From Christensenellaceae bacterium (GTDB lineage: Bacteria > Bacillota > Clostridia > Christensenellales > Borkfalkiaceae): a DNA stretch of 64,000 bases. Below the pieces are notes generated by a model. That model did not search any database. It was not told where the DNA came from and saw only the letters and a program-made list of their open reading frames with translations. Each line of letters begins with the position of its first letter. Positions within the stretch are counted from its first letter, which is position 1. Position numbers and translations under genes: made by a program. Positions 1 to 64,000 of the stretch are shown one piece after another. The stretch spans positions 23,664 to 87,663 of the forward strand of contig JAZSNM010000025.1 of the NCBI GenBank assembly GCA_045536405.1. Reading direction: 5' to 3'.

Positions 1-320
1 ACGTATAAACTTTTACGCATACCTTTAGGCATTTGGTCAACGAAGCAAAAAATACATTTATTTTTACAAGTTTTAATATCAAGTAAATCGCTTTCAAAAT
101 ATAAGCCTAAACTTTCAAACTCATCTTTTTCAACGTTTACTTCAATATCTTCGCCCGAAACGCTTTTTACGTTCATAGTAAAAGAAGTTAAACTATCATA
201 ATACAAATAGTCTAATATATCAACGATTTTATGTCCGTTAAAATGAGTTATTATATCTCCCACTTCAAAGCCCATTTCTTCGCCTATTGAGTTTTTTTCA
301 ACGTCTTTTACCACTAACAT
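1..320 (-). CDS. PDZ/DUF512-type protein, N-terminal part (gene runs off window start)
   Basis: My translation of the minus strand from the ATG at 318-320 gives MLVVKDVEKNSIGEEMGFEVGDIITHFNGHKIVD...TCKNKCIFCFVDQMPKGMRKSLY. A PDZ-like segment followed by a CxNxCxFCFxDQ motif is what I recall for DUF512/TIGR03279 proteins. It is open-ended, so it is absent from the ORF track. Confidence 0.5.
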   Translation of the reverse strand, partial: MLVVKDVEKNSIGEEMGFEVGDIITHFNGHKIVDILDYLYYDSLTSFTMNVKSVSGEDIEVNVEKDEFESLGLYFESDLLDIKTCKNKCIFCFVDQMPKGMRKSLY

Positions 321-409
321 ATTGTTATTATAACTTTTTTCTTTAATTTTGTAAAGAAAAACACGCTACAATTAACGCCTTAGCGTAGTATAGCGTGTTA
401 ATTATTTAA

Positions 410-1531
410 TTATTTATTTGCCGTTCCCTTTTCTTTTAAGTCTTGCAAAATTGGATTAAGAGTTTGAAGAACTCTATTTGCAATAAAGTAATGCCCTATA
501 TCGTTAGGATGTGATTCATCGTTAAAAGCCATTTCTCTTAAGTCACGAGGAATTAAATCTTTACCCTTTATTAAATATATGTTTTTATCGCCGTTTTCAA
601 TAGCGTATTTATAAGTTTCGAAAATAACTTCGTCTCTTTTAGCCCTTTCGCCGTTTTTCCAATAGTTATCTCTAAAATACGAACTTAAAGTTAATAAAAT
701 AATAGGCGTTTCAGGGTGAGTTTCTCTAAAACTCTTATATAAAGGTAAATGTGTTTTTCTTAAAAAATCACTGCTATCAGCGTTGGCATCGTAATCGCAA
801 ATAAACACCGAACAATCAACCGTTTTTAAATATTCTACGTGCTCTGGATTAGCCCTTGCCCCACCAGATAAACTATAATTTATTATATCCGTTTTAGTTT
901 TGTTACAAATAATGCACGCAAAATTAGTATCGGGTCTTGTAGCGCAAGCGCCTTGCGTAATTGAATTGCCGTAAAAAAGTATAGGCTTTAAGTTATTATA
1001 TGGATTAAATTCTTTAACCGTTGCATTTTCATCAAGAAAAATTGACATTTCATTTACGCCACTATAAGTAGGCAAATATAAAATGTAGTTACGCATACCG
1101 CCTCTTAATTGAGATTGAGAAGCAAACGAATCGTCCATAAACACACCACCGTCTTTATATTGTGGCGGATTAAAATTAGCAGCGTGTACTTCTTCTCCAC
1201 TATCAGTTAATTCAACTAAACGAAAACCGTTATTTGCAAGTAAATTAGATTTTGCAACTCTAATAAAATCGTATAACGTTGCTGAAATTGCCATTTTGGT
1301 AGCATCTGTTGAGAAAGTAATTCTTACGCCCGTAGTCATTTTACTACCCCAATATGGTCCTAACGGAAGCGATTTAACGTAATCTAACGGCATTTTATGA
1401 AAGCCCTCGCCCTCGTAAAAAGTCGAACCGAAAATAGTAAAAGGCTCGCAAGGTATTTTATATTCTTTTAAGTCGCTATCTATATTCCAATTTTGAGTAT
1501 AGTTTTTATCAATTTTTTCAAGTACTGACAT
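410..1531 (-). CDS. SGNH/GDSL-family hydrolase with N-terminal beta-sandwich-like domain
   Basis: 373-aa ORF. Block I is FYGNSITQG (catalytic Ser) and the C-terminal DESHPND supplies the Asp-x-x-His pair typical of SGNH esterases. Confidence 0.8.
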   Translation of the reverse strand: MSVLEKIDKNYTQNWNIDSDLKEYKIPCEPFTIFGSTFYEGEGFHKMPLDYVKSLPLGPYWGSKMTTGVRITFSTDATKMAISATLYDFIRVAKSNLLANNGFRLVELTDSGEEVHAANFNPPQYKDGGVFMDDSFASQSQLRGGMRNYILYLPTYSGVNEMSIFLDENATVKEFNPYNNLKPILFYGNSITQGACATRPDTNFACIICNKTKTDIINYSLSGGARANPEHVEYLKTVDCSVFICDYDANADSSDFLRKTHLPLYKSFRETHPETPIILLTLSSYFRDNYWKNGERAKRDEVIFETYKYAIENGDKNIYLIKGKDLIPRDLREMAFNDESHPNDIGHYFIANRVLQTLNPILQDLKEKGTANK

Positions 1532-1533
1532 AA

Positions 1534-2667
1534 TTAACGTTTACCCCCTTCGAATATTTTATCTAAAACTTCTTTTACGGCAAAACCCATAAATAAAAAG
1601 CCTAATGAGTTAGGGTGACTTTCGCCAGCCAAACAAAACTCTCTTGCGTCAAGAGGGAACATACTTCTGCCATCAATAAAATATACGTTGTTATCGCCTT
1701 GACTTTTAGCATACTCAATAGTATCAAGTATAATTTGCGTTCTCTCGTTCCCTTCTTTACACTCAACTTCATATTCTCTAAAAGCAGTTGGACGGGACAT
1801 AAAAATTATAGGTGTATTTGGTTGCACTTCTCTAAATCTTTTATATAAAGGTAAATGCGTTGCCCTTAAATATTCCGCCGTTGGTGCGTTATGGTCATAA
1901 TCACAAACAAAAACTGAACAATCTTCACTTGCTAAATAATCAACGACACCTGGCTCTGCTTTAGCACTTCCCGACATTGCAAACGTTTTATAGTCTATTC
2001 TATTTAATTTACAAACAACTGCTTGATAAGCATTGTCCGCCCTATTTGCCGAACCGCCTTGCGTAATAGACGAACCATAGTAAAGCACGGGTTTAATATC
2101 TTTATATGGATTATAAGGTTTTACCATTCTATCTTCGTCAATGTAAACGGTTAATTCATCAACGCAACTATACGTAGGGAAATATAAAACGTAATTTCTA
2201 ACGTCATTACCTTTTAAGTAACACGAAACTTCATAAGTTGGTTCAAATAAAGGCTCGGTAATACAATCGCCAAACAAGTGAGACGCTAAAACTTCTTCTC
2301 CCGTACTTAAAACTTCAACTAACGTAAAATAAGAAGTTGCTAAAATAGACATTTCAGGCGTACGACAAAATGCGTGCATTTTAACCTTTAATTTAAGCCT
2401 TGTTGAGTCGGTTGAAAACGCCAATCTAACACCTGAAGTACACATATTACCCCAATGAATACTTGCTTTTTTTCTATCTGGCTCATCCATTTTGTCAATA
2501 TCATTTTTACGCATTTTATAAAATCCATAGCCTTTTTCGTATTTAGCCCCGAATAAAGAAAAATTAGAATTTGGAATTTTATATTCTTTGAAATTGTTAT
2601 TTGATACGCTATACGTAGCAAAATTCTTATCAAGATCTTCAATTTTTACTTTCTTGCTTGACATCAT
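1534..2667 (-). CDS. SGNH/GDSL-family hydrolase (paralog of 410..1531)
   Basis: 377-aa ORF with YYGSSITQGG and GESHPNS motifs. It has the same two-domain layout as the downstream gene and sits 2 nt from it. Confidence 0.8.
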   Translation of the reverse strand: MMSSKKVKIEDLDKNFATYSVSNNNFKEYKIPNSNFSLFGAKYEKGYGFYKMRKNDIDKMDEPDRKKASIHWGNMCTSGVRLAFSTDSTRLKLKVKMHAFCRTPEMSILATSYFTLVEVLSTGEEVLASHLFGDCITEPLFEPTYEVSCYLKGNDVRNYVLYFPTYSCVDELTVYIDEDRMVKPYNPYKDIKPVLYYGSSITQGGSANRADNAYQAVVCKLNRIDYKTFAMSGSAKAEPGVVDYLASEDCSVFVCDYDHNAPTAEYLRATHLPLYKRFREVQPNTPIIFMSRPTAFREYEVECKEGNERTQIILDTIEYAKSQGDNNVYFIDGRSMFPLDAREFCLAGESHPNSLGFLFMGFAVKEVLDKIFEGGKR

Positions 2668-3280
2668 TTACTCCCTTTTTTTGTTTATTTTTAGTTGGTT
2701 TTTTAATAAAGCCAACGAAACAACTAACTATTCCTATAATAAATATAAGTATTACTAACGACCATAAAATAAATTCATCTTTTAAAAAACGACCTACCAT
2801 TAAAGCAACGCCAAAACTTATAAAAAATATAGCAACTATTAAGCCCCATACGGAATATTTAGAAGCGTCGCCTCTCTCGTAATAATAGGCTCTAAAAACT
2901 TCGATACTACCTCTTAACCAAAATACAAAACCTATTATTGAGCCTGCATTGCTTATTTTTATTAAATTAAATTGAGCAAGTATACAACCAATTAACACTA
3001 ATATTAAAGTTGTAAACTCTAAAACTATTAACGCTTTTATAACCTTTTTATTAGGGCTAACTAATTTTTTAAATAAATAAAACGCCAAATATAGCCCAAG
3101 AAGTAACGCTATTACCGTTTTAATTATATTTCCACCCCAAGAAGCAAAAAAAACGTCCACTTTATTTTTTGCCCAAATAGGCATAAGCATTACCCCAAAC
3201 GCAATGGCAAGTATGCCAAAAATTACGTATAAGAAAAATAATTTACTCTTTTTAGTATTTAAAATTTTAGATAATTTCAT
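2639..3280 (-). CDS. Polytopic membrane protein, unknown function
   Basis: 213-aa ORF with about 6 hydrophobic segments and a Lys-rich C-terminal tail. It overlaps the next gene by 29 nt. Confidence 0.55.
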   Translation of the reverse strand: MKLSKILNTKKSKLFFLYVIFGILAIAFGVMLMPIWAKNKVDVFFASWGGNIIKTVIALLLGLYLAFYLFKKLVSPNKKVIKALIVLEFTTLILVLIGCILAQFNLIKISNAGSIIGFVFWLRGSIEVFRAYYYERGDASKYSVWGLIVAIFFISFGVALMVGRFLKDEFILWSLVILIFIIGIVSCFVGFIKKPTKNKQKKGVNDVKQESKN

Positions 3281-3455
3281 AATTACTCCTTATTGAAATT
3301 TCAAACAAATTTATTATACAACACACTCTTAAATAAAGTCAATATTAATTATTCATTTTTTGCACAAATTATTTGCGTTTTTTGAGTTTTTAATATTATC
3401 TAATATTAAGTCTTAATTGAAAATTAAATTTATATAAAATAGATATTATCGCATT

Positions 3456-3494
3456 AAAAAGCGCATAACTTTAAGCCTAAAGTTATGCGCTTTT
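3456..3494 (-). terminator. Intrinsic terminator (bidirectional hairpin) after the protease gene
   Basis: Stem GCGCATAACTT (3461-3471) pairs with AAGTTATGCGC (3480-3490). It is flanked by an A-run and a T-run. Confidence 0.6.
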
Positions 3495-3503
3495 CGTTTA
3501 TTT

Positions 3504-4925
3504 TTACACTATTTTAACTATGTCACTTTCAAGTACTTTATACGTTGAAGTTGTGATAGACGAGTTTGCTCTAACGCAAGTAATAGAAATATCGTCGTTA
3601 CTACGTATGCCGTGTATAACGTTTAAAATTTCGTAATCTCTATTAATTTTATAAGGTGTTCCGTTAACGTTTATATGAGTTATTATATCGTTTTCAGTTA
3701 GTCCTATCGTTTTTGCTATACTTCCATCAATTACTGAAACAATTTTTATCGTTTCTACAATTTCGCCCTTTCCCGTTGCTTTGTCGTATTCATACTTAGA
3801 GTCTACTATATTCGTAGTTACGCCTAAAGTTAATTTGTTTAAATAGTAATTATTATAATGAAGTATGTTCTTTACAACACTTTCTACCGTTTTAAGTGGA
3901 ACTGCATAGTTTACGTTTTGGTCAGTAGTATCGCCCGCGTTAGTAATTCCTATAAGTTCTCCGTTTACGTTGAATAATCCGCCACCAGAATTACCGCTAT
4001 ATAAAGGCGTATCCATTCTAAGCAAGTTATACACTCTTTGATTGCTATCTATTGCTAATATTACCTTTTCACTATCTACGCTTACTATTCCTTTCGTTAC
4101 ACTAATACCTTCGTCTTCGGGATTTCCTATTGCTATAGCCGTTTCGCCAACACTATAACTTTCAGCAAAGGTAATAGCCGTTACGTTTTCATTTACCGCT
4201 TTAACGTTTTCGGTAGGAACTTTTAACACCGCTATATCGTTTTCGATAGAACCGCCAACGTATTCGCAAGCAAGTGCGTTTTCGCCGTAATCGTATATAG
4301 CGTAACCTAAACTATCGTACTGTTCAGTCGATAAAGGATTGCCCTCACTACCATACAAATAACAAGTTATTTTCCTAGCAATTTTGCTTTCCGTGTTTTG
4401 CGACTTATTAAAAACTACGTGATAATTAGTTATTAAATAAGTGTAATTAGTATCAATCTTGTAAATTACCGCCGACCCTGCGCCTAATGAAATTGATTTT
4501 TTACTCGTTAACGCATTTGTTACGGTAAACTCACTATAAACTTTTAATGAAGAAGATAGTAACCTATTTATCGTTGCAGTATTTACGTCTGTATTTATAG
4601 TTAAGTAAGCATTTAAAAAATCTTCATAAGTTGCAGTTGGATTAGTTTCTAAATATTTTTCAAAAATATCTTGAATAGTTATATCTTCAGCATTTTGACC
4701 GTCACTACCGTTTATACCGTCTTTACCGTTAGTAATAGTAAAAGTTGAAGTCCTTCCGTCAGTATAAGTTACGGTATAAGTGTCAACTAATCCTTCGGTA
4801 GAAGTTTTTTCTATGCTTAATATATTTGAAGGCTCGACGTACTGCACCGAACAACCAACGAAAATTGATATTGATAATATTAAAACTATAAGTAACGTAA
4901 ATAATCTATTTAATCTTATTTTCAT
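3504..4925 (-). CDS. Trypsin-like (S1/HtrA-type) serine protease lipoprotein
   Basis: 473 aa. Signal peptide with lipobox ...SIFVGC. His context is TNYHVV and the catalytic Ser context is GNSGGGLF. The C-terminal region is PDZ-like. Confidence 0.8.
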   Translation of the reverse strand: MKIRLNRLFTLLIVLILSISIFVGCSVQYVEPSNILSIEKTSTEGLVDTYTVTYTDGRTSTFTITNGKDGINGSDGQNAEDITIQDIFEKYLETNPTATYEDFLNAYLTINTDVNTATINRLLSSSLKVYSEFTVTNALTSKKSISLGAGSAVIYKIDTNYTYLITNYHVVFNKSQNTESKIARKITCYLYGSEGNPLSTEQYDSLGYAIYDYGENALACEYVGGSIENDIAVLKVPTENVKAVNENVTAITFAESYSVGETAIAIGNPEDEGISVTKGIVSVDSEKVILAIDSNQRVYNLLRMDTPLYSGNSGGGLFNVNGELIGITNAGDTTDQNVNYAVPLKTVESVVKNILHYNNYYLNKLTLGVTTNIVDSKYEYDKATGKGEIVETIKIVSVIDGSIAKTIGLTENDIITHINVNGTPYKINRDYEILNVIHGIRSNDDISITCVRANSSITTSTYKVLESDIVKIV

Positions 4926-5329
4926 ATTAGCCCCCTTAAATTAGTTATATCTTTACGTATATAAATAAACCATAGCCACGTTTTATTGCAAAATTAAAAA
5001 AATTTTTAAAAAATAAAAAAACGTAGGCACGTTATATTTATAAGTATGTGCAAGAGTTATAATTTTTAACGCTTTTAATATTTAATAAACACCCTTTATT
5101 ATTATGCGTTCTAGTCATAATATTTTAACACCAAAAATTATAATTGTCAAATATTTACAATTTTAGACAAGCAACGTTTAATTTATTTTAAAATTTAAAA
5201 TACAAAAAACAGAAATTAAAACACAAACGATTAAATAAAAAGTTTTTTAAAATATTTTTATAAAACCCCTTAAATTTGATTGATATTTTATAAAGTATGT
5301 GCTAAAATAACTATGCTAAAATTTCAAAC

Positions 5330-5416
5330 GCGGACATGGCGGAATTGGCAGACGCATAAGACTAAGGATCTTATGAGGGTTACTTCGTGCAGGTTCAAGT
5401 CCTGTTGTCCGCACCA
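5330..5416 (+). tRNA. tRNA-Leu, anticodon read as AAG, class II (long variable arm), CCA encoded
   Basis: Hand fold: acceptor GCGGACA/TGTCCGC, 3-bp D stem GCG/CGC, anticodon stem TAAGA/TCTTA with loop CTAAGGA, long variable arm, T stem GCAGG/CCTGT with loop TTCAAGT, then ACCA. Confidence 0.9.
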
Positions 5417-5419
5417 AAA
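5392..5419 (+). repeat. attL core (3' part of tRNA-Leu)
   Basis: GGTTCAAGTCCTGTTGTCCGCACCAAAA is identical to 18949-18976. Confidence 0.9.
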
Positions 5420-5420
5420 T

Positions 5421-5463
5421 AGGTCGTTTTACACTAAAAAGGTGTTAAAAACGACCTTTTTTT
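5421..5463 (+). terminator. Intrinsic terminator directly after tRNA-Leu (supplied by the integrated element)
   Basis: AGGTCGTTTT (5421-5430) pairs with AAAACGACCT (5447-5456). A T-run follows at 5457-5463. Confidence 0.65.
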
Positions 5464-5523
5464 GTGCTTTTTTAACACAATTTATGCGTTTTTTAATGCA
5501 ATTTTAATGCTTTTAGCTAATTA

Positions 5524-5545
5524 TTGGGGAAAAACTTGGGGAAAA
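5524..5545 (+). repeat. Two tandem TGGGGAAAA motifs (candidate integrase arm-type sites, int-proximal)
   Basis: The sequence is TTGGGGAAAAACTTGGGGAAAA. The same motif pair is present in the same orientation at 18883-18905. Confidence 0.5.
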
Positions 5546-5551
5546 GATTTC

Positions 5552-6781
5552 TCAATAATTCAGTTTTAATGCTAATTTTTGCTGATATTCCATTGAAAAA
5601 TGCGTGTAAACTAATGACGTTGTATTGCCTGCAAACGTGTGGCCAGTCCATAAACACACAATTTCATTTTCAATACCACACTCACGGCACCGTGTAGTAA
5701 AAGTATGACGTAGTTCGTGAGTATGGTGCGTTGGAAGAATTGTTTTTAATTTTTTGCCACTTTTCGTTACGCACTTTAAAAAAGGAAATTCGTTTTCCGG
5801 ATTTAAAGATTTTAACAATTCTTTTAGTTTAGGAAATATCGGCACTATTCTATCGGCGCCGTTTACTGTATCTTTAACTTTTGTAGTTCTAATTTTAACA
5901 GTGTTTTGTTCCCAGTTAATATCAGATAGCCTAAACTTAGCGCACTCAGACATTCTTGCTCCGCTATACAGCATAAAAAGAATCGCTTGTTCGTAGTGGT
6001 CATCTTTAATTTTTTCGACTAATAATTGCTCTTCCTTTATAGTTAAGGCTGAGCCTTTTTTTCTATAATGCTTTGGAATAGAAACGCCTTGCATTATATC
6101 TGATTTTACAATTCCTAAACTTAAGGCAATTTTAAACATACCGTTTAAATAACACTTAACTTCTTCAGCAGTTCTGCCTTTCCCCTGGCTTAATAAATTC
6201 GTTAAAAGTTCCTGAATTACTAACGGTGTTACGTCTAAAATTTGCAAACTTCCTATTTTTTGAATAACGTTCACTTTCACAACGTTTTTTAAATTCCTAT
6301 AGGAATTTTCTTTTAGTTCAAATTTACGGTATTTTTCTAAATACAGTTCACACGTTTCGGCAACCGTTTTACCTTTTTTTACAATTTTACCTTTTTTGTA
6401 TAAAGAGTTAATCTCTTTAAGAAAAATGCGAAACTTTGATTGAGCAATCTCAAGCGTTGTTCCGCAAAAACTTTTGTCATAGCCAAATTTACGAAATCTA
6501 ATTTCGATACTACCATTTGGCTTAATTCTTTTTTTACCATCTTTAAGTGAAAACATTTCATAATCTCCTTTTGTTGTTGGAAATTTTAATTTGTCTTCTC
6601 CCGTATTTCCAGTATTGCCTGCTGCATCATAAGATGCAGAAGGGGTTTCATTGCTTGAAAATGGTTGTTCTTTCGATAGTTCACCGTAAAGTGCGCCACT
6701 AAAACAAGCAAAGGCTTTAAGAGTTTCCCTAAGGGCTAACTCTATTTTGTTTAATGATTCCATAAAAAATTTCTTTTGCAT
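5552..6781 (-). CDS. int: Tyrosine-type site-specific integrase
   Basis: The C-terminal catalytic region contains ...SGARMSE..., HTHELRHTFTTR and ...LVYTHF (R..HxxR..Y pattern). The start is set at the ATG at 6779-6781 (MQKKFF), which is preceded by GGAGGTG. The ORF track extends it to 6802. Confidence 0.85.
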   Translation of the reverse strand: MQKKFFMESLNKIELALRETLKAFACFSGALYGELSKEQPFSSNETPSASYDAAGNTGNTGEDKLKFPTTKGDYEMFSLKDGKKRIKPNGSIEIRFRKFGYDKSFCGTTLEIAQSKFRIFLKEINSLYKKGKIVKKGKTVAETCELYLEKYRKFELKENSYRNLKNVVKVNVIQKIGSLQILDVTPLVIQELLTNLLSQGKGRTAEEVKCYLNGMFKIALSLGIVKSDIMQGVSIPKHYRKKGSALTIKEEQLLVEKIKDDHYEQAILFMLYSGARMSECAKFRLSDINWEQNTVKIRTTKVKDTVNGADRIVPIFPKLKELLKSLNPENEFPFLKCVTKSGKKLKTILPTHHTHELRHTFTTRCRECGIENEIVCLWTGHTFAGNTTSLVYTHFSMEYQQKLALKLNY

Positions 6782-6881
6782 AATTGCACCTCCAACGTGC
6801 AATTATACTAAAAATTATTACTTATAACTTAATAGTGTTTTTACTAAAATTCGTGTGAGAATTTTAGTACGTAAAACATTA

Positions 6882-7124
6882 TTATTTGTTGATTTTATTT
6901 CGTTGCATATTCAATCTTTGTTTTTCAACTTCTAATCTTTCTCTTTCGATTTTAACCATCTTTTTTAATGAGTTTTTAATTGACCAAACAAAAAATGGTA
7001 ATAAGATAATGGCTAAAGTTCTTAAAATGTCAATTAAAGCAACTCCACCAGCAGCGGCAAAAATGCCGGCTAACGCACCATCAATAGATTCACTATTTTC
7101 AGCAAGTAAGTTAAATAAATTCAT
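6882..7124 (-). CDS. Small two-TM membrane protein with charged coiled C-terminus
   Basis: 80-aa ORF co-oriented with int and the repressor. It has two hydrophobic segments followed by ERERLEVEKQRL. Function is unknown. Confidence 0.45.
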   Translation of the reverse strand: MNLFNLLAENSESIDGALAGIFAAAGGVALIDILRTLAIILLPFFVWSIKNSLKKMVKIERERLEVEKQRLNMQRNKINK

Positions 7125-7181
7125 AATACACCTCTTTAATAATTTTTATTTTTTAAATATCTTGAAATACGATATTTTTAA

Positions 7182-7514
7182 TCAATGAGCGAGAGCATAA
7201 ATAAAAGTTTGGGCTTTAATTTTATTTATTTCGTCAAGTAAACGGTATTCACTTAAAAGTTTTGCTTCATCTTCTTTAAGTTGAAGTTCGGCGCCACTTT
7301 TAACAATGCCAAAGTCATCTTCACGACCTAACAAGTAGTCTATTGTGCAGTCTAATATTTCGGCGAGTTTATACAAATTAGTTAAGTCTGGTTCGTTTTG
7401 GCCATTAAGCCAACGGCTAATTGTTTGTTGTGTTGTACTCATTTTGCTTGCTATATATTGTTGAGTTAAACCTTTTTCTATCATTAAATTTCTAAAATTA
7501 ATTGCAAATTTCAT
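7182..7514 (-). CDS. XRE/CI-like HTH repressor
   Basis: The N-terminal HTH reads GLTQQYIASKMSTTQQTISRWLNG. It is divergent from the rightward gene block. Confidence 0.8.
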   Translation of the reverse strand: MKFAINFRNLMIEKGLTQQYIASKMSTTQQTISRWLNGQNEPDLTNLYKLAEILDCTIDYLLGREDDFGIVKSGAELQLKEDEAKLLSEYRLLDEINKIKAQTFIYALAH

Positions 7515-7539
7515 ATTTTTTCTCCTTTTTACAAAATTT

Positions 7540-7617
7540 TACACGAAAATTGTGTATTTTTTATTGACAACACGTTTAACGTGTGTTATTTTTAATATAC
7601 AGCACACATAAAGTGTG
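7540..7617. promoter_or_regulatory. Divergent promoter region with three ACAC..GTGT inverted repeats (candidate operators)
   Basis: The three inverted repeats are TACACgaaaattGTGTA (7540-7556), ACACGtttaaCGTGT (7570-7584) and CACACataaaGTGTG (7603-7617). A TTGACA lies at 7565-7570. Confidence 0.55.
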
Positions 7618-7727
7618 TATTTCCCTGTAATTGCAATTATCAACTAAATTTACTTAAAGAATCGGACCAAAGGCAATAAAAACAGGGTAATGCTTTTGGT
7701 CCGTATTCATTTAAGGGGAACAATAAA

Positions 7728-8027
7728 ATGGAAGATAAAGAAAAGCAAATTGAAGAAAAACTTATGGAATTGCGACTTGATAAGCAAGAACTTATGAACG
7801 AAATAAGCGAGAAAAACAATAAGATTGCATTACTTGAAGAAACGATTGAGTGCATAAAGTTTAATGTTGATTTTACACGCAAGGAAACGGCAAATAAGTT
7901 TTATGATAAAGTAATGAGTTTTATTGGTTCAAATCAAAAGTTTTGGATAGTTGATGATGAACCTATAACTGTTATTGTCGTTGATAAATTATTTGATTTT
8001 ATGATAAAAACAAAAAAACAATTTTAA
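7728..8027 (+). CDS. Hypothetical coiled-coil protein (first rightward gene)
   Basis: 99-aa ORF with RBS AAGGGGA upstream. It is chosen over the antisense ORF 7640..7882, which has a low-complexity composition. Confidence 0.5.
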   Translation: MEDKEKQIEEKLMELRLDKQELMNEISEKNNKIALLEETIECIKFNVDFTRKETANKFYDKVMSFIGSNQKFWIVDDEPITVIVVDKLFDFMIKTKKQF

Positions 8028-8081
8028 TAAGTATTTATTTTCCAGTCGGCTGGAAAAATTACAATAAAAGAGAGGTTAAAA

Positions 8082-8279
8082 ATGTTAACTGAAAAAGAAA
8101 TTTTAATTGATTTAGAAAATACGTTAGAGAACTATAAAAAAACTTTAAAAGGAAATAACTACTATGAAACGTTATCAACTTTATTAAACTTTTCAGATGG
8201 TTATCTTTCTAACGAAAGTTTTAGCAATACGGTTAATAAAATTATGGCGATTGCTAGAAAATGGCATAAAGAGAATTAA
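8082..8279 (+). CDS. Hypothetical small protein
   Basis: 65-aa ORF with RBS AGAGAGG upstream. Confidence 0.45.
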   Translation: MLTEKEILIDLENTLENYKKTLKGNNYYETLSTLLNFSDGYLSNESFSNTVNKIMAIARKWHKEN

Positions 8280-8289
8280 ATATTTACGC

Positions 8290-8570
8290 TTTGGTATTGA
8301 ACGTTAACATAAATACAAGCGTTTAATAAACAACAAGTGCACTTGTTGGTCGGTGGGTAGAAGAGCCATAGTGGTAACGTTCACTTAAAAGGGGTTTGAC
8401 TGTCGGGAAAAGGCACCGAAACGTTACGTTAAAAGCAATAGCAGGGAACGTTGGCAACCAGGAAATAGGCTGGCGATAGGAAGGAAAGTTAACAATCGGT
8501 GTAGAGATTGCCTTCCTTAGACTGATTAAAACAGCATTGTGCTGATTTAAAATAAAAACACGAGGAAGAA
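8290..8570 (+). other. ORF-free GC-enriched structured block (candidate ncRNA or replication/packaging origin)
   Basis: No ORF lies here. Line 8401-8460 counts 29/60 G+C against AT-rich flanks. Local stems include AGGAAGG/CCTTCCT and CAGCA/TGCTG. Confidence 0.35.
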
Positions 8571-8574
8571 AAAA

Positions 8575-9255
8575 ATGACATTACAACAATTAAACCGTTA
8601 CATAGATAATCAACTCTATGTAAAGCAAGATGCACACAATTTTGTGCAAAGAGTAAAACGTAGCATTGATAACATTGTTACTGAATTTTTAACAATAGGT
8701 AAAGAGTTAAAAAACGCACAAGAAAAAAAGTATTACGTTGAATTAGGCTATTCAACAATCGATGAATTGTCTACTGACCTATTCGGCATTAAAAAATCTA
8801 CTTGCTATAACTTAATAAATCTATTTGAGCGTTGCACTGATGGGGAAAGTGTTTTGCCTATGTATAAAGGCTACACGCAGACTCAACTTGTAGAACTTGT
8901 TTCGGTTAAAGAAATGCCGGGAGAATTTTTAAAAATAACAACGCCTGAAGACAGCGCTAAAAAAATTAGAAAAGCAAAAAAGATATGGGCTGAAAGGCAA
9001 GATGAAATATTGTCTTCAGAAAATAAAAGGGTAGATAATTTAATAAGTAAATTTTCCACTCGACTGGAAAATAACAACTTAGAAACAACTGAAAAAAACG
9101 ATATTTCAGCAAAATTACGTATCTTAGAAGTCGTTAAACAATTTATGCAAGAAAATAACTGTGTTTGCTTTGTTGCGCCAAAGAGCAAAAAATCAACACG
9201 AAAAAATACAAAATTTATACAATTATTACAAAACTTTATCGAGAAGATTGAGTAA
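8575..9255 (+). CDS. Putative DNA-binding protein (HTH-like segment), function unknown
   Basis: 226 aa. The segment YVELGYSTIDELSTDLFGIKKSTCYNLINLFE resembles the phage DUF3102/ParB-type HTH context, from memory. Confidence 0.45.
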   Translation: MTLQQLNRYIDNQLYVKQDAHNFVQRVKRSIDNIVTEFLTIGKELKNAQEKKYYVELGYSTIDELSTDLFGIKKSTCYNLINLFERCTDGESVLPMYKGYTQTQLVELVSVKEMPGEFLKITTPEDSAKKIRKAKKIWAERQDEILSSENKRVDNLISKFSTRLENNNLETTEKNDISAKLRILEVVKQFMQENNCVCFVAPKSKKSTRKNTKFIQLLQNFIEKIE

Positions 9256-9410
9256 TTTTTTCACCACCTTTAATAAAAGTCTTGTTTAAGTGAGCATCAA
9301 GGATAAAAAAACTCACTGCCAACCCATTTAAATGGGTATTTCTTCCGTGTTTTGGGTTATTCTTCTTAACTTGAAGATAACCCTTACACAAAAAAAAGGA
9401 AAGGTGAATT

Positions 9411-9638
9411 ATGAAAAAAATTATAACAGTCAGCGATTTAGTAGACTACTTTAAGCCTGAACGTATTAAAGTTAGACTTAATAAAAACTGCAATTATCTT
9501 ACTTATTGGAATAAAAAAGAATTGCCTTTATGGCTTACGTTTTTGAATTTTGAAAACTATTACTTATGTAAAATTCAAAAAGCATTAGCTATCTATATCA
9601 CTTTAGGGGTTAACAACTATGGACAAGACTATTATTAA
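9411..9638 (+). CDS. Hypothetical protein
   Basis: 75-aa ORF with RBS GGAAAGGTG upstream. Confidence 0.45.
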   Translation: MKKIITVSDLVDYFKPERIKVRLNKNCNYLTYWNKKELPLWLTFLNFENYYLCKIQKALAIYITLGVNNYGQDYY

Positions 9639-9903
9639 AGTTGCTATAAAAAGACCGGCACAACCCTTAGAAGTTTGCAAAACGTTAAACAACGTAGATA
9701 ATTTTTGTAATATTTTACAGGCTTTAAGTTTTGTTGAGCAATATTGTATTTTTGGTAACGTAATTGTTTTTTACAACAACGAAGTGCCGATAACTAAGAG
9801 AATCTATATTTTTACCTCGAGTTCGCCTGTTGGAGAGCCTACAAACATTACTGATGGAGACATTGAAAAAGTTAACGCTTATTGTGAGTGTATCAGGGGG
9901 TAA
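9619..9903 (+). CDS. Hypothetical protein
   Basis: 94-aa ORF overlapping the previous one by 20 nt. Confidence 0.4.
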   Translation: MDKTIIKVAIKRPAQPLEVCKTLNNVDNFCNILQALSFVEQYCIFGNVIVFYNNEVPITKRIYIFTSSSPVGEPTNITDGDIEKVNAYCECIRG

Positions 9904-9907
9904 TTAT

Positions 9908-10234
9908 ATGTTTAAAAAGGTTAACAAATTATGGATTAACACATTATCAAGTCTATGTGAATTTCGTGAGTGTGATGACGGTAGTTTGCAAATTTTTTAT
10001 TATAACCGTGAAGAGACCGAAGTTCAACTTACGTTAAATAAATACGGTAAATTAGATTATTTAATTAGTCCAAACATACTAGAGAAGAAAATTCAAATGG
10101 TTATTACTATAAGAAGAACTTCAGAGCATTACTATCAAATAATAGCGTTAACTAATAAAAGTTCGCAAATATATACGGCAAAAGGTTATGAAGGTATAAA
10201 TAGAACTCTTAACAATATTTATTACAACTATTAG
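9908..10234 (+). CDS. Hypothetical protein
   Basis: The start is moved to the ATG at 9908 (MFKKVN), which is preceded by AGGGGG. The track start at 9830 would overlap the previous ORF. Confidence 0.45.
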   Translation: MFKKVNKLWINTLSSLCEFRECDDGSLQIFYYNREETEVQLTLNKYGKLDYLISPNILEKKIQMVITIRRTSEHYYQIIALTNKSSQIYTAKGYEGINRTLNNIYYNY

Positions 10235-10266
10235 TTTATTACTGCTTTTTAAGGAGGCTTTAAAAT

Positions 10267-11484
10267 ATGAAAAAAATTGTATCATTATTTTTAGTAATAA
10301 TACTTATTATTGCTGGCTATTTTGCTTACACCTATTGTTCTAAAAACTGGGACAAGTGGTTTAACAGCAAAAACGATGAAATAGTTCAGCCGGGAACTGA
10401 CACGCCGGAAACTGACACGCCAGGAACACCGGACACGCCGGAAACTGATGCGCCGGAAATTTTTATTAAAGAAAACGTTATTGAAAGTTTTTTAACGCCG
10501 GAAACCGTTGCGTGTGCTTATTACTACAACACTCAAACGGAATATAACGCTGAAACAGGCGAAGGTAACGTTATTTACAAAAAAGACCTTTTTGGCCAAT
10601 ATCTAGATGCTAATAATAACGTGGTTAATGAAGATGGTTACATAATAGACAATGAAGGCAAAGTAACTACTGTAAAATCTTCAAGAGTTGTTGAACGTTA
10701 CGTTAACGTTAACTCAAAATACACTCAAAATCCTTCTGCGCAATGGCATAGTAACGTGACGGATAACAATAATGAAACTCGTAAAGGCGTTATATCTTGT
10801 CAAGCAATCGATACATACTTTAATAATTTCTACATAAGAAGTAGTATTAGAACGCAAAAATTTTACAAGAAAGGACCATTAAATGTTGTTGACGACCCAT
10901 CATGGGATTTCATAAGCGTGTGGTTAATGATTGATGGGCCTGAGGGGGAAACAACGACAATATATAGGAATATGACGTATTACCCTGAACAAGTTCCAAA
11001 TAATACTTGGTATGAATTGAAAATAACCAAACAACACTATGCAAATCATCCATATAAGGAAGGGGAAGCAAATTATTCTATTTACCCTTACTATGATTTC
11101 TCTTATGATAGAGACACAAATCCAATGCCTTTAATATCTCTTGGCAATGCGCCAGTTAATAAAGACGTTACTATATATTTTGACCAAATTTCGTATGAAA
11201 AAGAGTTAAATATTAACGTAGATAACGATACTACAAACGGTACATGCACTATTACTGCAGATATTCCTGGCATTGAAGATTATAAAATTTCGTATGAAGT
11301 TCAAGATATGTTAGGCAATACGCTCTACACTTACAATTATTTTAACGTGACTGAAAGTGCAGATTATAAAGTTATAGTAACTTGCGATTACACTTACACC
11401 TACATAAATAATGAAGGTAAAACTGCTGTAGCGAGTAATACAATAACAAAAAGTAAAGTTTTTACTTTGACTAAAGATGAATAA
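10267..11484 (+). CDS. N-terminally membrane-anchored protein with TDTPE-repeat linker
   Basis: 405 aa. The N-terminal TM is IVSLFLVIILIIAGYFAY. It is followed by tandem TDTPETDTPGTPDTPETDAPE (15-nt DNA repeats around 10391-10455). Confidence 0.6.
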   Translation: MKKIVSLFLVIILIIAGYFAYTYCSKNWDKWFNSKNDEIVQPGTDTPETDTPGTPDTPETDAPEIFIKENVIESFLTPETVACAYYYNTQTEYNAETGEGNVIYKKDLFGQYLDANNNVVNEDGYIIDNEGKVTTVKSSRVVERYVNVNSKYTQNPSAQWHSNVTDNNNETRKGVISCQAIDTYFNNFYIRSSIRTQKFYKKGPLNVVDDPSWDFISVWLMIDGPEGETTTIYRNMTYYPEQVPNNTWYELKITKQHYANHPYKEGEANYSIYPYYDFSYDRDTNPMPLISLGNAPVNKDVTIYFDQISYEKELNINVDNDTTNGTCTITADIPGIEDYKISYEVQDMLGNTLYTYNYFNVTESADYKVIVTCDYTYTYINNEGKTAVASNTITKSKVFTLTKDE

Positions 11485-11495
11485 GAGGTGATATT

Positions 11496-11945
11496 ATGGA
11501 TTATAAAAAAATTTTAGGTTTAGTTTTAGTTGTAGTTTTAATAGTAGGTGTAACGCTTGGAATAGTATTTGGCGTTAAAGGTTGCAATAATAACACTTCC
11601 GGTGAAATAGCAACTCAATCAAGTGTTTCGTTTGATGACACTCAATCTACTTCTAATGCTTATATAAGAGCCTGGGCTGTTAGCAAAGATGAATTAACTA
11701 AAATAACATATCAAATTGATACGTTAGATGAAGTTAGTTTTTCAACTAAATTAAAAGGCGCAGTTGATGAAGACTGGAAATATTACGATAAAGATTTTAA
11801 AAAATTAAAATATATTGACTCTGGAGATAAACTAATAGATATTTCTAATTTAAATGAAGGCAAGCACACTATATCTATCTATATATATAATGAAGATGAT
11901 GAGTGTGAGTGTATTTACGAAAGCATTTTTAGAGTTAAAAAATAG
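11496..11945 (+). CDS. N-terminally membrane-anchored small protein
   Basis: 149 aa with TM ILGLVLVVVLIVGVTLGIVFGV and RBS AGAGGTG. Confidence 0.55.
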   Translation: MDYKKILGLVLVVVLIVGVTLGIVFGVKGCNNNTSGEIATQSSVSFDDTQSTSNAYIRAWAVSKDELTKITYQIDTLDEVSFSTKLKGAVDEDWKYYDKDFKKLKYIDSGDKLIDISNLNEGKHTISIYIYNEDDECECIYESIFRVKK

Positions 11946-11952
11946 GTAGATT

Positions 11953-14900
11953 ATGAATAATAAGATAATAACCTTTAAAAATAAATTGATATTTATATTG
12001 ACAACAATAGCCCTACTTTGTTTAGGGCTTTTTAGCATTTCGATAAACGTCAATACCGTAAACGGCGCAACAACTCTACCAAGCGCAAGCGGAGACTGGT
12101 GCGTCTCGAACGGCATTAGTTTTGATAAAGATGATAGGTTTCGACTAGAAAGTGTTGAGGTTAATGTAGATCAATATCGCACTGCTGGCTTTATAGATTG
12201 TCTTGTATATCTAGATGAAGATATTCAATTTTCTATCTATTCTGAGTTGGGAGAATTAGACCCCCTACGTACCATTACAGTTGTCACCACTGATATAGCT
12301 TATTATTACAACTTTAAAGTAGATGATATTTATTTAGCTGGTAAAGATGGTCTCGAAGAGGATTTACTTTTTTATTCTGATGCTTACATCGAGAAAGAAC
12401 CTAGTAATGCGTATTATGATAGATTTATGTTTTACAATGGAGGGAATTTAGATGGTTCCAACTATGCACAAATTGAATACATTCCTTATAATTCACAAAA
12501 TTATTACATATTCTCACTGCTAGTTTTTACAGGTCCTTGTATACCTCAAGGAACAATAGATACTCTATATTGCAAAATCGCCGGCAAAACTGACGTAAAA
12601 ACAATAAATATAGATAGAGAAATTAATAATATTTTAACAACGTCTACTGATAGAGACAAATTGACTACTGCTCAAAAAATTAAAGGCGTTTATACTAATG
12701 CCTCAACGGTTCCTGTTACAATCAAGTATAAAACTATTAAAGAAGGTGCTTTCGAAGTGACCGATGAGACGGAAGTAGTTGAGGTCGACCCGCTTTATAT
12801 ATATAATGAAAATTATATTGTTGAGCAAGTTAAAGCAACTCTCGGATTTTCAAATTTTAATGAGGAATTTGACTGTGTATATACTAAAAACATTATTGAA
12901 ACAGGACTTACAAACACTTTAGACAAAAAAATAAGACAAGAAGTTAATATCGATGACCCTTATTCGTATATGGTTATAGATAGTGACGGCGCTGGTATTG
13001 AGGGCGCTACATTAACGGTAAATTATAATAAATTTCAGTACAAAGATTTAAACGTTCGAATAATGACTAATAGCACTGACCCGGAAGTGCTTCAAAATTT
13101 TGTAGCGCATTATTACACAACAAAAGTAACAGCTTCAGACGAAGAATTCACCTTGACTTTTAATTATGCGGAAATTCAAGAGCAATTTAACACAACTTTA
13201 AACTGGTTATTTAACATAAGGGAGTATATGAGTACGGATGCAGGTAAAAACTGCTTACAGGTTAAAGGTGAAAGTGATAGCATTAAAGTTAACGTGTATG
13301 AAGATAAGTTTACGGTAACGTTTAACGGCTCGGATGAAGACAAGCTTAAAAATCTATACATAAGTTTAGTTTTACCCATAGTGGAAGATGAAAAAGTTGA
13401 CGTTAGAATAATATACAAATATATAACTAGCAATTCTGACTTTAGTTTAAATATTGAAGATAGAGTAATAGAAGATAATGATATTTGGTATACCGACTCT
13501 CTTGCTTATATTAACTTACAAACAATTATGAGTCAGTATGGGTCAACGATAACACAAGGTTGTAATCCAGAAGTTTTAAACGGTAATAAAGTTTATGAGC
13601 CGACCGGTGTTATATTATTAACTGAAGACAAAATTGAAGGCGAAAGAAAAGTATACACTTATAAAATAACGTACGATATCGAGTCTATATTTTTAGTTAC
13701 AACAACGTTTCAAAACAATGAAGTTTTAGAAAAAAGATACGTAACGTTAAGCGAAACTACTAATATTTATTCAGGTGCTTATTTTGTAGATGCAAACGCA
13801 ATACCTAAAGAATATCGTGTAAAAACAGTTAATATTCCTCAATCATTAGACGGTATTAGATACGTTAACACTAAAATGCAAGAAGGCACTAAAGGTTTTT
13901 ACGGCGAATTATATTACACTCTTGCCGTTTCAAAAAATTCCGGCGTAGTTATTCCGGTAGAGATAGTTTTAATTGATACCTGGCATTTGACTATTAACTA
14001 TATGAGAGAGTACTGGTATGAAAAGAACGGCGCTTTAACACGTTCACCGTTTGCTATAAAAAGCAAATTTGAAGGTGAAGTTAAAATTAAAGATTATGAA
14101 GCGGAATCACCTCATTATTTAACTAAAGAAGATTATAAAAAAATATTAGGTTTAGATTACTTAACGATTTGCGATAAAGTGGACGTTATGACAATTCAAA
14201 CTAATGGTGCTTATGGCGTTCACGAAGTTTGGTTTGACTACACGCAAACAAACGTTAAGTGTATGAATTATGACGGTGAAAATCCTCAAAACCCGCAAAA
14301 AGGAAGTTTTGAAGTCAAAGTTCCTTTAACTAGTTATGCTGAATGGTGCAATTCGTTCGGCGAAAACTGGTCAATACTCTATTTGAACAAGCCAGATAAT
14401 ATTTATTTTAAATATACTAATTCAATAGATAAAAATAAATCAGAGGCTGAAAATCGTGCGCTTTTATATGGTTTCTTTACGGTTGCAGTTTTCGAACAAC
14501 AAATATCTGATTTAAACTATTTATTCCAGCAAAATACTTCAAACGGTTGTGTTACTGCATTTACCTCTCTTAACGTTCAAGGCAGTAAACTCTATGAATT
14601 TTTTGGCAAAAAAGCTGAAGGTAGCGCCTTAGGTTCAGTCTTAAGCCGTGTAGGTATGGCATTATGCGAATTTATTAATCCAGAGAATAAAATGTACTAC
14701 TCATACTTTTTATATTTAGATTGCACGTCTGATTTACCGTATTTAGCTTTAAACGGCGCTGATAGTTATGATGATGAAGATAGCGCTATTGTAAATAAAG
14801 GTGAAGATATTAAAGATGAGTTAGAAGATACATTTGGCTCTGGCTGGGAAAAGTTTAAAAAGTGGTTTGGCGAAGAAGTTTGGGATGCCTGGCTTAAATA

Positions 14901-14979
14901 TTTTGTTTTTATTGCATTAGGATTGATATTATTGTCGTTAGTTCTAAAAATAGTAATTAAGATATTTTCTATTAAATAA
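11953..14979 (+). CDS. Large secreted protein with C-terminal TM anchor (candidate spike/adsorption protein)
   Basis: 1008 aa. The N-terminal signal-like segment is LIFILTTIALLCLGLFSISINVNTVNGA. The C-terminal TM is YFVFIALGLILLSLVLKIVIKIF. I recognise no enzymatic motif. Confidence 0.6.
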   Translation: MNNKIITFKNKLIFILTTIALLCLGLFSISINVNTVNGATTLPSASGDWCVSNGISFDKDDRFRLESVEVNVDQYRTAGFIDCLVYLDEDIQFSIYSELGELDPLRTITVVTTDIAYYYNFKVDDIYLAGKDGLEEDLLFYSDAYIEKEPSNAYYDRFMFYNGGNLDGSNYAQIEYIPYNSQNYYIFSLLVFTGPCIPQGTIDTLYCKIAGKTDVKTINIDREINNILTTSTDRDKLTTAQKIKGVYTNASTVPVTIKYKTIKEGAFEVTDETEVVEVDPLYIYNENYIVEQVKATLGFSNFNEEFDCVYTKNIIETGLTNTLDKKIRQEVNIDDPYSYMVIDSDGAGIEGATLTVNYNKFQYKDLNVRIMTNSTDPEVLQNFVAHYYTTKVTASDEEFTLTFNYAEIQEQFNTTLNWLFNIREYMSTDAGKNCLQVKGESDSIKVNVYEDKFTVTFNGSDEDKLKNLYISLVLPIVEDEKVDVRIIYKYITSNSDFSLNIEDRVIEDNDIWYTDSLAYINLQTIMSQYGSTITQGCNPEVLNGNKVYEPTGVILLTEDKIEGERKVYTYKITYDIESIFLVTTTFQNNEVLEKRYVTLSETTNIYSGAYFVDANAIPKEYRVKTVNIPQSLDGIRYVNTKMQEGTKGFYGELYYTLAVSKNSGVVIPVEIVLIDTWHLTINYMREYWYEKNGALTRSPFAIKSKFEGEVKIKDYEAESPHYLTKEDYKKILGLDYLTICDKVDVMTIQTNGAYGVHEVWFDYTQTNVKCMNYDGENPQNPQKGSFEVKVPLTSYAEWCNSFGENWSILYLNKPDNIYFKYTNSIDKNKSEAENRALLYGFFTVAVFEQQISDLNYLFQQNTSNGCVTAFTSLNVQGSKLYEFFGKKAEGSALGSVLSRVGMALCEFINPENKMYYSYFLYLDCTSDLPYLALNGADSYDDEDSAIVNKGEDIKDELEDTFGSGWEKFKKWFGEEVWDAWLKYFVFIALGLILLSLVLKIVIKIFSIK

Positions 14980-14986
14980 TTAAAAT

Positions 14987-16834
14987 ATGAGTTTAAGTAA
15001 CATTTTAAATAAAGTTGAAAATAATAAAAAAGAAGTAAAGAATTCACCTTCGAATACAAGTGGTAAATTTGAGGGTGAAGGCTTTACTTTTGTTTTAAAA
15101 AAAACTTTAAATCATAATACTTCTAAGGCTGAAAGTATACAAAGAATTAAAGCGGAAAACGAGGCTATCAAAAATTACCTTCAAGAAAAGGAACTAGTCG
15201 AAAAAAATTTAAAACGTACTGAGACTAATAATTTTTTAAAATTTCGTACAGGTCGAAGGTATATCAATAAATTTGGACCTAACAAAAATCTCCCGGTAAT
15301 AATTAAAGATTATTTTGCGCCGGAATTTGAATTAAATCAAAAGCAACGTGAATATGTAGAAAATACTATTGATAATGATGATATTCGACTTGAAACTGAA
15401 GACGTCATTGTATCAAATAACCCTCTAGGCTTAAACAAATATTTGTTTTTCAATGCTGTAGATAGATGCGCTAACGGGTTAATATACTACAGCGTACCGT
15501 TTTTGTTTAGTTTTTTAGCAATAATTCTTAATTTTAATTTAAACAATTTTTTCGAAAATTTAATAACGGCAATTATTTTATTGTCTTTTGTTTTAATGGT
15601 TAGAAAAAATTTTAAAAGCGAAGAAAAAGCAATTATTAAATTGCTATATCTTATTCTATCCTTATTTTTAGTTGTTTTTATAGCATATATAGTCTACGAA
15701 GTATCTCCAACGACTTACGACAAAATAGATTTAACGTTTACTATTAAACTATTCTTCTTTGGCTTCGGCGTTTATTATTTCGGTAAATTTTACGTGTTAT
15801 TTATTAAAATGTATCGTCAAGATTGCAATCCAGATATCGGTAACGTCGTTTCGTGTAATTATGGCGCTCCAGGAAGTGGAAAGACTTCAAACGCAGTTCA
15901 AGAGGCGTACGTTTTAGCTTTAATTAAATGGCGCCAACTTCAAGCTGACTTTATGGACGTTCACTCGAGGGAAAAAGAAATTTTAAAAAGGAATAATCCT
16001 AAAGAGCTTTTAGATAGATACGAAATAATAGAATCTTATAAATTTTATATTATGCGCCCTTGTATTCCTTGCTTGTGGTCAAATTTAGAAATTTACGACT
16101 CTAAAGGTAGGCGTTCTCACGAGGTCGAAATTGACCATATACGAGGACTTAAGAGATTGCCTTTATATTCTGTTGTATTATTCGATGAATTAGGCGCTGT
16201 TTTAAAGTCACAGTTAGGTTTTGAAAAAACTGAAAACTATGATTTTAGTGACATGTTTAGATTAGGTAGACAGTTTATAAAATGGACGGTAATTTGTTGC
16301 GAGCAAGACCCTTCAAATATCTATATCGATTGTAGGCGTGTAATGGGCAAGAATAGAGGGTTTTTGGGTCAAGAATGGCACAATAAACCAGTCTTTTTAT
16401 TAGGTATTTATAAATTTTTAAATTTATTAAGAACTGAAACGTGCGATAAAAAAGTTAAAAGAAAAACTGCTTATGCTAAATTTTTAAATATACTTGGTAA
16501 TTTTGTATATTCGATAGGTTTTCGAATTCAATATTTAACAAGTATGGGGAATACACAAACAGGTATTACCGGCAAGCAAATTTCAGTTAATGGTGAAGTC
16601 TTTTCAAAACTAACTTATAGAATAACGCCAGCAAATATGATTGTAGACTATGATGATAGAGAGTATCGCTGGCAATACCCTTCAAGATTTGATAAACGCA
16701 TTAATGCTGAACTTTGTGGCGTTGGCCGTTTAGGTGAACGAGTTGTTGGATTTAAAAGACAATTTGTATCGAGTACTACTTTATTAGATGAAAAACGCTA
16801 TGCGCAAGACTACTACATAAAAAAAATTGCGTAA
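14987..16834 (+). CDS. Membrane-embedded P-loop NTPase, Zot/pI-like (alternative: FtsK-like translocase)
   Basis: 615 aa. About 4-5 TM segments lie between roughly aa 160 and 285. Walker A is NYGAPGSGKTS and Walker B is VVLFDELG. Confidence 0.6.
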   Translation: MSLSNILNKVENNKKEVKNSPSNTSGKFEGEGFTFVLKKTLNHNTSKAESIQRIKAENEAIKNYLQEKELVEKNLKRTETNNFLKFRTGRRYINKFGPNKNLPVIIKDYFAPEFELNQKQREYVENTIDNDDIRLETEDVIVSNNPLGLNKYLFFNAVDRCANGLIYYSVPFLFSFLAIILNFNLNNFFENLITAIILLSFVLMVRKNFKSEEKAIIKLLYLILSLFLVVFIAYIVYEVSPTTYDKIDLTFTIKLFFFGFGVYYFGKFYVLFIKMYRQDCNPDIGNVVSCNYGAPGSGKTSNAVQEAYVLALIKWRQLQADFMDVHSREKEILKRNNPKELLDRYEIIESYKFYIMRPCIPCLWSNLEIYDSKGRRSHEVEIDHIRGLKRLPLYSVVLFDELGAVLKSQLGFEKTENYDFSDMFRLGRQFIKWTVICCEQDPSNIYIDCRRVMGKNRGFLGQEWHNKPVFLLGIYKFLNLLRTETCDKKVKRKTAYAKFLNILGNFVYSIGFRIQYLTSMGNTQTGITGKQISVNGEVFSKLTYRITPANMIVDYDDREYRWQYPSRFDKRINAELCGVGRLGERVVGFKRQFVSSTTLLDEKRYAQDYYIKKIA

Positions 16835-16844
16835 AGAAATTAAC

Positions 16845-16888
16845 GTGCAAATTTATATATAAGTGCGTTTCTATATATCAATTTGCAC
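16845..16888 (+). terminator. AT-rich inverted repeat after the ATPase gene (terminator or origin-like hairpin)
   Basis: GTGCAAATTTATATATA pairs with TATATATCAATTTGCAC. Confidence 0.4.
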
Positions 16889-17033
16889 GGTAATTTTAGC
16901 AATTTTTTTATGATAATATAAACACAACTACGCTAATAAAAGTAACTATTATAATATAAACAAAATTCCATTTTAATTTATAAAAAATTTACGGTACGCA
17001 GTATAGGAAATTTTTTATTCGGGCTTTCAATTT

Positions 17034-17444
17034 ATGATAAATAATTTAGATATTTCAATTTTTGATAAACGTTTTAAGCAAATTAGACCGGCAAAATTGC
17101 TGTTAGATATGTTAGTTTATTTATACTGTCTAAAAGACAGTCCTTTTAAGTATGCTGAAAACACGTTAAAGATTAGTGAGTTAAATTTAATCGAGGCAAT
17201 GAGTGAAGTCGGCGTTAATGAGCTAACAAAGAGTCAACTTCAATCTAAGGAACGTAGGCTCCGCTGGTGGAGAACTCGCCTCGAGCTCGAAGGCGCTATT
17301 AAGTACAAGCAAAGTAACGTTAGTCTATATATGATTAATCCGTTATACTACTTTAACGGAACGGATGCAGAGTTTAAAAAGGCTAAAAATAGGTGGAATT
17401 CATTTGATTGTAAGCATACACCTTACTATTTTAATGAAATTTAA
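17034..17444 (+). CDS. RepL-like winged-helix protein (tentative)
   Basis: 136 aa. The pattern LLLDMLVYLY...LYMINPLYYFNGTD resembles the Firmicute RepL pattern I recall. There is no clear RBS at the listed start. Confidence 0.35.
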   Translation: MINNLDISIFDKRFKQIRPAKLLLDMLVYLYCLKDSPFKYAENTLKISELNLIEAMSEVGVNELTKSQLQSKERRLRWWRTRLELEGAIKYKQSNVSLYMINPLYYFNGTDAEFKKAKNRWNSFDCKHTPYYFNEI

Positions 17445-17457
17445 CAAGGAGCGATTT

Positions 17458-17799
17458 ATGGGAAGAAGAAAAAGATACATAAAAGGTAAAGTTTATTTTA
17501 CTACTGATAAATTACTAGTTGGTGGAAAAGGAAAGACTCGTAGAGTTGTATCAATGGGAAATGATAAAAGTAATATGGAAGTAAGACGTATATTTTCTTT
17601 ACATGATAAAAACGGTAATATAAGAGAACGTCTTATTCCTATTGAAAAATATAAAGATATACCTAAACCAAGTGGAGTTGAAAAGAAAACTTTTCGCAAA
17701 ACTGTTAATGGAAAACCTATACAAGAAAAGTATTTAGGTAAAACAAATACAAGGCTTAATAAATGGGATATGTCAAAAATAATTAACAATAAAAAATGA
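17458..17799 (+). CDS. Small highly basic protein (possible DNA-binding)
   Basis: The start is set at the ATG at 17458 (MGRRKRYIKGK) after AAGGAG. About 113 aa, very Lys/Arg-rich. Confidence 0.5.
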   Translation: MGRRKRYIKGKVYFTTDKLLVGGKGKTRRVVSMGNDKSNMEVRRIFSLHDKNGNIRERLIPIEKYKDIPKPSGVEKKTFRKTVNGKPIQEKYLGKTNTRLNKWDMSKIINNKK

Positions 17800-17928
17800 G
17801 TGGTAATAGTAAATACTATTACCACACTTGAAATAATTTATTTAATTATTTCGGTCGGAAATACCCGACAAATAAATTATATTAAATTTTTAAAAAATTG
17901 TCAACTAAAAATTATAAGGTAAATTATT

Positions 17929-18171
17929 ATGGTATACTATCATTTTCAATTGCCGGACAAATATATATCAACTTATGGACTGAACGTAGGTCAAATTAAA
18001 ACTTTTGAAGGGCATAGAGATATTATAGGTGCATGTATCGAGCGCACGTCAATCAATAAATATAAGGTTGTGGTGTTGTATAAAAAGAATCAACTACTAC
18101 ATACACAGGCATTTAGCATGCGTGATGCTTTTAATATTATTAAAAATTGCTATATAAATACTAATATTTAA
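17929..18171 (+). CDS. Hypothetical protein
   Basis: 80-aa ORF followed by hairpins at 18181-18206 and 18210-18230. Confidence 0.45.
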   Translation: MVYYHFQLPDKYISTYGLNVGQIKTFEGHRDIIGACIERTSINKYKVVVLYKKNQLLHTQAFSMRDAFNIIKNCYINTNI

Positions 18172-18209
18172 AATTTAAACTCTCACAATGCGTTTTAGTG
18201 AGAGTATTT

Positions 18210-18230
18210 CACCGTACACGGTGATTTTTC
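18210..18230 (+). terminator. Intrinsic terminator
   Basis: TCACCG-taca-CGGTGA followed by TTTTT. Confidence 0.6.
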
Positions 18231-18239
18231 AAATACAAT

Positions 18240-18770
18240 TTAATAATACGATGCGGTCATTCTCCTTTTAACCTGGCATCGCTAAATAATCAGGTTTGTT
18301 GTGGTTGCCCGGCTAGTGAGGGAGACTTAAAATGTGGTGATAAGACGTAACAATGCAGTCCTTCTGATATTTCGGAAGTAAAAGAACCAACGTGGAAGGC
18401 GTTGTAAAAGAAGTTTCAGGCGGTATATGGCTCGCCACCATGTACTATTGGTAGCCCGCTGAAAAATCGTTGTGCCAAGGGGACGGGGAATGGCACATTT
18501 TTTAAAAACGATTTAGTAGGAAAGGGCGCAGTCTGCCCTTTTGGCAACCTGCAAAGTTGATTTTTTCTATATGTGCTTTAAAAATATTAACTTTTCAATT
18601 ATTATTCTTAACGTTAAAGCAGTAGCAGTTCGGGTTGATATGTTCGTAAAGCACACTCACCTCTTGCGTACGCTTTATGAATATATCAATGCGAATTCTC
18701 ACATAAACAGCCTGCGCAGTCAGGCACAATTAAGGTGAAGTTTGCATTTTTTTATTCACCGATTTTTTTA
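18240..18770 (+). other. ORF-free GC-enriched nested-helix block of about 530 nt ending in a terminator (candidate large ncRNA or ssDNA origin)
   Basis: Line 18301-18360 counts 28/60 G+C, against 8/60 at 17881-17940. Nested stems include AATCGTT/AACGATT enclosing TGTGCCA/TGGCACA, AAGGGC/GCCCTT and CGATGC/GCATCG. The hairpin GGTGAA/TTCACC followed by a T-run lies at about 18734-18770. Confidence 0.4.
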
Positions 18771-18882
18771 TATAAACAGCGCAAACGTTGTTATAGTCTT
18801 TTTTTTATAAAGTTATTAACAATTTACTTAAAAAACGACTTAAAATACACTGCCACGTTTAAAAATGCTTAATATCAATATA

Positions 18883-18905
18883 CTGGGGAAATACTGGGGA
18901 AGTAA
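18883..18905 (+). repeat. Two tandem CTGGGGAA motifs (candidate arm-type sites, int-distal)
   Basis: ACTGGGGAAATACTGGGGAAGT matches the motif at 5524-5545. Confidence 0.5.
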
Positions 18906-18948
18906 TTAAAATTTTCCGATAAAATCTTAAATTTTGAGCCTTTTATAT

Positions 18949-18976
18949 GGTTCAAGTCCTGTTGTCCGCACCAAAA
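18949..18976 (+). repeat. attR core (duplicate of the tRNA-Leu 3' end)
   Basis: Identical to 5392-5419. The flanking bases differ (T at 18948 versus A at 5391). Confidence 0.9.
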
Positions 18977-18979
18977 AAA

Positions 18980-19007
18980 GAACTTTCTACGGAAAGTTCT
19001 TTTTTTT
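18980..19007 (+). terminator. Ancestral tRNA-Leu terminator displaced by the insertion
   Basis: GAACTTTC-tacg-GAAAGTTC followed by an 8-nt T-run. Confidence 0.7.
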
Positions 19008-19184
19008 ATCCATTGCGAGAGCAATGGCATATCATCACAATTTAGCGTGGTATATCATTTCAATTAGGCGTATATTATCACGCAACTTGCTTTCGTGCAT
19101 ATAATCAAAAGATATAAAAAATCTAATTATCATATTTATACTTTTTAATATATAACTATTTTAATCTAAAAACTAAAAAAACTA

Positions 19185-19213
19185 TTGCAATATTCTCCAA
19201 AAAGTAGTATACT
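19185..19213 (+). promoter_or_regulatory. Sigma-70-type promoter
   Basis: TTGCAA (19185-19190), a 17-nt spacer, then TATACT (19208-19213). Confidence 0.5.
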
Positions 19214-19219
19214 GATATT

Positions 19220-19419
19220 GCGAAACAAACCAAATATTTATTAAAACGAGTAGTTTTCTATATGGGATAACTATGTCTTTTAGTCTTTACTTTTGAATTT
19301 AGTGAAAGTGCAAATTCCCCTTAGTAAAGACTGATAGTTATTCCGTTTTAATTAGGTTTGTTTCGCGACAACGGAGTTTGCGTTTTCGGTGCGTGGCTTC
19401 GTTGTCGCGCACTTTTTTT
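19220..19419 (+). ncRNA. Long-hairpin leader/sRNA candidate with intrinsic terminator
   Basis: The outer stem GCGAAACAAACC (19220-19231) pairs with GGTTTGTTTCGC (19355-19366). The inner arms GGATAACTAT..GTCTTTAC pair with GTAAAGAC..ATAGTTATTCC. The terminator is GCGACAACG (19365-19373)/CGTTGTCGC (19400-19408) followed by a T-run. Confidence 0.4.
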
Positions 19420-19486
19420 ATTATCTTTATATTAAAATAACAAGTGAGCATACACAGAAAACCGAAATATTTTTTGGAGGTTTTAT

Positions 19487-20428
19487 ATGAAAAAACTTGT
19501 ATCTCTTTTATTAGCAGTATGCATGTGCCTTTCAGTTGGCATAATGCTCACAGCGTGTGAAAATCACATACACACCTTAACTAAAGTTGATGCTGTTGCA
19601 GCAACTTGCGAAACGGCGGGTAATAGTGAATATTATTCATGTGACTGTGGTAAATATTTCAGTGATGCAAACGGTTCTACTGAAATAGATAAAGACAGTT
19701 GGATAATTCCAGCAACAGGCCACTCTTACGCTAGCACTTGGTCTTATAACGATACTCATCACTGGAAAGAAGCAACTTGTTCTCATTCAACACAAAAAGG
19801 CGAATACGCAGAACATAGTTTAACAGACAACGCATGTGTTTGTGGTTATACAATTACGTATACCGTTACTGAAAATGAATGGAACGAAGTATTCGTAGGC
19901 GATTATTTAAATAATGGAACGGTTAATATTGACAGTAAATACTATGAAAACGAAGTTTTTATTCCAGAACAATCAAACGCTACGGTAATGAAGAGTAATG
20001 AAACTGCTATGGTTATGTCTATGGTAGATGGCGCTGATGCCGAAAGTCAATATTTAGTTAAAGAAGATGACGTTTGGTATGCTATTATGAATAATGAAGG
20101 CACATGGTATGGTGTTGAAGTGCCAGATGCTTTAGTAAATAGTTATTCATTTGCCGGCAGTCAAGGAATTGCTTTTGTTGATAGATATAATGAATTCACT
20201 TTTGATGATGAAAATAACTGCTACGTTGCAAGTAATTTTGTAATAGATAGTGACATTACTGCTGAATACGTTAAAATTTATATTAAAAATGGTAAACTTG
20301 ATAAAATGGAAATGAAAGCAACTATTAACCCTACTGCTTACGGTATTGCTAAATACGTATTCTCAGACTACGGTACGACGGTAATTGATAATATTCCTCA
20401 GTGGACTACTCTTCCACAAGAACCATAA
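19487..20428 (+). CDS. Cys-rich lipoprotein, unknown function
   Basis: 313 aa. The signal peptide has lipobox MLTAC. CxxxG..C.CG and HxW motifs follow. Confidence 0.6.
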   Translation: MKKLVSLLLAVCMCLSVGIMLTACENHIHTLTKVDAVAATCETAGNSEYYSCDCGKYFSDANGSTEIDKDSWIIPATGHSYASTWSYNDTHHWKEATCSHSTQKGEYAEHSLTDNACVCGYTITYTVTENEWNEVFVGDYLNNGTVNIDSKYYENEVFIPEQSNATVMKSNETAMVMSMVDGADAESQYLVKEDDVWYAIMNNEGTWYGVEVPDALVNSYSFAGSQGIAFVDRYNEFTFDDENNCYVASNFVIDSDITAEYVKIYIKNGKLDKMEMKATINPTAYGIAKYVFSDYGTTVIDNIPQWTTLPQEP

Positions 20429-20518
20429 TTTAATCAACTATAAAAAGTAGATTAAAATAAACCGTTTACGGTTTAAGACGTATTTAATTTTAATACGTAA
20501 AAAACGAATATTATATGG

Positions 20519-20546
20519 GGGCGAGAATTGAATTCTCGCCCTTTTT
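20519..20546 (+). terminator. Intrinsic terminator
   Basis: GGGCGAGAATT/AATTCTCGCCC followed by TTTTT. Confidence 0.7.
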
Positions 20547-20722
20547 CGTTACAAAAAACGCAACTTATCACTATTTCGTTTACACAAAAGTTAAAATATT
20601 TAAACTTTAGTTTAAAGCCGTTATTATTTAGTATTGACAAAAATTTTTACTTTTGTTATTATATATTCGCAAGATTAGTAATCTATTAAAAACAACTACT
20701 AATAAAGGAAATACGTGAGTTT

Positions 20723-22789
20723 ATGAATCAACCAATAAACTTTATCTGGGCAGGCGAAAGGACTAAACGCAATACAAGGCTAAAATTTTCTATAAATATT
20801 ACTAAAGATTGCGACCTTCTTGAATTGTACGTGGCTGATTTTTTTCAAGTTTACGCAGATGGCAAATTCCTTTGCTATGGACCTGAACGTACTGCGTCAG
20901 GATACGCAAGAAGAGCCGAAGTTAAAATTAAAGGCGTGAAAAATCTCGTAGTATACGTTAACGCTTATAACGTTAATTGTTATGCGTACGACTTACAAGA
21001 GCCTTTTTTTGGAGCGAGAATTCTTAGTGGCAAAAACGAAATTTACCGCTCGGAAGATTTTAAGTGCAGTGAAGAAAATTGTAGAATACGCAAAGTTCCT
21101 AGGCACAGTTTGCAACGTGGGTTTATAGAAGTATGTGATTATAGAAAAGTTGGTGAAACTAAACTTGAAACGTACCAAGTCCCTTCCCCTACACTCTTGA
21201 ACGGAATAGGCGACAACGCTTCGTACGAAAAGTGTGATTTTTATCTTCACGATACGTTTAATTTTAATGGCTTTAACGAAAACACCACTAAGATTAGTTG
21301 GTATGAAAAAGACGTTTGGGCTAATCGTGATTTTGAATATGAGCGTGACTTTTTAAATAAAGTTACAAGCGGTTTCACCGCATACGATTATCGTTTAAAT
21401 AGAGAAAGAACAGGTTTTATCGGATTGAAAATTAAAGCAAAAGAAGAAGTTGAAATTTTTATTCGCCACGAAGAGTTTTTATCTAACGATAGTTGGAATA
21501 GTGAAAGAACTACTACTTGTAGAAATTTAATTTCGTTGACGGTAAAAGAAGGTGAAACGGAGTTTTTATCCGCCGAGCCGTATGCATTTAAATATCTTTT
21601 AGTGCTTTTAAAAGGTCAAGCGGAAATTGAGCCGTATTTCGTAGCGCTTGAAAATAAGCAAGCGAAAGCGGTAAAAATTAGTGGTAACGAAAAGTTCGTT
21701 TCAGTTTTTGAAGCGGCTAGACATACTTTTGAGCAAAACGCTTTAGATATATTTATGGATTGTCCTGGTAGAGAGCGTGCGGGTTGGCTTTGCGATTCTT
21801 ACTTCACTGCTTTTTCTGAAAAACTTTTTACCGGCGAAAACAAAATTGAAAGGGCTTATTTAGAAAACATTATTTTAGCAAATACCGAAGAACTTCCTGA
21901 CGGAATGTTACCAAAAAGTTTTCCATCCGAGCATAATAACGGCGTATACATACCTAACTGGGCGTTATGGTTTATAGTTGAACTTGAAAGTTATTTAGAC
22001 CGTACGGGCGACAGAACGCTTATTGATAGTGCAAAAGAAAAAGTATATAAACTTTTAGACTTTTTTACAAACTACGAAAACGAATTTGGATTACTTGAAA
22101 ACTTAGAAAGTTGGGTTTTTATTGAGTGGAGTATATGCAACGATAAAAATTATACTAGCGGAATAAATTTTCCGTCAAATATGCTCTATGCAAAAGCGTT
22201 AGATTGCGTAGCCTATTTATTTAATGATAATAAACAAAGAGAAAAGGCTAAACAAATTAGAAAAACTATTTACGACTTATCGTATAACGGCGAATTTTTC
22301 ATTGAAAACGCAGTAAGAGATGAAAACAACAAGATAATTCCTTGCACGGAACATTTAAGTGAAACTTGTCAATACTACGCACTATTTTTTGGCATTAAAA
22401 CGGATGAAAAGTTCGTAACAATGATGAAAAACGACTTTGGACCACTTAGAAAGGCGGACTGCTACCCTAACGTTGGCAAAAGTAATATGTTTATAGGTAA
22501 TTATTTGCGACTATTTTGGCTTTGTAGCCAAGGCGAATACGACAAGGTTATTTTAGAAAGCGTAGAATATTTTTCACGTATGGCAAGTAAAACGGGAACG
22601 CTGTGGGAACACGATAGGCCAGGTTCAAGTTGTAACCACGGATTTGCTTCGGTAATTGCCGTAATTATGCTTAGGTGTTTATGTGGCTACTTAGACGTTA
22701 AAAATGGCGTTGTCGAATTTGAAAAAGACTTTAAGTCAATATGCGAAAAATATAATATAGGCGTATTTTTTAATTATAATAACGAATAA
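20723..22789 (+). CDS. GH78-like alpha-L-rhamnosidase family protein (six-hairpin glycosidase)
   Basis: 688 aa. The motif MDCPGRERAGWLCDSYF matches the DCPxRE(R/K)xGWxGD signature I recall for GH78. Confidence 0.6.
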   Translation: MNQPINFIWAGERTKRNTRLKFSINITKDCDLLELYVADFFQVYADGKFLCYGPERTASGYARRAEVKIKGVKNLVVYVNAYNVNCYAYDLQEPFFGARILSGKNEIYRSEDFKCSEENCRIRKVPRHSLQRGFIEVCDYRKVGETKLETYQVPSPTLLNGIGDNASYEKCDFYLHDTFNFNGFNENTTKISWYEKDVWANRDFEYERDFLNKVTSGFTAYDYRLNRERTGFIGLKIKAKEEVEIFIRHEEFLSNDSWNSERTTTCRNLISLTVKEGETEFLSAEPYAFKYLLVLLKGQAEIEPYFVALENKQAKAVKISGNEKFVSVFEAARHTFEQNALDIFMDCPGRERAGWLCDSYFTAFSEKLFTGENKIERAYLENIILANTEELPDGMLPKSFPSEHNNGVYIPNWALWFIVELESYLDRTGDRTLIDSAKEKVYKLLDFFTNYENEFGLLENLESWVFIEWSICNDKNYTSGINFPSNMLYAKALDCVAYLFNDNKQREKAKQIRKTIYDLSYNGEFFIENAVRDENNKIIPCTEHLSETCQYYALFFGIKTDEKFVTMMKNDFGPLRKADCYPNVGKSNMFIGNYLRLFWLCSQGEYDKVILESVEYFSRMASKTGTLWEHDRPGSSCNHGFASVIAVIMLRCLCGYLDVKNGVVEFEKDFKSICEKYNIGVFFNYNNE

Positions 22790-22829
22790 ATAATGAAAAA
22801 TTTTTAGACAAAAAAATGGAGGAAATTTT

Positions 22830-23087
22830 ATGCAACCAAATATTTTTGCAATTAGAATAGTTTTAACTAACGGCTACGAAGGTTATTTTAAGTTTAAGGG
22901 AGACGGCACTTGGGGCTGGTCGCTAGTTGAAGACGTAAACGAAGCAAGTTATTTTAGAACTCAACAAGAAGCCATACAAGAATATAGAAAACACGTTACT
23001 GATTACGTGGTAGACCAATACGGAAACAAAGTTTACGTTGATAGAAGTAGATGCACTATCACAAGTTGTTACAATCCAGGATACTAA
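22830..23087 (+). CDS. Hypothetical small protein
   Basis: 85-aa ORF with RBS GGAGGA. Confidence 0.45.
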   Translation: MQPNIFAIRIVLTNGYEGYFKFKGDGTWGWSLVEDVNEASYFRTQQEAIQEYRKHVTDYVVDQYGNKVYVDRSRCTITSCYNPGY

Positions 23088-23122
23088 TTACGTTTAACTA
23101 TACTTAAATATTAGGAGATATT

Positions 23123-24154
23123 ATGTGTAATATAGCAGGCTACGTTGGAGATTTAAACGCAACTCCAATATTATTAAAAATGATAAAAGCACAAGAAGGT
23201 TTAAACGGAGGCTTTTATTCTGGTTTAGCCGTTCACGACGGAAAAAATCTTCATTATAGAAAAACTATAGGCGATTTTGATACGCTTTTAAAAGAGAGTG
23301 ATGCAAGTTCATTAAAAGGAACGATGGGAATTTTTCATACGAGAACACCGTCTGGCGGTAACGCTTTATGGGCACACCCTTTCGTTACCGAAAGAGACAA
23401 CGATTTAAAATTTTGTTACGTTGCTAACGGGGCAATGTCGTCTTTTAGTTATCGCAGGGAAGAATTTCACGCTTTAGCAAGCGATTTACAAGAAAGCGGA
23501 TTTGATATTCCTTGTAAAATAAAAATGGAAGATGGTCGTTATTGCAAACTTAAAAACGGCGATGCAGTGCATATGTCCGACGTAATGTGTCAATTAATAT
23601 ATAAGCATAAAACAAATGGTCTTAATACTATTGACGCAATGACGAAAGCCTTTTTTGATATGCCAAGTGAAATTGTAGGTCTTGCAATAGAAAAGGAAAC
23701 TAACGATAAAATTTATTTTTCTCGCATAAACAAACCTATGTTCGTTGCTTTTGATGAAAACGGGGCATATTTAGCGTCTTCTCCATCGGCATTTCCTAAG
23801 CACGTTAAAGAATTTAAATTACTTCCTGCACTTTCTTCGGGCGTAATTTATAAAAACGGATATAAGGTAATAAAATATCCAAAGTTTGATAAAAAAGTAC
23901 GCGCTTTTAACGTTAAAACAATACGTAACGCAACTAACGTTATATTAAAAACGCTAACTGAAGGCGAAAAGAGATTCCCTGATTTAACAAAGGCTTTTAG
24001 AGAAATTATTCCAAAAGGTCAACTTTTACAAGACGATGCAATAGTATATATTGCACTTTACAATCTTTTAAAAGAAGGCAAAATAGTAAGAATAGATACT
24101 CAAAGAGAAGTTAGAGGGCAAATTGCTCCAAACGTAATTTTTAAATTAGTATAA
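23123..24154 (+). CDS. Class-II (Ntn) glutamine amidotransferase domain protein without SIS domains
   Basis: 343 aa. It starts MCNIAGYVG (Cys2 nucleophile, as in GlmS/PurF N-termini). I do not recognise the C-terminal 120 aa or so. Confidence 0.6.
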   Translation: MCNIAGYVGDLNATPILLKMIKAQEGLNGGFYSGLAVHDGKNLHYRKTIGDFDTLLKESDASSLKGTMGIFHTRTPSGGNALWAHPFVTERDNDLKFCYVANGAMSSFSYRREEFHALASDLQESGFDIPCKIKMEDGRYCKLKNGDAVHMSDVMCQLIYKHKTNGLNTIDAMTKAFFDMPSEIVGLAIEKETNDKIYFSRINKPMFVAFDENGAYLASSPSAFPKHVKEFKLLPALSSGVIYKNGYKVIKYPKFDKKVRAFNVKTIRNATNVILKTLTEGEKRFPDLTKAFREIIPKGQLLQDDAIVYIALYNLLKEGKIVRIDTQREVRGQIAPNVIFKLV

Positions 24155-24186
24155 TTACTAATAAAAAACTATAATACTTAAAGAGA

Positions 24187-24218
24187 AAGGCACGGCGAAA
24201 TAATTTCGCCGTGCCTTT
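24187..24218. terminator. Bidirectional terminator between convergent genes
   Basis: AAAGGCACGGCGAAA pairs with TTTCGCCGTGCCTTT. Confidence 0.7.
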
Positions 24219-24240
24219 AATATCTAAATTTATAAACGTT

Positions 24241-24903
24241 TTATCTTCTTTCTACAACTTCATTAACGCTTTTTACAATACAATTTTTAGGATAAACGCC
24301 ACGAAGTGAAAGCAAAGGATAAACTGAAGTGTTTTTACCTATAATACAGCCGGGATTTAACACGCAACCGCAACCTATATCAGCGTGGTCGCCTAAAATA
24401 GCGCCCATTTTTCTAAGCCCCGTTTGATATTCATTATCACCGTGAACTACTACGTTTTTACCGTCTGATTTTAAATTAGAACATATTGAACTTGCACCCA
24501 TATGTGAATAATTGCCCAATATTGAATCGCCTACGTAATTATAGTGCGGAACTTGTACTTTATTTAGTAAAATACAATTTTTCAATTCACTTGAATTTCC
24601 TACTACCGAGTTACTTGCTATTATTACGTTGCCACGCAAATAAGCCCCCGTTCTAAGCGTACAGTTATCGCCTATTATAGCATTTCCTTCTATCGTTACC
24701 GACGGATGTATTTCAACGTTTTTTCCAACGTATACACCTTCTTTTATCTCTTTATAATTATTTAGAATTTCTTGCGGTAAATTTTTGAAATACTCTTTAA
24801 TTTTAGGTAATATTTCCCAAGGATATTCACAACCGTTAAACAATGGTTCAAGATAAGTTGGAACGTCTTCAAAAAGTTCATTAATCTTTACTAATTTATT
24901 CAA
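24241..24903 (-). CDS. Left-handed beta-helix (hexapeptide-repeat) transferase, GlmU C-terminal-like
   Basis: 220 aa with repeated [LIV]G-x4 hexapeptides (IGDNCTL, VVGNSSEL, ILGNYSHM...). It overlaps glmM by 8 nt. Confidence 0.65.
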   Translation of the reverse strand: MNKLVKINELFEDVPTYLEPLFNGCEYPWEILPKIKEYFKNLPQEILNNYKEIKEGVYVGKNVEIHPSVTIEGNAIIGDNCTLRTGAYLRGNVIIASNSVVGNSSELKNCILLNKVQVPHYNYVGDSILGNYSHMGASSICSNLKSDGKNVVVHGDNEYQTGLRKMGAILGDHADIGCGCVLNPGCIIGKNTSVYPLLSLRGVYPKNCIVKSVNEVVERR

Positions 24904-26515
24904 GACAATGTCCCCCTTGTTTTATTGCTTTTGCAATTCTATCGGCATATTCAACGCATTTTATATAACTATTACACTCTACCATAATTCTAATTACCGG
25001 CTCAGTTCCACTTTTACGGAATAAAATTCTACCTTCGCCATTGATAATTTTTTCTATTTCCTTAACTTCTTGCATAACGTTTTCGTCAAGAGCAACGGCA
25101 TCTTTATTTTTAACTTTTACGTTTTTAGTATATTGCGGATATAAAACTATACCCTTAGTAAGTTCTGAAAGAGTTGTTTTTTGTTCGCAAACTTCTTCCG
25201 CTATCATTATTGCCGTTAATAAACCGTCACCCGTCGTAGCATATTTTTTTACTATGATATGACCTGATTGTTCTCCACCCAAACTATATTCGTGTTTTTG
25301 CATACACTCGTATACAAATCTATCCCCAACGTCAGTTTGTATGCAATTTATTCCTATTTTATTAAGTGAATTAATTAAACCTTTATTCGACATAATCGTG
25401 GCAACAATAGTATCGTCATTTAATATTCCCCTTTGTTTTAATCTCTTGCCGAGAATATATAAGATTTTATCGCCACAAACAACGTTACCGTTTTCGTCTA
25501 CCGCAATACATCTATCGGCATCGCCATCAAAAGCAAAACCTATATCTAAATGTTTTTCTTTAACGAGTTCACATAGTTTTTCAATATGCGTTGAACCACA
25601 CTCGTCGTTTATATTTAAACCGTTAGGTTCGTCGCCAACAACGTAAGTTTGCGCGCCTAATCCACTAAATAATGACTTTGCTAAAAACCAACTTGAACCG
25701 TTAGCGCAATCTAAACCTATTTTTAAGTTTTTATATGAATGTGACGCTATTGAAATTAAATAGCCTAAATACCTATTTCTTCCTGAAACGTAATCGACTA
25801 TACAGCCAAGTTTTTCCTTTTTTGCTAAAGGTAAATCTAACTCGGTTATACCTATTTCATTAAGTCTATTATCTAAATACGCCTCGATATACTGAGTAGT
25901 TTTATCATCTAATTTTTCGCCGTATCTGTTTACCACTTTAATTCCGTTATCGTGATAAGGATTATGCGACGCAGTTATCATAATACCGCAATCAAACTCG
26001 TCTTGTCTGGTTATAAACGAAACGCTTGGCGTTGTCGTAACGTGTAACATATAAGCGTCGGCACCCGATGCCGTAAGTCCAGCAACAATTGAATATTCTA
26101 ACATATAACTTGAACGGCGAGTATCTTTACCTATAACGATTTTTGGCCTGTAATTACCCTTTACACACCCAGACAAACTTGATTGAAAATACCAGCCTAA
26201 AAATCTTCCTATTTTATACGCTTGCATTGACGTTAAATTAACGTTGACTTCACCCCTAAAACCATCCGTTCCAAAATATTTATTCTTTTTGCAACCATTA
26301 TCAGCACTATTCAACTCAATATCGCCTTGTAATAAATTATCAGCAGATATATTAAATAAATTGCAAATTTCAATAATTTTATCTGATTGTGGAAGAGTTT
26401 TGCCTATTTCCCACTTAGAAACCGACTGCCTTGAAACGCCAATTCTATCGGCGAATTCTTCTTGCGAAATTCCCATTAAATTTCTTAATTTTGCTATTTT
26501 ACTACCTATCGTCAT
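24896..26515 (-). CDS. glmM: XRE-HTH domain fused to phosphoglucosamine mutase
   Basis: 539 aa. Residues 1 to about 65 are IAKLRNLMGISQEEFADRIGVSRQSVSKWEIGKTLP (HTH). These are followed by KYFGTDGFRGE and the phosphoserine loop TASHNPYHDNGIK typical of GlmM. Confidence 0.8.
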   Translation of the reverse strand: MTIGSKIAKLRNLMGISQEEFADRIGVSRQSVSKWEIGKTLPQSDKIIEICNLFNISADNLLQGDIELNSADNGCKKNKYFGTDGFRGEVNVNLTSMQAYKIGRFLGWYFQSSLSGCVKGNYRPKIVIGKDTRRSSYMLEYSIVAGLTASGADAYMLHVTTTPSVSFITRQDEFDCGIMITASHNPYHDNGIKVVNRYGEKLDDKTTQYIEAYLDNRLNEIGITELDLPLAKKEKLGCIVDYVSGRNRYLGYLISIASHSYKNLKIGLDCANGSSWFLAKSLFSGLGAQTYVVGDEPNGLNINDECGSTHIEKLCELVKEKHLDIGFAFDGDADRCIAVDENGNVVCGDKILYILGKRLKQRGILNDDTIVATIMSNKGLINSLNKIGINCIQTDVGDRFVYECMQKHEYSLGGEQSGHIIVKKYATTGDGLLTAIMIAEEVCEQKTTLSELTKGIVLYPQYTKNVKVKNKDAVALDENVMQEVKEIEKIINGEGRILFRKSGTEPVIRIMVECNSYIKCVEYADRIAKAIKQGGHCLE

Positions 26516-26790
26516 AATAAAACTCCTTTATATATATTATTATAGAAAATATATATTTTTTTGTCCACCACTAATAGTTTGAACATATTGTACATTATTG
26601 TTTACATTATACATAAAATATTCAATAATTGATACTTTTTTTAATATTTTTTAAATTTTATGTCAACTCTACTGTACATTTTAACTAATAAACTACAAAA
26701 AAGCCTTATAGAATTTATTTCCTATAAGGCAAAAATTTTTTTATTAAATTAAACAAGTTAAAACTCTTATTTTATTTTTACGCACGTAAC

Positions 26791-28407
26791 TTATAAAACG
26801 TTTGGGGTAACCGTTTTAGAATAGCGATTTACATCAGTTACCATAGGCGACAACTCTCCTTTTCCATGAAAATCTAATAATTTTTCTTCTAACTCTTCAA
26901 TACAGCCAATTTCGCCTGCAATATATTGAGATAAGCGCTCTTTGCAACTTTGTAGTCTAAGTAGTAACCCGCCAAGCCTTAATTCTTGAACTTCAAACCC
27001 AAACGGCTTATTGTCTTTATACCACATTTTCTTAAACGCCGAAATGAATACTTTCAACTTTTTAATAACTAATTCGTATTTTTTTAAAACGCTAACTAAT
27101 TGTTTTTTGTCGCCGTCTTGATATGCCTTTCTCGTAGCAAAGCCAAGACTATATTTTATCGACAAAACTTCACAAAGCGCTGAAAAACTTTCAAAAATAT
27201 ATGCATAATTTTTACTTCTAAGCGATGCCTTTTTTAACTTTTTAGCAAGTTTAGCGTAATATTTATCTTCATAAAAATCGCCTCTTACCGTAGAATCTAA
27301 AAACCCTATAAATGGGTCGCTAAATAACATAGTTTTACTACCACTTGCGTCATCTCTACTCTTAGTAAACTCATCAGGCATAATTAAATCTAACAAAAGA
27401 AAATCGTCGTAATTTTCTCCAAATTTTTCATTAAATTTTTGCTTAACGTTATCTAAATCTTTATTGCCGTTTGCATATTCCGCCACGTAAAATAGCGAAG
27501 GCAGTAACGCTGACACCGGACACTCGCTTCCGTCATCTCCCCAAGCAGTCATAAAAATGTTTTCAATACCCGCTTTTTTACACTCATCAAGCGCAGGTTT
27601 AGTATGTTTTATCGTGCGGTAATTACTTGGTCTAAAACCTATCCATTTCCAAGCCCCGCCAGCAAACCACGTTTCACAATTAAAAGATTTATGAAGTTTT
27701 ATCATATGCTTATAAACGTCGATAAACGTACTATCGTGATAATAATCCCAATAAACAAGCCCAACGTTTTCTGCTACGGCGTTTCGTATATCCTCACTAA
27801 TTTCGCCTTCCTTTACGTAATAAACACCACCAAATTGCATACGGAAAAACATATCCGACCATATTAACGGCTTAAAATCGTATTTTTCAGCAATTTTACA
27901 TACTTTATTTAAATGTTCAATAAATATTTCAGGTTGTGGTTTTATTCCATTTACACTCTTATATTTTCCAGAGCCTAACGCATGAGCCTCATCCATACCT
28001 ATATGAATACGATTTGTTGAAAAACATTCTCGTAAAGTTTTAAACATATTTTCAATTAACGTGTACGTCCTTTCATCTCCAACTAATAAAATATCGTCAA
28101 TATCATTAATGCCTTGATACACATACCATTTGAAAATTTGTCTTAAATGCGCTAAAGTTTGAATACAAGGTATCACTTCCATACCATATCCACTTGCATA
28201 AGAAACGATATCTTTTATTTCATTTTTAGTATATCTACCACGCATATATCCAAAATACGGCTCGCCATCTACTTCATAAGTGTCTTCGGTGTAGAGCATT
28301 AAAAATTTGTAACCCATTTTTGCTATCACGTCAATAAACCGTTTTAAGCCGGAAACACTCATAACGGCATTTCGAGAACAATCAACCATTAAACCTAAAC
28401 TACTCAT
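26791..28407 (-). CDS. GH20-family beta-N-acetylhexosaminidase-like protein
   Basis: 538 aa. It has the TIM-barrel motifs IPCIQTLAHL, RIHIGMDEAH (GH20 D-E pair) and WSDMF. Confidence 0.6.
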   Translation of the reverse strand: MSSLGLMVDCSRNAVMSVSGLKRFIDVIAKMGYKFLMLYTEDTYEVDGEPYFGYMRGRYTKNEIKDIVSYASGYGMEVIPCIQTLAHLRQIFKWYVYQGINDIDDILLVGDERTYTLIENMFKTLRECFSTNRIHIGMDEAHALGSGKYKSVNGIKPQPEIFIEHLNKVCKIAEKYDFKPLIWSDMFFRMQFGGVYYVKEGEISEDIRNAVAENVGLVYWDYYHDSTFIDVYKHMIKLHKSFNCETWFAGGAWKWIGFRPSNYRTIKHTKPALDECKKAGIENIFMTAWGDDGSECPVSALLPSLFYVAEYANGNKDLDNVKQKFNEKFGENYDDFLLLDLIMPDEFTKSRDDASGSKTMLFSDPFIGFLDSTVRGDFYEDKYYAKLAKKLKKASLRSKNYAYIFESFSALCEVLSIKYSLGFATRKAYQDGDKKQLVSVLKKYELVIKKLKVFISAFKKMWYKDNKPFGFEVQELRLGGLLLRLQSCKERLSQYIAGEIGCIEELEEKLLDFHGKGELSPMVTDVNRYSKTVTPNVL

Positions 28408-28718
28408 ACGCTACCCCCTAAAATTTCTAAAAATATTTTATTTATACGTTATAAAAATTACTAATTTTCTTTTCTAGTTAATTTTAACACACTTATAACA
28501 CCTTGTCAATCTACTTGTTTTTTATTTATTTAAATAAATTATACATTTTCCTAATTTATTTAGATAAATTTTATTAATTCCTAATTTTTATTATTTATCT
28601 TTAACCTCCCTTTACATTTTAAGCCCTAATTGTTATAATAATTATAATGGGTAGAAGTTGGCTTTTGTTTTTTAAGTCGTTTTATTAAAATACCCTGTTA
28701 CGTTTAAGGAGTAATTAT

Positions 28719-29891
28719 ATGGACAAAAAAGAATTTGCTTTACAAGAACATGCTAAATGGCACGGTAAAATCGAAGTTATAGCACACGCACCTATCACAA
28801 GCCCCGAAGAACTTGCCGTTGCTTACACTCCTGGTGTTGCTGAGCCATGCTTAAAAATTTCCAAAAACGTTGATTTATCATACGTTTACACTCGTCGTTC
28901 TAACTTGGTTGCCGTTGTAACCGATGGTACTGCCGTTTTAGGTCTTGGAGATATCGGTCCCGAAGCAGGTATGCCCGTTATGGAAGGCAAATGCGCTTTA
29001 TTTAAGACGTTTGGCGACGTAGACGCATTTCCTTTATGTATCCGTTCTAAAGAAGTTGACGATATTGTAAACACCGTTAAACTTTTAGCCGGTAGTTTTG
29101 GTGGAGTTAACCTTGAAGATATTTCCGCTCCACGTTGCTTTGAAATTGAAAAACGCTTAAAAGAAGTATGTGATATTCCAATTTTTCACGACGATCAACA
29201 CGGTACGGCAATAGTTACTTTGGCCGCAATGATTAACGCTTTAAAACTCGTTAACAAAAAGATTGAAGATATTGAAGTTGTTGTTAACGGCGCAGGTGCA
29301 GCAGGTATCGCTATAACCAAACTTTTAATGAGTAAAGGTCTTAAAAAAGTTATTTTATGCGACCGTAAAGGCGCAATTTATCAAGGACGTGAAGGACTTA
29401 ATGATATTAAGGCTGAAATGGCTAAAATTTCAAATCTTGAAATGAAAAAAGGCAGTTTAGCCGAAGTAATTAAGGGTGCTGACGTATTTGTTGGCGTTTC
29501 TGCGCCAGGTAGTTTAACTAAAGAAATGGTTAAAACTATGGCTAAAGACCCTATTATTTTTGCTATGGCAAACCCTGTTCCAGAAATTATGCCTAATGAA
29601 GCAATTGAGGCTGGGGCAAAAATTGTAGGTACGGGTAGAAGCGACTTTCCTAACCAAATCAATAACGTTCTTGCTTTCCCTGGTATTTTCCGTGGTGCAC
29701 TTGACGTACACGCACGCGATATTAACGATGAAATGAAACTTGCCGCTGCTGAAGCCATTGCAAACGTAATTCCTGAAAGCGAACTTACACCTGAATACAT
29801 TATTCCAGATGCGTTCAACCCATCTATTAAAGAGGCTGTTTCATCAGCAGTTAAAGAAGCGGCTCGCAAAACGGGTGTTGCTAGACTTTAA
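28719..29891 (+). CDS. NAD(P)-dependent malic enzyme (short form)
   Basis: 390 aa with LAVAYTPGVAEPC, GTAVLGLGDIGPEAGMPVMEGK and VVVNGAGAAG (Rossmann). Confidence 0.85.
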   Translation: MDKKEFALQEHAKWHGKIEVIAHAPITSPEELAVAYTPGVAEPCLKISKNVDLSYVYTRRSNLVAVVTDGTAVLGLGDIGPEAGMPVMEGKCALFKTFGDVDAFPLCIRSKEVDDIVNTVKLLAGSFGGVNLEDISAPRCFEIEKRLKEVCDIPIFHDDQHGTAIVTLAAMINALKLVNKKIEDIEVVVNGAGAAGIAITKLLMSKGLKKVILCDRKGAIYQGREGLNDIKAEMAKISNLEMKKGSLAEVIKGADVFVGVSAPGSLTKEMVKTMAKDPIIFAMANPVPEIMPNEAIEAGAKIVGTGRSDFPNQINNVLAFPGIFRGALDVHARDINDEMKLAAAEAIANVIPESELTPEYIIPDAFNPSIKEAVSSAVKEAARKTGVARL

Positions 29892-29923
29892 AAAATAAAA
29901 AAAATATCAAAAAACCTATTATA

Positions 29924-29958
29924 AGTGCGTCAGTAATAACGATTATTACTGACGCACT
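29924..29958 (+). terminator. Hairpin terminator after the malic enzyme gene
   Basis: AGTGCGTCAGTAATAA pairs with TTATTACTGACGCACT. Confidence 0.55.
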
Positions 29959-30007
29959 GTTTATATTTGTCTTTTAAAGTAAATTTTATTTTACTTCTTA
30001 CACAAAA

Positions 30008-30036
30008 TTGACAAAGTAAAAAAAAACGATTATACT
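30008..30036 (+). promoter_or_regulatory. proBAC promoter
   Basis: TTGACA (30008-30013), a 17-nt spacer, then TATACT (30031-30036). Confidence 0.55.
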
Positions 30037-30070
30037 ATATTTAATTAACAATTAAAAAAGGATTTAGCGT

Positions 30071-30841
30071 ATGAGATTAGTAATTAAAGTGGGCACGTCT
30101 ACGTTAGCACACGCAACGGGAAAACTGAATATTCGTTTAACGGGCGACCTTTGCCGAGTTATAAGTGATTTAAAAAACGCGGGGCACGAAGTTATTTTAG
30201 TATCTTCGGGCGCAATCGGTATGGGAGTTGGCAAACTTGCGCTTAATAAAAAACCAACGGATATCCCAACAAAGCAAGCGGCGGCGGCCGTAGGTCAATG
30301 CGAGTTAATGTATACTTACGATAGATTATTCACCGAATACAACCACACCGTAGCGCAAATTCTTTTGACGGGTTCCGACTTTACGTCAACCGAACGCCAT
30401 GAAAATTTTAACAACACAATTTCTCGATTATTAGAACTTGGGGCACTTCCTATTATTAATGAAAACGACACGATTGCAACGGAAGAAATCAAAGTTGGCG
30501 ATAATGATACTCTTTCCGCATTAGTAGCCGTTTCAGTACAAGCCGATTTACTTATTATTCTTTCGGACGTGGACGGCCTATATTCGTCAGACCCACGTAA
30601 AGACCCAAACGCAAAACTTATCGAAGAAGTATCTTGCGTTACTGAAGAAACTATTTCACTTGGAGGAGACGCGGGCTCTACTCTTGGCACGGGCGGAATG
30701 AAAACAAAATTATCAGCCGCCAAACTTTGCACTAACGCAGGCTGTGAAATGATTATTGCTTGCGGAAAAAATCCTGAAATTTTATACGACGTTATTAACG
30801 GCAAAAAGGGTAAGTTTACTCGCTTTTTAGCCAAGAGGTAA
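30071..30841 (+). CDS. proB: Glutamate 5-kinase (short form, no PUA domain)
   Basis: 256 aa with VIKVGTSTL, VSSGAIGMG and NENDT motifs. It is the first gene of proBAC. Confidence 0.9.
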   Translation: MRLVIKVGTSTLAHATGKLNIRLTGDLCRVISDLKNAGHEVILVSSGAIGMGVGKLALNKKPTDIPTKQAAAAVGQCELMYTYDRLFTEYNHTVAQILLTGSDFTSTERHENFNNTISRLLELGALPIINENDTIATEEIKVGDNDTLSALVAVSVQADLLIILSDVDGLYSSDPRKDPNAKLIEEVSCVTEETISLGGDAGSTLGTGGMKTKLSAAKLCTNAGCEMIIACGKNPEILYDVINGKKGKFTRFLAKR

Positions 30842-30845
30842 TAAT

Positions 30846-32108
30846 ATGAAAAGCATGAAAGCCATTTTAGAAGATGCAAAAGTAGCGTCTCGTGAATCGG
30901 CAAAATTAACAACTGAAATTAAAAACAAAGCATTACTTCATATGGCGGATGCTCTCGAAGAAAATGCGGACAAAATTTTAAAGGCTAACGAATTAGACGT
31001 TACTCTTGCTAAAAGTATTTTGTCCGACGTAATGCTTGATAGACTACGTCTTACTAAATCGCGTATAGCAAGTATGGCGAAAGGCATACGTGACGTAGCG
31101 TCACTACCCGACCCCGTAGGAGTTTGTTTAGAAAAAACCACGCTTATTAACGGCTTAACGATAGAAAAAACACGCGTACCTTTAGGTGTTATAGGTATAA
31201 TTTACGAAAGTCGTCCTAACGTAACGTCGGACGCTGTCGCACTATGTTTTAAAAGTGGTAACGTTTGTATTTTACGTGGTGGTAAAGACGCTTATAATTC
31301 TTCTAAGGCAATAGTTACCGTGCTACGCTCGGTACTTGCAAATATGGGTATTAATGAGAACTTTATCAATCTACCTTCCGACACTTCACGCCAAAGCGCA
31401 ACCCAACTTATGACGGCGGTAGGCTACGTTGACGCACTTATTCCACGTGGTGGCGCAGGACTTATACGCTCGTGCGTTGAAAATGCAAAAGTACCGTGTA
31501 TTGAAACGGGAACGGGCATTTGCCACGTATACGTTGATAGTGACGCAGATATTTATAAAGCGCTCGATATTATCGACAATGCAAAAACTTCACGCCCATC
31601 AGTTTGTAACGCTTTAGAAGTATGTCTTATAGACCAAAAAATTGCAATCGAGTTTTTACCGTTACTAAAAGCAAGGCTGGTAGACAGTCGAATAACTTCT
31701 TCATTACAACCCGTAGAACTTCGCGTTTGTGAAAAGTCGTACGCTATCATAGGTGGCGTTAAAGCAAGTGAAAACGATTTTGATACGGAGTTTTTAGATT
31801 ATATTCTTGCCGTGAAAGTTGTAAACGGCATTGATGAAGCCATTAAACATATTCAAGACCACTCAACCGGTCATAGCGATTGTATCGTAACGAAAAATTC
31901 TACAACCGCAAATAAATTTACGCGTGAAGTAGATAGTTCCGCAGTATACGTTAACGCATCTACCCGCTTCACCGACGGCGGAGAATTTGGCAAAGGTTGT
32001 GAAATTGGTATTTCTACACAAAAATTACATGCCCGTGGTCCTATGGGATTAGAAGAACTCACTTCTTATAAATATATCGTTCACGGGGACGGACAAATTA
32101 GAAAATAA
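30846..32108 (+). CDS. proA: Gamma-glutamyl phosphate reductase
   Basis: 420 aa of the aldehyde dehydrogenase type, with YESRPNVT and SRPSVCNALE motifs. Confidence 0.9.
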   Translation: MKSMKAILEDAKVASRESAKLTTEIKNKALLHMADALEENADKILKANELDVTLAKSILSDVMLDRLRLTKSRIASMAKGIRDVASLPDPVGVCLEKTTLINGLTIEKTRVPLGVIGIIYESRPNVTSDAVALCFKSGNVCILRGGKDAYNSSKAIVTVLRSVLANMGINENFINLPSDTSRQSATQLMTAVGYVDALIPRGGAGLIRSCVENAKVPCIETGTGICHVYVDSDADIYKALDIIDNAKTSRPSVCNALEVCLIDQKIAIEFLPLLKARLVDSRITSSLQPVELRVCEKSYAIIGGVKASENDFDTEFLDYILAVKVVNGIDEAIKHIQDHSTGHSDCIVTKNSTTANKFTREVDSSAVYVNASTRFTDGGEFGKGCEIGISTQKLHARGPMGLEELTSYKYIVHGDGQIRK

Positions 32109-32121
32109 TAGGAGAAATTTT

Positions 32122-32916
32122 ATGTACACACTCGGTTTTATTGGATGCGGAAATATGGGCGGGGCTTTAGCACGCGCTGTAACAAAAGCCGTAGGCGGAC
32201 AAAATATTGCCGTCAACGATCATTGCACCGAAAAAGCGCAAGCGCTTTCAAAAGAAAGTGGCGCAACGGTACTATCTACTCAAGAAATTGCAACTCAATG
32301 TAAATTTATCGTACTTGGCGTAAAACCGCAAAATATAGAAGAAACGATTTCAGCGTTTAAATCACAATTACAATTAAATAAAAAAGCCGTGGTAATTACC
32401 ATGGCGGCGGGCATTTCTATTTCAGCCATACGCACTTTTATCGGCGCGGACGTACCCGTAATACGTATTATGCCTAACACTCCAGCCCTTGTTGGCGAAG
32501 GTATGATTTTATACGATTGCTTAGGCGTATCCCCTATCGACGAACAAGAATTTAAAGATGCTTTTGCAAAAGCGGGCGTAATTGACAAACTTCCCGAAGA
32601 TAAAATTGATGCGGCGAGCGCGCTTTCGGGTTGTGGACCAGCGTTTGTTTATGCGTTTGCCGAAGCCCTTGCCGACGGTGCGGTAGAATGTGGCGTACCT
32701 CGTGATAAAGCCGCTATCTACGCAGCGCAAACAATTCTTGGCGCTGGTAAAATGCTACTTGAATTTGGACATCCTGCCGACCTTAAAGATGCCGTTTGCT
32801 CACCTGGTGGAACAACTATTGCCGGCGTACACGCACTAGAAAAAGGCGGTTTCCGCTCCGCCACTATGGACGCGGTATTCTCGGCATACAAACGCACTTT
32901 AGAACTTAAAAAATAA
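32122..32916 (+). CDS. proC: Pyrroline-5-carboxylate reductase
   Basis: 264 aa with FIGCGNMGGA, MPNTPALVGEG and SPGGTT motifs. Confidence 0.9.
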   Translation: MYTLGFIGCGNMGGALARAVTKAVGGQNIAVNDHCTEKAQALSKESGATVLSTQEIATQCKFIVLGVKPQNIEETISAFKSQLQLNKKAVVITMAAGISISAIRTFIGADVPVIRIMPNTPALVGEGMILYDCLGVSPIDEQEFKDAFAKAGVIDKLPEDKIDAASALSGCGPAFVYAFAEALADGAVECGVPRDKAAIYAAQTILGAGKMLLEFGHPADLKDAVCSPGGTTIAGVHALEKGGFRSATMDAVFSAYKRTLELKK

Positions 32917-32962
32917 TTGCAAAAAATAAAATGCAAAAATAAAAATATAATTACAAAAACAA

Positions 32963-33000
32963 AATAGGCATGTGATAAATCTTCGCATACCTATTTTTTT
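32963..33000 (+). terminator. proC terminator
   Basis: Imperfect stem AATAGGCATG../..CATACCTATT followed by a 7-nt T-run. Confidence 0.5.
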
Positions 33001-33049
33001 ATATACTTATATATAAAATAATATTTTAATTGTTAAGTGGTTTTATTTT

Positions 33050-33187
33050 CCGCGAGATTGCAACTCTACTGTTCGATTATATTATACCACACTAAATATG
33101 ACAACCTACGTCATATATTATATAAAATTTCGCTAAAAATAGCAACGGTCAAACGTCTACGTTTAGGTACATTTGACCGCTTTTGTA
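33050..33187 (+). repeat. Repeat copy A (hairpin + promoter-operator module)
   Basis: 33050-33178 aligns by hand with 53562-53690: 129 nt, 7 mismatches. The tail 33159-33187 matches 54837-54865. Confidence 0.85.
33081..33116 (-). promoter_or_regulatory. Orphan copy of the promoter-operator module
   Basis: The minus strand reads ATATGAC-N7-GTCATAT (33096-33116), then 9 nt, then TGGTATAAT. No ORF lies downstream before the proC terminator. Confidence 0.5.
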
Positions 33188-33203
33188 AAAATATTTATTT
33201 TTC

Positions 33204-33755
33204 TTAAATTTCTACAATCACATCACCATTTTTATCGCGAATATTAAAACCGTCTAAACGATAATCTTTCATCCTGCTTTTATCAAAAGGTTTTTTGATT
33301 TTTGGCATTAACCGATTTTCTCCACCGCCATAGGCAATCAGTAATATCAAAAAACGACCTCGATACGCTAAAGACCGACCAAAGTCATCATCCTGATATA
33401 CGGCATAATAAACATATGAGAACAACGATTCCCCCTCCAAAGCAATATTAGGATTCGCACCATACTCTAACAACAATTGCGCAATTTTTAAGCGGTTCTC
33501 GTCAGATTCGTCCGCCATATCGGAAACCGAAAATTTAGGGTGGGGATATTGTGTATATTGCAGATTCCAAAGCACGTTTTCCCCATCGCAAATCAAATTA
33601 GGATTCGCACCATTTTTCAACAAAACTTCTACCATTTTTATATTTTCAGCTTCGATTGCCTCGCTTAAATATGTGCTTAACAAGCCAAATTTGTTAATGA
33701 ACGGCTGATTAATATCCACTTGTTTTATTCTCTTTTTTATCTCATCCAAAGTCAT
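33204..33755 (-). CDS. Ankyrin-repeat protein
   Basis: 183 aa with two clear ANK consensus segments (VEVLLKNGANPN, AQLLLEYGANPN). Confidence 0.75.
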   Translation of the reverse strand: MTLDEIKKRIKQVDINQPFINKFGLLSTYLSEAIEAENIKMVEVLLKNGANPNLICDGENVLWNLQYTQYPHPKFSVSDMADESDENRLKIAQLLLEYGANPNIALEGESLFSYVYYAVYQDDDFGRSLAYRGRFLILLIAYGGGENRLMPKIKKPFDKSRMKDYRLDGFNIRDKNGDVIVEI

Positions 33756-33862
33756 ATTCCAAACTCTTTTATAAATTCCGTTACGCTTATATTTTGATTA
33801 TTCTCTATTATACGATAACTTTTATCTAAATTTCTATCCGCAATCGCCAATTTTATGAATTC

Positions 33863-35314
33863 TCAGTCTACGTCGAGCTTTAATAAATAGTTCATAACAA
33901 ACTTGGCTTTTTCGTATATCTCGCTTATGACGTCAAAAGTTTCTTCAAACGGATTTTCGCAGTATCTACAATACCCACGTTCTCTATAATCCATTTTATC
34001 TACCAATTGCCCACACTTTTCACAATACGTGTATTTGTAAATACGTAAATTATGGTCGGAATCGTCAAAAGAATCTTCTTCTATACCCATTATCGACAAG
34101 AACTCTTCTTTTGTGATATTGGGATTTTCCATTAAAACCTGATAACTTTTCTCAAAATTATCATCGCATATCGCATCCACAAGCGTCATTAGATCACACC
34201 CTATTTCAGTTAACCGCCTGTCTATGTAATCATATTGTTCCCAAGTTATCCTCGATACGGTTTTAGGTTGTTCCCCTACGTATTCCACCCAACAATTATA
34301 GCCCCAACAATCATTTTTTACGTCTTTTACTTTACGCAAAATGCCCCTATCCATCATAATAGCAAATTGCGTTGACCAAAAATAATACGGGAAGTGATCT
34401 AGATTACGATTCTTTTCGTTTTTATAAATAAAATGAAGAAGACTTGTCAACTTAAACGGTTTATCTTTGGGACAGTTCCTTTCGATAAGTCCGAAATAAT
34501 AATCAATAGGCACGCTTCTTATTTTGTCGCCGTCCGTAATCCTAATCTTTGCATTTTCTTCTTTTAATCTATCCCAAATTTGAGCGTATTTTTCCTTCTC
34601 TTCCGCCATTATAAAATGTGGATTGCTTTGCGAAATCGCAAACCCTATTTGTTCACGATAAAGCTGAGCCCATTTCCGCAATTTATTCACAAATCTTCCG
34701 TTCGGTTTGCGAATTCTTTGGGGCAAATTTAGTAGTAAAATCGAACATTCAATATTACGAAGTAAATGCATTAAATAATATAAAGAACACAAATCTTCAT
34801 TATTATAACTACACCAAAACCGCAACGTATAACCGTCTTTTGCATAATTTACAATCTTCTCGACTAATTGAAGCTGATAATCAACAACTTCTTTCGCTTC
34901 GTGTTCTTCTGCACCCAAGTCGATTACCAATTGATTATAAACGTATGCTAATCTACCCTCGTAGAAGTTTTCATCGCAAATATCGCTAAGCGACAAATGT
35001 AAATTCATACTGCAAAACTCATTATCAAAAGAAAGCATTTTATCAACAAGTGGTGCGTCGAAATATTTGTTATCAATAAAATTCTCAAACAACGCTTTTC
35101 GTTTTTCAAGACTAAATTCTTGAACCCATTTAGCAGGAATACAGCATTCCTTCTCTACACTGCCTTTGGGTGTGGATTCTGTCATTGAAAAACATAAATC
35201 TTCATATTCCGCTTTAACTCTTTTTGCACTAACAAGATACGAGCGCAAGCCGTCCATATCCCCCACGAATACATCTATCATTTTATTTTCTTTGGCTTCA
35301 TAGTTAAGAATCAT
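33863..35314 (-). CDS. DUF1835/DUF3658-like protein with C-terminal CxxC..CxxC zinc ribbon
   Basis: 483 aa. IDVFVGDMDG, LRFWCSYNNEDLCSLYYLMHLL and IWDRLKEENAKIRI..SVPIDYY match my memory of DUF1835 + DUF3658. The C-terminus has CEKCG...CRYCENP. Confidence 0.5.
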   Translation of the reverse strand: MILNYEAKENKMIDVFVGDMDGLRSYLVSAKRVKAEYEDLCFSMTESTPKGSVEKECCIPAKWVQEFSLEKRKALFENFIDNKYFDAPLVDKMLSFDNEFCSMNLHLSLSDICDENFYEGRLAYVYNQLVIDLGAEEHEAKEVVDYQLQLVEKIVNYAKDGYTLRFWCSYNNEDLCSLYYLMHLLRNIECSILLLNLPQRIRKPNGRFVNKLRKWAQLYREQIGFAISQSNPHFIMAEEKEKYAQIWDRLKEENAKIRITDGDKIRSVPIDYYFGLIERNCPKDKPFKLTSLLHFIYKNEKNRNLDHFPYYFWSTQFAIMMDRGILRKVKDVKNDCWGYNCWVEYVGEQPKTVSRITWEQYDYIDRRLTEIGCDLMTLVDAICDDNFEKSYQVLMENPNITKEEFLSIMGIEEDSFDDSDHNLRIYKYTYCEKCGQLVDKMDYRERGYCRYCENPFEETFDVISEIYEKAKFVMNYLLKLDVD

Positions 35315-35346
35315 AATTCGTCTCCTTGCTTAAATATCTTTAATAT

Positions 35347-35382
35347 ATTATAACACACTAAATATGACAACTTTCGTCATAT
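35347..35382 (-). promoter_or_regulatory. Promoter-operator module upstream of the DUF1835-like gene
   Basis: The minus strand reads ATATGACgaaagttGTCATAT (35362-35382), then 9 nt, then TGTTATAAT. RBS AAGGAGA and the ATG at 35314 follow. Confidence 0.6.
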
Positions 35383-35485
35383 TTATCAAAATTCTTAACC
35401 CACTCTAAATCTTCTGCGGGTCTAGGCGTATTTTTTTGAGCACCACAAGCCTCATAGCCTAAATCGGACTTATGGCAAAGCTATG

Positions 35486-37636
35486 TTATGGTTTATTTTT
35501 ATACGCCTGTAATATAATTTGCACGCTTTTGGCGGCTTCCGTTCCGTTGATAGAGAATTGCCGACGGTTTTGTACACAATCGTAGAAATCTTGTATTAAA
35601 GCCTTATGCCCAAAGCCATAACTCTTTTTGCCATACATTTTATCGTTATTTTTCAAAGAAATCAATTCATTGTTTATGATAACCTCATCTGGCATTACCC
35701 GAACGGTTTCCGTTTCCGTTCGCAAAATAAGTTCTACGGGAAATCCAACGTTAGATGCGTTGGTCGCAAAAAAGTTAAAGCCCGTACCGTCCGCTCTGCG
35801 ACATACCAAAGTGGCTGTGTCCTCCACCTCAATCGCATCCGTTAAGGTAAGATTGCTGACGCTTGCATAGACTTTCTCCGGCATACCACAAAACCATTGT
35901 AACAGGTCGAGCGTATGTATCGCTTGGTTAATTAACACGCCGCCGCCTTCGGTTTTCCATTTACCGCGCCAGCCTTCCGAATGATAATAACTTTTATCGC
36001 GATGCCAAACCACGCTCCCCGTTGCCGCAATGATATTTTTATCCTGTAAATATTCCTTTGCATATAAGTTTGCAGGAACATAACGATTTTGAAAACAAAC
36101 GCCAAGCTGGGCGTTAGAGGCTTTTTCCGCCTCTAAAATCAAAGGAATATCCTCTTCTTTTATGCACAGAGGCTTTTCGCAAAGCACGTTGATATTCCGC
36201 TTTAACGCCGCCAAAATCATTTCCGTATGCAGATAATGCGGCGTACAGATATGCACGACGTCGGGACATACTTTATCAAGCATTGTTTCATAGTCAACGT
36301 ACCCCGAAATCTCGTGGTACTGTTTTAATCTATCTTCATCGCAATCGCAAACCGCTGCAATTTCTAAATTCAATTCTTGCAGTACGGAAATATGCACCTT
36401 GCCTATCACGCCCAAACCAACTATTGCAGTTTTCATACACAATATTCCTTGCAAATCAAAGTTATTTTTTTCGCTGCCAAAAGTATTACTCATTTCTGTA
36501 ATGCCAACGTCTTGGTCTTCCTTTAATCTTGACGTAGCTCTTTTTTTGTTGAGCTCCGCCAAATAGATTTCTTCATCAATGGGCAACGTTACTTCCTCGC
36601 CGTTTCTCCACCCCGAAAGCTCAATCGCATTCATAAGTTCCACGCCGTTAATCCCGTCAACACCTTGCACAAACTGTTCTTCCAAGCCCAAAATCGCATT
36701 AGCAAAATTATTAAGAATACCTACGTGTTGCGGGTTTTGTCCATCCGTCTCCACTTCAATAATTTCGCATTTAGGACACTTAAAGCCCTCCGTCGTCGTG
36801 TTGGAAAACTCCAATGCATCTACTTCGTTTTTATACCATTTTAATATATTACCCTCACAGAGCAACTTGCCTTTCGTGCCTGAAATTTCAAGTCGGTTTG
36901 TTCCAGGAGTTTCGCCCGTCGTCGTGATAAACACACCCGTTGCCCCGTTTTTGTAACGGAAATACGCAGTTACCTCGTCCTCCACTTCAATGTCGTGCCA
37001 CTTGCCGTATTGACAAAATCCGCGTACCGCTTCAGGCATTTCGCCCACTATCCACTGCACAAGGTCAATTTGGTGCGGACATTGATTGATAAGCACTCCG
37101 CCACCTTCGCCTGCCCACGTTGCGCGCCAACCGCCGCTATCGTAATACCGTTGTGTGCGGAACCAATTCGTGATAATCCAGTTTACTCTTTGCAGCTCGC
37201 CAATGCCGCCCTCTTGAATAATTTCACGCATTTTGCGATACACGCAGTTCGTGCGTTGATTGAACATCATGGCAAATCTTGCTTTATGCTGTTTTGCAAA
37301 TTCGTTCATTTCTCGAACCTGCTTGGTATATACCCCCGCAGGTTTATCACAAATTACGTGTACGTTACGTTTCAAGCACTCCATAACGATTTCAGGGTGG
37401 ATATAGTGCGGCGTTTCTACCAAAACGGCATCACAGACCCCGCTTTCCAGCATTTCGATATAATTATCGTAATACGCAATACCCTCAAACTTATTTTTTG
37501 CCGTTTCAAGTCTGCTGGCTTTATTGTCGCAAACAGCTGAAAGCACGCCGTTTTCTACTTTGCCCTCGTTTAAAAAATCCGCATAATGGGTGCCTTGATT
37601 GCCCATACCGATAATACCAAATCTGACCTTTTCCAT
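35486..37636 (-). CDS. Tandem-fused double Gfo/Idh/MocA-family oxidoreductase
   Basis: 716 aa with two Rossmann starts (VRFGIIGMGNQG and KTAIVGLGVIGKVH). Each is followed by an EKP-type motif (ICDKPAG, LCEKPLC). Confidence 0.75.
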   Translation of the reverse strand: MEKVRFGIIGMGNQGTHYADFLNEGKVENGVLSAVCDNKASRLETAKNKFEGIAYYDNYIEMLESGVCDAVLVETPHYIHPEIVMECLKRNVHVICDKPAGVYTKQVREMNEFAKQHKARFAMMFNQRTNCVYRKMREIIQEGGIGELQRVNWIITNWFRTQRYYDSGGWRATWAGEGGGVLINQCPHQIDLVQWIVGEMPEAVRGFCQYGKWHDIEVEDEVTAYFRYKNGATGVFITTTGETPGTNRLEISGTKGKLLCEGNILKWYKNEVDALEFSNTTTEGFKCPKCEIIEVETDGQNPQHVGILNNFANAILGLEEQFVQGVDGINGVELMNAIELSGWRNGEEVTLPIDEEIYLAELNKKRATSRLKEDQDVGITEMSNTFGSEKNNFDLQGILCMKTAIVGLGVIGKVHISVLQELNLEIAAVCDCDEDRLKQYHEISGYVDYETMLDKVCPDVVHICTPHYLHTEMILAALKRNINVLCEKPLCIKEEDIPLILEAEKASNAQLGVCFQNRYVPANLYAKEYLQDKNIIAATGSVVWHRDKSYYHSEGWRGKWKTEGGGVLINQAIHTLDLLQWFCGMPEKVYASVSNLTLTDAIEVEDTATLVCRRADGTGFNFFATNASNVGFPVELILRTETETVRVMPDEVIINNELISLKNNDKMYGKKSYGFGHKALIQDFYDCVQNRRQFSINGTEAAKSVQIILQAYKNKP

Positions 37637-37640
37637 TACC

Positions 37641-38411
37641 TTAAAGCTCCTTTTGAATATACTTAATACTTCTTTCCACTTCCCCTAACGTATCGGGTAA
37701 AAGCGCTGCGTTATCCTGTTCTACTAAATAATACTCTACCCCAAGTGTTTTCAATTTCTCTACGATTGCTTTGAAATTGAGCAGACCTTCTCCCACAGGA
37801 CTGAATGTGGGCTCAATCTTTTTCGTCTCCTCATTGTATGTTTGTTTATAGTCTTTCAAATGCACGCAAGCAATTCTGCCTTTTAATTTTTCAAGCGTCG
37901 ATAAAATATCCACGCCGCCGTATTGCAACCAGTAGGTATCTGCGGTAAAATTAATATACGGCGCATTTTCTACCATATAATCAAATACCGTTTGATTGCC
38001 GTGTTTCAAAAATTCAAACTGGTGATGGTGGTAGAAAAATTTGAACCCGTTTTTCGCCATTTTTTCGCCTGCAGCGTTTAACAATTCTACCGTCTGTTTA
38101 CATTCCGTTTCATCAATGATTTTCGGAATGGGCATTGCGCCCAAGCCAATATATTTGCAACCAAATTGACTATGCTCTTCCATCAAAACGTCCGTTTCGT
38201 TTACAATACGGTCGTATTTTACGTGCGTAAGACAAATCGGCATACCCGTCTCTTCGCTTACACGCTTAATTCTGTCCACTTCATAAGGGCCGCCCGAATA
38301 TTGCATATACGAATATCCCATCTCTTTTAATTTCTTTGCCGTTTCTAAAAATTCTGCTTCCGTTTTAATCAAATTCCGAATGGAATAAAGATTTAACCCT
38401 ACGTCTTTCAT
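37641..38411 (-). CDS. Sugar phosphate isomerase/epimerase (xylose isomerase-like TIM barrel)
   Basis: 256 aa. It contains CVHLKDY and YYLVEQD motifs. Confidence 0.65.
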   Translation of the reverse strand: MKDVGLNLYSIRNLIKTEAEFLETAKKLKEMGYSYMQYSGGPYEVDRIKRVSEETGMPICLTHVKYDRIVNETDVLMEEHSQFGCKYIGLGAMPIPKIIDETECKQTVELLNAAGEKMAKNGFKFFYHHHQFEFLKHGNQTVFDYMVENAPYINFTADTYWLQYGGVDILSTLEKLKGRIACVHLKDYKQTYNEETKKIEPTFSPVGEGLLNFKAIVEKLKTLGVEYYLVEQDNAALLPDTLGEVERSIKYIQKEL

Positions 38412-39256
38412 TTTACAAATTCTCCTTTTTCTTCTTTATAATTCAGTTCTTTTAATATATTTTTCAACGCCGTAACCGCCGCGTCAAAAGCTTCTTGTCC
38501 GTTCGCAAACGTAAATTTGTGCTTCATTTCCGTATTATCAATACTCTTATACGCATCAAACTCCATCAAATGCGGTTCCAAAGTCAACACTTTTTCGTCT
38601 TCAATTTTGGCAACAAGTTCTTTTATTTTCGTATCGCCATATCCAGCGGGCACAAGCTCGCCCGTTTCGCTTATCACGTCTTTGATATGGAAATAATCCG
38701 TTTTAGAATGGAAAATCGCGAGCGTTTCGTCGGCTGCTTGTCCGCATTGTAAATAATTCGCGGGGTCGTAAATATATTTCAAGCCCTCTACGTTTTGCAT
38801 GATTTTCAATACGCGCTCCGCCGTATCCCCAAACACGTCTTTTTCGTTTTCATGGCACATATCCACGCCGTATTCCTTGCCGATTTTCACCATTTCGCGA
38901 AGATATGCAAACACCTTTTCTTCCTCGTCATACGCCTTAAAAAAGCTGAACATTCTAATCTTTTTCGTCTTAAAAATATTCGTAAGCTTGCAAACGTGTC
39001 TTACTTTTTCACAATACTTGTTAAAATCAACGTCTATATCCACTTTGCCAAGCGGCGAACCGATAGACCAAACGGAAATTCCGTTTTCCTCTAATTGCTT
39101 TTGATAAGACTTCGCCTCTTCTTCCGTAAACTCCGCCACGTTTTTGCCGTCTATCGAACGCAATTCCATCAGGGAAATTCCATTTCGTTTCAACGCGGAA
39201 ATTTGTTCCTGTATGCTGTTTCCCGCTTCGTCGGAAAATGCGCTTAATTTTATCAT
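38408..39256 (-). CDS. Sugar phosphate isomerase/epimerase (TIM barrel)
   Basis: The start is moved to the ATG at 39254-39256 (MIKLSAFSDE) after AAAGGAGG. It contains HENE and HIKD motifs. Confidence 0.65.
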   Translation of the reverse strand: MIKLSAFSDEAGNSIQEQISALKRNGISLMELRSIDGKNVAEFTEEEAKSYQKQLEENGISVWSIGSPLGKVDIDVDFNKYCEKVRHVCKLTNIFKTKKIRMFSFFKAYDEEEKVFAYLREMVKIGKEYGVDMCHENEKDVFGDTAERVLKIMQNVEGLKYIYDPANYLQCGQAADETLAIFHSKTDYFHIKDVISETGELVPAGYGDTKIKELVAKIEDEKVLTLEPHLMEFDAYKSIDNTEMKHKFTFANGQEAFDAAVTALKNILKELNYKEEKGEFVK

Positions 39257-39363
39257 ATAGCCTCCTTTTTGTTTGACTTTTATTTTTATTTTATATATAC
39301 TTAAGTTATAGCATTCTAAAAATATGCATACAAGCAATTTTTCTTTATTTTTAGCATTATCTT

Positions 39364-40098
39364 ATGATTAATTTACTCTTTTACAGACACAACTTAAAAT
39401 CTCCTCACGTCGCAATAACGCCGTATAAGCTCGCTTATAACGAGCTCACGGTTGTTTTCAATGGATGCTTGCATTATACGGTAAACGGCGTAGAAACACC
39501 ACTCGAAAAGGGAGACGTCATTTATATAGCGAAAGGCAGTTTACGGCAACGCGCTCCCGTGAGCGATGCTGATTATATCAGTTTTAATTTTGAGACCGAT
39601 TTTCCCATCGAACTTCCGCTTTTGATGAAATACGGCATTAGCGAGGTCGTTCATAATCTGCTTCACACTTTTGATTCAATCTTTGAATATACTAACAATC
39701 TCAAAGACGAGCGCTTTGAACTGCTTTTAGGCTGTTTGTTAAAGCAACTGGAAAAGCAGTGTAAAATGCAAGCCGAGCCTCGCCTCGTTGCAAAAATCAA
39801 AAATTATATACGCCTAAATTTTTCACACAAAATTACCCTCTCGGATATAAGCAAGCATACGCACTATTCCGTCCCGCATTGCGAAATGATTTTCAAACAA
39901 ACAACGGGGACGTCGATTATGGAATATATTATTAAAAAACGCATTGACACCGCAAAATCCTTATTGTTAGAAGGTACTTTGTCCTTACCGGAAATCGCCG
40001 ACGTGGTTGGATTTTCCGATTACAATTACTTTTCACGCGTATTCAAAAAAGAAGTGGGCGTAAGTCCACTTCGCTATAAAAATTCATATTATCTATAA
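39364..40098 (+). CDS. AraC-family transcriptional regulator
   Basis: 244 aa. It has a cupin-like N-terminus and a C-terminal double HTH (ITLSDISKHTHYS..., LPEIADVVGFSDYNYFSRVFKK). Confidence 0.8.
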   Translation: MINLLFYRHNLKSPHVAITPYKLAYNELTVVFNGCLHYTVNGVETPLEKGDVIYIAKGSLRQRAPVSDADYISFNFETDFPIELPLLMKYGISEVVHNLLHTFDSIFEYTNNLKDERFELLLGCLLKQLEKQCKMQAEPRLVAKIKNYIRLNFSHKITLSDISKHTHYSVPHCEMIFKQTTGTSIMEYIIKKRIDTAKSLLLEGTLSLPEIADVVGFSDYNYFSRVFKKEVGVSPLRYKNSYYL

Positions 40099-40129
40099 TT
40101 TTCATTTTCTAATTTAATACAGTAAATAT

Positions 40130-40160
40130 CCACCCGCATAGCGGGTGGCTTTACTTTTTC
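40130..40160 (+). terminator. Terminator after araC-family gene
   Basis: CCACCCGC-ata-GCGGGTGG followed by a T-rich tract. Confidence 0.55.
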
Positions 40161-40207
40161 GGGCATAGCCCTTTACTACTGGCGTAGCACAAATGTGCTT
40201 TTTTATT

Positions 40208-40744
40208 GACCTGCCAGTCATGCATGTATTACTTGCTACCCGTCAACGGGTCATTCGGGTCAATAATACTCAATTGGTCGCTTTCTTTATCTAACTTCAA
40301 CTGATTTTTGACATACTCTACTATTGCTTGCGTATTCTTCCCTACCGTATCGACATAGTAGCCCTTGCACCAAAATTCGCGATTTCGGTATGCAAACTTC
40401 ATATTCCCCATTTTGAGAATATTATCGTTGCACTTTTTCCTTTCAAATATCCCATAAAACCCCAAACGCTCATTTTGGGTGGTATTGTTACGAGTATGTG
40501 TATATGGTCAGGACATATCTCACCTTCCAACACTTTTACTCCTTTCCATTGACATAATTTCCTTAGAATTTCTCGTATTTCAAGTCTATGTTGTTCATAA
40601 AAAATTTTTCTACGATATTTAGGTGCAAATACGATATGATACTTGCAATTCCATTTTGTATGTGCTAAACTATTTGTGGTATTAAATGTTTCCGACATAT
40701 TTTATCCTCCGATTTTTTATTTTGTTTTTTGTTACTGGCAGGTC
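40208..40744. mobile_element. IS200/IS605-family element core (tnpA only); true ends uncertain
   Basis: A Y1 transposase gene is flanked by a perfect 11-bp inverted repeat, GACCTGCCAGT (40208-40218) and ACTGGCAGGTC (40734-40744). Additional hairpins lie at 40745-40895. Confidence 0.6.
40229..40698 (-). pseudogene. tnpA: IS200-type Y1 transposase TnpA, split by a 1-nt frameshift
   Basis: ORF 40399..40698 carries HTKWNCKYHIVFAPKYRRK and HIHILV. ORF 40229..40465 carries FAYRNREFWCKGYYVDTVG. The two frames join at the CCCCATTTT homopolymers at 40406-40414. Confidence 0.8.
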
Positions 40745-40896
40745 GCAATTACATTATACTAAATCGGAGTTTTTATTTCAACTCATCGGTAAACCTCCAC
40801 CGAACCACGTGACTATCGCGTGGTTTTCTTACGTAATTCCGAAAAACGGAATTACGTTATACAAAAAGTCCCCCTCCAGTAAAACTAGGGGGCTTT

Positions 40897-41388
40897 TTAT
40901 TCGCTCACGTATTCCACGTCTGCATTCGTCCAAAAATCGTTGCCTGCCGCAACGGAAATTTCATTCCACTGCAAAAGCGTGCCTTTGAACGTAATTCTAT
41001 TTAGTTTTTTACATTTCTCAAACGCGTTCTCGCCCACCGTTTTTAGAGAATTTCCCGTGCTTACACTCCGCAAAACGGTATTATCTGCAAACGCGTTCTT
41101 TTCGACCGTTTCCACGCCGCCCAAATCCACCGAACGCAATTTATACGCAAAATGGAACGCCTGCGCACCCACCTTTTTACACGAGGCGGGTAATTTTACG
41201 CTCACGACGTTCATATTGTTATAAAACGAAAGCCTGTGCACTTCGGTTACACCGTCGGGTGCGACGAGTTCAAAATTCGTCATTGTCGTGTTGCCCATAA
41301 GCTTAACCGACGTGGCGTCTGTGTACAAAATATACCCGTTTTCGTCTATACGCACTTTACTCCCGCTGGGCTCGTTATACACGTTCAA
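40897..41388 (-). CDS. BspA-type leucine-rich-repeat protein fragment (C-terminal part)
   Basis: 163 aa with repeated xAFxxCxxLxxV units (AQAFHFAYKLRSV, NAFADNTVLRSV, NAFEKCKKLNRI). It has no signal peptide and is probably truncated. Confidence 0.5.
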   Translation of the reverse strand: MNVYNEPSGSKVRIDENGYILYTDATSVKLMGNTTMTNFELVAPDGVTEVHRLSFYNNMNVVSVKLPASCKKVGAQAFHFAYKLRSVDLGGVETVEKNAFADNTVLRSVSTGNSLKTVGENAFEKCKKLNRITFKGTLLQWNEISVAAGNDFWTNADVEYVSE

Positions 41389-41391
41389 GGC

Positions 41392-41915
41392 TTAATACCC
41401 CACCCAGCCGTTGTTCTTGCTTTTATCTAAAACAAGCGAAGAACGGTTATACACGTCCACAAGCACATAACAGCACGCAAACGCGCCCGTAGCAGGGTTA
41501 CGCGTGAACGCAACGCCCGTACCAGACGTTTCGCCCATGTTACCGAACGCCATCATTTGTACGTTTACCGCAGTACCCCAGCTGTACGGGATATCGTGGT
41601 CCATACGATAGATATTCGCACGAGGGTTGACCCAAGAACGGAATACGGCTTTAACCGCTACGAAGAGTTGTTCTTTGGGGTCGTTGGGAAACTCTTTACC
41701 GAGTTGCTTTTTATACTCAGCCTTGAATTGGTTAGCGAGTTCTTTCAAGTCGTTTGCGTCAAGTTCTACGTCTTGCGTAACTCCTTTTTTTTCTTTCATT
41801 TCGTCGATGAGCTTTTCAAAGTAATTTTAGCCCACTTCCATAACAACGTCCGAGAACATTTGAATGAAACGGCGATAGCAGTCCCAAGCCCAACGGGGGT
41901 TACCCGATAATGTAA
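41392..41915 (-). pseudogene. ppdK: Pyruvate phosphate dikinase internal remnant
   Basis: [24 protein letters not shown] (the tail of ORF 41827..42063) and ...VFRSWVNPRANIYRMDHDIPYSWGTAVNVQMMAFGNMGETSGTGVAFTRNPATG (ORF 41392..41799) match the PPDK N-terminal domain. The frame is broken and both ends are missing. Confidence 0.75.
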
Positions 41916-41957
41916 AATTTTTACGCAAGCGAGTATTTTTTTCGCTTGCGTAAAATA

Positions 41958-44384
41958 TTATAAAGTTTCCGTTAATCGCGCCTTGATTATCTCCGACATG
42001 CCACAAGTAGCCACGATATCCGCGTATTCTTCCACCGTTTTTACCTTTTCCAACTGTACCCAAAGTTCAATCTTCAAACGGTTGTTGTATTCGCCCATCG
42101 TCAATATCTTCGCTGCGCGAGCGAGTAATTTAGAAAGCTCCGTTTGCGGTTCGTACTGCGCCGTAACGACGATTTCCTTTGCGCCGTTAAACGCAAATTC
42201 CGCCGCCGCGTGCATAAGATGCAAATTCTTTACGGGCAATTCCACGCCGTCCGCATACACACGCACACACGCGCCCACTGGTATATCTTTAAAGGAAACG
42301 CGCAACACCCTATCCATGGGCACAATAGACGCATCCCCTGTAAACTGCATACGAAGCGTTTGTACGTTCTTTTCACCCGATTTGGTAAGGCTTGTCGTCA
42401 TCTGCGTACGAAGTACTCCACTCGTACCCTGTTCACGCCCGTCTTCGCTAAGCGTAAACGCGCCGTCGCCTTCCCATACGCAAATTTCCAACTTCTTCGG
42501 ATTACTCACGTCGTTGCCTGCGTTCGCACCGAGCGGTATAATCCCACCTGCTCGCACAAGAACGGGTACGCTATCCAACGTACGCAACAACGTCTTTTCC
42601 ACACCGCCTGTGCCTACGACGTATCTATCGCCCGTGAACATATCCGTCCAAGTCCCTTCGGGAATCCAGACGTTCGTACGCGCATATCCGTCCGCTTCGC
42701 GCTTGGCTGTAACGGGTACGACGAGCATTTGTCCACCGAATAAATATTCTCTATCGTATTCATACGCCTTAGGTAAATCCCATTCGTAATAAAGCGGTTC
42801 GATAAGCGCTAAACCGTTCTCATGCGTGCGATAGGACGCCGAATGCAAATACGGCAAAAGCTTATGACGAAATCGCAACCACTCTTTGACGATTTCACCT
42901 GCGCCGTTCAAGAAATACCAAGGTTCTTTAGAAATCGTTTCCCAGTTAGAACAATGCAAACGATTAATAGGGCTAAGCACCCCAAACTGCACGTGCCGTA
43001 CGAATAATTCGTCTTCTTTCTCGCCCCTGTGATGCCCGCCGATATCGTGCGACCACCAAGTATACCCCACGTTGCTTGCAGTCGCCGTGAAATAGGGCAG
43101 GTAATCTAACGTCGCCCACGTAATTTCCGTATCCCCCGAAAACCCGAGCGGATATCTGTGCGAGCCAACCCCTGCATATCTCGACAAAATAAGCGGATTT
43201 TCTTTCTCTTTCGCATTATCCAAATAATGATAGTGATTGAGCGACCAAAGCGGGTCAAGCCCAGCTATTTTCGTTTTCGTACCCTGTTGCCAGTCAATCC
43301 ACCAAAAAGCAACGCCTTCCCTTTCAAACGGCTTGTGCAAGATATCAAAATACGCGTTGACGAACGTATCGTCGGTGATATCGAACGGGATTGCCTGTTC
43401 GCTCGCCGCATCCATGCCTAACGCCTTACACATATCGCCGTATTGCTCGTCCCAAAACCGAACGCCGTCCGCAGGGTGCAAATTGAGCGTGATTTTCAAG
43501 CCCATTTCTTCAATTTCTTTGAGCATACCACGATAATCGGGGAATAAATCGGTATTCCAGCTATAACCCGTCCAACCCACACGTTTATACTTGTCCTCGC
43601 CCACGTAATAGGACGTGTCCTTGCCCGTTTCTTTCAAACGGAATTTTTCCACCGTGGTCGTAGACCAGTGCCAGTCCATATCAATCGTCGCAACGGACAA
43701 AGGTACATCGTTTTCTTTAAAACGCGTTAAAAGCTGCATATACTCTTCTTGCGTATACGCGTGATATCTACTCCACCAGTTCCCCAGCGCAAACCGCGGC
43801 ACGAGCGGCGTTTTGCCCATAATTGTATATAACGCCCGCACTGCCGCGCGATAGTCGTTGCCAAACGCAAAAATATATTCGTCCGTGCCGTCGCCGCGTT
43901 GCGGTTTAATCGCCCCGTCGTCGCCAAGCGTCAACGAATTTACGTCATCGTACACCGCCACGCCCGTTTTCGAGCATACCCCCGTGCCAAGTTGAACTTT
44001 TTCTTGCCATAACATATGCACGTTGCCGTTACATTCGTCCAACGTTCTATACGTGCCGAGCAAGTTCCCTGCGTTGGAAATTTCTTGCCATTCTCCGTTC
44101 GACAAACGAATACGGCAATCGTCGCGATTTTCGCAAATCTTCAACGTACAAGCCTCCGTTTGGATATACAATGCGCCGTCCTTTTCTTCCGTTTGGTAGG
44201 CTTGCACAGCCATATCCCGAAACCAAACCGATTGCGTCGCCGCATCGCGAAATTCCAAATTCTCGCTCCGTTCCATACGGATTAACCGCGACCCAAGCAC
44301 CGTAATACGATAGTTCTTCCACAGCACGATATTCTCTATTTTCGCCTTTGACGAAGTTTTTACCTGTAAATGTTGGTTTAACAT
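41958..44384 (-). CDS. GH31-family alpha-glycosidase (alpha-xylosidase/glucosidase-like)
   Basis: 808 aa with [20 protein letters not shown] and WSHDIGGH motifs. Confidence 0.7.
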
Positions 44385-44492
44385 ATTTATATCCCTTGAC
44401 CTTTTTGGTATTTTATGTTAGCATTATATCATAAAATATCCGTTTTTAATTCGGTTTATTCTTTATTTTATCATAAATATTAAGGTTTTTTT

Positions 44493-45260
44493 ATGTTTTT
44501 TGAAAGCAATCGCGATTCTCAACACTACTATCACGAAGGCGATAATAATTGTCTGCCTCATTTTCACCGTTCCGTCGAATTTTTATACGTAACGAAAGGC
44601 GAAAAACAAGTGCTTATTAACGGCGAAAAAAAGACGCTTTCTGCAAATCAGTTGCTCGTTTGTCCACCCTATACGCTACATTCGTACTTGCGCTCGAACG
44701 GCGCACAAATCGTAGCGACCGTGTCCGCGGATTATTGCGTGGAATTTGAGCGGTTTTGTCGCGCACAAGCTCCACAAACGTTCATCGTGGACGATACGGA
44801 CGGAGAAATGATCCGCTTGATACGACAAATCAAAACGGCGTGCAACCGCACGTATTTGCGTGGCACAGTTAATTGTTTGCTTGGTTTGTATCAATCCAAA
44901 ACGGAATTTTCACCTTGCGCGGATTTGGGCGAAAAAATGCTAATTGTGCAAATCGCGGAATATATCCATGAAAATTACGCGGAGAATATTACGCTGGAAA
45001 CGCTCTCTAAACAGTTTGGCTATTCCCGTAATTATTTTTCCGCGCTGTTTAAAAAATTTTTCCAAACGGGCGTTACGCAATATATCAATTCCGTACGCGT
45101 ACAACGTTCGGTAAAACTGCTTCGTAGCCAAAAAATATCCAGCGTATACACCGCCGTCGGTTTCCAAAGCCCACAACAATATTTTCTTAACTTCAAGCGC
45201 TTTTACGGTTGCACGCCGAAAGAGTATTTGCGTGAAACGCAACGCGTTTCGCTTAAATGA
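44493..45260 (+). CDS. AraC-family transcriptional regulator
   Basis: 255 aa with a C-terminal double HTH (ITLETLSKQFGYSRNYFSALFKK, VYTAVGFQSPQQYFLNFKR). Confidence 0.8.
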   Translation: MFFESNRDSQHYYHEGDNNCLPHFHRSVEFLYVTKGEKQVLINGEKKTLSANQLLVCPPYTLHSYLRSNGAQIVATVSADYCVEFERFCRAQAPQTFIVDDTDGEMIRLIRQIKTACNRTYLRGTVNCLLGLYQSKTEFSPCADLGEKMLIVQIAEYIHENYAENITLETLSKQFGYSRNYFSALFKKFFQTGVTQYINSVRVQRSVKLLRSQKISSVYTAVGFQSPQQYFLNFKRFYGCTPKEYLRETQRVSLK

Positions 45261-45341
45261 ATTGCAAGCATGGCTTGCATGAATTGAAAATAAAATTTTC
45301 ATGAATTGCCCTACGGTCATGAATTGCACGCGTTGCGTGCA
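45257..45341 (+). repeat. Four ATGAATTG direct repeats at 22/22/18-nt spacing, two carrying 7-bp-arm palindromes
   Basis: The units start at 45257, 45279, 45301 and 45319. The palindromes are TGCAAGC-atg-GCTTGCA (45263-45279) and TGCACGC-gtt-GCGTGCA (45325-45341). Confidence 0.6.
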
Positions 45342-45393
45342 TTATCGTAATATTTCCACAATGGCAACGCTTTTCTTCTCATTGAAAAAACAA

Positions 45394-45415
45394 CTTTTCC
45401 GAGTGCTCGGAAAAG
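45394..45415 (-). terminator. Bidirectional hairpin terminator
   Basis: CTTTTCCGAG-tg-CTCGGAAAAG with an A-run upstream and a T-rich tract downstream. Confidence 0.65.
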
Positions 45416-45437
45416 GTGTTTTCGTTTTTGTTTTTAA

Positions 45438-46382
45438 TTAACCACCTAACGACATGTTATTGTTGTTGTAGTTTTGGGGAGCTGCGTATACGGGCGCATA
45501 ACCGTAGTGATCAACGGGCGCAACGGGTTTCGGATCAACCACTTTTTGCGCGATAGCCATACCAAGGTTGATAACCGCGAATACTGCGCCAAGGATAACG
45601 GGCGTAACGCTAACTTCGGGAAGAACAGGCGCCGTAAAAGCCGTCGAACCACCAGCCATTACTTCATTGATTTCAACAATCTTACTCTTCGCAACGATAG
45701 CGAAAATCGTATAGAATACTGCAAAAATCAAGAGAACGATGGAAATACCAAGGTGTCTGCTCTTTTCTTCGCTCCACAAGTTCTTGAGCATTTTGCCAAG
45801 TGCAACCGCTGCAAGAATTGCAACAACGATAGAGAACATTTGCGCGAACACGCTGAACGTCAACAACAAATCGCCAACGTATTCAACTTCATAGTTGATA
45901 CCCATAAAGCCACTTATATCCATTTCGTACCATGCGTCCGTAGACATGATTTGTTTCATGGTTTCACCCGTAAGCGGATTCGAACCACTGATAATTACGT
46001 AATCGTATTCACCAGATGCAACCAACTTCAAGAAGGACATGGATTGCGTCGAAGAAGCCGACATACCCATTTCGTTCGTAGATTTCGTAACCGTAACAGC
46101 CGCTTCTTTCGCCCCCGTGAATACGAACGCGATAGTAATAACTGCAACTACTGCAAAGGAAACGCGCAAAATACCTTTTACGTTAAGCCAAGATTTAGCC
46201 GTTGCGAAAAGTTTCGTACCAACGAATACACCGATACCGATACAACCGAGAACGATTGCCGTCTTGGTGATACCGTTGAAACCGTATACAACGGATTCCG
46301 TCATATTGTTCATCACTGCTTCTTGCGCATGGACGGTGTTTCCAAAGCGTTTCTTGATACAATTCTTCATTGAGCCACCCAA
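45438..46382 (-). CDS. Polytopic membrane protein, unknown function (true start probably internal, e.g. MNNMTES near 46310)
   Basis: Up to 314 aa with about 6 hydrophobic segments and a Pro/Tyr/Asn-rich tail. The 5' end of the ORF overlaps the polymerase remnant. Confidence 0.55.
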   Translation of the reverse strand: MGGSMKNCIKKRFGNTVHAQEAVMNNMTESVVYGFNGITKTAIVLGCIGIGVFVGTKLFATAKSWLNVKGILRVSFAVVAVITIAFVFTGAKEAAVTVTKSTNEMGMSASSTQSMSFLKLVASGEYDYVIISGSNPLTGETMKQIMSTDAWYEMDISGFMGINYEVEYVGDLLLTFSVFAQMFSIVVAILAAVALGKMLKNLWSEEKSRHLGISIVLLIFAVFYTIFAIVAKSKIVEINEVMAGGSTAFTAPVLPEVSVTPVILGAVFAVINLGMAIAQKVVDPKPVAPVDHYGYAPVYAAPQNYNNNNMSLGG

Positions 46383-46866
46383 TATGGTCAGAGCGTTTTT
46401 TCGCTGCTATATCCAACGCAATTTTAGCATGATACAAGTTTGTGCCTATCCCAACCGTTGCGGGAATATGTGTACGTTCGGCTATTTGCTCAATAAGAAA
46501 TTTTGCGAACTGTCGCGGACTTTTATGATACATCCGAAGATAATCCGTCACGTCCAAAAACGACTCGTCTATCGAATACACGTGAATATCTCGTGGATCA
46601 ATGTAATCCAAATAAATATCGTAAATATCGCCATTGTACTCGATATACTTTTTCATGTGCGGCATTGCGATTATGTACTTTATGTTTTTCGATATCTCAA
46701 ACAACCGACAACGGTTTTTTACGCCAAGCGCTTTCATTGCAGGGGAAATCGCCAAGCATATTGTACCGCTACCGCGTGTTTCATCCGCAACGACAAGGTT
46801 TGTTTCAAACGGATTTAATCTGCGTTCTGCACACTCCACGGAAGCAAAAAACGACTTCATATGCAC
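46195..46866 (-). pseudogene. Y-family (ImpB/UmuC/DinB-type) DNA polymerase remnant
   Basis: KSFFASVECAERRLNPFETNLVVAD, SIDESFLDVT and TVGIGTNLYHAKIALD are present. An in-frame TAA lies just upstream. His replaces the expected catalytic Asp (VHMKSFF). Homology ends after LWKHRP, near 46340. Confidence 0.7.
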
Positions 46867-47006
46867 ACAAAAAATATGCGTTGTTTATCCACTTTTGCCC
46901 CCTTTTCGTCAATTTTGGATTTCAATTATACCATATAAAATCAATCTTGTCAATAAAATACGAACATTTGTTTGTGTTTTTAAGAAGAAAAAAGAACTTA
47001 TTCAAA

Positions 47007-47441
47007 TTAAATAAGCTCTTGTCCATCTTTTAATAGATATTCTACGCAACTCATCTTCCTGTCTATATCGTGCAATATATTAGGATCTACGTTAGCATCC
47101 TTGTCAAAATCAAACCAAAAGTTTCTCGCGTTTTCAACCTTCGGACTATCATTTCTTCTGCTATATGGCACAATCGTATGTCCTTCTTCTCTCAATTTCT
47201 CTGCTTGGTACGTATGTAATAACATACCCGAAGAAGAAACTTCTCTATGTCTTGGAACGTACTTCAACAGTATATCCCACTCTGCGGGCGAGTGAAATCT
47301 CATCAATCCATTACACGACAAGATTTTCTCACCATATAGCTTTGCCACATAATTACTTATTGCTTCGTAGTGCGTCAATTTCCCATACGGAACAAGCGAC
47401 AATAAATATTGATAGACAGCTTGTGATATTTCTCTCTCCAT
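47007..47441 (-). CDS. MGMT-fold (alkyltransferase-like, no active-site Cys) protein
   Basis: 144 aa. VPYGKLTHYEAISNYV and VPRHREVSSSGML resemble the MGMT DNA-binding domain, with PCHR replaced by PRHR. Confidence 0.45.
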   Translation of the reverse strand: MEREISQAVYQYLLSLVPYGKLTHYEAISNYVAKLYGEKILSCNGLMRFHSPAEWDILLKYVPRHREVSSSGMLLHTYQAEKLREEGHTIVPYSRRNDSPKVENARNFWFDFDKDANVDPNILHDIDRKMSCVEYLLKDGQELI

Positions 47442-47835
47442 ACCATTTCTCCTATATATTATATATAATGTAAAAACAATTCCCTATCTTATGAAAAAAG
47501 CCGTCGTATGTTTTCTCACACAACGGCTTTTCATTTTTTTAGATATACACGTTTACAACAATATCTTCCCACTTGGATTTATGGGTATGCACCCCATAAT
47601 TTCTCCAATGGTATGCCTTCGCTTCTTCAAAGCCGATAATAAATGTCCAAAAAGGCTTATTTATTTTCCCTTACTTTGTTTAATAGCAGCTTGTGCTCGT
47701 TATCTTTTGCCCTTAGCGACAAATTACCCGTTTAATATTAGGCTGTTATCACGATACTGTTATCCATATATTTATCCGCCGTAGCGGTTGTATTCAGTTT
47801 TAATTTTTTTTAGTTTTTCCCTTATCATTCTTATG

Positions 47836-49611
47836 TTATATAAACACCTTTACCGTCAAATCTTGCCATTGATTTGGTCTAAGCATACCGTCTTTTTCCT
47901 TTCGATAAGACCTTGCCGATTTATAATCAATCGTAAATTCCCATACCAACTTTTTCATATCGTTTGGCACATCAATTAAGTCAAAATTCATATACCAATT
48001 AAAACACGTTTCTGTTACGGGAACAATGGTATGAACGAACTGTTTAATCACTTCTCTATCTACGTAGTGTTCGGTAAAATCCATTTTCGACAACAAGAAG
48101 TCTTCCACCTTTTTTGCAGGCTCTTCTTCCCCGTCTTCGTTTGGAACCATCCCCGCATCAAGAATACGCCTTTTGTTTATAAGTTCGATTTTCTCTTGCT
48201 CAATTTCCTTTTTGAGTTCTAAGTAAGATTCTTTCGGGATTTCGTCTTCCAAGCGCATACGAGTTAAGCGTTTTAGTTTTTCGTCTAATTTTGCTATCTC
48301 TTTATCAACCGTTGCCTTAATTTCCGCCGCTTTTTGATATTCTTGAAACACACCGATTTGATATAAAGACGACACGTTATTTAGAATATCTTTCTTGTTA
48401 CCCCATAACCCTGCAAAAATATGCCTTGCCATCATTTCTAATTTCCAATCGCATATTTCTCTAAGATTACAACTTTTTGAATCGTCAATCCCTGCTTCAA
48501 TTCTAATATCCTTAGAACCATAGTTAAGTTGGTTATAGCATTTATATCCATAGATGACTTCGCCGTTTTTATTCTTGCGCCACTTGTTTTTGCGCATTTT
48601 ATAACCGCATCTACATTTTAATTTCTTCGTCCAAACGTCGCTACTTTCGTGAATGCCCGTTTTGTGAAGAACTTCCCCGTTTTCCGTACGGAATTTACTA
48701 TACCTTGTACGTTGCTCTCTTATCTGCTTGCATCTATCCCATTGTTCTTCGGATATAATCGGCTCAAAATCGCCTTTTACGTAAAGATAGGTATCTTCGT
48801 CACGGTTTATAATAATTTTTTGGTCAAGGAAATTATTTCTTCGTGATTTTAAGTACGCAGGATAGCCTTTATAGGTTGAGTTATGTAGTACTCGTGATAC
48901 TTTCGCGTTCTCCCATCTAACTAACCCCGAACTATCTTTTCTTTTACGTCGTATCATCTCGTCACGAATTTGAGATATTCCTTTACCCGCCGAATACATA
49001 TCGTAAATCATACGCACCGTTTCGGCTTGTTCTTCGTTGATTACGTAAGTTCCTTTTGCCTTGTCCCTATCATAACCAAGAATATTACCACTTCCATACA
49101 AAACGCCCTTGTCTCTACTGATTTTTTGCCCCGCGCGCACACGCTCTGAAATTTTTCTGCTTTCTTCTTGCGCAAGCGTTGCCATAATCGTGAGTCTAAG
49201 TTCGCCGTCTCCGTCCATCGTCCAAATATTATCTTCTACGAAATAGACTTCAATGCCGTACTCTTTCAATTCTCTCGTAACTACGAGCGTATCAACCGTG
49301 TTTCTTGCAAATCTACACACTTCTCTCGTTACGATTAAATCAAACTTCTTTTGTTTAGCGTCTTGTATCATCCTTAAAAATGCAGGTCGCTTTTTCGCTT
49401 GCGTTCCCGTAATCCCTTCGTCGATATATTTTTTAATAACATACCAATTAGGATTTCTATCCGCCACGTCGTCGTACCATTGCATTTGATTTTCTAAAGC
49501 CGATAACTGCGCTTCGTGTTCTGTGCTAACTCGTCCGTAGAAAACCACTCTTCTTTGCCTTGCCCTGTTAAAATTAACGTTAGTGGGCATTACCATTCCG
49601 TTTTCAATCAA
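47836..49611 (-). CDS. Large serine recombinase
   Basis: 591 aa. The resolvase-type N-terminus is VVFYGRVSTEHEAQLSALENQ ... DEGITGT ... VTREVCRFARN. A recombinase domain, a Cys-rich zinc ribbon (CRCGYKM..YKCYN) and a coiled coil follow. Confidence 0.9.
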   Translation of the reverse strand: MIENGMVMPTNVNFNRARQRRVVFYGRVSTEHEAQLSALENQMQWYDDVADRNPNWYVIKKYIDEGITGTQAKKRPAFLRMIQDAKQKKFDLIVTREVCRFARNTVDTLVVTRELKEYGIEVYFVEDNIWTMDGDGELRLTIMATLAQEESRKISERVRAGQKISRDKGVLYGSGNILGYDRDKAKGTYVINEEQAETVRMIYDMYSAGKGISQIRDEMIRRKRKDSSGLVRWENAKVSRVLHNSTYKGYPAYLKSRRNNFLDQKIIINRDEDTYLYVKGDFEPIISEEQWDRCKQIREQRTRYSKFRTENGEVLHKTGIHESSDVWTKKLKCRCGYKMRKNKWRKNKNGEVIYGYKCYNQLNYGSKDIRIEAGIDDSKSCNLREICDWKLEMMARHIFAGLWGNKKDILNNVSSLYQIGVFQEYQKAAEIKATVDKEIAKLDEKLKRLTRMRLEDEIPKESYLELKKEIEQEKIELINKRRILDAGMVPNEDGEEEPAKKVEDFLLSKMDFTEHYVDREVIKQFVHTIVPVTETCFNWYMNFDLIDVPNDMKKLVWEFTIDYKSARSYRKEKDGMLRPNQWQDLTVKVFI

Positions 49612-49883
49612 GTTAAATCGCCTCCTTTGAATAATTTATTTTGCTTTACTACACTTTCCCCAAACTGAGTACGCTTCTTTTCAATTTTAGCGTATTCTCG
49701 CTCGTCAATCATTTCGTTATCACGCATAATCTCTAACATCTTAAACGCGATAATCTTATTTAACACCTCCATATTTATTTTTGACTTGTCGATTTTCTCC
49801 ACGTTTTGGGTTTTGTAGCAACCTTGATTTTCCACTTCATTATTTAATTTTTCTTCTCTTAAATTTAATTCCTTATAATTCAA
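49608..49883 (-). CDS. Hypothetical small protein upstream of the recombinase (4-nt overlap)
   Basis: 91-aa ORF translationally coupled to the recombinase gene. Confidence 0.5.
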   Translation of the reverse strand: MNYKELNLREEKLNNEVENQGCYKTQNVEKIDKSKINMEVLNKIIAFKMLEIMRDNEMIDEREYAKIEKKRTQFGESVVKQNKLFKGGDLT

Positions 49884-50020
49884 TTCTCCTTATTTTTTAT
49901 TTTATAGGGTGATATCCGCACTTTTAACGGAAAGATAAGTACGAATGCCCTATGCAATCATTTTTCTCCTTATTAATTCCCGACATTACGGGTGTGTTAA
50001 GCACATAATGTGTTCCGCTG

Positions 50021-50239
50021 TTATTTGCTTTCTTCAAATTCTTTTCGCAAGGTTTGATATCCTAATCTAATCAAATCTACTTTTGAAATTCTTTTTTGTT
50101 TTAAGAAAGCCATTATTTCATCGTGCTCTTTAACGGGAAGTCTCGTGTTAAATTGCCTTGTTGCTTGTTCACGCTCTTCCTTGTGCACGATTTCATACTT
50201 AATTCTTGCCTTTTGTTTTGGCGTTAATTGTTTTTCCAT
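50021..50239 (-). CDS. Hypothetical small basic protein
   Basis: 72-aa ORF with RBS GGAGAA. Confidence 0.5.
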   Translation of the reverse strand: MEKQLTPKQKARIKYEIVHKEEREQATRQFNTRLPVKEHDEIMAFLKQKRISKVDLIRLGYQTLRKEFEESK

Positions 50240-50251
50240 TGTATTTTCTCC

Positions 50252-50614
50252 TTAAATATAAACGATTTCGCTTAAAATCTCTTCTTCAATCACTTGTTTC
50301 ATAGCATTAATTCTTTTAATGTCTTCCAAGTAATTACCCGTAGGGCGATACTGTTCGTTTTTAGAAAGTTTGTCCCACATAGTATCATACAAATCTTCTG
50401 CGGCTTTATCTACTCCGTGCAAGTATTCGGGCAAATGCCCTGCTAAACTTAACAATTTACCGAAGTTATGCTCTTCAATATACTGTTTCGCAAGCGTTCC
50501 ATACTTGCCGTAAACGTGCTTTTTAGGTTTAACTGCTTGTTGATAGATTTTAATTTCTTCCACAGTTAACTCTTCGTTTGCTTCCGCCTTTTTAATGATT
50601 TCTTCTACGTTCAT
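50252..50614 (-). CDS. tnpV: TnpV-like protein
   Basis: The start is set at the ATG at 50612-50614 (MNVEEI) after GGAGGG. GKYGTLAKQYIEEHNFGKLLSLAGHLPEYLHGVD fits the TnpV pattern I recall. Confidence 0.55.
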   Translation of the reverse strand: MNVEEIIKKAEANEELTVEEIKIYQQAVKPKKHVYGKYGTLAKQYIEEHNFGKLLSLAGHLPEYLHGVDKAAEDLYDTMWDKLSKNEQYRPTGNYLEDIKRINAMKQVIEEEILSEIVYI

Positions 50615-50703
50615 AAAACCCTCCCTAAAATTTATTGTAGCAATATTATACCGTGATATCACGAGATAGTCAAGCTGTTTTATATTCTTTTGAGAAAATA
50701 GTT

Positions 50704-51249
50704 TTATCTTAATAGTAAAAGTGTCATTGCGATGCTTTGCGCAAATAGTAGTATAGGCGTAGCCCAAAACATAAACTTTCTAAAACCGCCTTCCACTTGC
50801 ATTTCTTCGCGCTGTTTTTGAATTTCTTTTGCAGTTGTTTTGAGTTCTTCCTTAATCTCTTTCACACTTTCATCCACCGCTTTTTTAGCGTAGGCTTGCA
50901 CGTCATTTACTGAACGAGTAATCTCGTTTTTTATGGTTTGACTTATTTCCGTTTTGAACTGACGTTCCTCCCTCGCTACTTCCCGAAACTCGTCCACCGT
51001 TGCCGTTACTAATCGAGTCATTCTTCTCATCTCGTATTCGTTGTTCTCTTTTAGCGATTTCACTTCGTCCGTCAAGCCCTTGACGAGCGTATTCTGATTC
51101 TTGATTAAGCCGTTGCAGTTCACGCTCGATTTCGCCAATGCTTCTCGAAGTAGTTGGTTGTCCGTCATATCCTTGTACGCATCCGTACGTTTCTCTAATT
51201 CCGACAACGGAGTTGCTTGTTCCCCCGTATCTATTCTTGTTAATGCCAT
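50704..51249 (-). CDS. Coiled-coil protein with C-terminal TM anchor (overlaps the relaxase 3' end in another frame)
   Basis: 181-aa ORF of protein-like composition ending in FMFWATPILLFAQSIAMTLLLL. Its real start may be an internal Met. Confidence 0.45.
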   Translation of the reverse strand: MALTRIDTGEQATPLSELEKRTDAYKDMTDNQLLREALAKSSVNCNGLIKNQNTLVKGLTDEVKSLKENNEYEMRRMTRLVTATVDEFREVAREERQFKTEISQTIKNEITRSVNDVQAYAKKAVDESVKEIKEELKTTAKEIQKQREEMQVEGGFRKFMFWATPILLFAQSIAMTLLLLR

Positions 51250-51973
51250 TTATTATCTCCTTTTTAGTATAATTTTCTCCGAGTTTAGCCCCACGGATAG
51301 GCTTTTTCTTTTTAGGGTGTAAATATGAATATTCAGTTTTCGTTCTACTAAGCGTTACGCCGTAAAGGGAAAGATGCGAAATAAACTCTTCTTCAGATAA
51401 AGCCGTTTGCTTGGCTTCTTCGATAACTTCGCGCAGTTCTTCCTTCCAACTCGTTCCACCTTTAAGAATAATGTGTTGTTCTTCGGCTGTACGGTTGTTC
51501 TTTGCTTTCTTGCGGAAGTCTATCTCTGAAAAGCCCATTTCTTTGCCCAATCGGTTAGCTTCGTCTTTCATATCTGTATAATCTTTTCTTGTTATGCGCA
51601 GTTTTTTGCCCGTAACGGGATGAACGGCGTTTACGACGATATGACTATGTACCGTGTCCGTATCCGTATGCGTAGCAATCACGCACTCGCAATCGCAGAA
51701 AAGTATAGCGGTTAATTCTTCGGCGTAAATATGCGCTTCTTGTGGTGAAACTTTATCTTTTCTATCACAAGATAATTTGAAATGATAATATTTACGCTCT
51801 TCAAACTTTTCGCCTTTACCAAACCGTTTTGCCGTTTGCTCAAACTGCTCGGCATAATCTTCGTCTTCAAACAAGTTTCTTACCGATACAAATTCTGCCT
51901 TGTTTTTATCCGTGACGTAAGCCATAACTTTTTGTGGCGTACTTTTGCTTGACTGACATTTAAGAAGTGGCAT
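50903..51973 (-). CDS. MobA/VirD2-family relaxase
   Basis: 356 aa with the His-triad motif HTDTDTVHSHIVVNAV and the N-terminal Tyr context VMAYVTDK. Confidence 0.8.
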   Translation of the reverse strand: MPLLKCQSSKSTPQKVMAYVTDKNKAEFVSVRNLFEDEDYAEQFEQTAKRFGKGEKFEERKYYHFKLSCDRKDKVSPQEAHIYAEELTAILFCDCECVIATHTDTDTVHSHIVVNAVHPVTGKKLRITRKDYTDMKDEANRLGKEMGFSEIDFRKKAKNNRTAEEQHIILKGGTSWKEELREVIEEAKQTALSEEEFISHLSLYGVTLSRTKTEYSYLHPKKKKPIRGAKLGENYTKKEIINGINKNRYGGTSNSVVGIRETYGCVQGYDGQPTTSRSIGEIERELQRLNQESEYARQGLDGRSEIAKREQRIRDEKNDSISNGNGGRVSGSSEGGTSVQNGNKSNHKKRDYSFSK

Positions 51974-52248
51974 TATCCACCTCCAAGCATATCCGAAAGT
52001 TTCTTATACAAAGACTTACACTCTTTGATAGCGCTGAGTAATTCGTCTTGCGTTGCTCTACCAAAATAATTATTTTTTACTACTTGGTTAAGATTGTTTC
52101 CTTGCCGTTTAAGTTCGGCTAAAATCTCGTTGCCGTTGTCGATATAAATAATAGGCTTGTCCGCAAGCGCGCGTATGAGATAATCCGTTTTACTTTGTCC
52201 GCTTAATTTAATTTTTCTTTCAATCGTTTCCTTTTCCGTTTCCGACAC
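51973..52248 (-). CDS. mobC: MobC-type relaxosome accessory protein
   Basis: 91 aa with the GNNLNQVVKN motif characteristic of MobC. It overlaps the relaxase start by 1 nt. Confidence 0.75.
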   Translation of the reverse strand: MSETEKETIERKIKLSGQSKTDYLIRALADKPIIYIDNGNEILAELKRQGNNLNQVVKNNYFGRATQDELLSAIKECKSLYKKLSDMLGGG

Positions 52249-52375
52249 CCTAAACGAATAGGAATAAGGACGATTTCGTTTAGCCTTTTTCTTCTTAATT
52301 TCTTCTATAATGTTTTCCTCCTACTTTGTTTTTTTGCCAACGTAAAGGGGCTTGGGGGGAAGAACTTCCACCAAC

Positions 52376-52420
52376 GAGGCGAGCGTTTCGCTCGGTAAGT
52401 GGCGTGCCACTTGCGTACCT
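52376..52420 (+). promoter_or_regulatory. oriT candidate (hairpin + MOBQ-like nick motif)
   Basis: CGAGCG-ttt-CGCTCG (52380-52394) is followed immediately by GTAAGTGGCGTGCC. This compares with the RSF1010 nick region GGTAAGTGCGCCCT, from memory. It lies about 130 nt upstream of mobC. Confidence 0.45.
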
Positions 52421-52780
52421 CGCTATCCGATAAGCGAATATACCTCTCCCATAAATTTAAAAGTCGTAAGCCCGACGACGGCTTGCAGTTTTTACGACCA
52501 CGCCGAAGTTTTAAGTCTATCGGCAAGACTGAAATTTGTGCATTTTAATCACCTCCTTATCTTTTATTTATCAAGCGGCAAAAACGCCGAAAATATTCCA
52601 AAGAATTTTTATCCCCCATATATCCAAGGACACGAAAATTTATTTTGCAACCCTTTTTACGAAAAAACTTTAAAAAAGGGGACAAAAAAGTCGTTGATAA
52701 AACTATCACCGACTTTAACCGTGTTTAGGTAATACCTCTATGATGGTCAATCATTCTATTTAATTAGCGCATCACTTAAT

Positions 52781-53389
52781 TTATTTTTTCTTCCTCTTTT
52801 TCCTTTTTTTCTTTGCGAAACTTTTTAATTCTTTATTGATTGCTTCTGCTTTCTCGTCAACGTATTCGCTTGCGTTGTAAAATTCTTCGGGGTCTTCAAA
52901 AACCGACGTGCAACCGTTTCGGCGCGCACGAGCGTTTAGTTCAGGTATCATTCCATCACAACCAAAAGCGCACTCGTAATTAAAGAATAGGTCATCACGT
53001 TCTATACGCCAATACCCTTCCCAACGGAAGTCACGAAGCTTTAATGGGTTGTCCTCCGCGCAAACGTTTTCTATTTGCAGTTCCTTACCCGTGAGCCGAG
53101 ACTTATCCCCTATGTAAACGATACGGTTAGCCTTTTGCTTGCCGTTTTCGTCATACGTAGCTTCACGGCGGATTACGTTTTCCGTCTCCAATTCTTTCAA
53201 TAGCTTTTGCATTGAACGAGTAGAAACGTTAAAAGCGTTTGCGATAGTCTCTAACTTCATTTCACGCCCACTACGCCGACGTAAATAGTTTTTGAGAACT
53301 TCCTTACGCTTTTTACCCGTAAGTTTCCGCATCTGAAGGGAGCCGTTTTCATCAAGAAAATAGAAGTATCCGTAACCTTTTTTCGCCAT
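52781..53389 (-). CDS. HTH DNA-binding protein (winged-helix-like), basic C-terminal tail
   Basis: The start is set at the ATG at 53387-53389 (MAKKGYGYFYF) after GGAAGGGG. It has the HTH ANAFNVSTRSMQKLLKELETENVI and a KKKRKKRKKK tail. Confidence 0.6.
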   Translation of the reverse strand: MAKKGYGYFYFLDENGSLQMRKLTGKKRKEVLKNYLRRRSGREMKLETIANAFNVSTRSMQKLLKELETENVIRREATYDENGKQKANRIVYIGDKSRLTGKELQIENVCAEDNPLKLRDFRWEGYWRIERDDLFFNYECAFGCDGMIPELNARARRNGCTSVFEDPEEFYNASEYVDEKAEAINKELKSFAKKKRKKRKKK

Positions 53390-53561
53390 TTTCCCCTTCC
53401 AACTATAACAAAATTTCACCCTATGCTTAAAACTCCCTTTTGAATGATTATAAGCCAATTGCTACCACATAAGGTAATAAAATGTAGAAAATCAATAGAT
53501 TTTAGTACCAAAAAAATCTTAAAATTTTTTAAAAATAGGTTGTCCACCCTATTTCGCTTAA

Positions 53562-53690
53562 CCGCGAGATTGCAAATCTACTGTTCGATTATATTATACC
53601 ACACTAAATATGACAACCTACGTCATATATTATATAAAATTTCGCTAACAATGGCAACGGTCAAATGTCCACGTTTAAGTACATCTGACC
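53562..53690 (+). repeat. Repeat copy B (hairpin + promoter-operator module)
   Basis: 129 nt with 7 mismatches to 33050-33178, in the same orientation. Confidence 0.85.
53593..53628 (-). promoter_or_regulatory. Promoter-operator module upstream of the 52781..53389 HTH gene
   Basis: The minus strand reads ATATGACgtaggttGTCATAT (53608-53628), then 9 nt, then TGGTATAAT. A leader of about 200 nt separates it from the ATG. Confidence 0.55.
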
Positions 53691-53767
53691 ATTAGCTTAT
53701 GTATTTATAAATATTCAAAAATCCATTTTTGGGCATATTTGTCTACTATGTTATATATCATTTACTA

Positions 53768-54763
53768 TTATTTAAGTGTCAACAATTTAATAAAATTCAA
53801 AAAATTAGGATGAACAGCTGAAATAATCCACATTGCTATACCAATTACCAGCAAACCTATCCCAATAGAACCAAATGTAATGAAAGGCTTAATTGAAGTT
53901 TTAGTTCCAATTATTCTTTCTATTAAATAAAATATAACAGCTATTAAGGATAACAAAATGCCATTAATACATAACAATAAAACAATATTAAATGAATTTA
54001 CCAAAATACTAAGATTTACTATAAATAAAGGCACAATAGTAACTATTAAGGATACAATTGTAATAATACTATTTCTGTTTTCTTTTATTGTTTTTTCATT
54101 TTCCTTTATCAATACATCATTCTTTTGTATTGCGATTTCATTTTCTTTCGTTAATGCTTCTATTTTCCTTTTACTCTCTTCTAATTCTTTAGAAAGAACC
54201 TCTTCTTTTTCAGTAATATACGTTATTTTTTTAGTTAAAATATGTTCAATATTCGTTTCTTGATAATTAATAAAACTAACAAACGCAGGCTTATCGTTTT
54301 CAATTAGGTCGACAATTAACTCTATAAAATTTATAGTTTCAACGGTTGACGGAAGAACATAGTGCATAGAGCGATCCAAAACTAAATTATATTGAAATGC
54401 TTCTTCGGGATAAATTCTAATTATATTATTTAAAAATAATACAACCAACGCTTTATAAAAAACAAACTGATCGTTTGAAAATTTTCTTAATGCCTCTTTT
54501 TTAATGTTTTTAAAGTTTTCTACATATAAAAAAGATTCTCTAGGGATAACTGCGGTCATCGGGGGTAATTTTGCCCCATTAGAAAAGGATAAAAATACAA
54601 TTTCATCTAAAACTTCTCTATCAACAATTTGTTCATTGTTTAAAAACCTAATAATCTCCGATGACAGCTTGTATCCTATAGTATTGCTGTCAAAATTCTC
54701 AGCAAGACATATCAGACCTTTAAGTTCAATGTTTTTAATTTCTTCTTCGGTAAATGTTCTCAT
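53768..54763 (-). CDS. Soluble N-domain + coiled coil + 3-4 TM C-terminal protein (candidate membrane effector)
   Basis: 331 aa. The coiled coil is EVLSKELEESKRKIEALTKENEIAIQKNDVLIKENEKTIKEN. Hydrophobic segments then run to the C-terminus. It has its own TGATATAAT promoter at 54788-54796. Confidence 0.6.
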   Translation of the reverse strand: MRTFTEEEIKNIELKGLICLAENFDSNTIGYKLSSEIIRFLNNEQIVDREVLDEIVFLSFSNGAKLPPMTAVIPRESFLYVENFKNIKKEALRKFSNDQFVFYKALVVLFLNNIIRIYPEEAFQYNLVLDRSMHYVLPSTVETINFIELIVDLIENDKPAFVSFINYQETNIEHILTKKITYITEKEEVLSKELEESKRKIEALTKENEIAIQKNDVLIKENEKTIKENRNSIITIVSLIVTIVPLFIVNLSILVNSFNIVLLLCINGILLSLIAVIFYLIERIIGTKTSIKPFITFGSIGIGLLVIGIAMWIISAVHPNFLNFIKLLTLK

Positions 54764-54787
54764 AAGTTTCTCCTTTGTTTTTCTTGG

Positions 54788-54796
54788 ATTATATCA
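54788..54796 (-). promoter_or_regulatory. Extended -10 (TGATATAAT) for 53768..54763
   Basis: Plus-strand ATTATATCA lies 25 nt upstream of the ATG region. RBS AAAGGAGAAAC follows. Confidence 0.5.
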
Positions 54797-54836
54797 CGAA
54801 GTTGTTAAACCTAATATGGACAGACGCCAATTGTCC

Positions 54837-54865
54837 ACGTTTAGGTACATCTGACCGCTTTTGTA
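54837..54865 (-). terminator. Conserved post-stop hairpin module (copy C)
   Basis: ACGTTTAGGTACATCTGACCGCTTTTGTA matches 33159-33187 with one mismatch. It lies immediately after the stop of 54866..55882. Confidence 0.45.
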
Positions 54866-55882
54866 CTAAAATCTTACAGGTATATTAGATTTATGGATGA
54901 ATTTAGAATAATCTTCCACGTTAAACTCACAATATTTTAAGAAATCTTGTAAACTTTGTTCTGCTAAATCTATTTGTGTAGTAGGAGAAATTGTTAAAGA
55001 TTTTATAGCATTGTGAGAAAATTTTAATTCTAAATAAGGTATTAGAATCCCATTACTTATCCTATATTTATAAATTTCTTTATCTTTTAATTCTTTTAAT
55101 TTTGATTTAGGAACTGTTACAACAATTCTTAATTCCTTTTCTGGAGCAAAACAATCCCTTTTTATAAAACACAAATAATTGCCCGATGTATCTTTTTTAA
55201 ATTTACACTCATCTCCATCAAATTTATAAACGGGAATATCTATATCTTTTTTATCACGAGACATCTTATTAATCTCATTTTCCCACTTCTTTAATTCTAA
55301 TGCCTCATTAGAATAAATTTTTGCTGCAGAATAAAATAATTTCATTGTAGCCAACTGAAAGTTTGAGATTAATTCATTTGAAAACGCTTCACTATATTCA
55401 GATTTGTCGTCTTGACAATATTCAACAACACCAAATGACAATTCGCAACCATCCAAACACTCGTTTCCTTTCAATATGCTTTCAACTAAAAGTTTATCGT
55501 TGAATTCAATATTATATCCTTGATTATTGATTTCTTTTGTATAATAATTCCACATCGGAAGAGAATCTTGGTCTAAAGAAAAACAACATACAAAAGTTTG
55601 GTCCTCAATATTGCGTAAAGATTTTTCTATTTTCATAAACTCTCCTTCTGGCGAGTCTATTAGTTTGGCAAGTGTTGTTAATCCCGCTTTTATTTCATCC
55701 TTATCGTTTAGATAACCGATATTAGTAAACCTTAATGTGGAGTTCTCCAATATCGATTTTAAACCCAATATTGATGTATAATGAAAGATTTGCTTATCCT
55801 TAGTGCCTTGATTGAATTTAATTTTTTGTTTTGTCAACCTTTCATAGTTGATTGCCCGTTTATTAAAATTGAGTTCCGCCAT
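54866..55882 (-). CDS. DUF2971-like protein
   Basis: 338 aa. IFHYTSILGLKSILENSTLRFTNIGYLNDKDE, FVCCFSLDQDSLPMWNYYT..GYNIEF and FAPEKELRIVV fit my memory of the DUF2971 signature. Confidence 0.55.
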   Translation of the reverse strand: MAELNFNKRAINYERLTKQKIKFNQGTKDKQIFHYTSILGLKSILENSTLRFTNIGYLNDKDEIKAGLTTLAKLIDSPEGEFMKIEKSLRNIEDQTFVCCFSLDQDSLPMWNYYTKEINNQGYNIEFNDKLLVESILKGNECLDGCELSFGVVEYCQDDKSEYSEAFSNELISNFQLATMKLFYSAAKIYSNEALELKKWENEINKMSRDKKDIDIPVYKFDGDECKFKKDTSGNYLCFIKRDCFAPEKELRIVVTVPKSKLKELKDKEIYKYRISNGILIPYLELKFSHNAIKSLTISPTTQIDLAEQSLQDFLKYCEFNVEDYSKFIHKSNIPVRF

Positions 55883-55952
55883 ACTTATTCCTTTTCTTTT
55901 GTTCCTTACACGAATACAATACTATTATCAATTTTATTAATTTATATAAGTT

Positions 55953-58511
55953 TTAATCGTTCTTATTCTTAAAAGCCTCTAACAGTTGTGCTTCTATCTC
56001 AGACCTAAAACCATTAAAATAAGTTCCGTCCAACAGCTTCTTTTCAAAATCAGGATATGACGATGGCGACAATATATTAAAATGATATTGAATATCTTTG
56101 CCTTGATTTTCCAACTCTTTGTTAAGAAGTGCAAAATGCTTCATTGCATCAATATACTTCGAATAATTCTCCTTCGAGATATCCCTGTCAGCTTTTGTTT
56201 CTACCACAACTATATGTTTGCCTATTTTCAAGAAGAAATCAGGATTAAAATCTTTAGGACTACTTCCACGTTTCAATATATATGATATTTTATAAAAACC
56301 TACATCTCTTGATTTTATCCAAGAATCAATGATTGCCGACATATTATCTTTTATAATCATTTCAACAAACTTTGTTTCAGGTTCGCGATTAGTAAAAACT
56401 AAACTTAACGGCGTTTTAAAATTGTACACATTACATTGCTTAAATTGCTTGCGTGGAAATTCATCCATAAAATGCTCAAAAACCTCAACTTCTTCATCAA
56501 GCAATTCATTTTTATAGTCATTACTATAATATACAACAATACCATTTTTTAAAGATGAAAACCTTATTGATGATTTATCAAGTTTTATCGTAGATATTTC
56601 TTCAGGAGATTTTACTTTGTTTTCAAAACCTGCTGAAGTGCGCTTTTTACGCAGCAATCCCGTGAATTTACCATTGATTTTTTCAATATTGACCGCAGTT
56701 AACCTATTACCGTTAATATTGGCTTCTTTCATTGATTTTTTGATAAAATCAACTATTTCTTGATATGTCGGCAATTTATCCATTTCGGTTTCGCCGTTAT
56801 TAAAAATCAACTCATTAGACAAATTTCGAATACGCGCTTCGTTTTTTCTACTACGATATTGATTTATTATAGCCGTAGCCACTTCTTCAACTGTTTTTGT
56901 TTCTTTTAAAATTTCATATTCTATATCTTCTGTTCTATTTTTGGCATCTAAATATGTAACAGAACGTGAAATTTTTTCTTCTTGGGTAACAAGTGTCAAT
57001 GGCTTGCTTATATCAAAAGTTTCTGTTTTGTCATAGTTTTCATTAAACTTTTGCGTTTCTACTTTATCATAGTCTAATTTGTGTAAAGTAAAATTATGGT
57101 TTGCGCGGTCTCCTTCTAAGATTACACGACTTGGAAGTATTGCTTCATTTTCCAATACCTCGTCTACAATTTTTCTAATATTCTTACCCCAAGAAGAGTG
57201 ATTAAATACTCTTACCGAAGGCTGCATTTTAAGAGATTCTGGAATTCGTAACCCTCTTCCCAAGACCTGAGAAATTAGAAGTTTTGAATTAAACGCTCTA
57301 TCTTCCCAGGGCACAATTTGAAACACGTTTTTGACGTCCCAACCTTCAGTTAGCATAGAGACAGAAATAATCCACTCTACACGATTATCTTTTTCATCAA
57401 CAGTTTGTAGTATTGGAATATTATTTTTATGGTCCTTATGAGAGGTCACAATTAAAACCTCTCTTTCAATTTCGGACCTGTCTCTATTAGTAAATGATGT
57501 TAAGAAATCTACAAAATCCTCTTCAAGATTCTTGGCAGACTGAATATCTGCGGTTACGATTATAGAAATCGGTTTTATCGAGGTGTATTTATTTTTATTT
57601 TTTATGTGATTTTGATAAATCTTTTGAAACTTTTCATTATCGTTTTCACTAACATCTTCATCAACATAATTAATATTTTTCACAATACGGTCGTCAATTG
57701 CTTGTCTTAAAGAATATCTATAAATTACATCGTTAAAATATGTATCTCCTTTATACGCTGTACCCGTGAATCCTATATGATATTTAAAGCCATAATCAAA
57801 ACTAGTGACAAACGCTTTCCATTTCTTTATATCTGAATCGCTCGAGCCGTTATAAGCATGGTGAACCTCATCGCTTAAAACAAGAGTATCCTCACCCGTA
57901 TTTTCAAAACTGTCTTTTATTGAAGAGCCTGTATTACTATAAACAGCATGAATATTTTCAATACAAATATCTCCATTTGTAATGGTTTGATTTGCTTTTG
58001 TCAATTGAAACGCGCACGGCATATACTTATCTGGAACAGCACTAAGCAAATCTTCTCTACATAAAAGATTTTGAAACTTTTTATTTAGTTCCGATTCAAT
58101 TGTTAAAGATGGGCATAAAATTAAAGTGCGTTTAACTTTTGCTATAGCCATCATAATAAAACAAATACCAAATATAACGTAACTTTTTCCTGTTCCTGTC
58201 GCTAAATCTATAGTAGCCGATAAAATATTGGGTATCTGTAAATCTTTTAAATATTGCGATAATGAAGAATATATAGTCTTAATATCTTCATTCTTTTCAT
58301 AGTTTTCCGCAACTAAATTATTTATCATGTCATATTCGCCAGAAGCTAAAAACACTAACGCTGTTTTTATTGCTTCTTTTTGATATTCACGGTCACCACA
58401 TAAAATATCCAAAAAATCCTGCCATTCCTCTAAGTTTAAGGCTACATGATTATAATTTGAACTAACTTTTAAAACCAAGTTTTTTATATCAGTTTTAATT
58501 ATCCCTTCCAT
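55953..58511 (-). CDS. res: Type III restriction enzyme Res subunit (SF2 helicase + PD-(D/E)xK nuclease)
   Basis: 852 aa with DLATGTGKS (motif I), SDEVHHAY (motif II), FTGTA, MLTEGWDVKNV and QVLGRGLR (motif VI). The C-terminal nuclease-like segment is DFNPDFF...VVVETKA. Confidence 0.85.
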   Translation of the reverse strand: MEGIIKTDIKNLVLKVSSNYNHVALNLEEWQDFLDILCGDREYQKEAIKTALVFLASGEYDMINNLVAENYEKNEDIKTIYSSLSQYLKDLQIPNILSATIDLATGTGKSYVIFGICFIMMAIAKVKRTLILCPSLTIESELNKKFQNLLCREDLLSAVPDKYMPCAFQLTKANQTITNGDICIENIHAVYSNTGSSIKDSFENTGEDTLVLSDEVHHAYNGSSDSDIKKWKAFVTSFDYGFKYHIGFTGTAYKGDTYFNDVIYRYSLRQAIDDRIVKNINYVDEDVSENDNEKFQKIYQNHIKNKNKYTSIKPISIIVTADIQSAKNLEEDFVDFLTSFTNRDRSEIEREVLIVTSHKDHKNNIPILQTVDEKDNRVEWIISVSMLTEGWDVKNVFQIVPWEDRAFNSKLLISQVLGRGLRIPESLKMQPSVRVFNHSSWGKNIRKIVDEVLENEAILPSRVILEGDRANHNFTLHKLDYDKVETQKFNENYDKTETFDISKPLTLVTQEEKISRSVTYLDAKNRTEDIEYEILKETKTVEEVATAIINQYRSRKNEARIRNLSNELIFNNGETEMDKLPTYQEIVDFIKKSMKEANINGNRLTAVNIEKINGKFTGLLRKKRTSAGFENKVKSPEEISTIKLDKSSIRFSSLKNGIVVYYSNDYKNELLDEEVEVFEHFMDEFPRKQFKQCNVYNFKTPLSLVFTNREPETKFVEMIIKDNMSAIIDSWIKSRDVGFYKISYILKRGSSPKDFNPDFFLKIGKHIVVVETKADRDISKENYSKYIDAMKHFALLNKELENQGKDIQYHFNILSPSSYPDFEKKLLDGTYFNGFRSEIEAQLLEAFKNKND

Positions 58512-60512
58512 TTATTTTATCTCCAAAACTTCCTTAAATTCGTTACCAAAAATGTCTACGTATATTAATTTCATTTTATTAGTCAAACATTTAGTTGAAT
58601 CAATTTCGATAACATATCCTTTATCTGTTTCAATTTCATCCGCAAAATAAACTTCTTGCATAATAAAATTCTCGTTAGAACTTGTGTCTAGTAAAACCAT
58701 TGCTAAAATTTTCTCAATTGGATTATTATCTTTGTCAAGTTGCATATACGGTGATGTAACACTACTTATTTCAATTTTAACTTTATTTTTTTGAATACTA
58801 AGCTTAGACTTTACTTCAGGCATTTCATTAAAGTAAAAACCTACTGAATTTTCTATAGAGTTAATATTTTCTTTCTTATTGGGTTGTTGTAGCTTTTTAA
58901 ATTTTAATTTGTGCAATTCGGCAATTACTTGGTAGGGAATTCTAAGCAAATAATATTTTACGTCTCCTACTTTATAATAATCTCCTATAATATCCACGTT
59001 CATTTCTGGTGCAATTAAATAAAAACGTTTTCCAATACGACCACCAAATTGCGCATGCAACTCCTCAATATAACTTTCATCAATTGCCGTATTGTTTTCA
59101 AAATCCTGAAATGTAAAGACTTTTACCCAATCTCCACGACGTTTACCGTCAATCTTGATACCATTTATCTTTGTTTCTTGCCTATCAATATGGAACAAAT
59201 CTAAAACAAAATTATAGTATTTATCTCTTTCTAAATTAAATACTGTTTCTAAATTATAACACCCTGCATTAACAAGACAAAAAGAAGCTGGTTTATGAAG
59301 TGTTAATAATCTTTTTTGTATAGTGTAAATAGACAGCTTTCCCAAATCACAACCTATCCACCTTCTTTGCATTTTCTCAGATGCTATCAAAGTAGTTCCG
59401 CTTCCCGCAAAAAAGTCCATAACTATATCGTCTTTATCAGTAGTCATTTCAATAATTCTCTGGAGCAACGATAATGGCTTTTGCGTTGGATAACCACAGA
59501 TTTCCTTATTGCTACCTTGCAAGTTTGGACAATCCACCCAAAGATTGTTAGCTAATTTCCCCGAATTTTCTCTTTCATTCCAATATGCTTTTTCCTGAAG
59601 AGATTTTCCGTTCATCCACAATCTATTATCAAGTTCTAATGCTTTTAATTTTTCATATACCATTCTCCAACCCTTTTTGGGCGCTTTCCATTTTTTACCT
59701 GTCTCGTCAACATACTCATATTTAGTTCCAACCGTAGGTCCATCCGTTTTTTGCAATGGATACAACCTATATTTACCTCTACCGTCATTATCATCATATT
59801 TGTACATCTTTAGCGTTTTGTCTGACAAGGCTGTATACACATTTCTGAACTTATATCTATCCGTTTTGGTATACCAACATATAAATTGTGTATCTTTAGA
59901 TAAATTTTTGGTCAAAGTTTTTCCAGAACTAGAACTTTGCCAAACAATCTCGTTCCTAAAATTATTTTCGCCGAATATTTCATCCATAACGATTTTGATA
60001 TAATGATACTTTTTCATATCTAGGTGTACAAAAATGCTACCATCATCGGCTAATAATTCTTTTGCCAACATAAGACGTTCTCTTATAAATTCAATGAATT
60101 CCGCACCCTTAATCTTATCACTATACGCTTTTTCTCCGTCTTTAGCAGAAAAATCTCCCTCTGTTGCAAATGGAGGGTCTATATAAATAAGTTTAACCTT
60201 CCCTTTTACTTTATCCTTAATTAAAGGGTCTTTATTCTCATAAATGGTTTTAAGCGCTTGAAAATTATCGCCACAAATAAGTAAATTGTGCCAATCTTCA
60301 GTAGCGCTACAATTAAATTCTTTTTCTATTTGAAAAGGAACAGCTTGAGGCTCGTTTCCAATAGAAAGTATTTCTTGTTTTGACTTTTTCTCTTTGTAAG
60401 TTAAAGAATACTCCTTATGGTCTATAGGAAATAAAACTTCTTGATAAGAAGAAGGAAGCGGTTTACCACTTTGTAAAATATTAACAATTGTATCTATAGT
60501 ATTTTTATCCAT
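58512..60512 (-). CDS. mod: Type III R-M Mod subunit (beta-class N6A/N4C DNA methyltransferase)
   Basis: 666 aa. LIYIDPPF (motif IV) precedes FFAGSGTT (motif I). The stop abuts the res start. Confidence 0.85.
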   Translation of the reverse strand: MDKNTIDTIVNILQSGKPLPSSYQEVLFPIDHKEYSLTYKEKKSKQEILSIGNEPQAVPFQIEKEFNCSATEDWHNLLICGDNFQALKTIYENKDPLIKDKVKGKVKLIYIDPPFATEGDFSAKDGEKAYSDKIKGAEFIEFIRERLMLAKELLADDGSIFVHLDMKKYHYIKIVMDEIFGENNFRNEIVWQSSSSGKTLTKNLSKDTQFICWYTKTDRYKFRNVYTALSDKTLKMYKYDDNDGRGKYRLYPLQKTDGPTVGTKYEYVDETGKKWKAPKKGWRMVYEKLKALELDNRLWMNGKSLQEKAYWNERENSGKLANNLWVDCPNLQGSNKEICGYPTQKPLSLLQRIIEMTTDKDDIVMDFFAGSGTTLIASEKMQRRWIGCDLGKLSIYTIQKRLLTLHKPASFCLVNAGCYNLETVFNLERDKYYNFVLDLFHIDRQETKINGIKIDGKRRGDWVKVFTFQDFENNTAIDESYIEELHAQFGGRIGKRFYLIAPEMNVDIIGDYYKVGDVKYYLLRIPYQVIAELHKLKFKKLQQPNKKENINSIENSVGFYFNEMPEVKSKLSIQKNKVKIEISSVTSPYMQLDKDNNPIEKILAMVLLDTSSNENFIMQEVYFADEIETDKGYVIEIDSTKCLTNKMKLIYVDIFGNEFKEVLEIK

Positions 60513-60534
60513 AATTTAACTCCATTTTTTCTTA

Positions 60535-60570
60535 ATTATATCATACTAAATATGACAATTTCCGTCATAT
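60535..60570 (-). promoter_or_regulatory. Promoter-operator module upstream of mod
   Basis: The minus strand reads ATATGACggaaattGTCATAT (60550-60570), then 9 nt, then TGATATAAT. RBS TGGAG and the ATG at 60512 follow. Confidence 0.6.
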
Positions 60571-61509
60571 TTAATTATTTTCTTTTGTTCTCCAAAGTGC
60601 GGCGGGGTGATGTTTTATATTCGCTACAATTTCTTCGTTATCGAATAATAATTCGGGAGCATAGGTTTTCTCTTTTAATTTACTTAAAAACTCTTTCTCT
60701 CCGTCCGTTAAAACAAGTAAATCTTTTACGTACGCCAGAACTTTTTCTTTTGCCTTTTCAATGTCAAACTTATCGTCTTTGGATATAACGGGTTTTAATT
60801 GAGTTTTATATTTTCTATAATCTAATCTTTCCACGTTTTTATAATCTAATGTTTGAATATCATAATCCCCGCCGATAGCGTTATAAAATACAAGACATTT
60901 TCTTAAAAGTTCAGTATCCGTTATAACGTTATTTTCTATCATAGCGTTAACGTCGTATAAATCTCTTGGCGTAGCACGTGATAAAAGTGCGTTGATTTTA
61001 CTAGCGTAGAGTTCAGTAGTATTTAAGGTTAAAACTTCAAAATCTTCTACTATACCTTTCGTTAAAATTTTCTTCTTTTCAAGCGGTAACACGTGGCATC
61101 TATCCAAGAAGTTAATTTCAACCTTTATATTGTCACGATTGCCTGCGTTATTAATGTAATTAAATAAGAACGACGTTAAAGCGAAATGGTCACGGGAATC
61201 TGCAAGCGAATAGCCTTCTTGCCACATATAGTCGGTTAAGCGCTTTTTAAACTTCTCTTTAATTTCGGGCAATTCTTCCCTATCGACGTTTACGGTAAAA
61301 TCCAAATCGATATCAACAGAAAGGCGTGGAAGTTCTACCGCAGTTAGATTTATAGCCGTACCGCCTTTAAGAGCAAGTTTATCCTTAAAGACAATGTCGC
61401 TATTTAAGAATTTTAATATTTCAGAAAGACGTAAAACTTTTTCCAAAGTATCTTTTATAAAGTTAGATTCTTGGGCAAGTCTTGTCAAGTATTGTCTTGA
61501 AAATTCCAT
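60571..61509 (-). CDS. abiEii: AbiEii/AbiGii-family nucleotidyltransferase toxin
   Basis: 312 aa with LALKGGTAINL and SVDIDLDF motifs. Confidence 0.8.
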   Translation of the reverse strand: MEFSRQYLTRLAQESNFIKDTLEKVLRLSEILKFLNSDIVFKDKLALKGGTAINLTAVELPRLSVDIDLDFTVNVDREELPEIKEKFKKRLTDYMWQEGYSLADSRDHFALTSFLFNYINNAGNRDNIKVEINFLDRCHVLPLEKKKILTKGIVEDFEVLTLNTTELYASKINALLSRATPRDLYDVNAMIENNVITDTELLRKCLVFYNAIGGDYDIQTLDYKNVERLDYRKYKTQLKPVISKDDKFDIEKAKEKVLAYVKDLLVLTDGEKEFLSKLKEKTYAPELLFDNEEIVANIKHHPAALWRTKENN

Positions 61510-62246
61510 TAATATCCCCCGTTTAGACGAGATTTAAGATTTTTAGGAGCCATAAGTTTCCACTTAGAATTAAATTCTATCTCTTTATACTCGTTTTGTA
61601 AAAAATATTTTATCTGATTGGTTAGTTTGCTTTTACACTCTTCAAAGAACGAATCGGGCAGCATAAATTTGTCTTGAAAATGTTCTAACACGTAGCCTGC
61701 TTTTTGATATAGAAATACCGAATCATATACTTTTAACGTTTCAAGTAGTTTTGTTTCGTCTAAAACACGAATTTGGTCAAGCGCATTTAAGATTTCATCA
61801 ATTCCACCACCTGCATCAATATCGTCAAGGCAGTCAACAACTGTTCGTTCAAGAGACGTTACACGAACTGCAGCAGTTATTATATTCATAATTTGAACGT
61901 CGTGTTTTAAAGGTTTACGAACATAGTCGATATCATCAAAAGTAAAATCGTTGAATCGTTTTTTACTACCAACCGTTACGGTATTAAAAACTTGATTAGC
62001 CACGCCAAAATATTCAAAAGCAGAATGATAGCACACGAAAGCATCTTCAGCGATTTTTGTAGCAAGTTCAAACTTTGTAGTAAGCGGATATCCCGACACG
62101 TCAACGTGAACGTATAACCCGTTGCGAACTTTAACAATTTTTTTAGAACGAACCTGCCCCGCTATCCAATTTTCGTATTGTTTATCATTTATAAAATTGC
62201 CTATTACGTCCTTTTTTGTAAACGTATAAGGGATAAATTTTACCAT
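61509..62246 (-). CDS. abiEi: AbiEi-family antitoxin/transcriptional regulator
   Basis: 245 aa. The N-terminal wHTH context is KIVKVRNGLYVHVD. It overlaps the abiEii start by 1 nt. Confidence 0.7.
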   Translation of the reverse strand: MVKFIPYTFTKKDVIGNFINDKQYENWIAGQVRSKKIVKVRNGLYVHVDVSGYPLTTKFELATKIAEDAFVCYHSAFEYFGVANQVFNTVTVGSKKRFNDFTFDDIDYVRKPLKHDVQIMNIITAAVRVTSLERTVVDCLDDIDAGGGIDEILNALDQIRVLDETKLLETLKVYDSVFLYQKAGYVLEHFQDKFMLPDSFFEECKSKLTNQIKYFLQNEYKEIEFNSKWKLMAPKNLKSRLNGGY

Positions 62247-62284
62247 TTATATATCCTCAAAACTAATTTTAACCATTTTAACAT

Positions 62285-62326
62285 AAAACACTACAAAAGT
62301 CAAGTGGTTTGTGTAGATTTGGTTAA
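62285..62326 (-). promoter_or_regulatory. abiE promoter region (repeat R1)
   Basis: The minus strand has TTGACT, a 17-nt spacer, then TAAAAT. The 42-nt block is similar to R2 at 62429-62470. Confidence 0.5.
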
Positions 62327-62428
62327 TATTTAGTAATACTGTACCTGATTTGCATAATTTCCGTAGAAAAAACGACGTTTTTAAAGCATTTTAGGTATAA
62401 AAAATATTGGTTTTAACTGTTTTTACGC

Positions 62429-62470
62429 AAAACACTACGTTGAATAAGTGTTTCGTGTGAGTTTAGTTAA
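62429..62470 (-). repeat. Degenerate second copy (R2) of the abiE promoter block
   Basis: AAAACACTAC....AAGTG.TT.GTGT...TTAGTTAA matches R1 at about 30 of 42 positions by hand. Confidence 0.45.
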
Positions 62471-62542
62471 AAAGAAAAGTCGATAGCAATAGCCACCGAC
62501 CTATTTTCTAAAAATTATAATAATTAAAAACCTTATCAACGA

Positions 62543-62776
62543 TTAATCTTCTATTTCATCAAATAACGTATCGTCAAAAAATTCTTTGAGCGATATACCC
62601 AAAGTTGCAACAATTTGATAGATTGTATCGAGTTTTACTGTTTTATATTTACCGTCAACAGTAACTGAAATTGTAGAACGAGGAATACCTCCATTTTTGT
62701 ATAACTGATATTGAGTCATATTGCGTTCTGCGAGCAAATTTTCCACCCTCTTACCTACTGCTTCAGATAATTTCAT
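62543..62776 (-). CDS. XRE-family HTH protein
   Basis: The start is set at the ATG at 62774-62776 (MKLSEAV) after AAGGAGG. The HTH is NMTQYQLYKNGGIPRSTISV. Confidence 0.75.
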   Translation of the reverse strand: MKLSEAVGKRVENLLAERNMTQYQLYKNGGIPRSTISVTVDGKYKTVKLDTIYQIVATLGISLKEFFDDTLFDEIED

Positions 62777-62926
62777 AATAGCCTCCTTACGTTTACCACA
62801 ATAAACGTTCATTGCAATAATTATAGTTTGTGCAATTAAAATTTTAGTTTATTGTGCTGAACGCTTTTCAAAACGAAGTTTATTGTGATAAACTATTGTG
62901 TGAGGGCAATTATTATGATTATTACT

Positions 62927-63169
62927 TTATTCAAAATCAACATCTTCTGATAAGAAAATCTCATTATTGAGAAACTCTATTATCGACATATCAAAACCTC
63001 TTGCCAACATATAAATCGTACTCAATGTTACCGTTTTGTTTCGTCCATTCATAATACACGCCATACTTCCGTGTAATATACCCGACTTTTGTTCTAATCT
63101 GTATTGAGTCATCCCCTTTTCTTTTAATAATTGGTTTATTCTTTTAGCTGTTGCTTCACATACGTTCAT
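62927..63169 (-). CDS. XRE-family HTH protein
   Basis: 80 aa with HTH GMTQYRLEQKSGILHGSMACIMNG. It is a paralog-like relative of 62543..62776. Confidence 0.75.
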   Translation of the reverse strand: MNVCEATAKRINQLLKEKGMTQYRLEQKSGILHGSMACIMNGRNKTVTLSTIYMLARGFDMSIIEFLNNEIFLSEDVDFE

Positions 63170-63316
63170 GCGTCATTCCTCCTACGCAGTTATATCTACA
63201 TATAAGTTTAACAGTTTACGTTTCTAAATATACGTAGCTAAACCTACGTAAACGCTTGCTATTTTTCTAAATGTTTTGATATAATATGTAGGTAAATCTA
63301 CGCATTGAGGCTATGC

Positions 63317-63766
63317 ATGATAATTACATTTTGCGGACATTCCGATTTTTTGTTTAACGACGACATCAAAGAACAACTAAAAAATATTCTCGTTGGCGAG
63401 ATAATAAAAAATCCCACCTGTAAATTTTACTTAGGTGGGTATGGTGATTTTGACGTATTGTGTTTGCGTACTTTAAAAGATTTGAAAGCCAATTTTCCGG
63501 AGATTGAGCTTATATTTATTACGCCCTATCTTGATAAGAATTATTCTAAATTAGAGTTCGCTAAATATCATTATGACGACGTTATATTCCCTCCTATTGA
63601 AAGTGTTCCACGTAAGTTTGCAATCTTAAAAAGAAATGAGTGGATGGTTGAAGAAGCCGATTTAGTTATTGCCTACGTTATGTATTCTTGGGGTGGAGCT
63701 GCAAAAACTTTAGAATATGCTAAGCGCAAAAAGAAAACTATTATTAATCTTGCTTGTACAAAATAA
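63317..63766 (+). CDS. SLOG-fold (YpsA/DUF1273-like) protein
   Basis: The start is set at the ATG at 63317 (MIITFCGHS). GGYGDFD, FITPY and EWMVEEADLVIAY fit the SLOG/DUF1273 pattern I recall. An extended -10, TGATATAAT, lies at about 63277-63285. Confidence 0.5.
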   Translation: MIITFCGHSDFLFNDDIKEQLKNILVGEIIKNPTCKFYLGGYGDFDVLCLRTLKDLKANFPEIELIFITPYLDKNYSKLEFAKYHYDDVIFPPIESVPRKFAILKRNEWMVEEADLVIAYVMYSWGGAAKTLEYAKRKKKTIINLACTK

Positions 63767-63838
63767 TAAGCCGGTGGTTTTTGCCACCGACTTACCTGTT
63801 TTATCGTCGTGTTTAATTACGTCTTCAAGTAGAGTTTT

Positions 63839-64000
63839 TTATTTCTCCATGCCACAGGTGTAGCATTGTTCGGATAGCATTTCTTCGTTTTTGATACTGC
63901 TATATAATCTAAAACCACCTGCAAAGTTGTAGGCATCAAAGCCGTTTTGCATTAAAATGCGTGTTGCAAGATAACTACGCAAGCCACTTTGGCACATGAC
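63839..64000 (-). CDS. Rhodanese-domain C-terminus (gene start lies beyond the window end)
   Basis: My translation is VMCQSGLRSYLATRILMQNGFDAYNFAGGFRLYSSIKNEEMLSEQCYTCGMEK*. The CQSGxRS active-site loop is typical of rhodanese. Confidence 0.6.
   Translation of the reverse strand, partial: VMCQSGLRSYLATRILMQNGFDAYNFAGGFRLYSSIKNEEMLSEQCYTCGMEK

Follow-up and report, generated by a model that had tools for sequence, protein, structure and literature searches.

A predicted DarT-like ADP-ribosyltransferase gene and an orphan membrane-protein gene, probably independent cassettes in a defence island of a Christensenellaceae bacterium

Phage replication is blocked by DarT, an enzyme that ADP-ribosylates ssDNA; in the DarTG systems this enzyme is accompanied by a macrodomain antitoxin, DarG. 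Other defence effectors, such as PycTM of Pycsar and the 2TM/4TM effectors of CBASS, are small multi-TM proteins presumed to disrupt membranes. Single-gene candidates are also found among the PDC systems of PADLOC, which are predictions and not tested systems; PDC-S31 is one of them. Closest to one of the genes studied here is the DUF2971 family (PF11185), described as DarT-like ADP-ribosyltransferases of the H-Y-E clade near DarT, whose members include predicted secreted Legionella effectors (PMC12522546). Aristaios, a 316-aa DUF2971 protein encoded by the Lactococcus plasmid pUCCL641_199, is a single-gene, Abi-like anti-phage system (PMC11381338) that blocks phage transcription (PMC11381338, PMC13064643). 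It is the sole experimentally tested member of the family, and it is a defence gene (PMC11381338).

We analysed a window of 64,000 nt of contig JAZSNM010000025.1 (GCA_045536405.1), from a Christensenellaceae bacterium; all coordinates are window positions, and the features are collected in Table 1. Two adjacent genes, which share a strand and are separated by 102 nt, had been singled out in the original prediction as a sensor and membrane effector pair: one encodes a DUF2971 protein, the other an orphan membrane protein. Both ORFs were recovered exactly as predicted. Their location within a defence island was also confirmed, as Pfam and PADLOC profile matches identified res, mod, AbiEii and AbiEi among the neighbours. 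The type III R-M genes (55953..60512) lie directly upstream of the DUF2971 gene, in agreement with the statement that the pair follows res, the gap being 70 nt. About 25% GC had been claimed for both genes; their GC is indeed low, at slightly higher values (26.4% and 28.3%; the window as a whole has 35%). The serine recombinase and the relaxase, together with a MobC-like gene, are part of a mobilizable element. No plasmid matched the 52.7-62.3 kb region by megablast, and an Rfam scan of 50-64 kb returned only a sub-threshold mir-722 match at 62266-62331, which we read as chance.

Table 1. Features of the locus and of its surroundings (window positions).
Feature	Position	Strand	Remarks
Serine recombinase	47836..49611		part of the mobilizable element
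Relaxase	50903..51973		part of the mobilizable element
HTH/replication-like gene	52781..53458		
Promoter-like repeat TTGTCA-17-TATAAT, preceded by TGG	53593..53633	-	faces the HTH/replication-like gene and the MobC-like and relaxase genes
Junction module, copy 2	53645..53690	-	after the membrane-protein stop codon; well-formed 13-bp hairpin
Orphan membrane protein gene, 331 aa	53768..54763	-	ORF; strong ribosome-binding site
Membrane-protein ribosome-binding site AAGGAG	54770-54775		
Extended -10 promoter-like sequence TGATATAAT	54788..54796	-	25 nt upstream of the membrane-protein start codon; read from sequence
Junction module, copy 1, ~45 nt, core GGTCAGATGTACCTAAACGTGGACA	54811..54856	-	directly after the DUF2971 stop codon
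DUF2971 protein gene, 338 aa	54866..55882	-	ORF; strong ribosome-binding site
res, type III R-M	55953..58511	-	Pfam ResIII; PADLOC REase_III
mod, type III R-M	58512..60512	-	Pfam N6_N4_Mtase; PADLOC MTase_III
Promoter-like repeat, second copy	60535-60575		upstream of mod

The DUF2971 signature had been proposed from motifs, and the HMM check proved this right: PF11185 matched over its whole length (profile positions 1-89 of 89), with a marginal score (23.9 bits, E 1.1e-4, gathering cut-off 22). The assignment is backed by homologues carrying a precomputed PF11185 annotation; full-length tblastn matches to genes annotated 'DUF2971 domain-containing protein' were obtained in the plasmid search, and PHROG 1762 matched at E 1e-21. 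All three quoted motifs (FHYTS...LNDKDE, CCFS...LPMWNYY, EKELRIV) occur in the protein, and their columns are invariant in 39 homologues. The invariant residues of this alignment are H34, Y35, N59, D60, C99, C100, Y113, Y114, E248, E250 and R252, so that the motifs of the H-Y-E clade (H34, Y113/Y114, E248-K-E250) are matched without exception. The subfamily comprises at least 182 homologous clusters, of about 50% mutual identity, from Clostridia and gut metagenomes. The DUF2971 family as a whole is large and heterogeneous, and its distant members include plasmid genes that have hypothetical genes or ssb nearby; a few members are phage-encoded (PHROG 1762 and phage searches).

In the AF2 model of the protein (pLDDT 84), H34 lies in strand 31-36 and E250 opens strand 250-258. 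The top PDB matches by Foldseek were DarT structures (7omv, 7omw, 7omy; E 0.011-0.026, prob 0.84-0.93), the best of them being weak (E 0.011, prob 0.93, TM-scores of 0.31 on the query and 0.46 on the target). Six of the top seven matches were DarT/DarTG entries, and the seventh was a tRNA 2'-phosphotransferase, an enzyme that also has the ADP-ribosyltransferase fold. No PDB sequence was matched in a profile search. The H34, Y113-Y114 and ExE pattern agrees with the published description of DUF2971 (PMC12522546). We therefore predict that the 338-aa protein is a DarT-like ADP-ribosyltransferase with an H...Y...ExE active site. With DarT, whose entries 7omv, 7omw, 7omy and 7yk3 are the best structural matches of the model, it would share the H-Y-E type, and the activity of DarT on ssDNA offers a plausible mechanistic analogue. 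The two nevertheless differ: identity is only ~10%, and the DUF2971 protein is ~130 aa longer, with large helical inserts. Unlike in DarTG, no DarG gene adjoins it, and no macrodomain was found by Pfam in the proteins of the adjoining genes, res and the membrane-protein gene.

It had been claimed that neither gene had a known system assignment. For the DUF2971 gene this does not hold: four PADLOC PDC-S31 profiles match its product, best PDLC04993 (E 1e-11), and its Pfam family includes the published Aristaios. The novelty proposed for this half of the pair falls for the same reason, since the family has both a PDC-S31 name in PADLOC and a validated member (PMC11381338). The PDLC04993 match is partial, pairing residues 18-160 with profile positions 3-134 of 245, and with 132/245 positions covered, PADLOC's coverage rules may not call the protein; both it and PDC-S31 are single-gene candidates. 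With Aristaios it has in common the Pfam family PF11185, a similar size and a predicted ADP-ribosyltransferase fold; each of the two also stands singly among other defence genes of a mobile element, in a Bacillota host (PMC11381338, PMC13064643). The relationship is probably remote, because no Lactococcus appeared among the organisms that the tblastn search of plasmids named; moreover, the gene studied here is probably co-transcribed with type III R-M genes, unlike that of Aristaios. By analogy, the protein is probably an abortive-infection toxin encoded by a single gene, of the Aristaios / PDC-S31 kind.

The membrane protein is of another sort. A soluble domain of 190 aa, a 45-aa coiled coil and 3-4 TM helices had been proposed, and this layout is roughly correct, with other dimensions. 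A cytoplasmic alpha/beta N-domain occupies residues ~1-165 (165-170 aa). It is followed by one helix spanning residues 169-256, the first part of which forms a charged coiled coil of some 60 aa, ~170-230 (AF2 model, pLDDT 80). Three TM helices are found, at ~232-255, 259-285 and 296-318, then a short amphipathic C-terminal helix; an N-in topology agrees with hydropathy and with the distribution of charges. No Pfam, PADLOC or PHROG family matched this protein, and the NCBIfam profile search gave no match for either protein of the locus. A profile search against PDB sequences returned coiled-coil noise only, and Foldseek comparisons of the model with PDB and BFVD gave E > 0.7 throughout. Matches to DUF2207_C (E 0.012) and LeoBC (E 0.03) were dismissed as TM or coiled-coil bias. 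An exhaustive search of 1.84 billion representative proteins yielded 24 matches, and 11 homologous clusters were recovered. Remote relatives have only the coiled coil and the TM part in common with it, and the only Pfam or PADLOC matches they gave were attributable to coiled-coil bias (such as JetC, LmuB and LeoBC).

Relatives of each gene were expected to adjoin defence genes elsewhere, and this was verified for the two sets of loci separately. Among membrane-protein loci, L001-4 and L008-10 carry AbiLi/AbiLii, PycC and PycTM (L008 also PD-T7-3), L007 a SpbK-like TIR gene, L097 a type I methyltransferase, and L016 IetA-like, PDC-S01 and R-M genes. In L016, a 92%-identical membrane-protein gene stands behind a putative type II R-M system (two Dam-like methyltransferases and an HNH nuclease); in L012, another 92%-identical gene stands behind a DUF2513 gene. 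In two locus types (L001, L008), the relative is directly downstream of PycC-PycTM, PycTM being a separate gene there. The membrane protein shares with PycTM and the CBASS 2TM/4TM effectors the logic of a small, multi-TM, presumably membrane-disrupting protein. Unlike them, it has its own 165-aa N-domain and a coiled coil, and neither sequence nor profile comparison relates it to PycTM or to the PADLOC 'Effector' models. A role as third Pycsar component was ruled out, since no cyclase is found in the window nor in six other loci (L007, L011, L012, L015, L016, L097), so that in most contexts the gene occurs without Pycsar.

It could be argued that the membrane protein has no immune role at all: it would be a housekeeping or accessory protein of the mobile element, serving in entry exclusion or maintenance or carried as cargo, and its defence neighbours would be incidental. 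Its gene adjoins the mobilization module in the window, it has neither homology to any defence family nor a fold match, and three contexts (L005, L011, L015) contain no recognised defence gene. The family is tiny, which makes neighbourhood evidence anecdotal: the defence reading rests on ~6 of ~10 small, partly related neighbourhoods. Against this stands the chromosomal defence island of L001-4 and L008-10 (AbiL, Pycsar, PD-T7-3), which is devoid of conjugation genes, and in four other contexts the gene follows R-M or TIR genes. In addition, no match was found in 72,556 plasmid records, phage collections or IMG/VR, and this absence from plasmid records and phage collections argues against a general maintenance role in plasmids or phages. 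On balance, we consider the non-immune role rather doubtful, and retain the membrane protein as a candidate defence protein, for which neither homology nor fold points to any mechanism.

For the DUF2971 relatives, the defence neighbours were, overall, BREX, type I, II and IV restriction, and TIR genes. They include BrxL (L047), HsdR and GmrSD (L052), DEDDh/PDC-S48 (L056), a type IV PLD-helicase (L065), DUF1016/PDC-S02 (L034) and TIR (L100); one close relative (L013) lies among sugar-metabolism genes. Close relatives are found as lone genes in varied defence islands, with no constant partner. Two apparent partners were examined and rejected. A 123-aa gene recurs upstream of gut DUF2971 genes, and it is unrelated to the 123-aa DUF2513 gene of L012. 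In L058 and L070, DUF2971 is followed by genes for large membrane proteins, which are related neither to one another nor to the membrane protein of the window. By eye, that of L070 resembles the BlaR1/M56 type.

The accessory role to R-M that had been proposed as an option for the pair is a weak possibility, and for the DUF2971 gene only. Its product would then be a third component of the type III R-M operon, e.g. a back-up toxin firing when restriction is inhibited. The 70-nt gap between res and DUF2971 contains no module, hairpin or convincing promoter, which makes co-transcription likely, and with a promoter repeat upstream of mod, a single transcript seems to span mod-res-DUF2971. Contig L099, which ends inside the junction module, retains the res-DUF2971 linkage at 99.5% identity. 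In L079, a DrmD-like SNF2 helicase gene and type III-like mod/res closely flank a distant DUF2971 gene (27% identity), with gaps of 6 and 14 nt. However, the gene order of L079 is different and its paralogue very distant. Among close relatives (at least 41% identity), only the near-identical L099 adjoins mod/res, the neighbours of the others being BREX, type I/IV, TIR, DEDDh or non-defence genes, and among defence neighbours, R-M genes are in any case the most frequent. A functional tie to the R-M system is therefore unlikely in our view. The gene is probably transcribed with mod-res and yet would not depend on them functionally.

Still less probable is an offensive use of the enzyme by the mobile element, as an anti-defence or inter-bacterial effector ADP-ribosyltransferase. 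Predicted Legionella effectors belong to the family (PMC12522546), distant members are plasmid-borne, with one cluster near ssb, and a few are found in phages. But the DUF2971 protein has no signal peptide and no secretion-associated neighbour, its close relatives are embedded in defence islands and not in plasmid leading regions, and the only member assayed so far is a defence gene (PMC11381338).

We then come to the proposed pair itself. Each gene had been described as delimited by a hairpin/promoter module. A conserved module does follow each stop codon; none separates res from the DUF2971 gene, and the hairpin is well formed only at 53.67 kb. There, the predicted RNA fold reaches -20.5 kcal/mol (z -3.5), and the module is contained in a 129-nt repeat, 94.6% identical to 33050-33178. 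In the copy between the two genes, the right hairpin arm is decayed, and the folding z-score is only -1.3. The core GGTCAGATGTACCTAAACGTGGACA is also present upstream of the 92%-identical membrane-protein genes of L012 and L016, i.e. behind different genes; a search for the core pattern in viral contigs found none. The module was rejected as a classical intrinsic terminator, as a consensus scan misses it and a T-run is seen only at the 33.15 kb copy. Possibly, it serves the mobilizable element as a site of the oriT type or as a recombination site. Downstream of it, the TGATATAAT sequence has a counterpart, TGGTATAAT, at the matching position of L012; TGATATAAT was missed by the consensus promoter scan, which requires a -35 match. 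The membrane-protein gene is probably a separate unit with its own extended -10 promoter-like sequence.

Co-occurrence was chosen beforehand as the test of the pair. A membrane-protein relative was present at none of the 87 DUF2971-family loci, and DUF2971 at none of the 16 membrane-protein loci. Of the 87 loci, 52 belong to close relatives and 34 have at least 1.2 kb of sequence downstream, and they collapse to ~6 distinct contexts. Short metagenomic contigs make up many of the loci, and the 31-35 from the human gut amount to repeated counts of one context. The sensor plus effector pair is thus not borne out, and it is also contradicted by the 92%-identical membrane-protein genes of L012 and L016, which have other upstream partners. 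A two-gene system in which a membrane-disrupting effector receives the signal of a soluble enzyme or sensor, as the adjacency, common strand, short spacing and similarly low GC of the genes would suggest, along with a layout common in defence and met as PycC-PycTM in L001 and L008, is therefore most improbable and largely refuted by this test, all the more so as a module copy and a promoter-like sequence lie between the genes, the contig of L099 breaks exactly at that module, and Aristaios functions as a single gene (PMC11381338).

Rather, we find it reasonably probable that the locus holds two independent cassettes on a mobilizable element, one for a DUF2971 ADP-ribosyltransferase and the other for a separate membrane protein. 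Anatomy, family membership, predicted fold, absent co-occurrence and defence neighbourhoods were computed here; for the enzymatic activity, trigger, target and any phenotype of the two proteins, we infer the following scheme. The carrier would be an integrative mobilizable element with a serine recombinase, a relaxase and a MobC-like gene, in whose cargo the two single-gene cassettes would be stacked with type III R-M and AbiE. The 338-aa protein would act alone, like Aristaios, as an abortive-infection toxin held inactive, perhaps by the large helical inserts at residues 162-209. Upon a phage cue, it would use NAD+ to ADP-ribosylate either nucleic acid or part of the machinery for transcription or replication, and phage gene expression would stop. 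In the membrane protein, the cytoplasmic N-domain might sense infection and the coiled coil drive oligomerisation of the three-helix membrane module, which would then depolarise or permeabilise the membrane (abortive infection), or block DNA entry. More tentatively, and as something possible rather than probable, this protein may found a very rare new family of autonomous, membrane-acting anti-phage or Abi proteins, carried as a portable cassette that is bounded by the junction module, perhaps an oriT-like or recombination site used for swapping defence cargo from one element to another.

Splitting the proposed pair keeps a false two-gene system out of defence catalogues. With the DUF2971 gene, a well-conserved subfamily from Clostridia and gut metagenomes joins the Aristaios / PDC-S31 type of lone, predicted ADP-ribosyltransferases, and the invariant H/Y/ExE residues are ready mutational targets. 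The membrane protein, which recurs beside R-M, Pycsar, AbiL and TIR genes, is a cheap candidate for a new single-gene defence. Finally, the repeated junction module hints at a route by which defence cargo may be exchanged on small mobilizable elements.

The original prediction read the DUF2971 gene and the adjoining membrane-protein gene as a candidate novel sensor/effector defence pair. Both open reading frames have exactly the positions and sizes it described (see table), and the motifs it quoted, FHYTS...LNDKDE, CCFS...LPMWNYY and EKELRIV, are all found in the DUF2971 protein. The pairing itself did not hold. Contexts were fetched for both families and each locus was searched for both proteins, which were found together in none of the 87 loci with DUF2971 relatives and in none of the 16 with membrane-protein relatives. 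The close DUF2971 loci (n=52, of which 34 extend 1.2 kb or more downstream) amount to about six distinct contexts, 31-35 human-gut loci making up a single one. Orthologues 92% identical to the membrane protein have other genes upstream, namely a DUF2513 gene in locus L012, and two Dam-like methyltransferases and an HNH nuclease in locus L016 (read by eye; HNH supported separately). Large membrane proteins following DUF2971 in two loci (L058 and L070) were rejected as counterparts, being unrelated.

Within the window, a copy of the junction module and an extended -10 promoter-like element, TGATATAAT (54788-54796), lie ahead of the membrane gene, whereas neither kind of element was found at the res/DUF2971 boundary. 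Since these elements are present only at the former boundary, mod-res-DUF2971 likely form one transcription unit and the membrane gene another. Both genes have good ribosome-binding sites, and their GC contents are 26.4% and 28.3%, versus 35% for the window. A contig 99.5% identical to the window (L099) carries res-DUF2971 and ends exactly inside the module, as would be expected of assembly at a repeat or variable junction.

Hydropathy analysis and an AlphaFold2 model (pLDDT 80) gave concordant architectures for the membrane protein: an alpha/beta N-domain of ~165 aa without signal peptide, one continuous helix (169-256) whose initial ~60 residues form a coiled coil very rich in charged residues, three hydrophobic helices (~232-255, 259-285 and 296-318) and a short amphipathic tail, with a charge distribution consistent with N-in topology. 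No significant family was found in Pfam, NCBIfam, PADLOC or PHROG, and neither a PDB sequence search nor a fold search of the model against PDB and BFVD gave a match. The protein has 11 homologous clusters in a 5.8-billion-protein index, and when 1.84 billion representatives were searched exhaustively with a profile, 24 matched, only three or four of them full-length and the others covering only the coiled-coil and TM part. No known domains were found in remote relatives, nor was the family found in plasmid, phage and IMG/VR collections.

AbiLi-AbiLii-PycC-PycTM lie directly upstream of its relatives in loci L001-4 and L008-10; in L001 (4854-8987) and L008 (118-8050) the homologue sits 17-20 nt past a complete AbiLi-AbiLii and Pycsar (PycC-PycTM) array, with L008 adding PD-T7-3 and another AbiL-like pair beyond it. 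These two are metagenomic locus types, dense defence islands whose sole member without a system assignment is the orphan homologue. Elsewhere, a relative lies beside an SpbK-like TIR protein (L007), precedes a type I methyltransferase (L097), or follows an IetA-like ATPase, PDC-S01 and R-M genes (L016); contexts in L005, L011 and L015 were short or uninformative. The order in L016 (IetA-like AAA ATPase, 201-aa HExxH protein, PDC-S01 (DUF4143-type) ATPase, the two methyltransferases, HNH nuclease) makes this locus another stacked defence island; it also hints at the window's host lineage. From architecture and neighbourhood alone, we infer that the protein is an effector that works autonomously at the membrane: a sensor domain in the cytoplasm would act through the coiled coil on a three-helix membrane module; a non-immune role is quite possible.

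The DUF2971 protein matches PF11185 barely above the cut-off (23.9 against 22 bits), PADLOC candidate PDC-S31 partially (best E 1e-11, residues 18-160) and PHROG 1762 (E 1e-21); NCBIfam gave no match. Its subfamily comprises at least 182 clusters, the majority 48-60% identical and 338-349 aa long. Invariant residues among 39 aligned members include H34, Y35, N59, D60, C99, C100, Y113, Y114, K241, E248, E250 and R252, and form an H...Y...ExE pattern. In the confident AlphaFold2 model derived from this alignment (mean pLDDT 84, pTM 0.84), H34 and E250 lie on core strands and residues 162-209 form long helical inserts. Six of its seven best Foldseek matches in the PDB are DarT/DarTG (7omv first, with a weak score, E 0.011, prob 0.93; then 7omw, 7omy, 7omx, 7omu and 7yk3), the remaining one being a tRNA 2'-phosphotransferase; scores are weak and the ranking consistent. 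A PDB sequence-profile search gave no match.

A 2025 survey (PMC12522546) places DUF2971 in the H-Y-E clade of ADP-ribosyltransferases, near DarT and AbiGi, and describes large helical inserts along with an ExE motif and a conserved tyrosine. Aristaios, a 316-aa DUF2971 protein of a Lactococcus plasmid, is a demonstrated single-gene Abi-like anti-phage system (PMC11381338) and disturbs phage transcription (PMC13064643); it is likened to the window protein by family and description rather than by direct sequence comparison. Because this literature covers DUF2971 and Aristaios, the window gene is a further member of an already described family, and the novelty proposed for it falls away.

Close relatives adjoin genes for BrxL (L047), HsdR and GmrSD (L052), a PDC-S48-like DEDDh exonuclease (L056), a type IV PLD-helicase restriction enzyme (L065), DUF1016/PDC-S02 (L034) and a TIR protein (L100). 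Another relative is surrounded by sugar-metabolism genes (L013). On a Clostridium beijerinckii plasmid (NZ_CP107023.1; L101, 6938-9364), a stretch of under 2.5 kb holds two DUF2971 paralogues, among hypothetical genes and a few kb from ssb; recognisable defence islands are clearly not the sole setting of DUF2971 proteins. By guilt by association, and in small numbers, the evidence is suggestive of a separate defence association for each family. The original interpretation has partial support: its defence context stands, without the pairing or the DUF2971 novelty.

A minority reading makes the DUF2971 gene accessory to type III R-M. Co-transcription with mod and res is probable, and in locus L079 a distant DUF2971 gene has a DrmD-like helicase tightly against one side and type III-like mod and res against the other; this operon may be of DISARM-like or R-M type, with an ADP-ribosyltransferase gene embedded in it. 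Among close relatives this linkage is not seen. In the best-supported reading, for which the predicted fold, the motifs and the context are observed and activity, trigger and target are what we infer, the DUF2971 protein is a DarT-like ADP-ribosyltransferase toxin acting alone, which would cause abortive infection in the manner of Aristaios.

Features of the island, its junction modules and two comparison loci
Feature	Position	Strand	Remarks
AbiEi gene	61509..62246	(-)	upstream of DUF2971 gene
AbiEii gene	60571..61509	(-)	upstream
mod, type III	58512..60512	(-)	upstream
res, type III	55953..58511	(-)	upstream
DUF2971 gene	54866..55882	(-)	338 aa
Membrane-protein gene	53768..54763	(-)	331 aa
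HTH/replication-initiator-like gene	52781..53458	(-)	downstream of membrane gene
MobC-like gene	within 47836-53458	(-)	downstream
MobA/VirD2 relaxase gene	50903..51973	(-)	downstream
Large serine recombinase gene	47836..49611	(-)	downstream; Resolvase + Recombinase domains
Junction module	54811-54856	(-)	after DUF2971 gene
Junction module	53645-53690	(-)	after membrane gene
Junction module	33154-33178	(-)	
Junction module	L012 528-561		junction upstream of membrane gene
Junction module	L016 9854-9887		junction upstream of membrane gene
Stacked defence genes	L016 2870-9837		Candidatus Scatosoma sp. MAG, JAZRBK010000420.1; upstream of 92%-identical membrane gene
DrmD-like SNF2 helicase, DUF2971 gene (27% identity), type III-like mod + res	L079 2511-10643		gaps 6 and 14 nt

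Given the serine recombinase, relaxase, MobC-like and HTH/replication-like genes downstream, the defence island is part of the cargo that an integrative mobilizable element carries. The ~45-nt module core ACAAAAGCGGTCAGATGTACYTAAACGTGGACATTTGAC has three copies in the window (after each of the two genes and at 33.15 kb); its core is GGTCAGATGTACYTAAACGTGGACA, preceded in most copies by ACAAAAGC. The module marks the boundaries of differing cargo genes in three related elements. As a strong 13-bp hairpin survives in only two of the copies, conservation of the left half looks sequence-specific. An oriT-like or recombination site is a reasonable guess, the module lying upstream of the HTH-MobC-relaxase operon. 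A 129-nt direct repeat (33050-33178 and 53562-53690, 94.6% identity), including the hairpin and a TTGTCA-17-TATAAT promoter, has its copies 20.5 kb apart, with sugar-metabolism genes, the serine recombinase and the relaxase between them; the promoter part is also found by itself ahead of mod (60535-60575). Next to the copy at 33 kb is a patch of low GC with genes for an ankyrin-repeat protein (33204..33755) and for a DUF1835/DUF3658 protein (33863..35314). Upstream of AbiEi, a sub-threshold Rfam mir-722 match (62266-62331(+), 33.5 bits where the gathering score is 81, E 0.002), adjoined by a promoter-like site (62275-62303(-)), is most likely a local hairpin rather than a microRNA.

As a finding, the DUF2971 gene is ordinary; the orphan membrane protein is modestly interesting.
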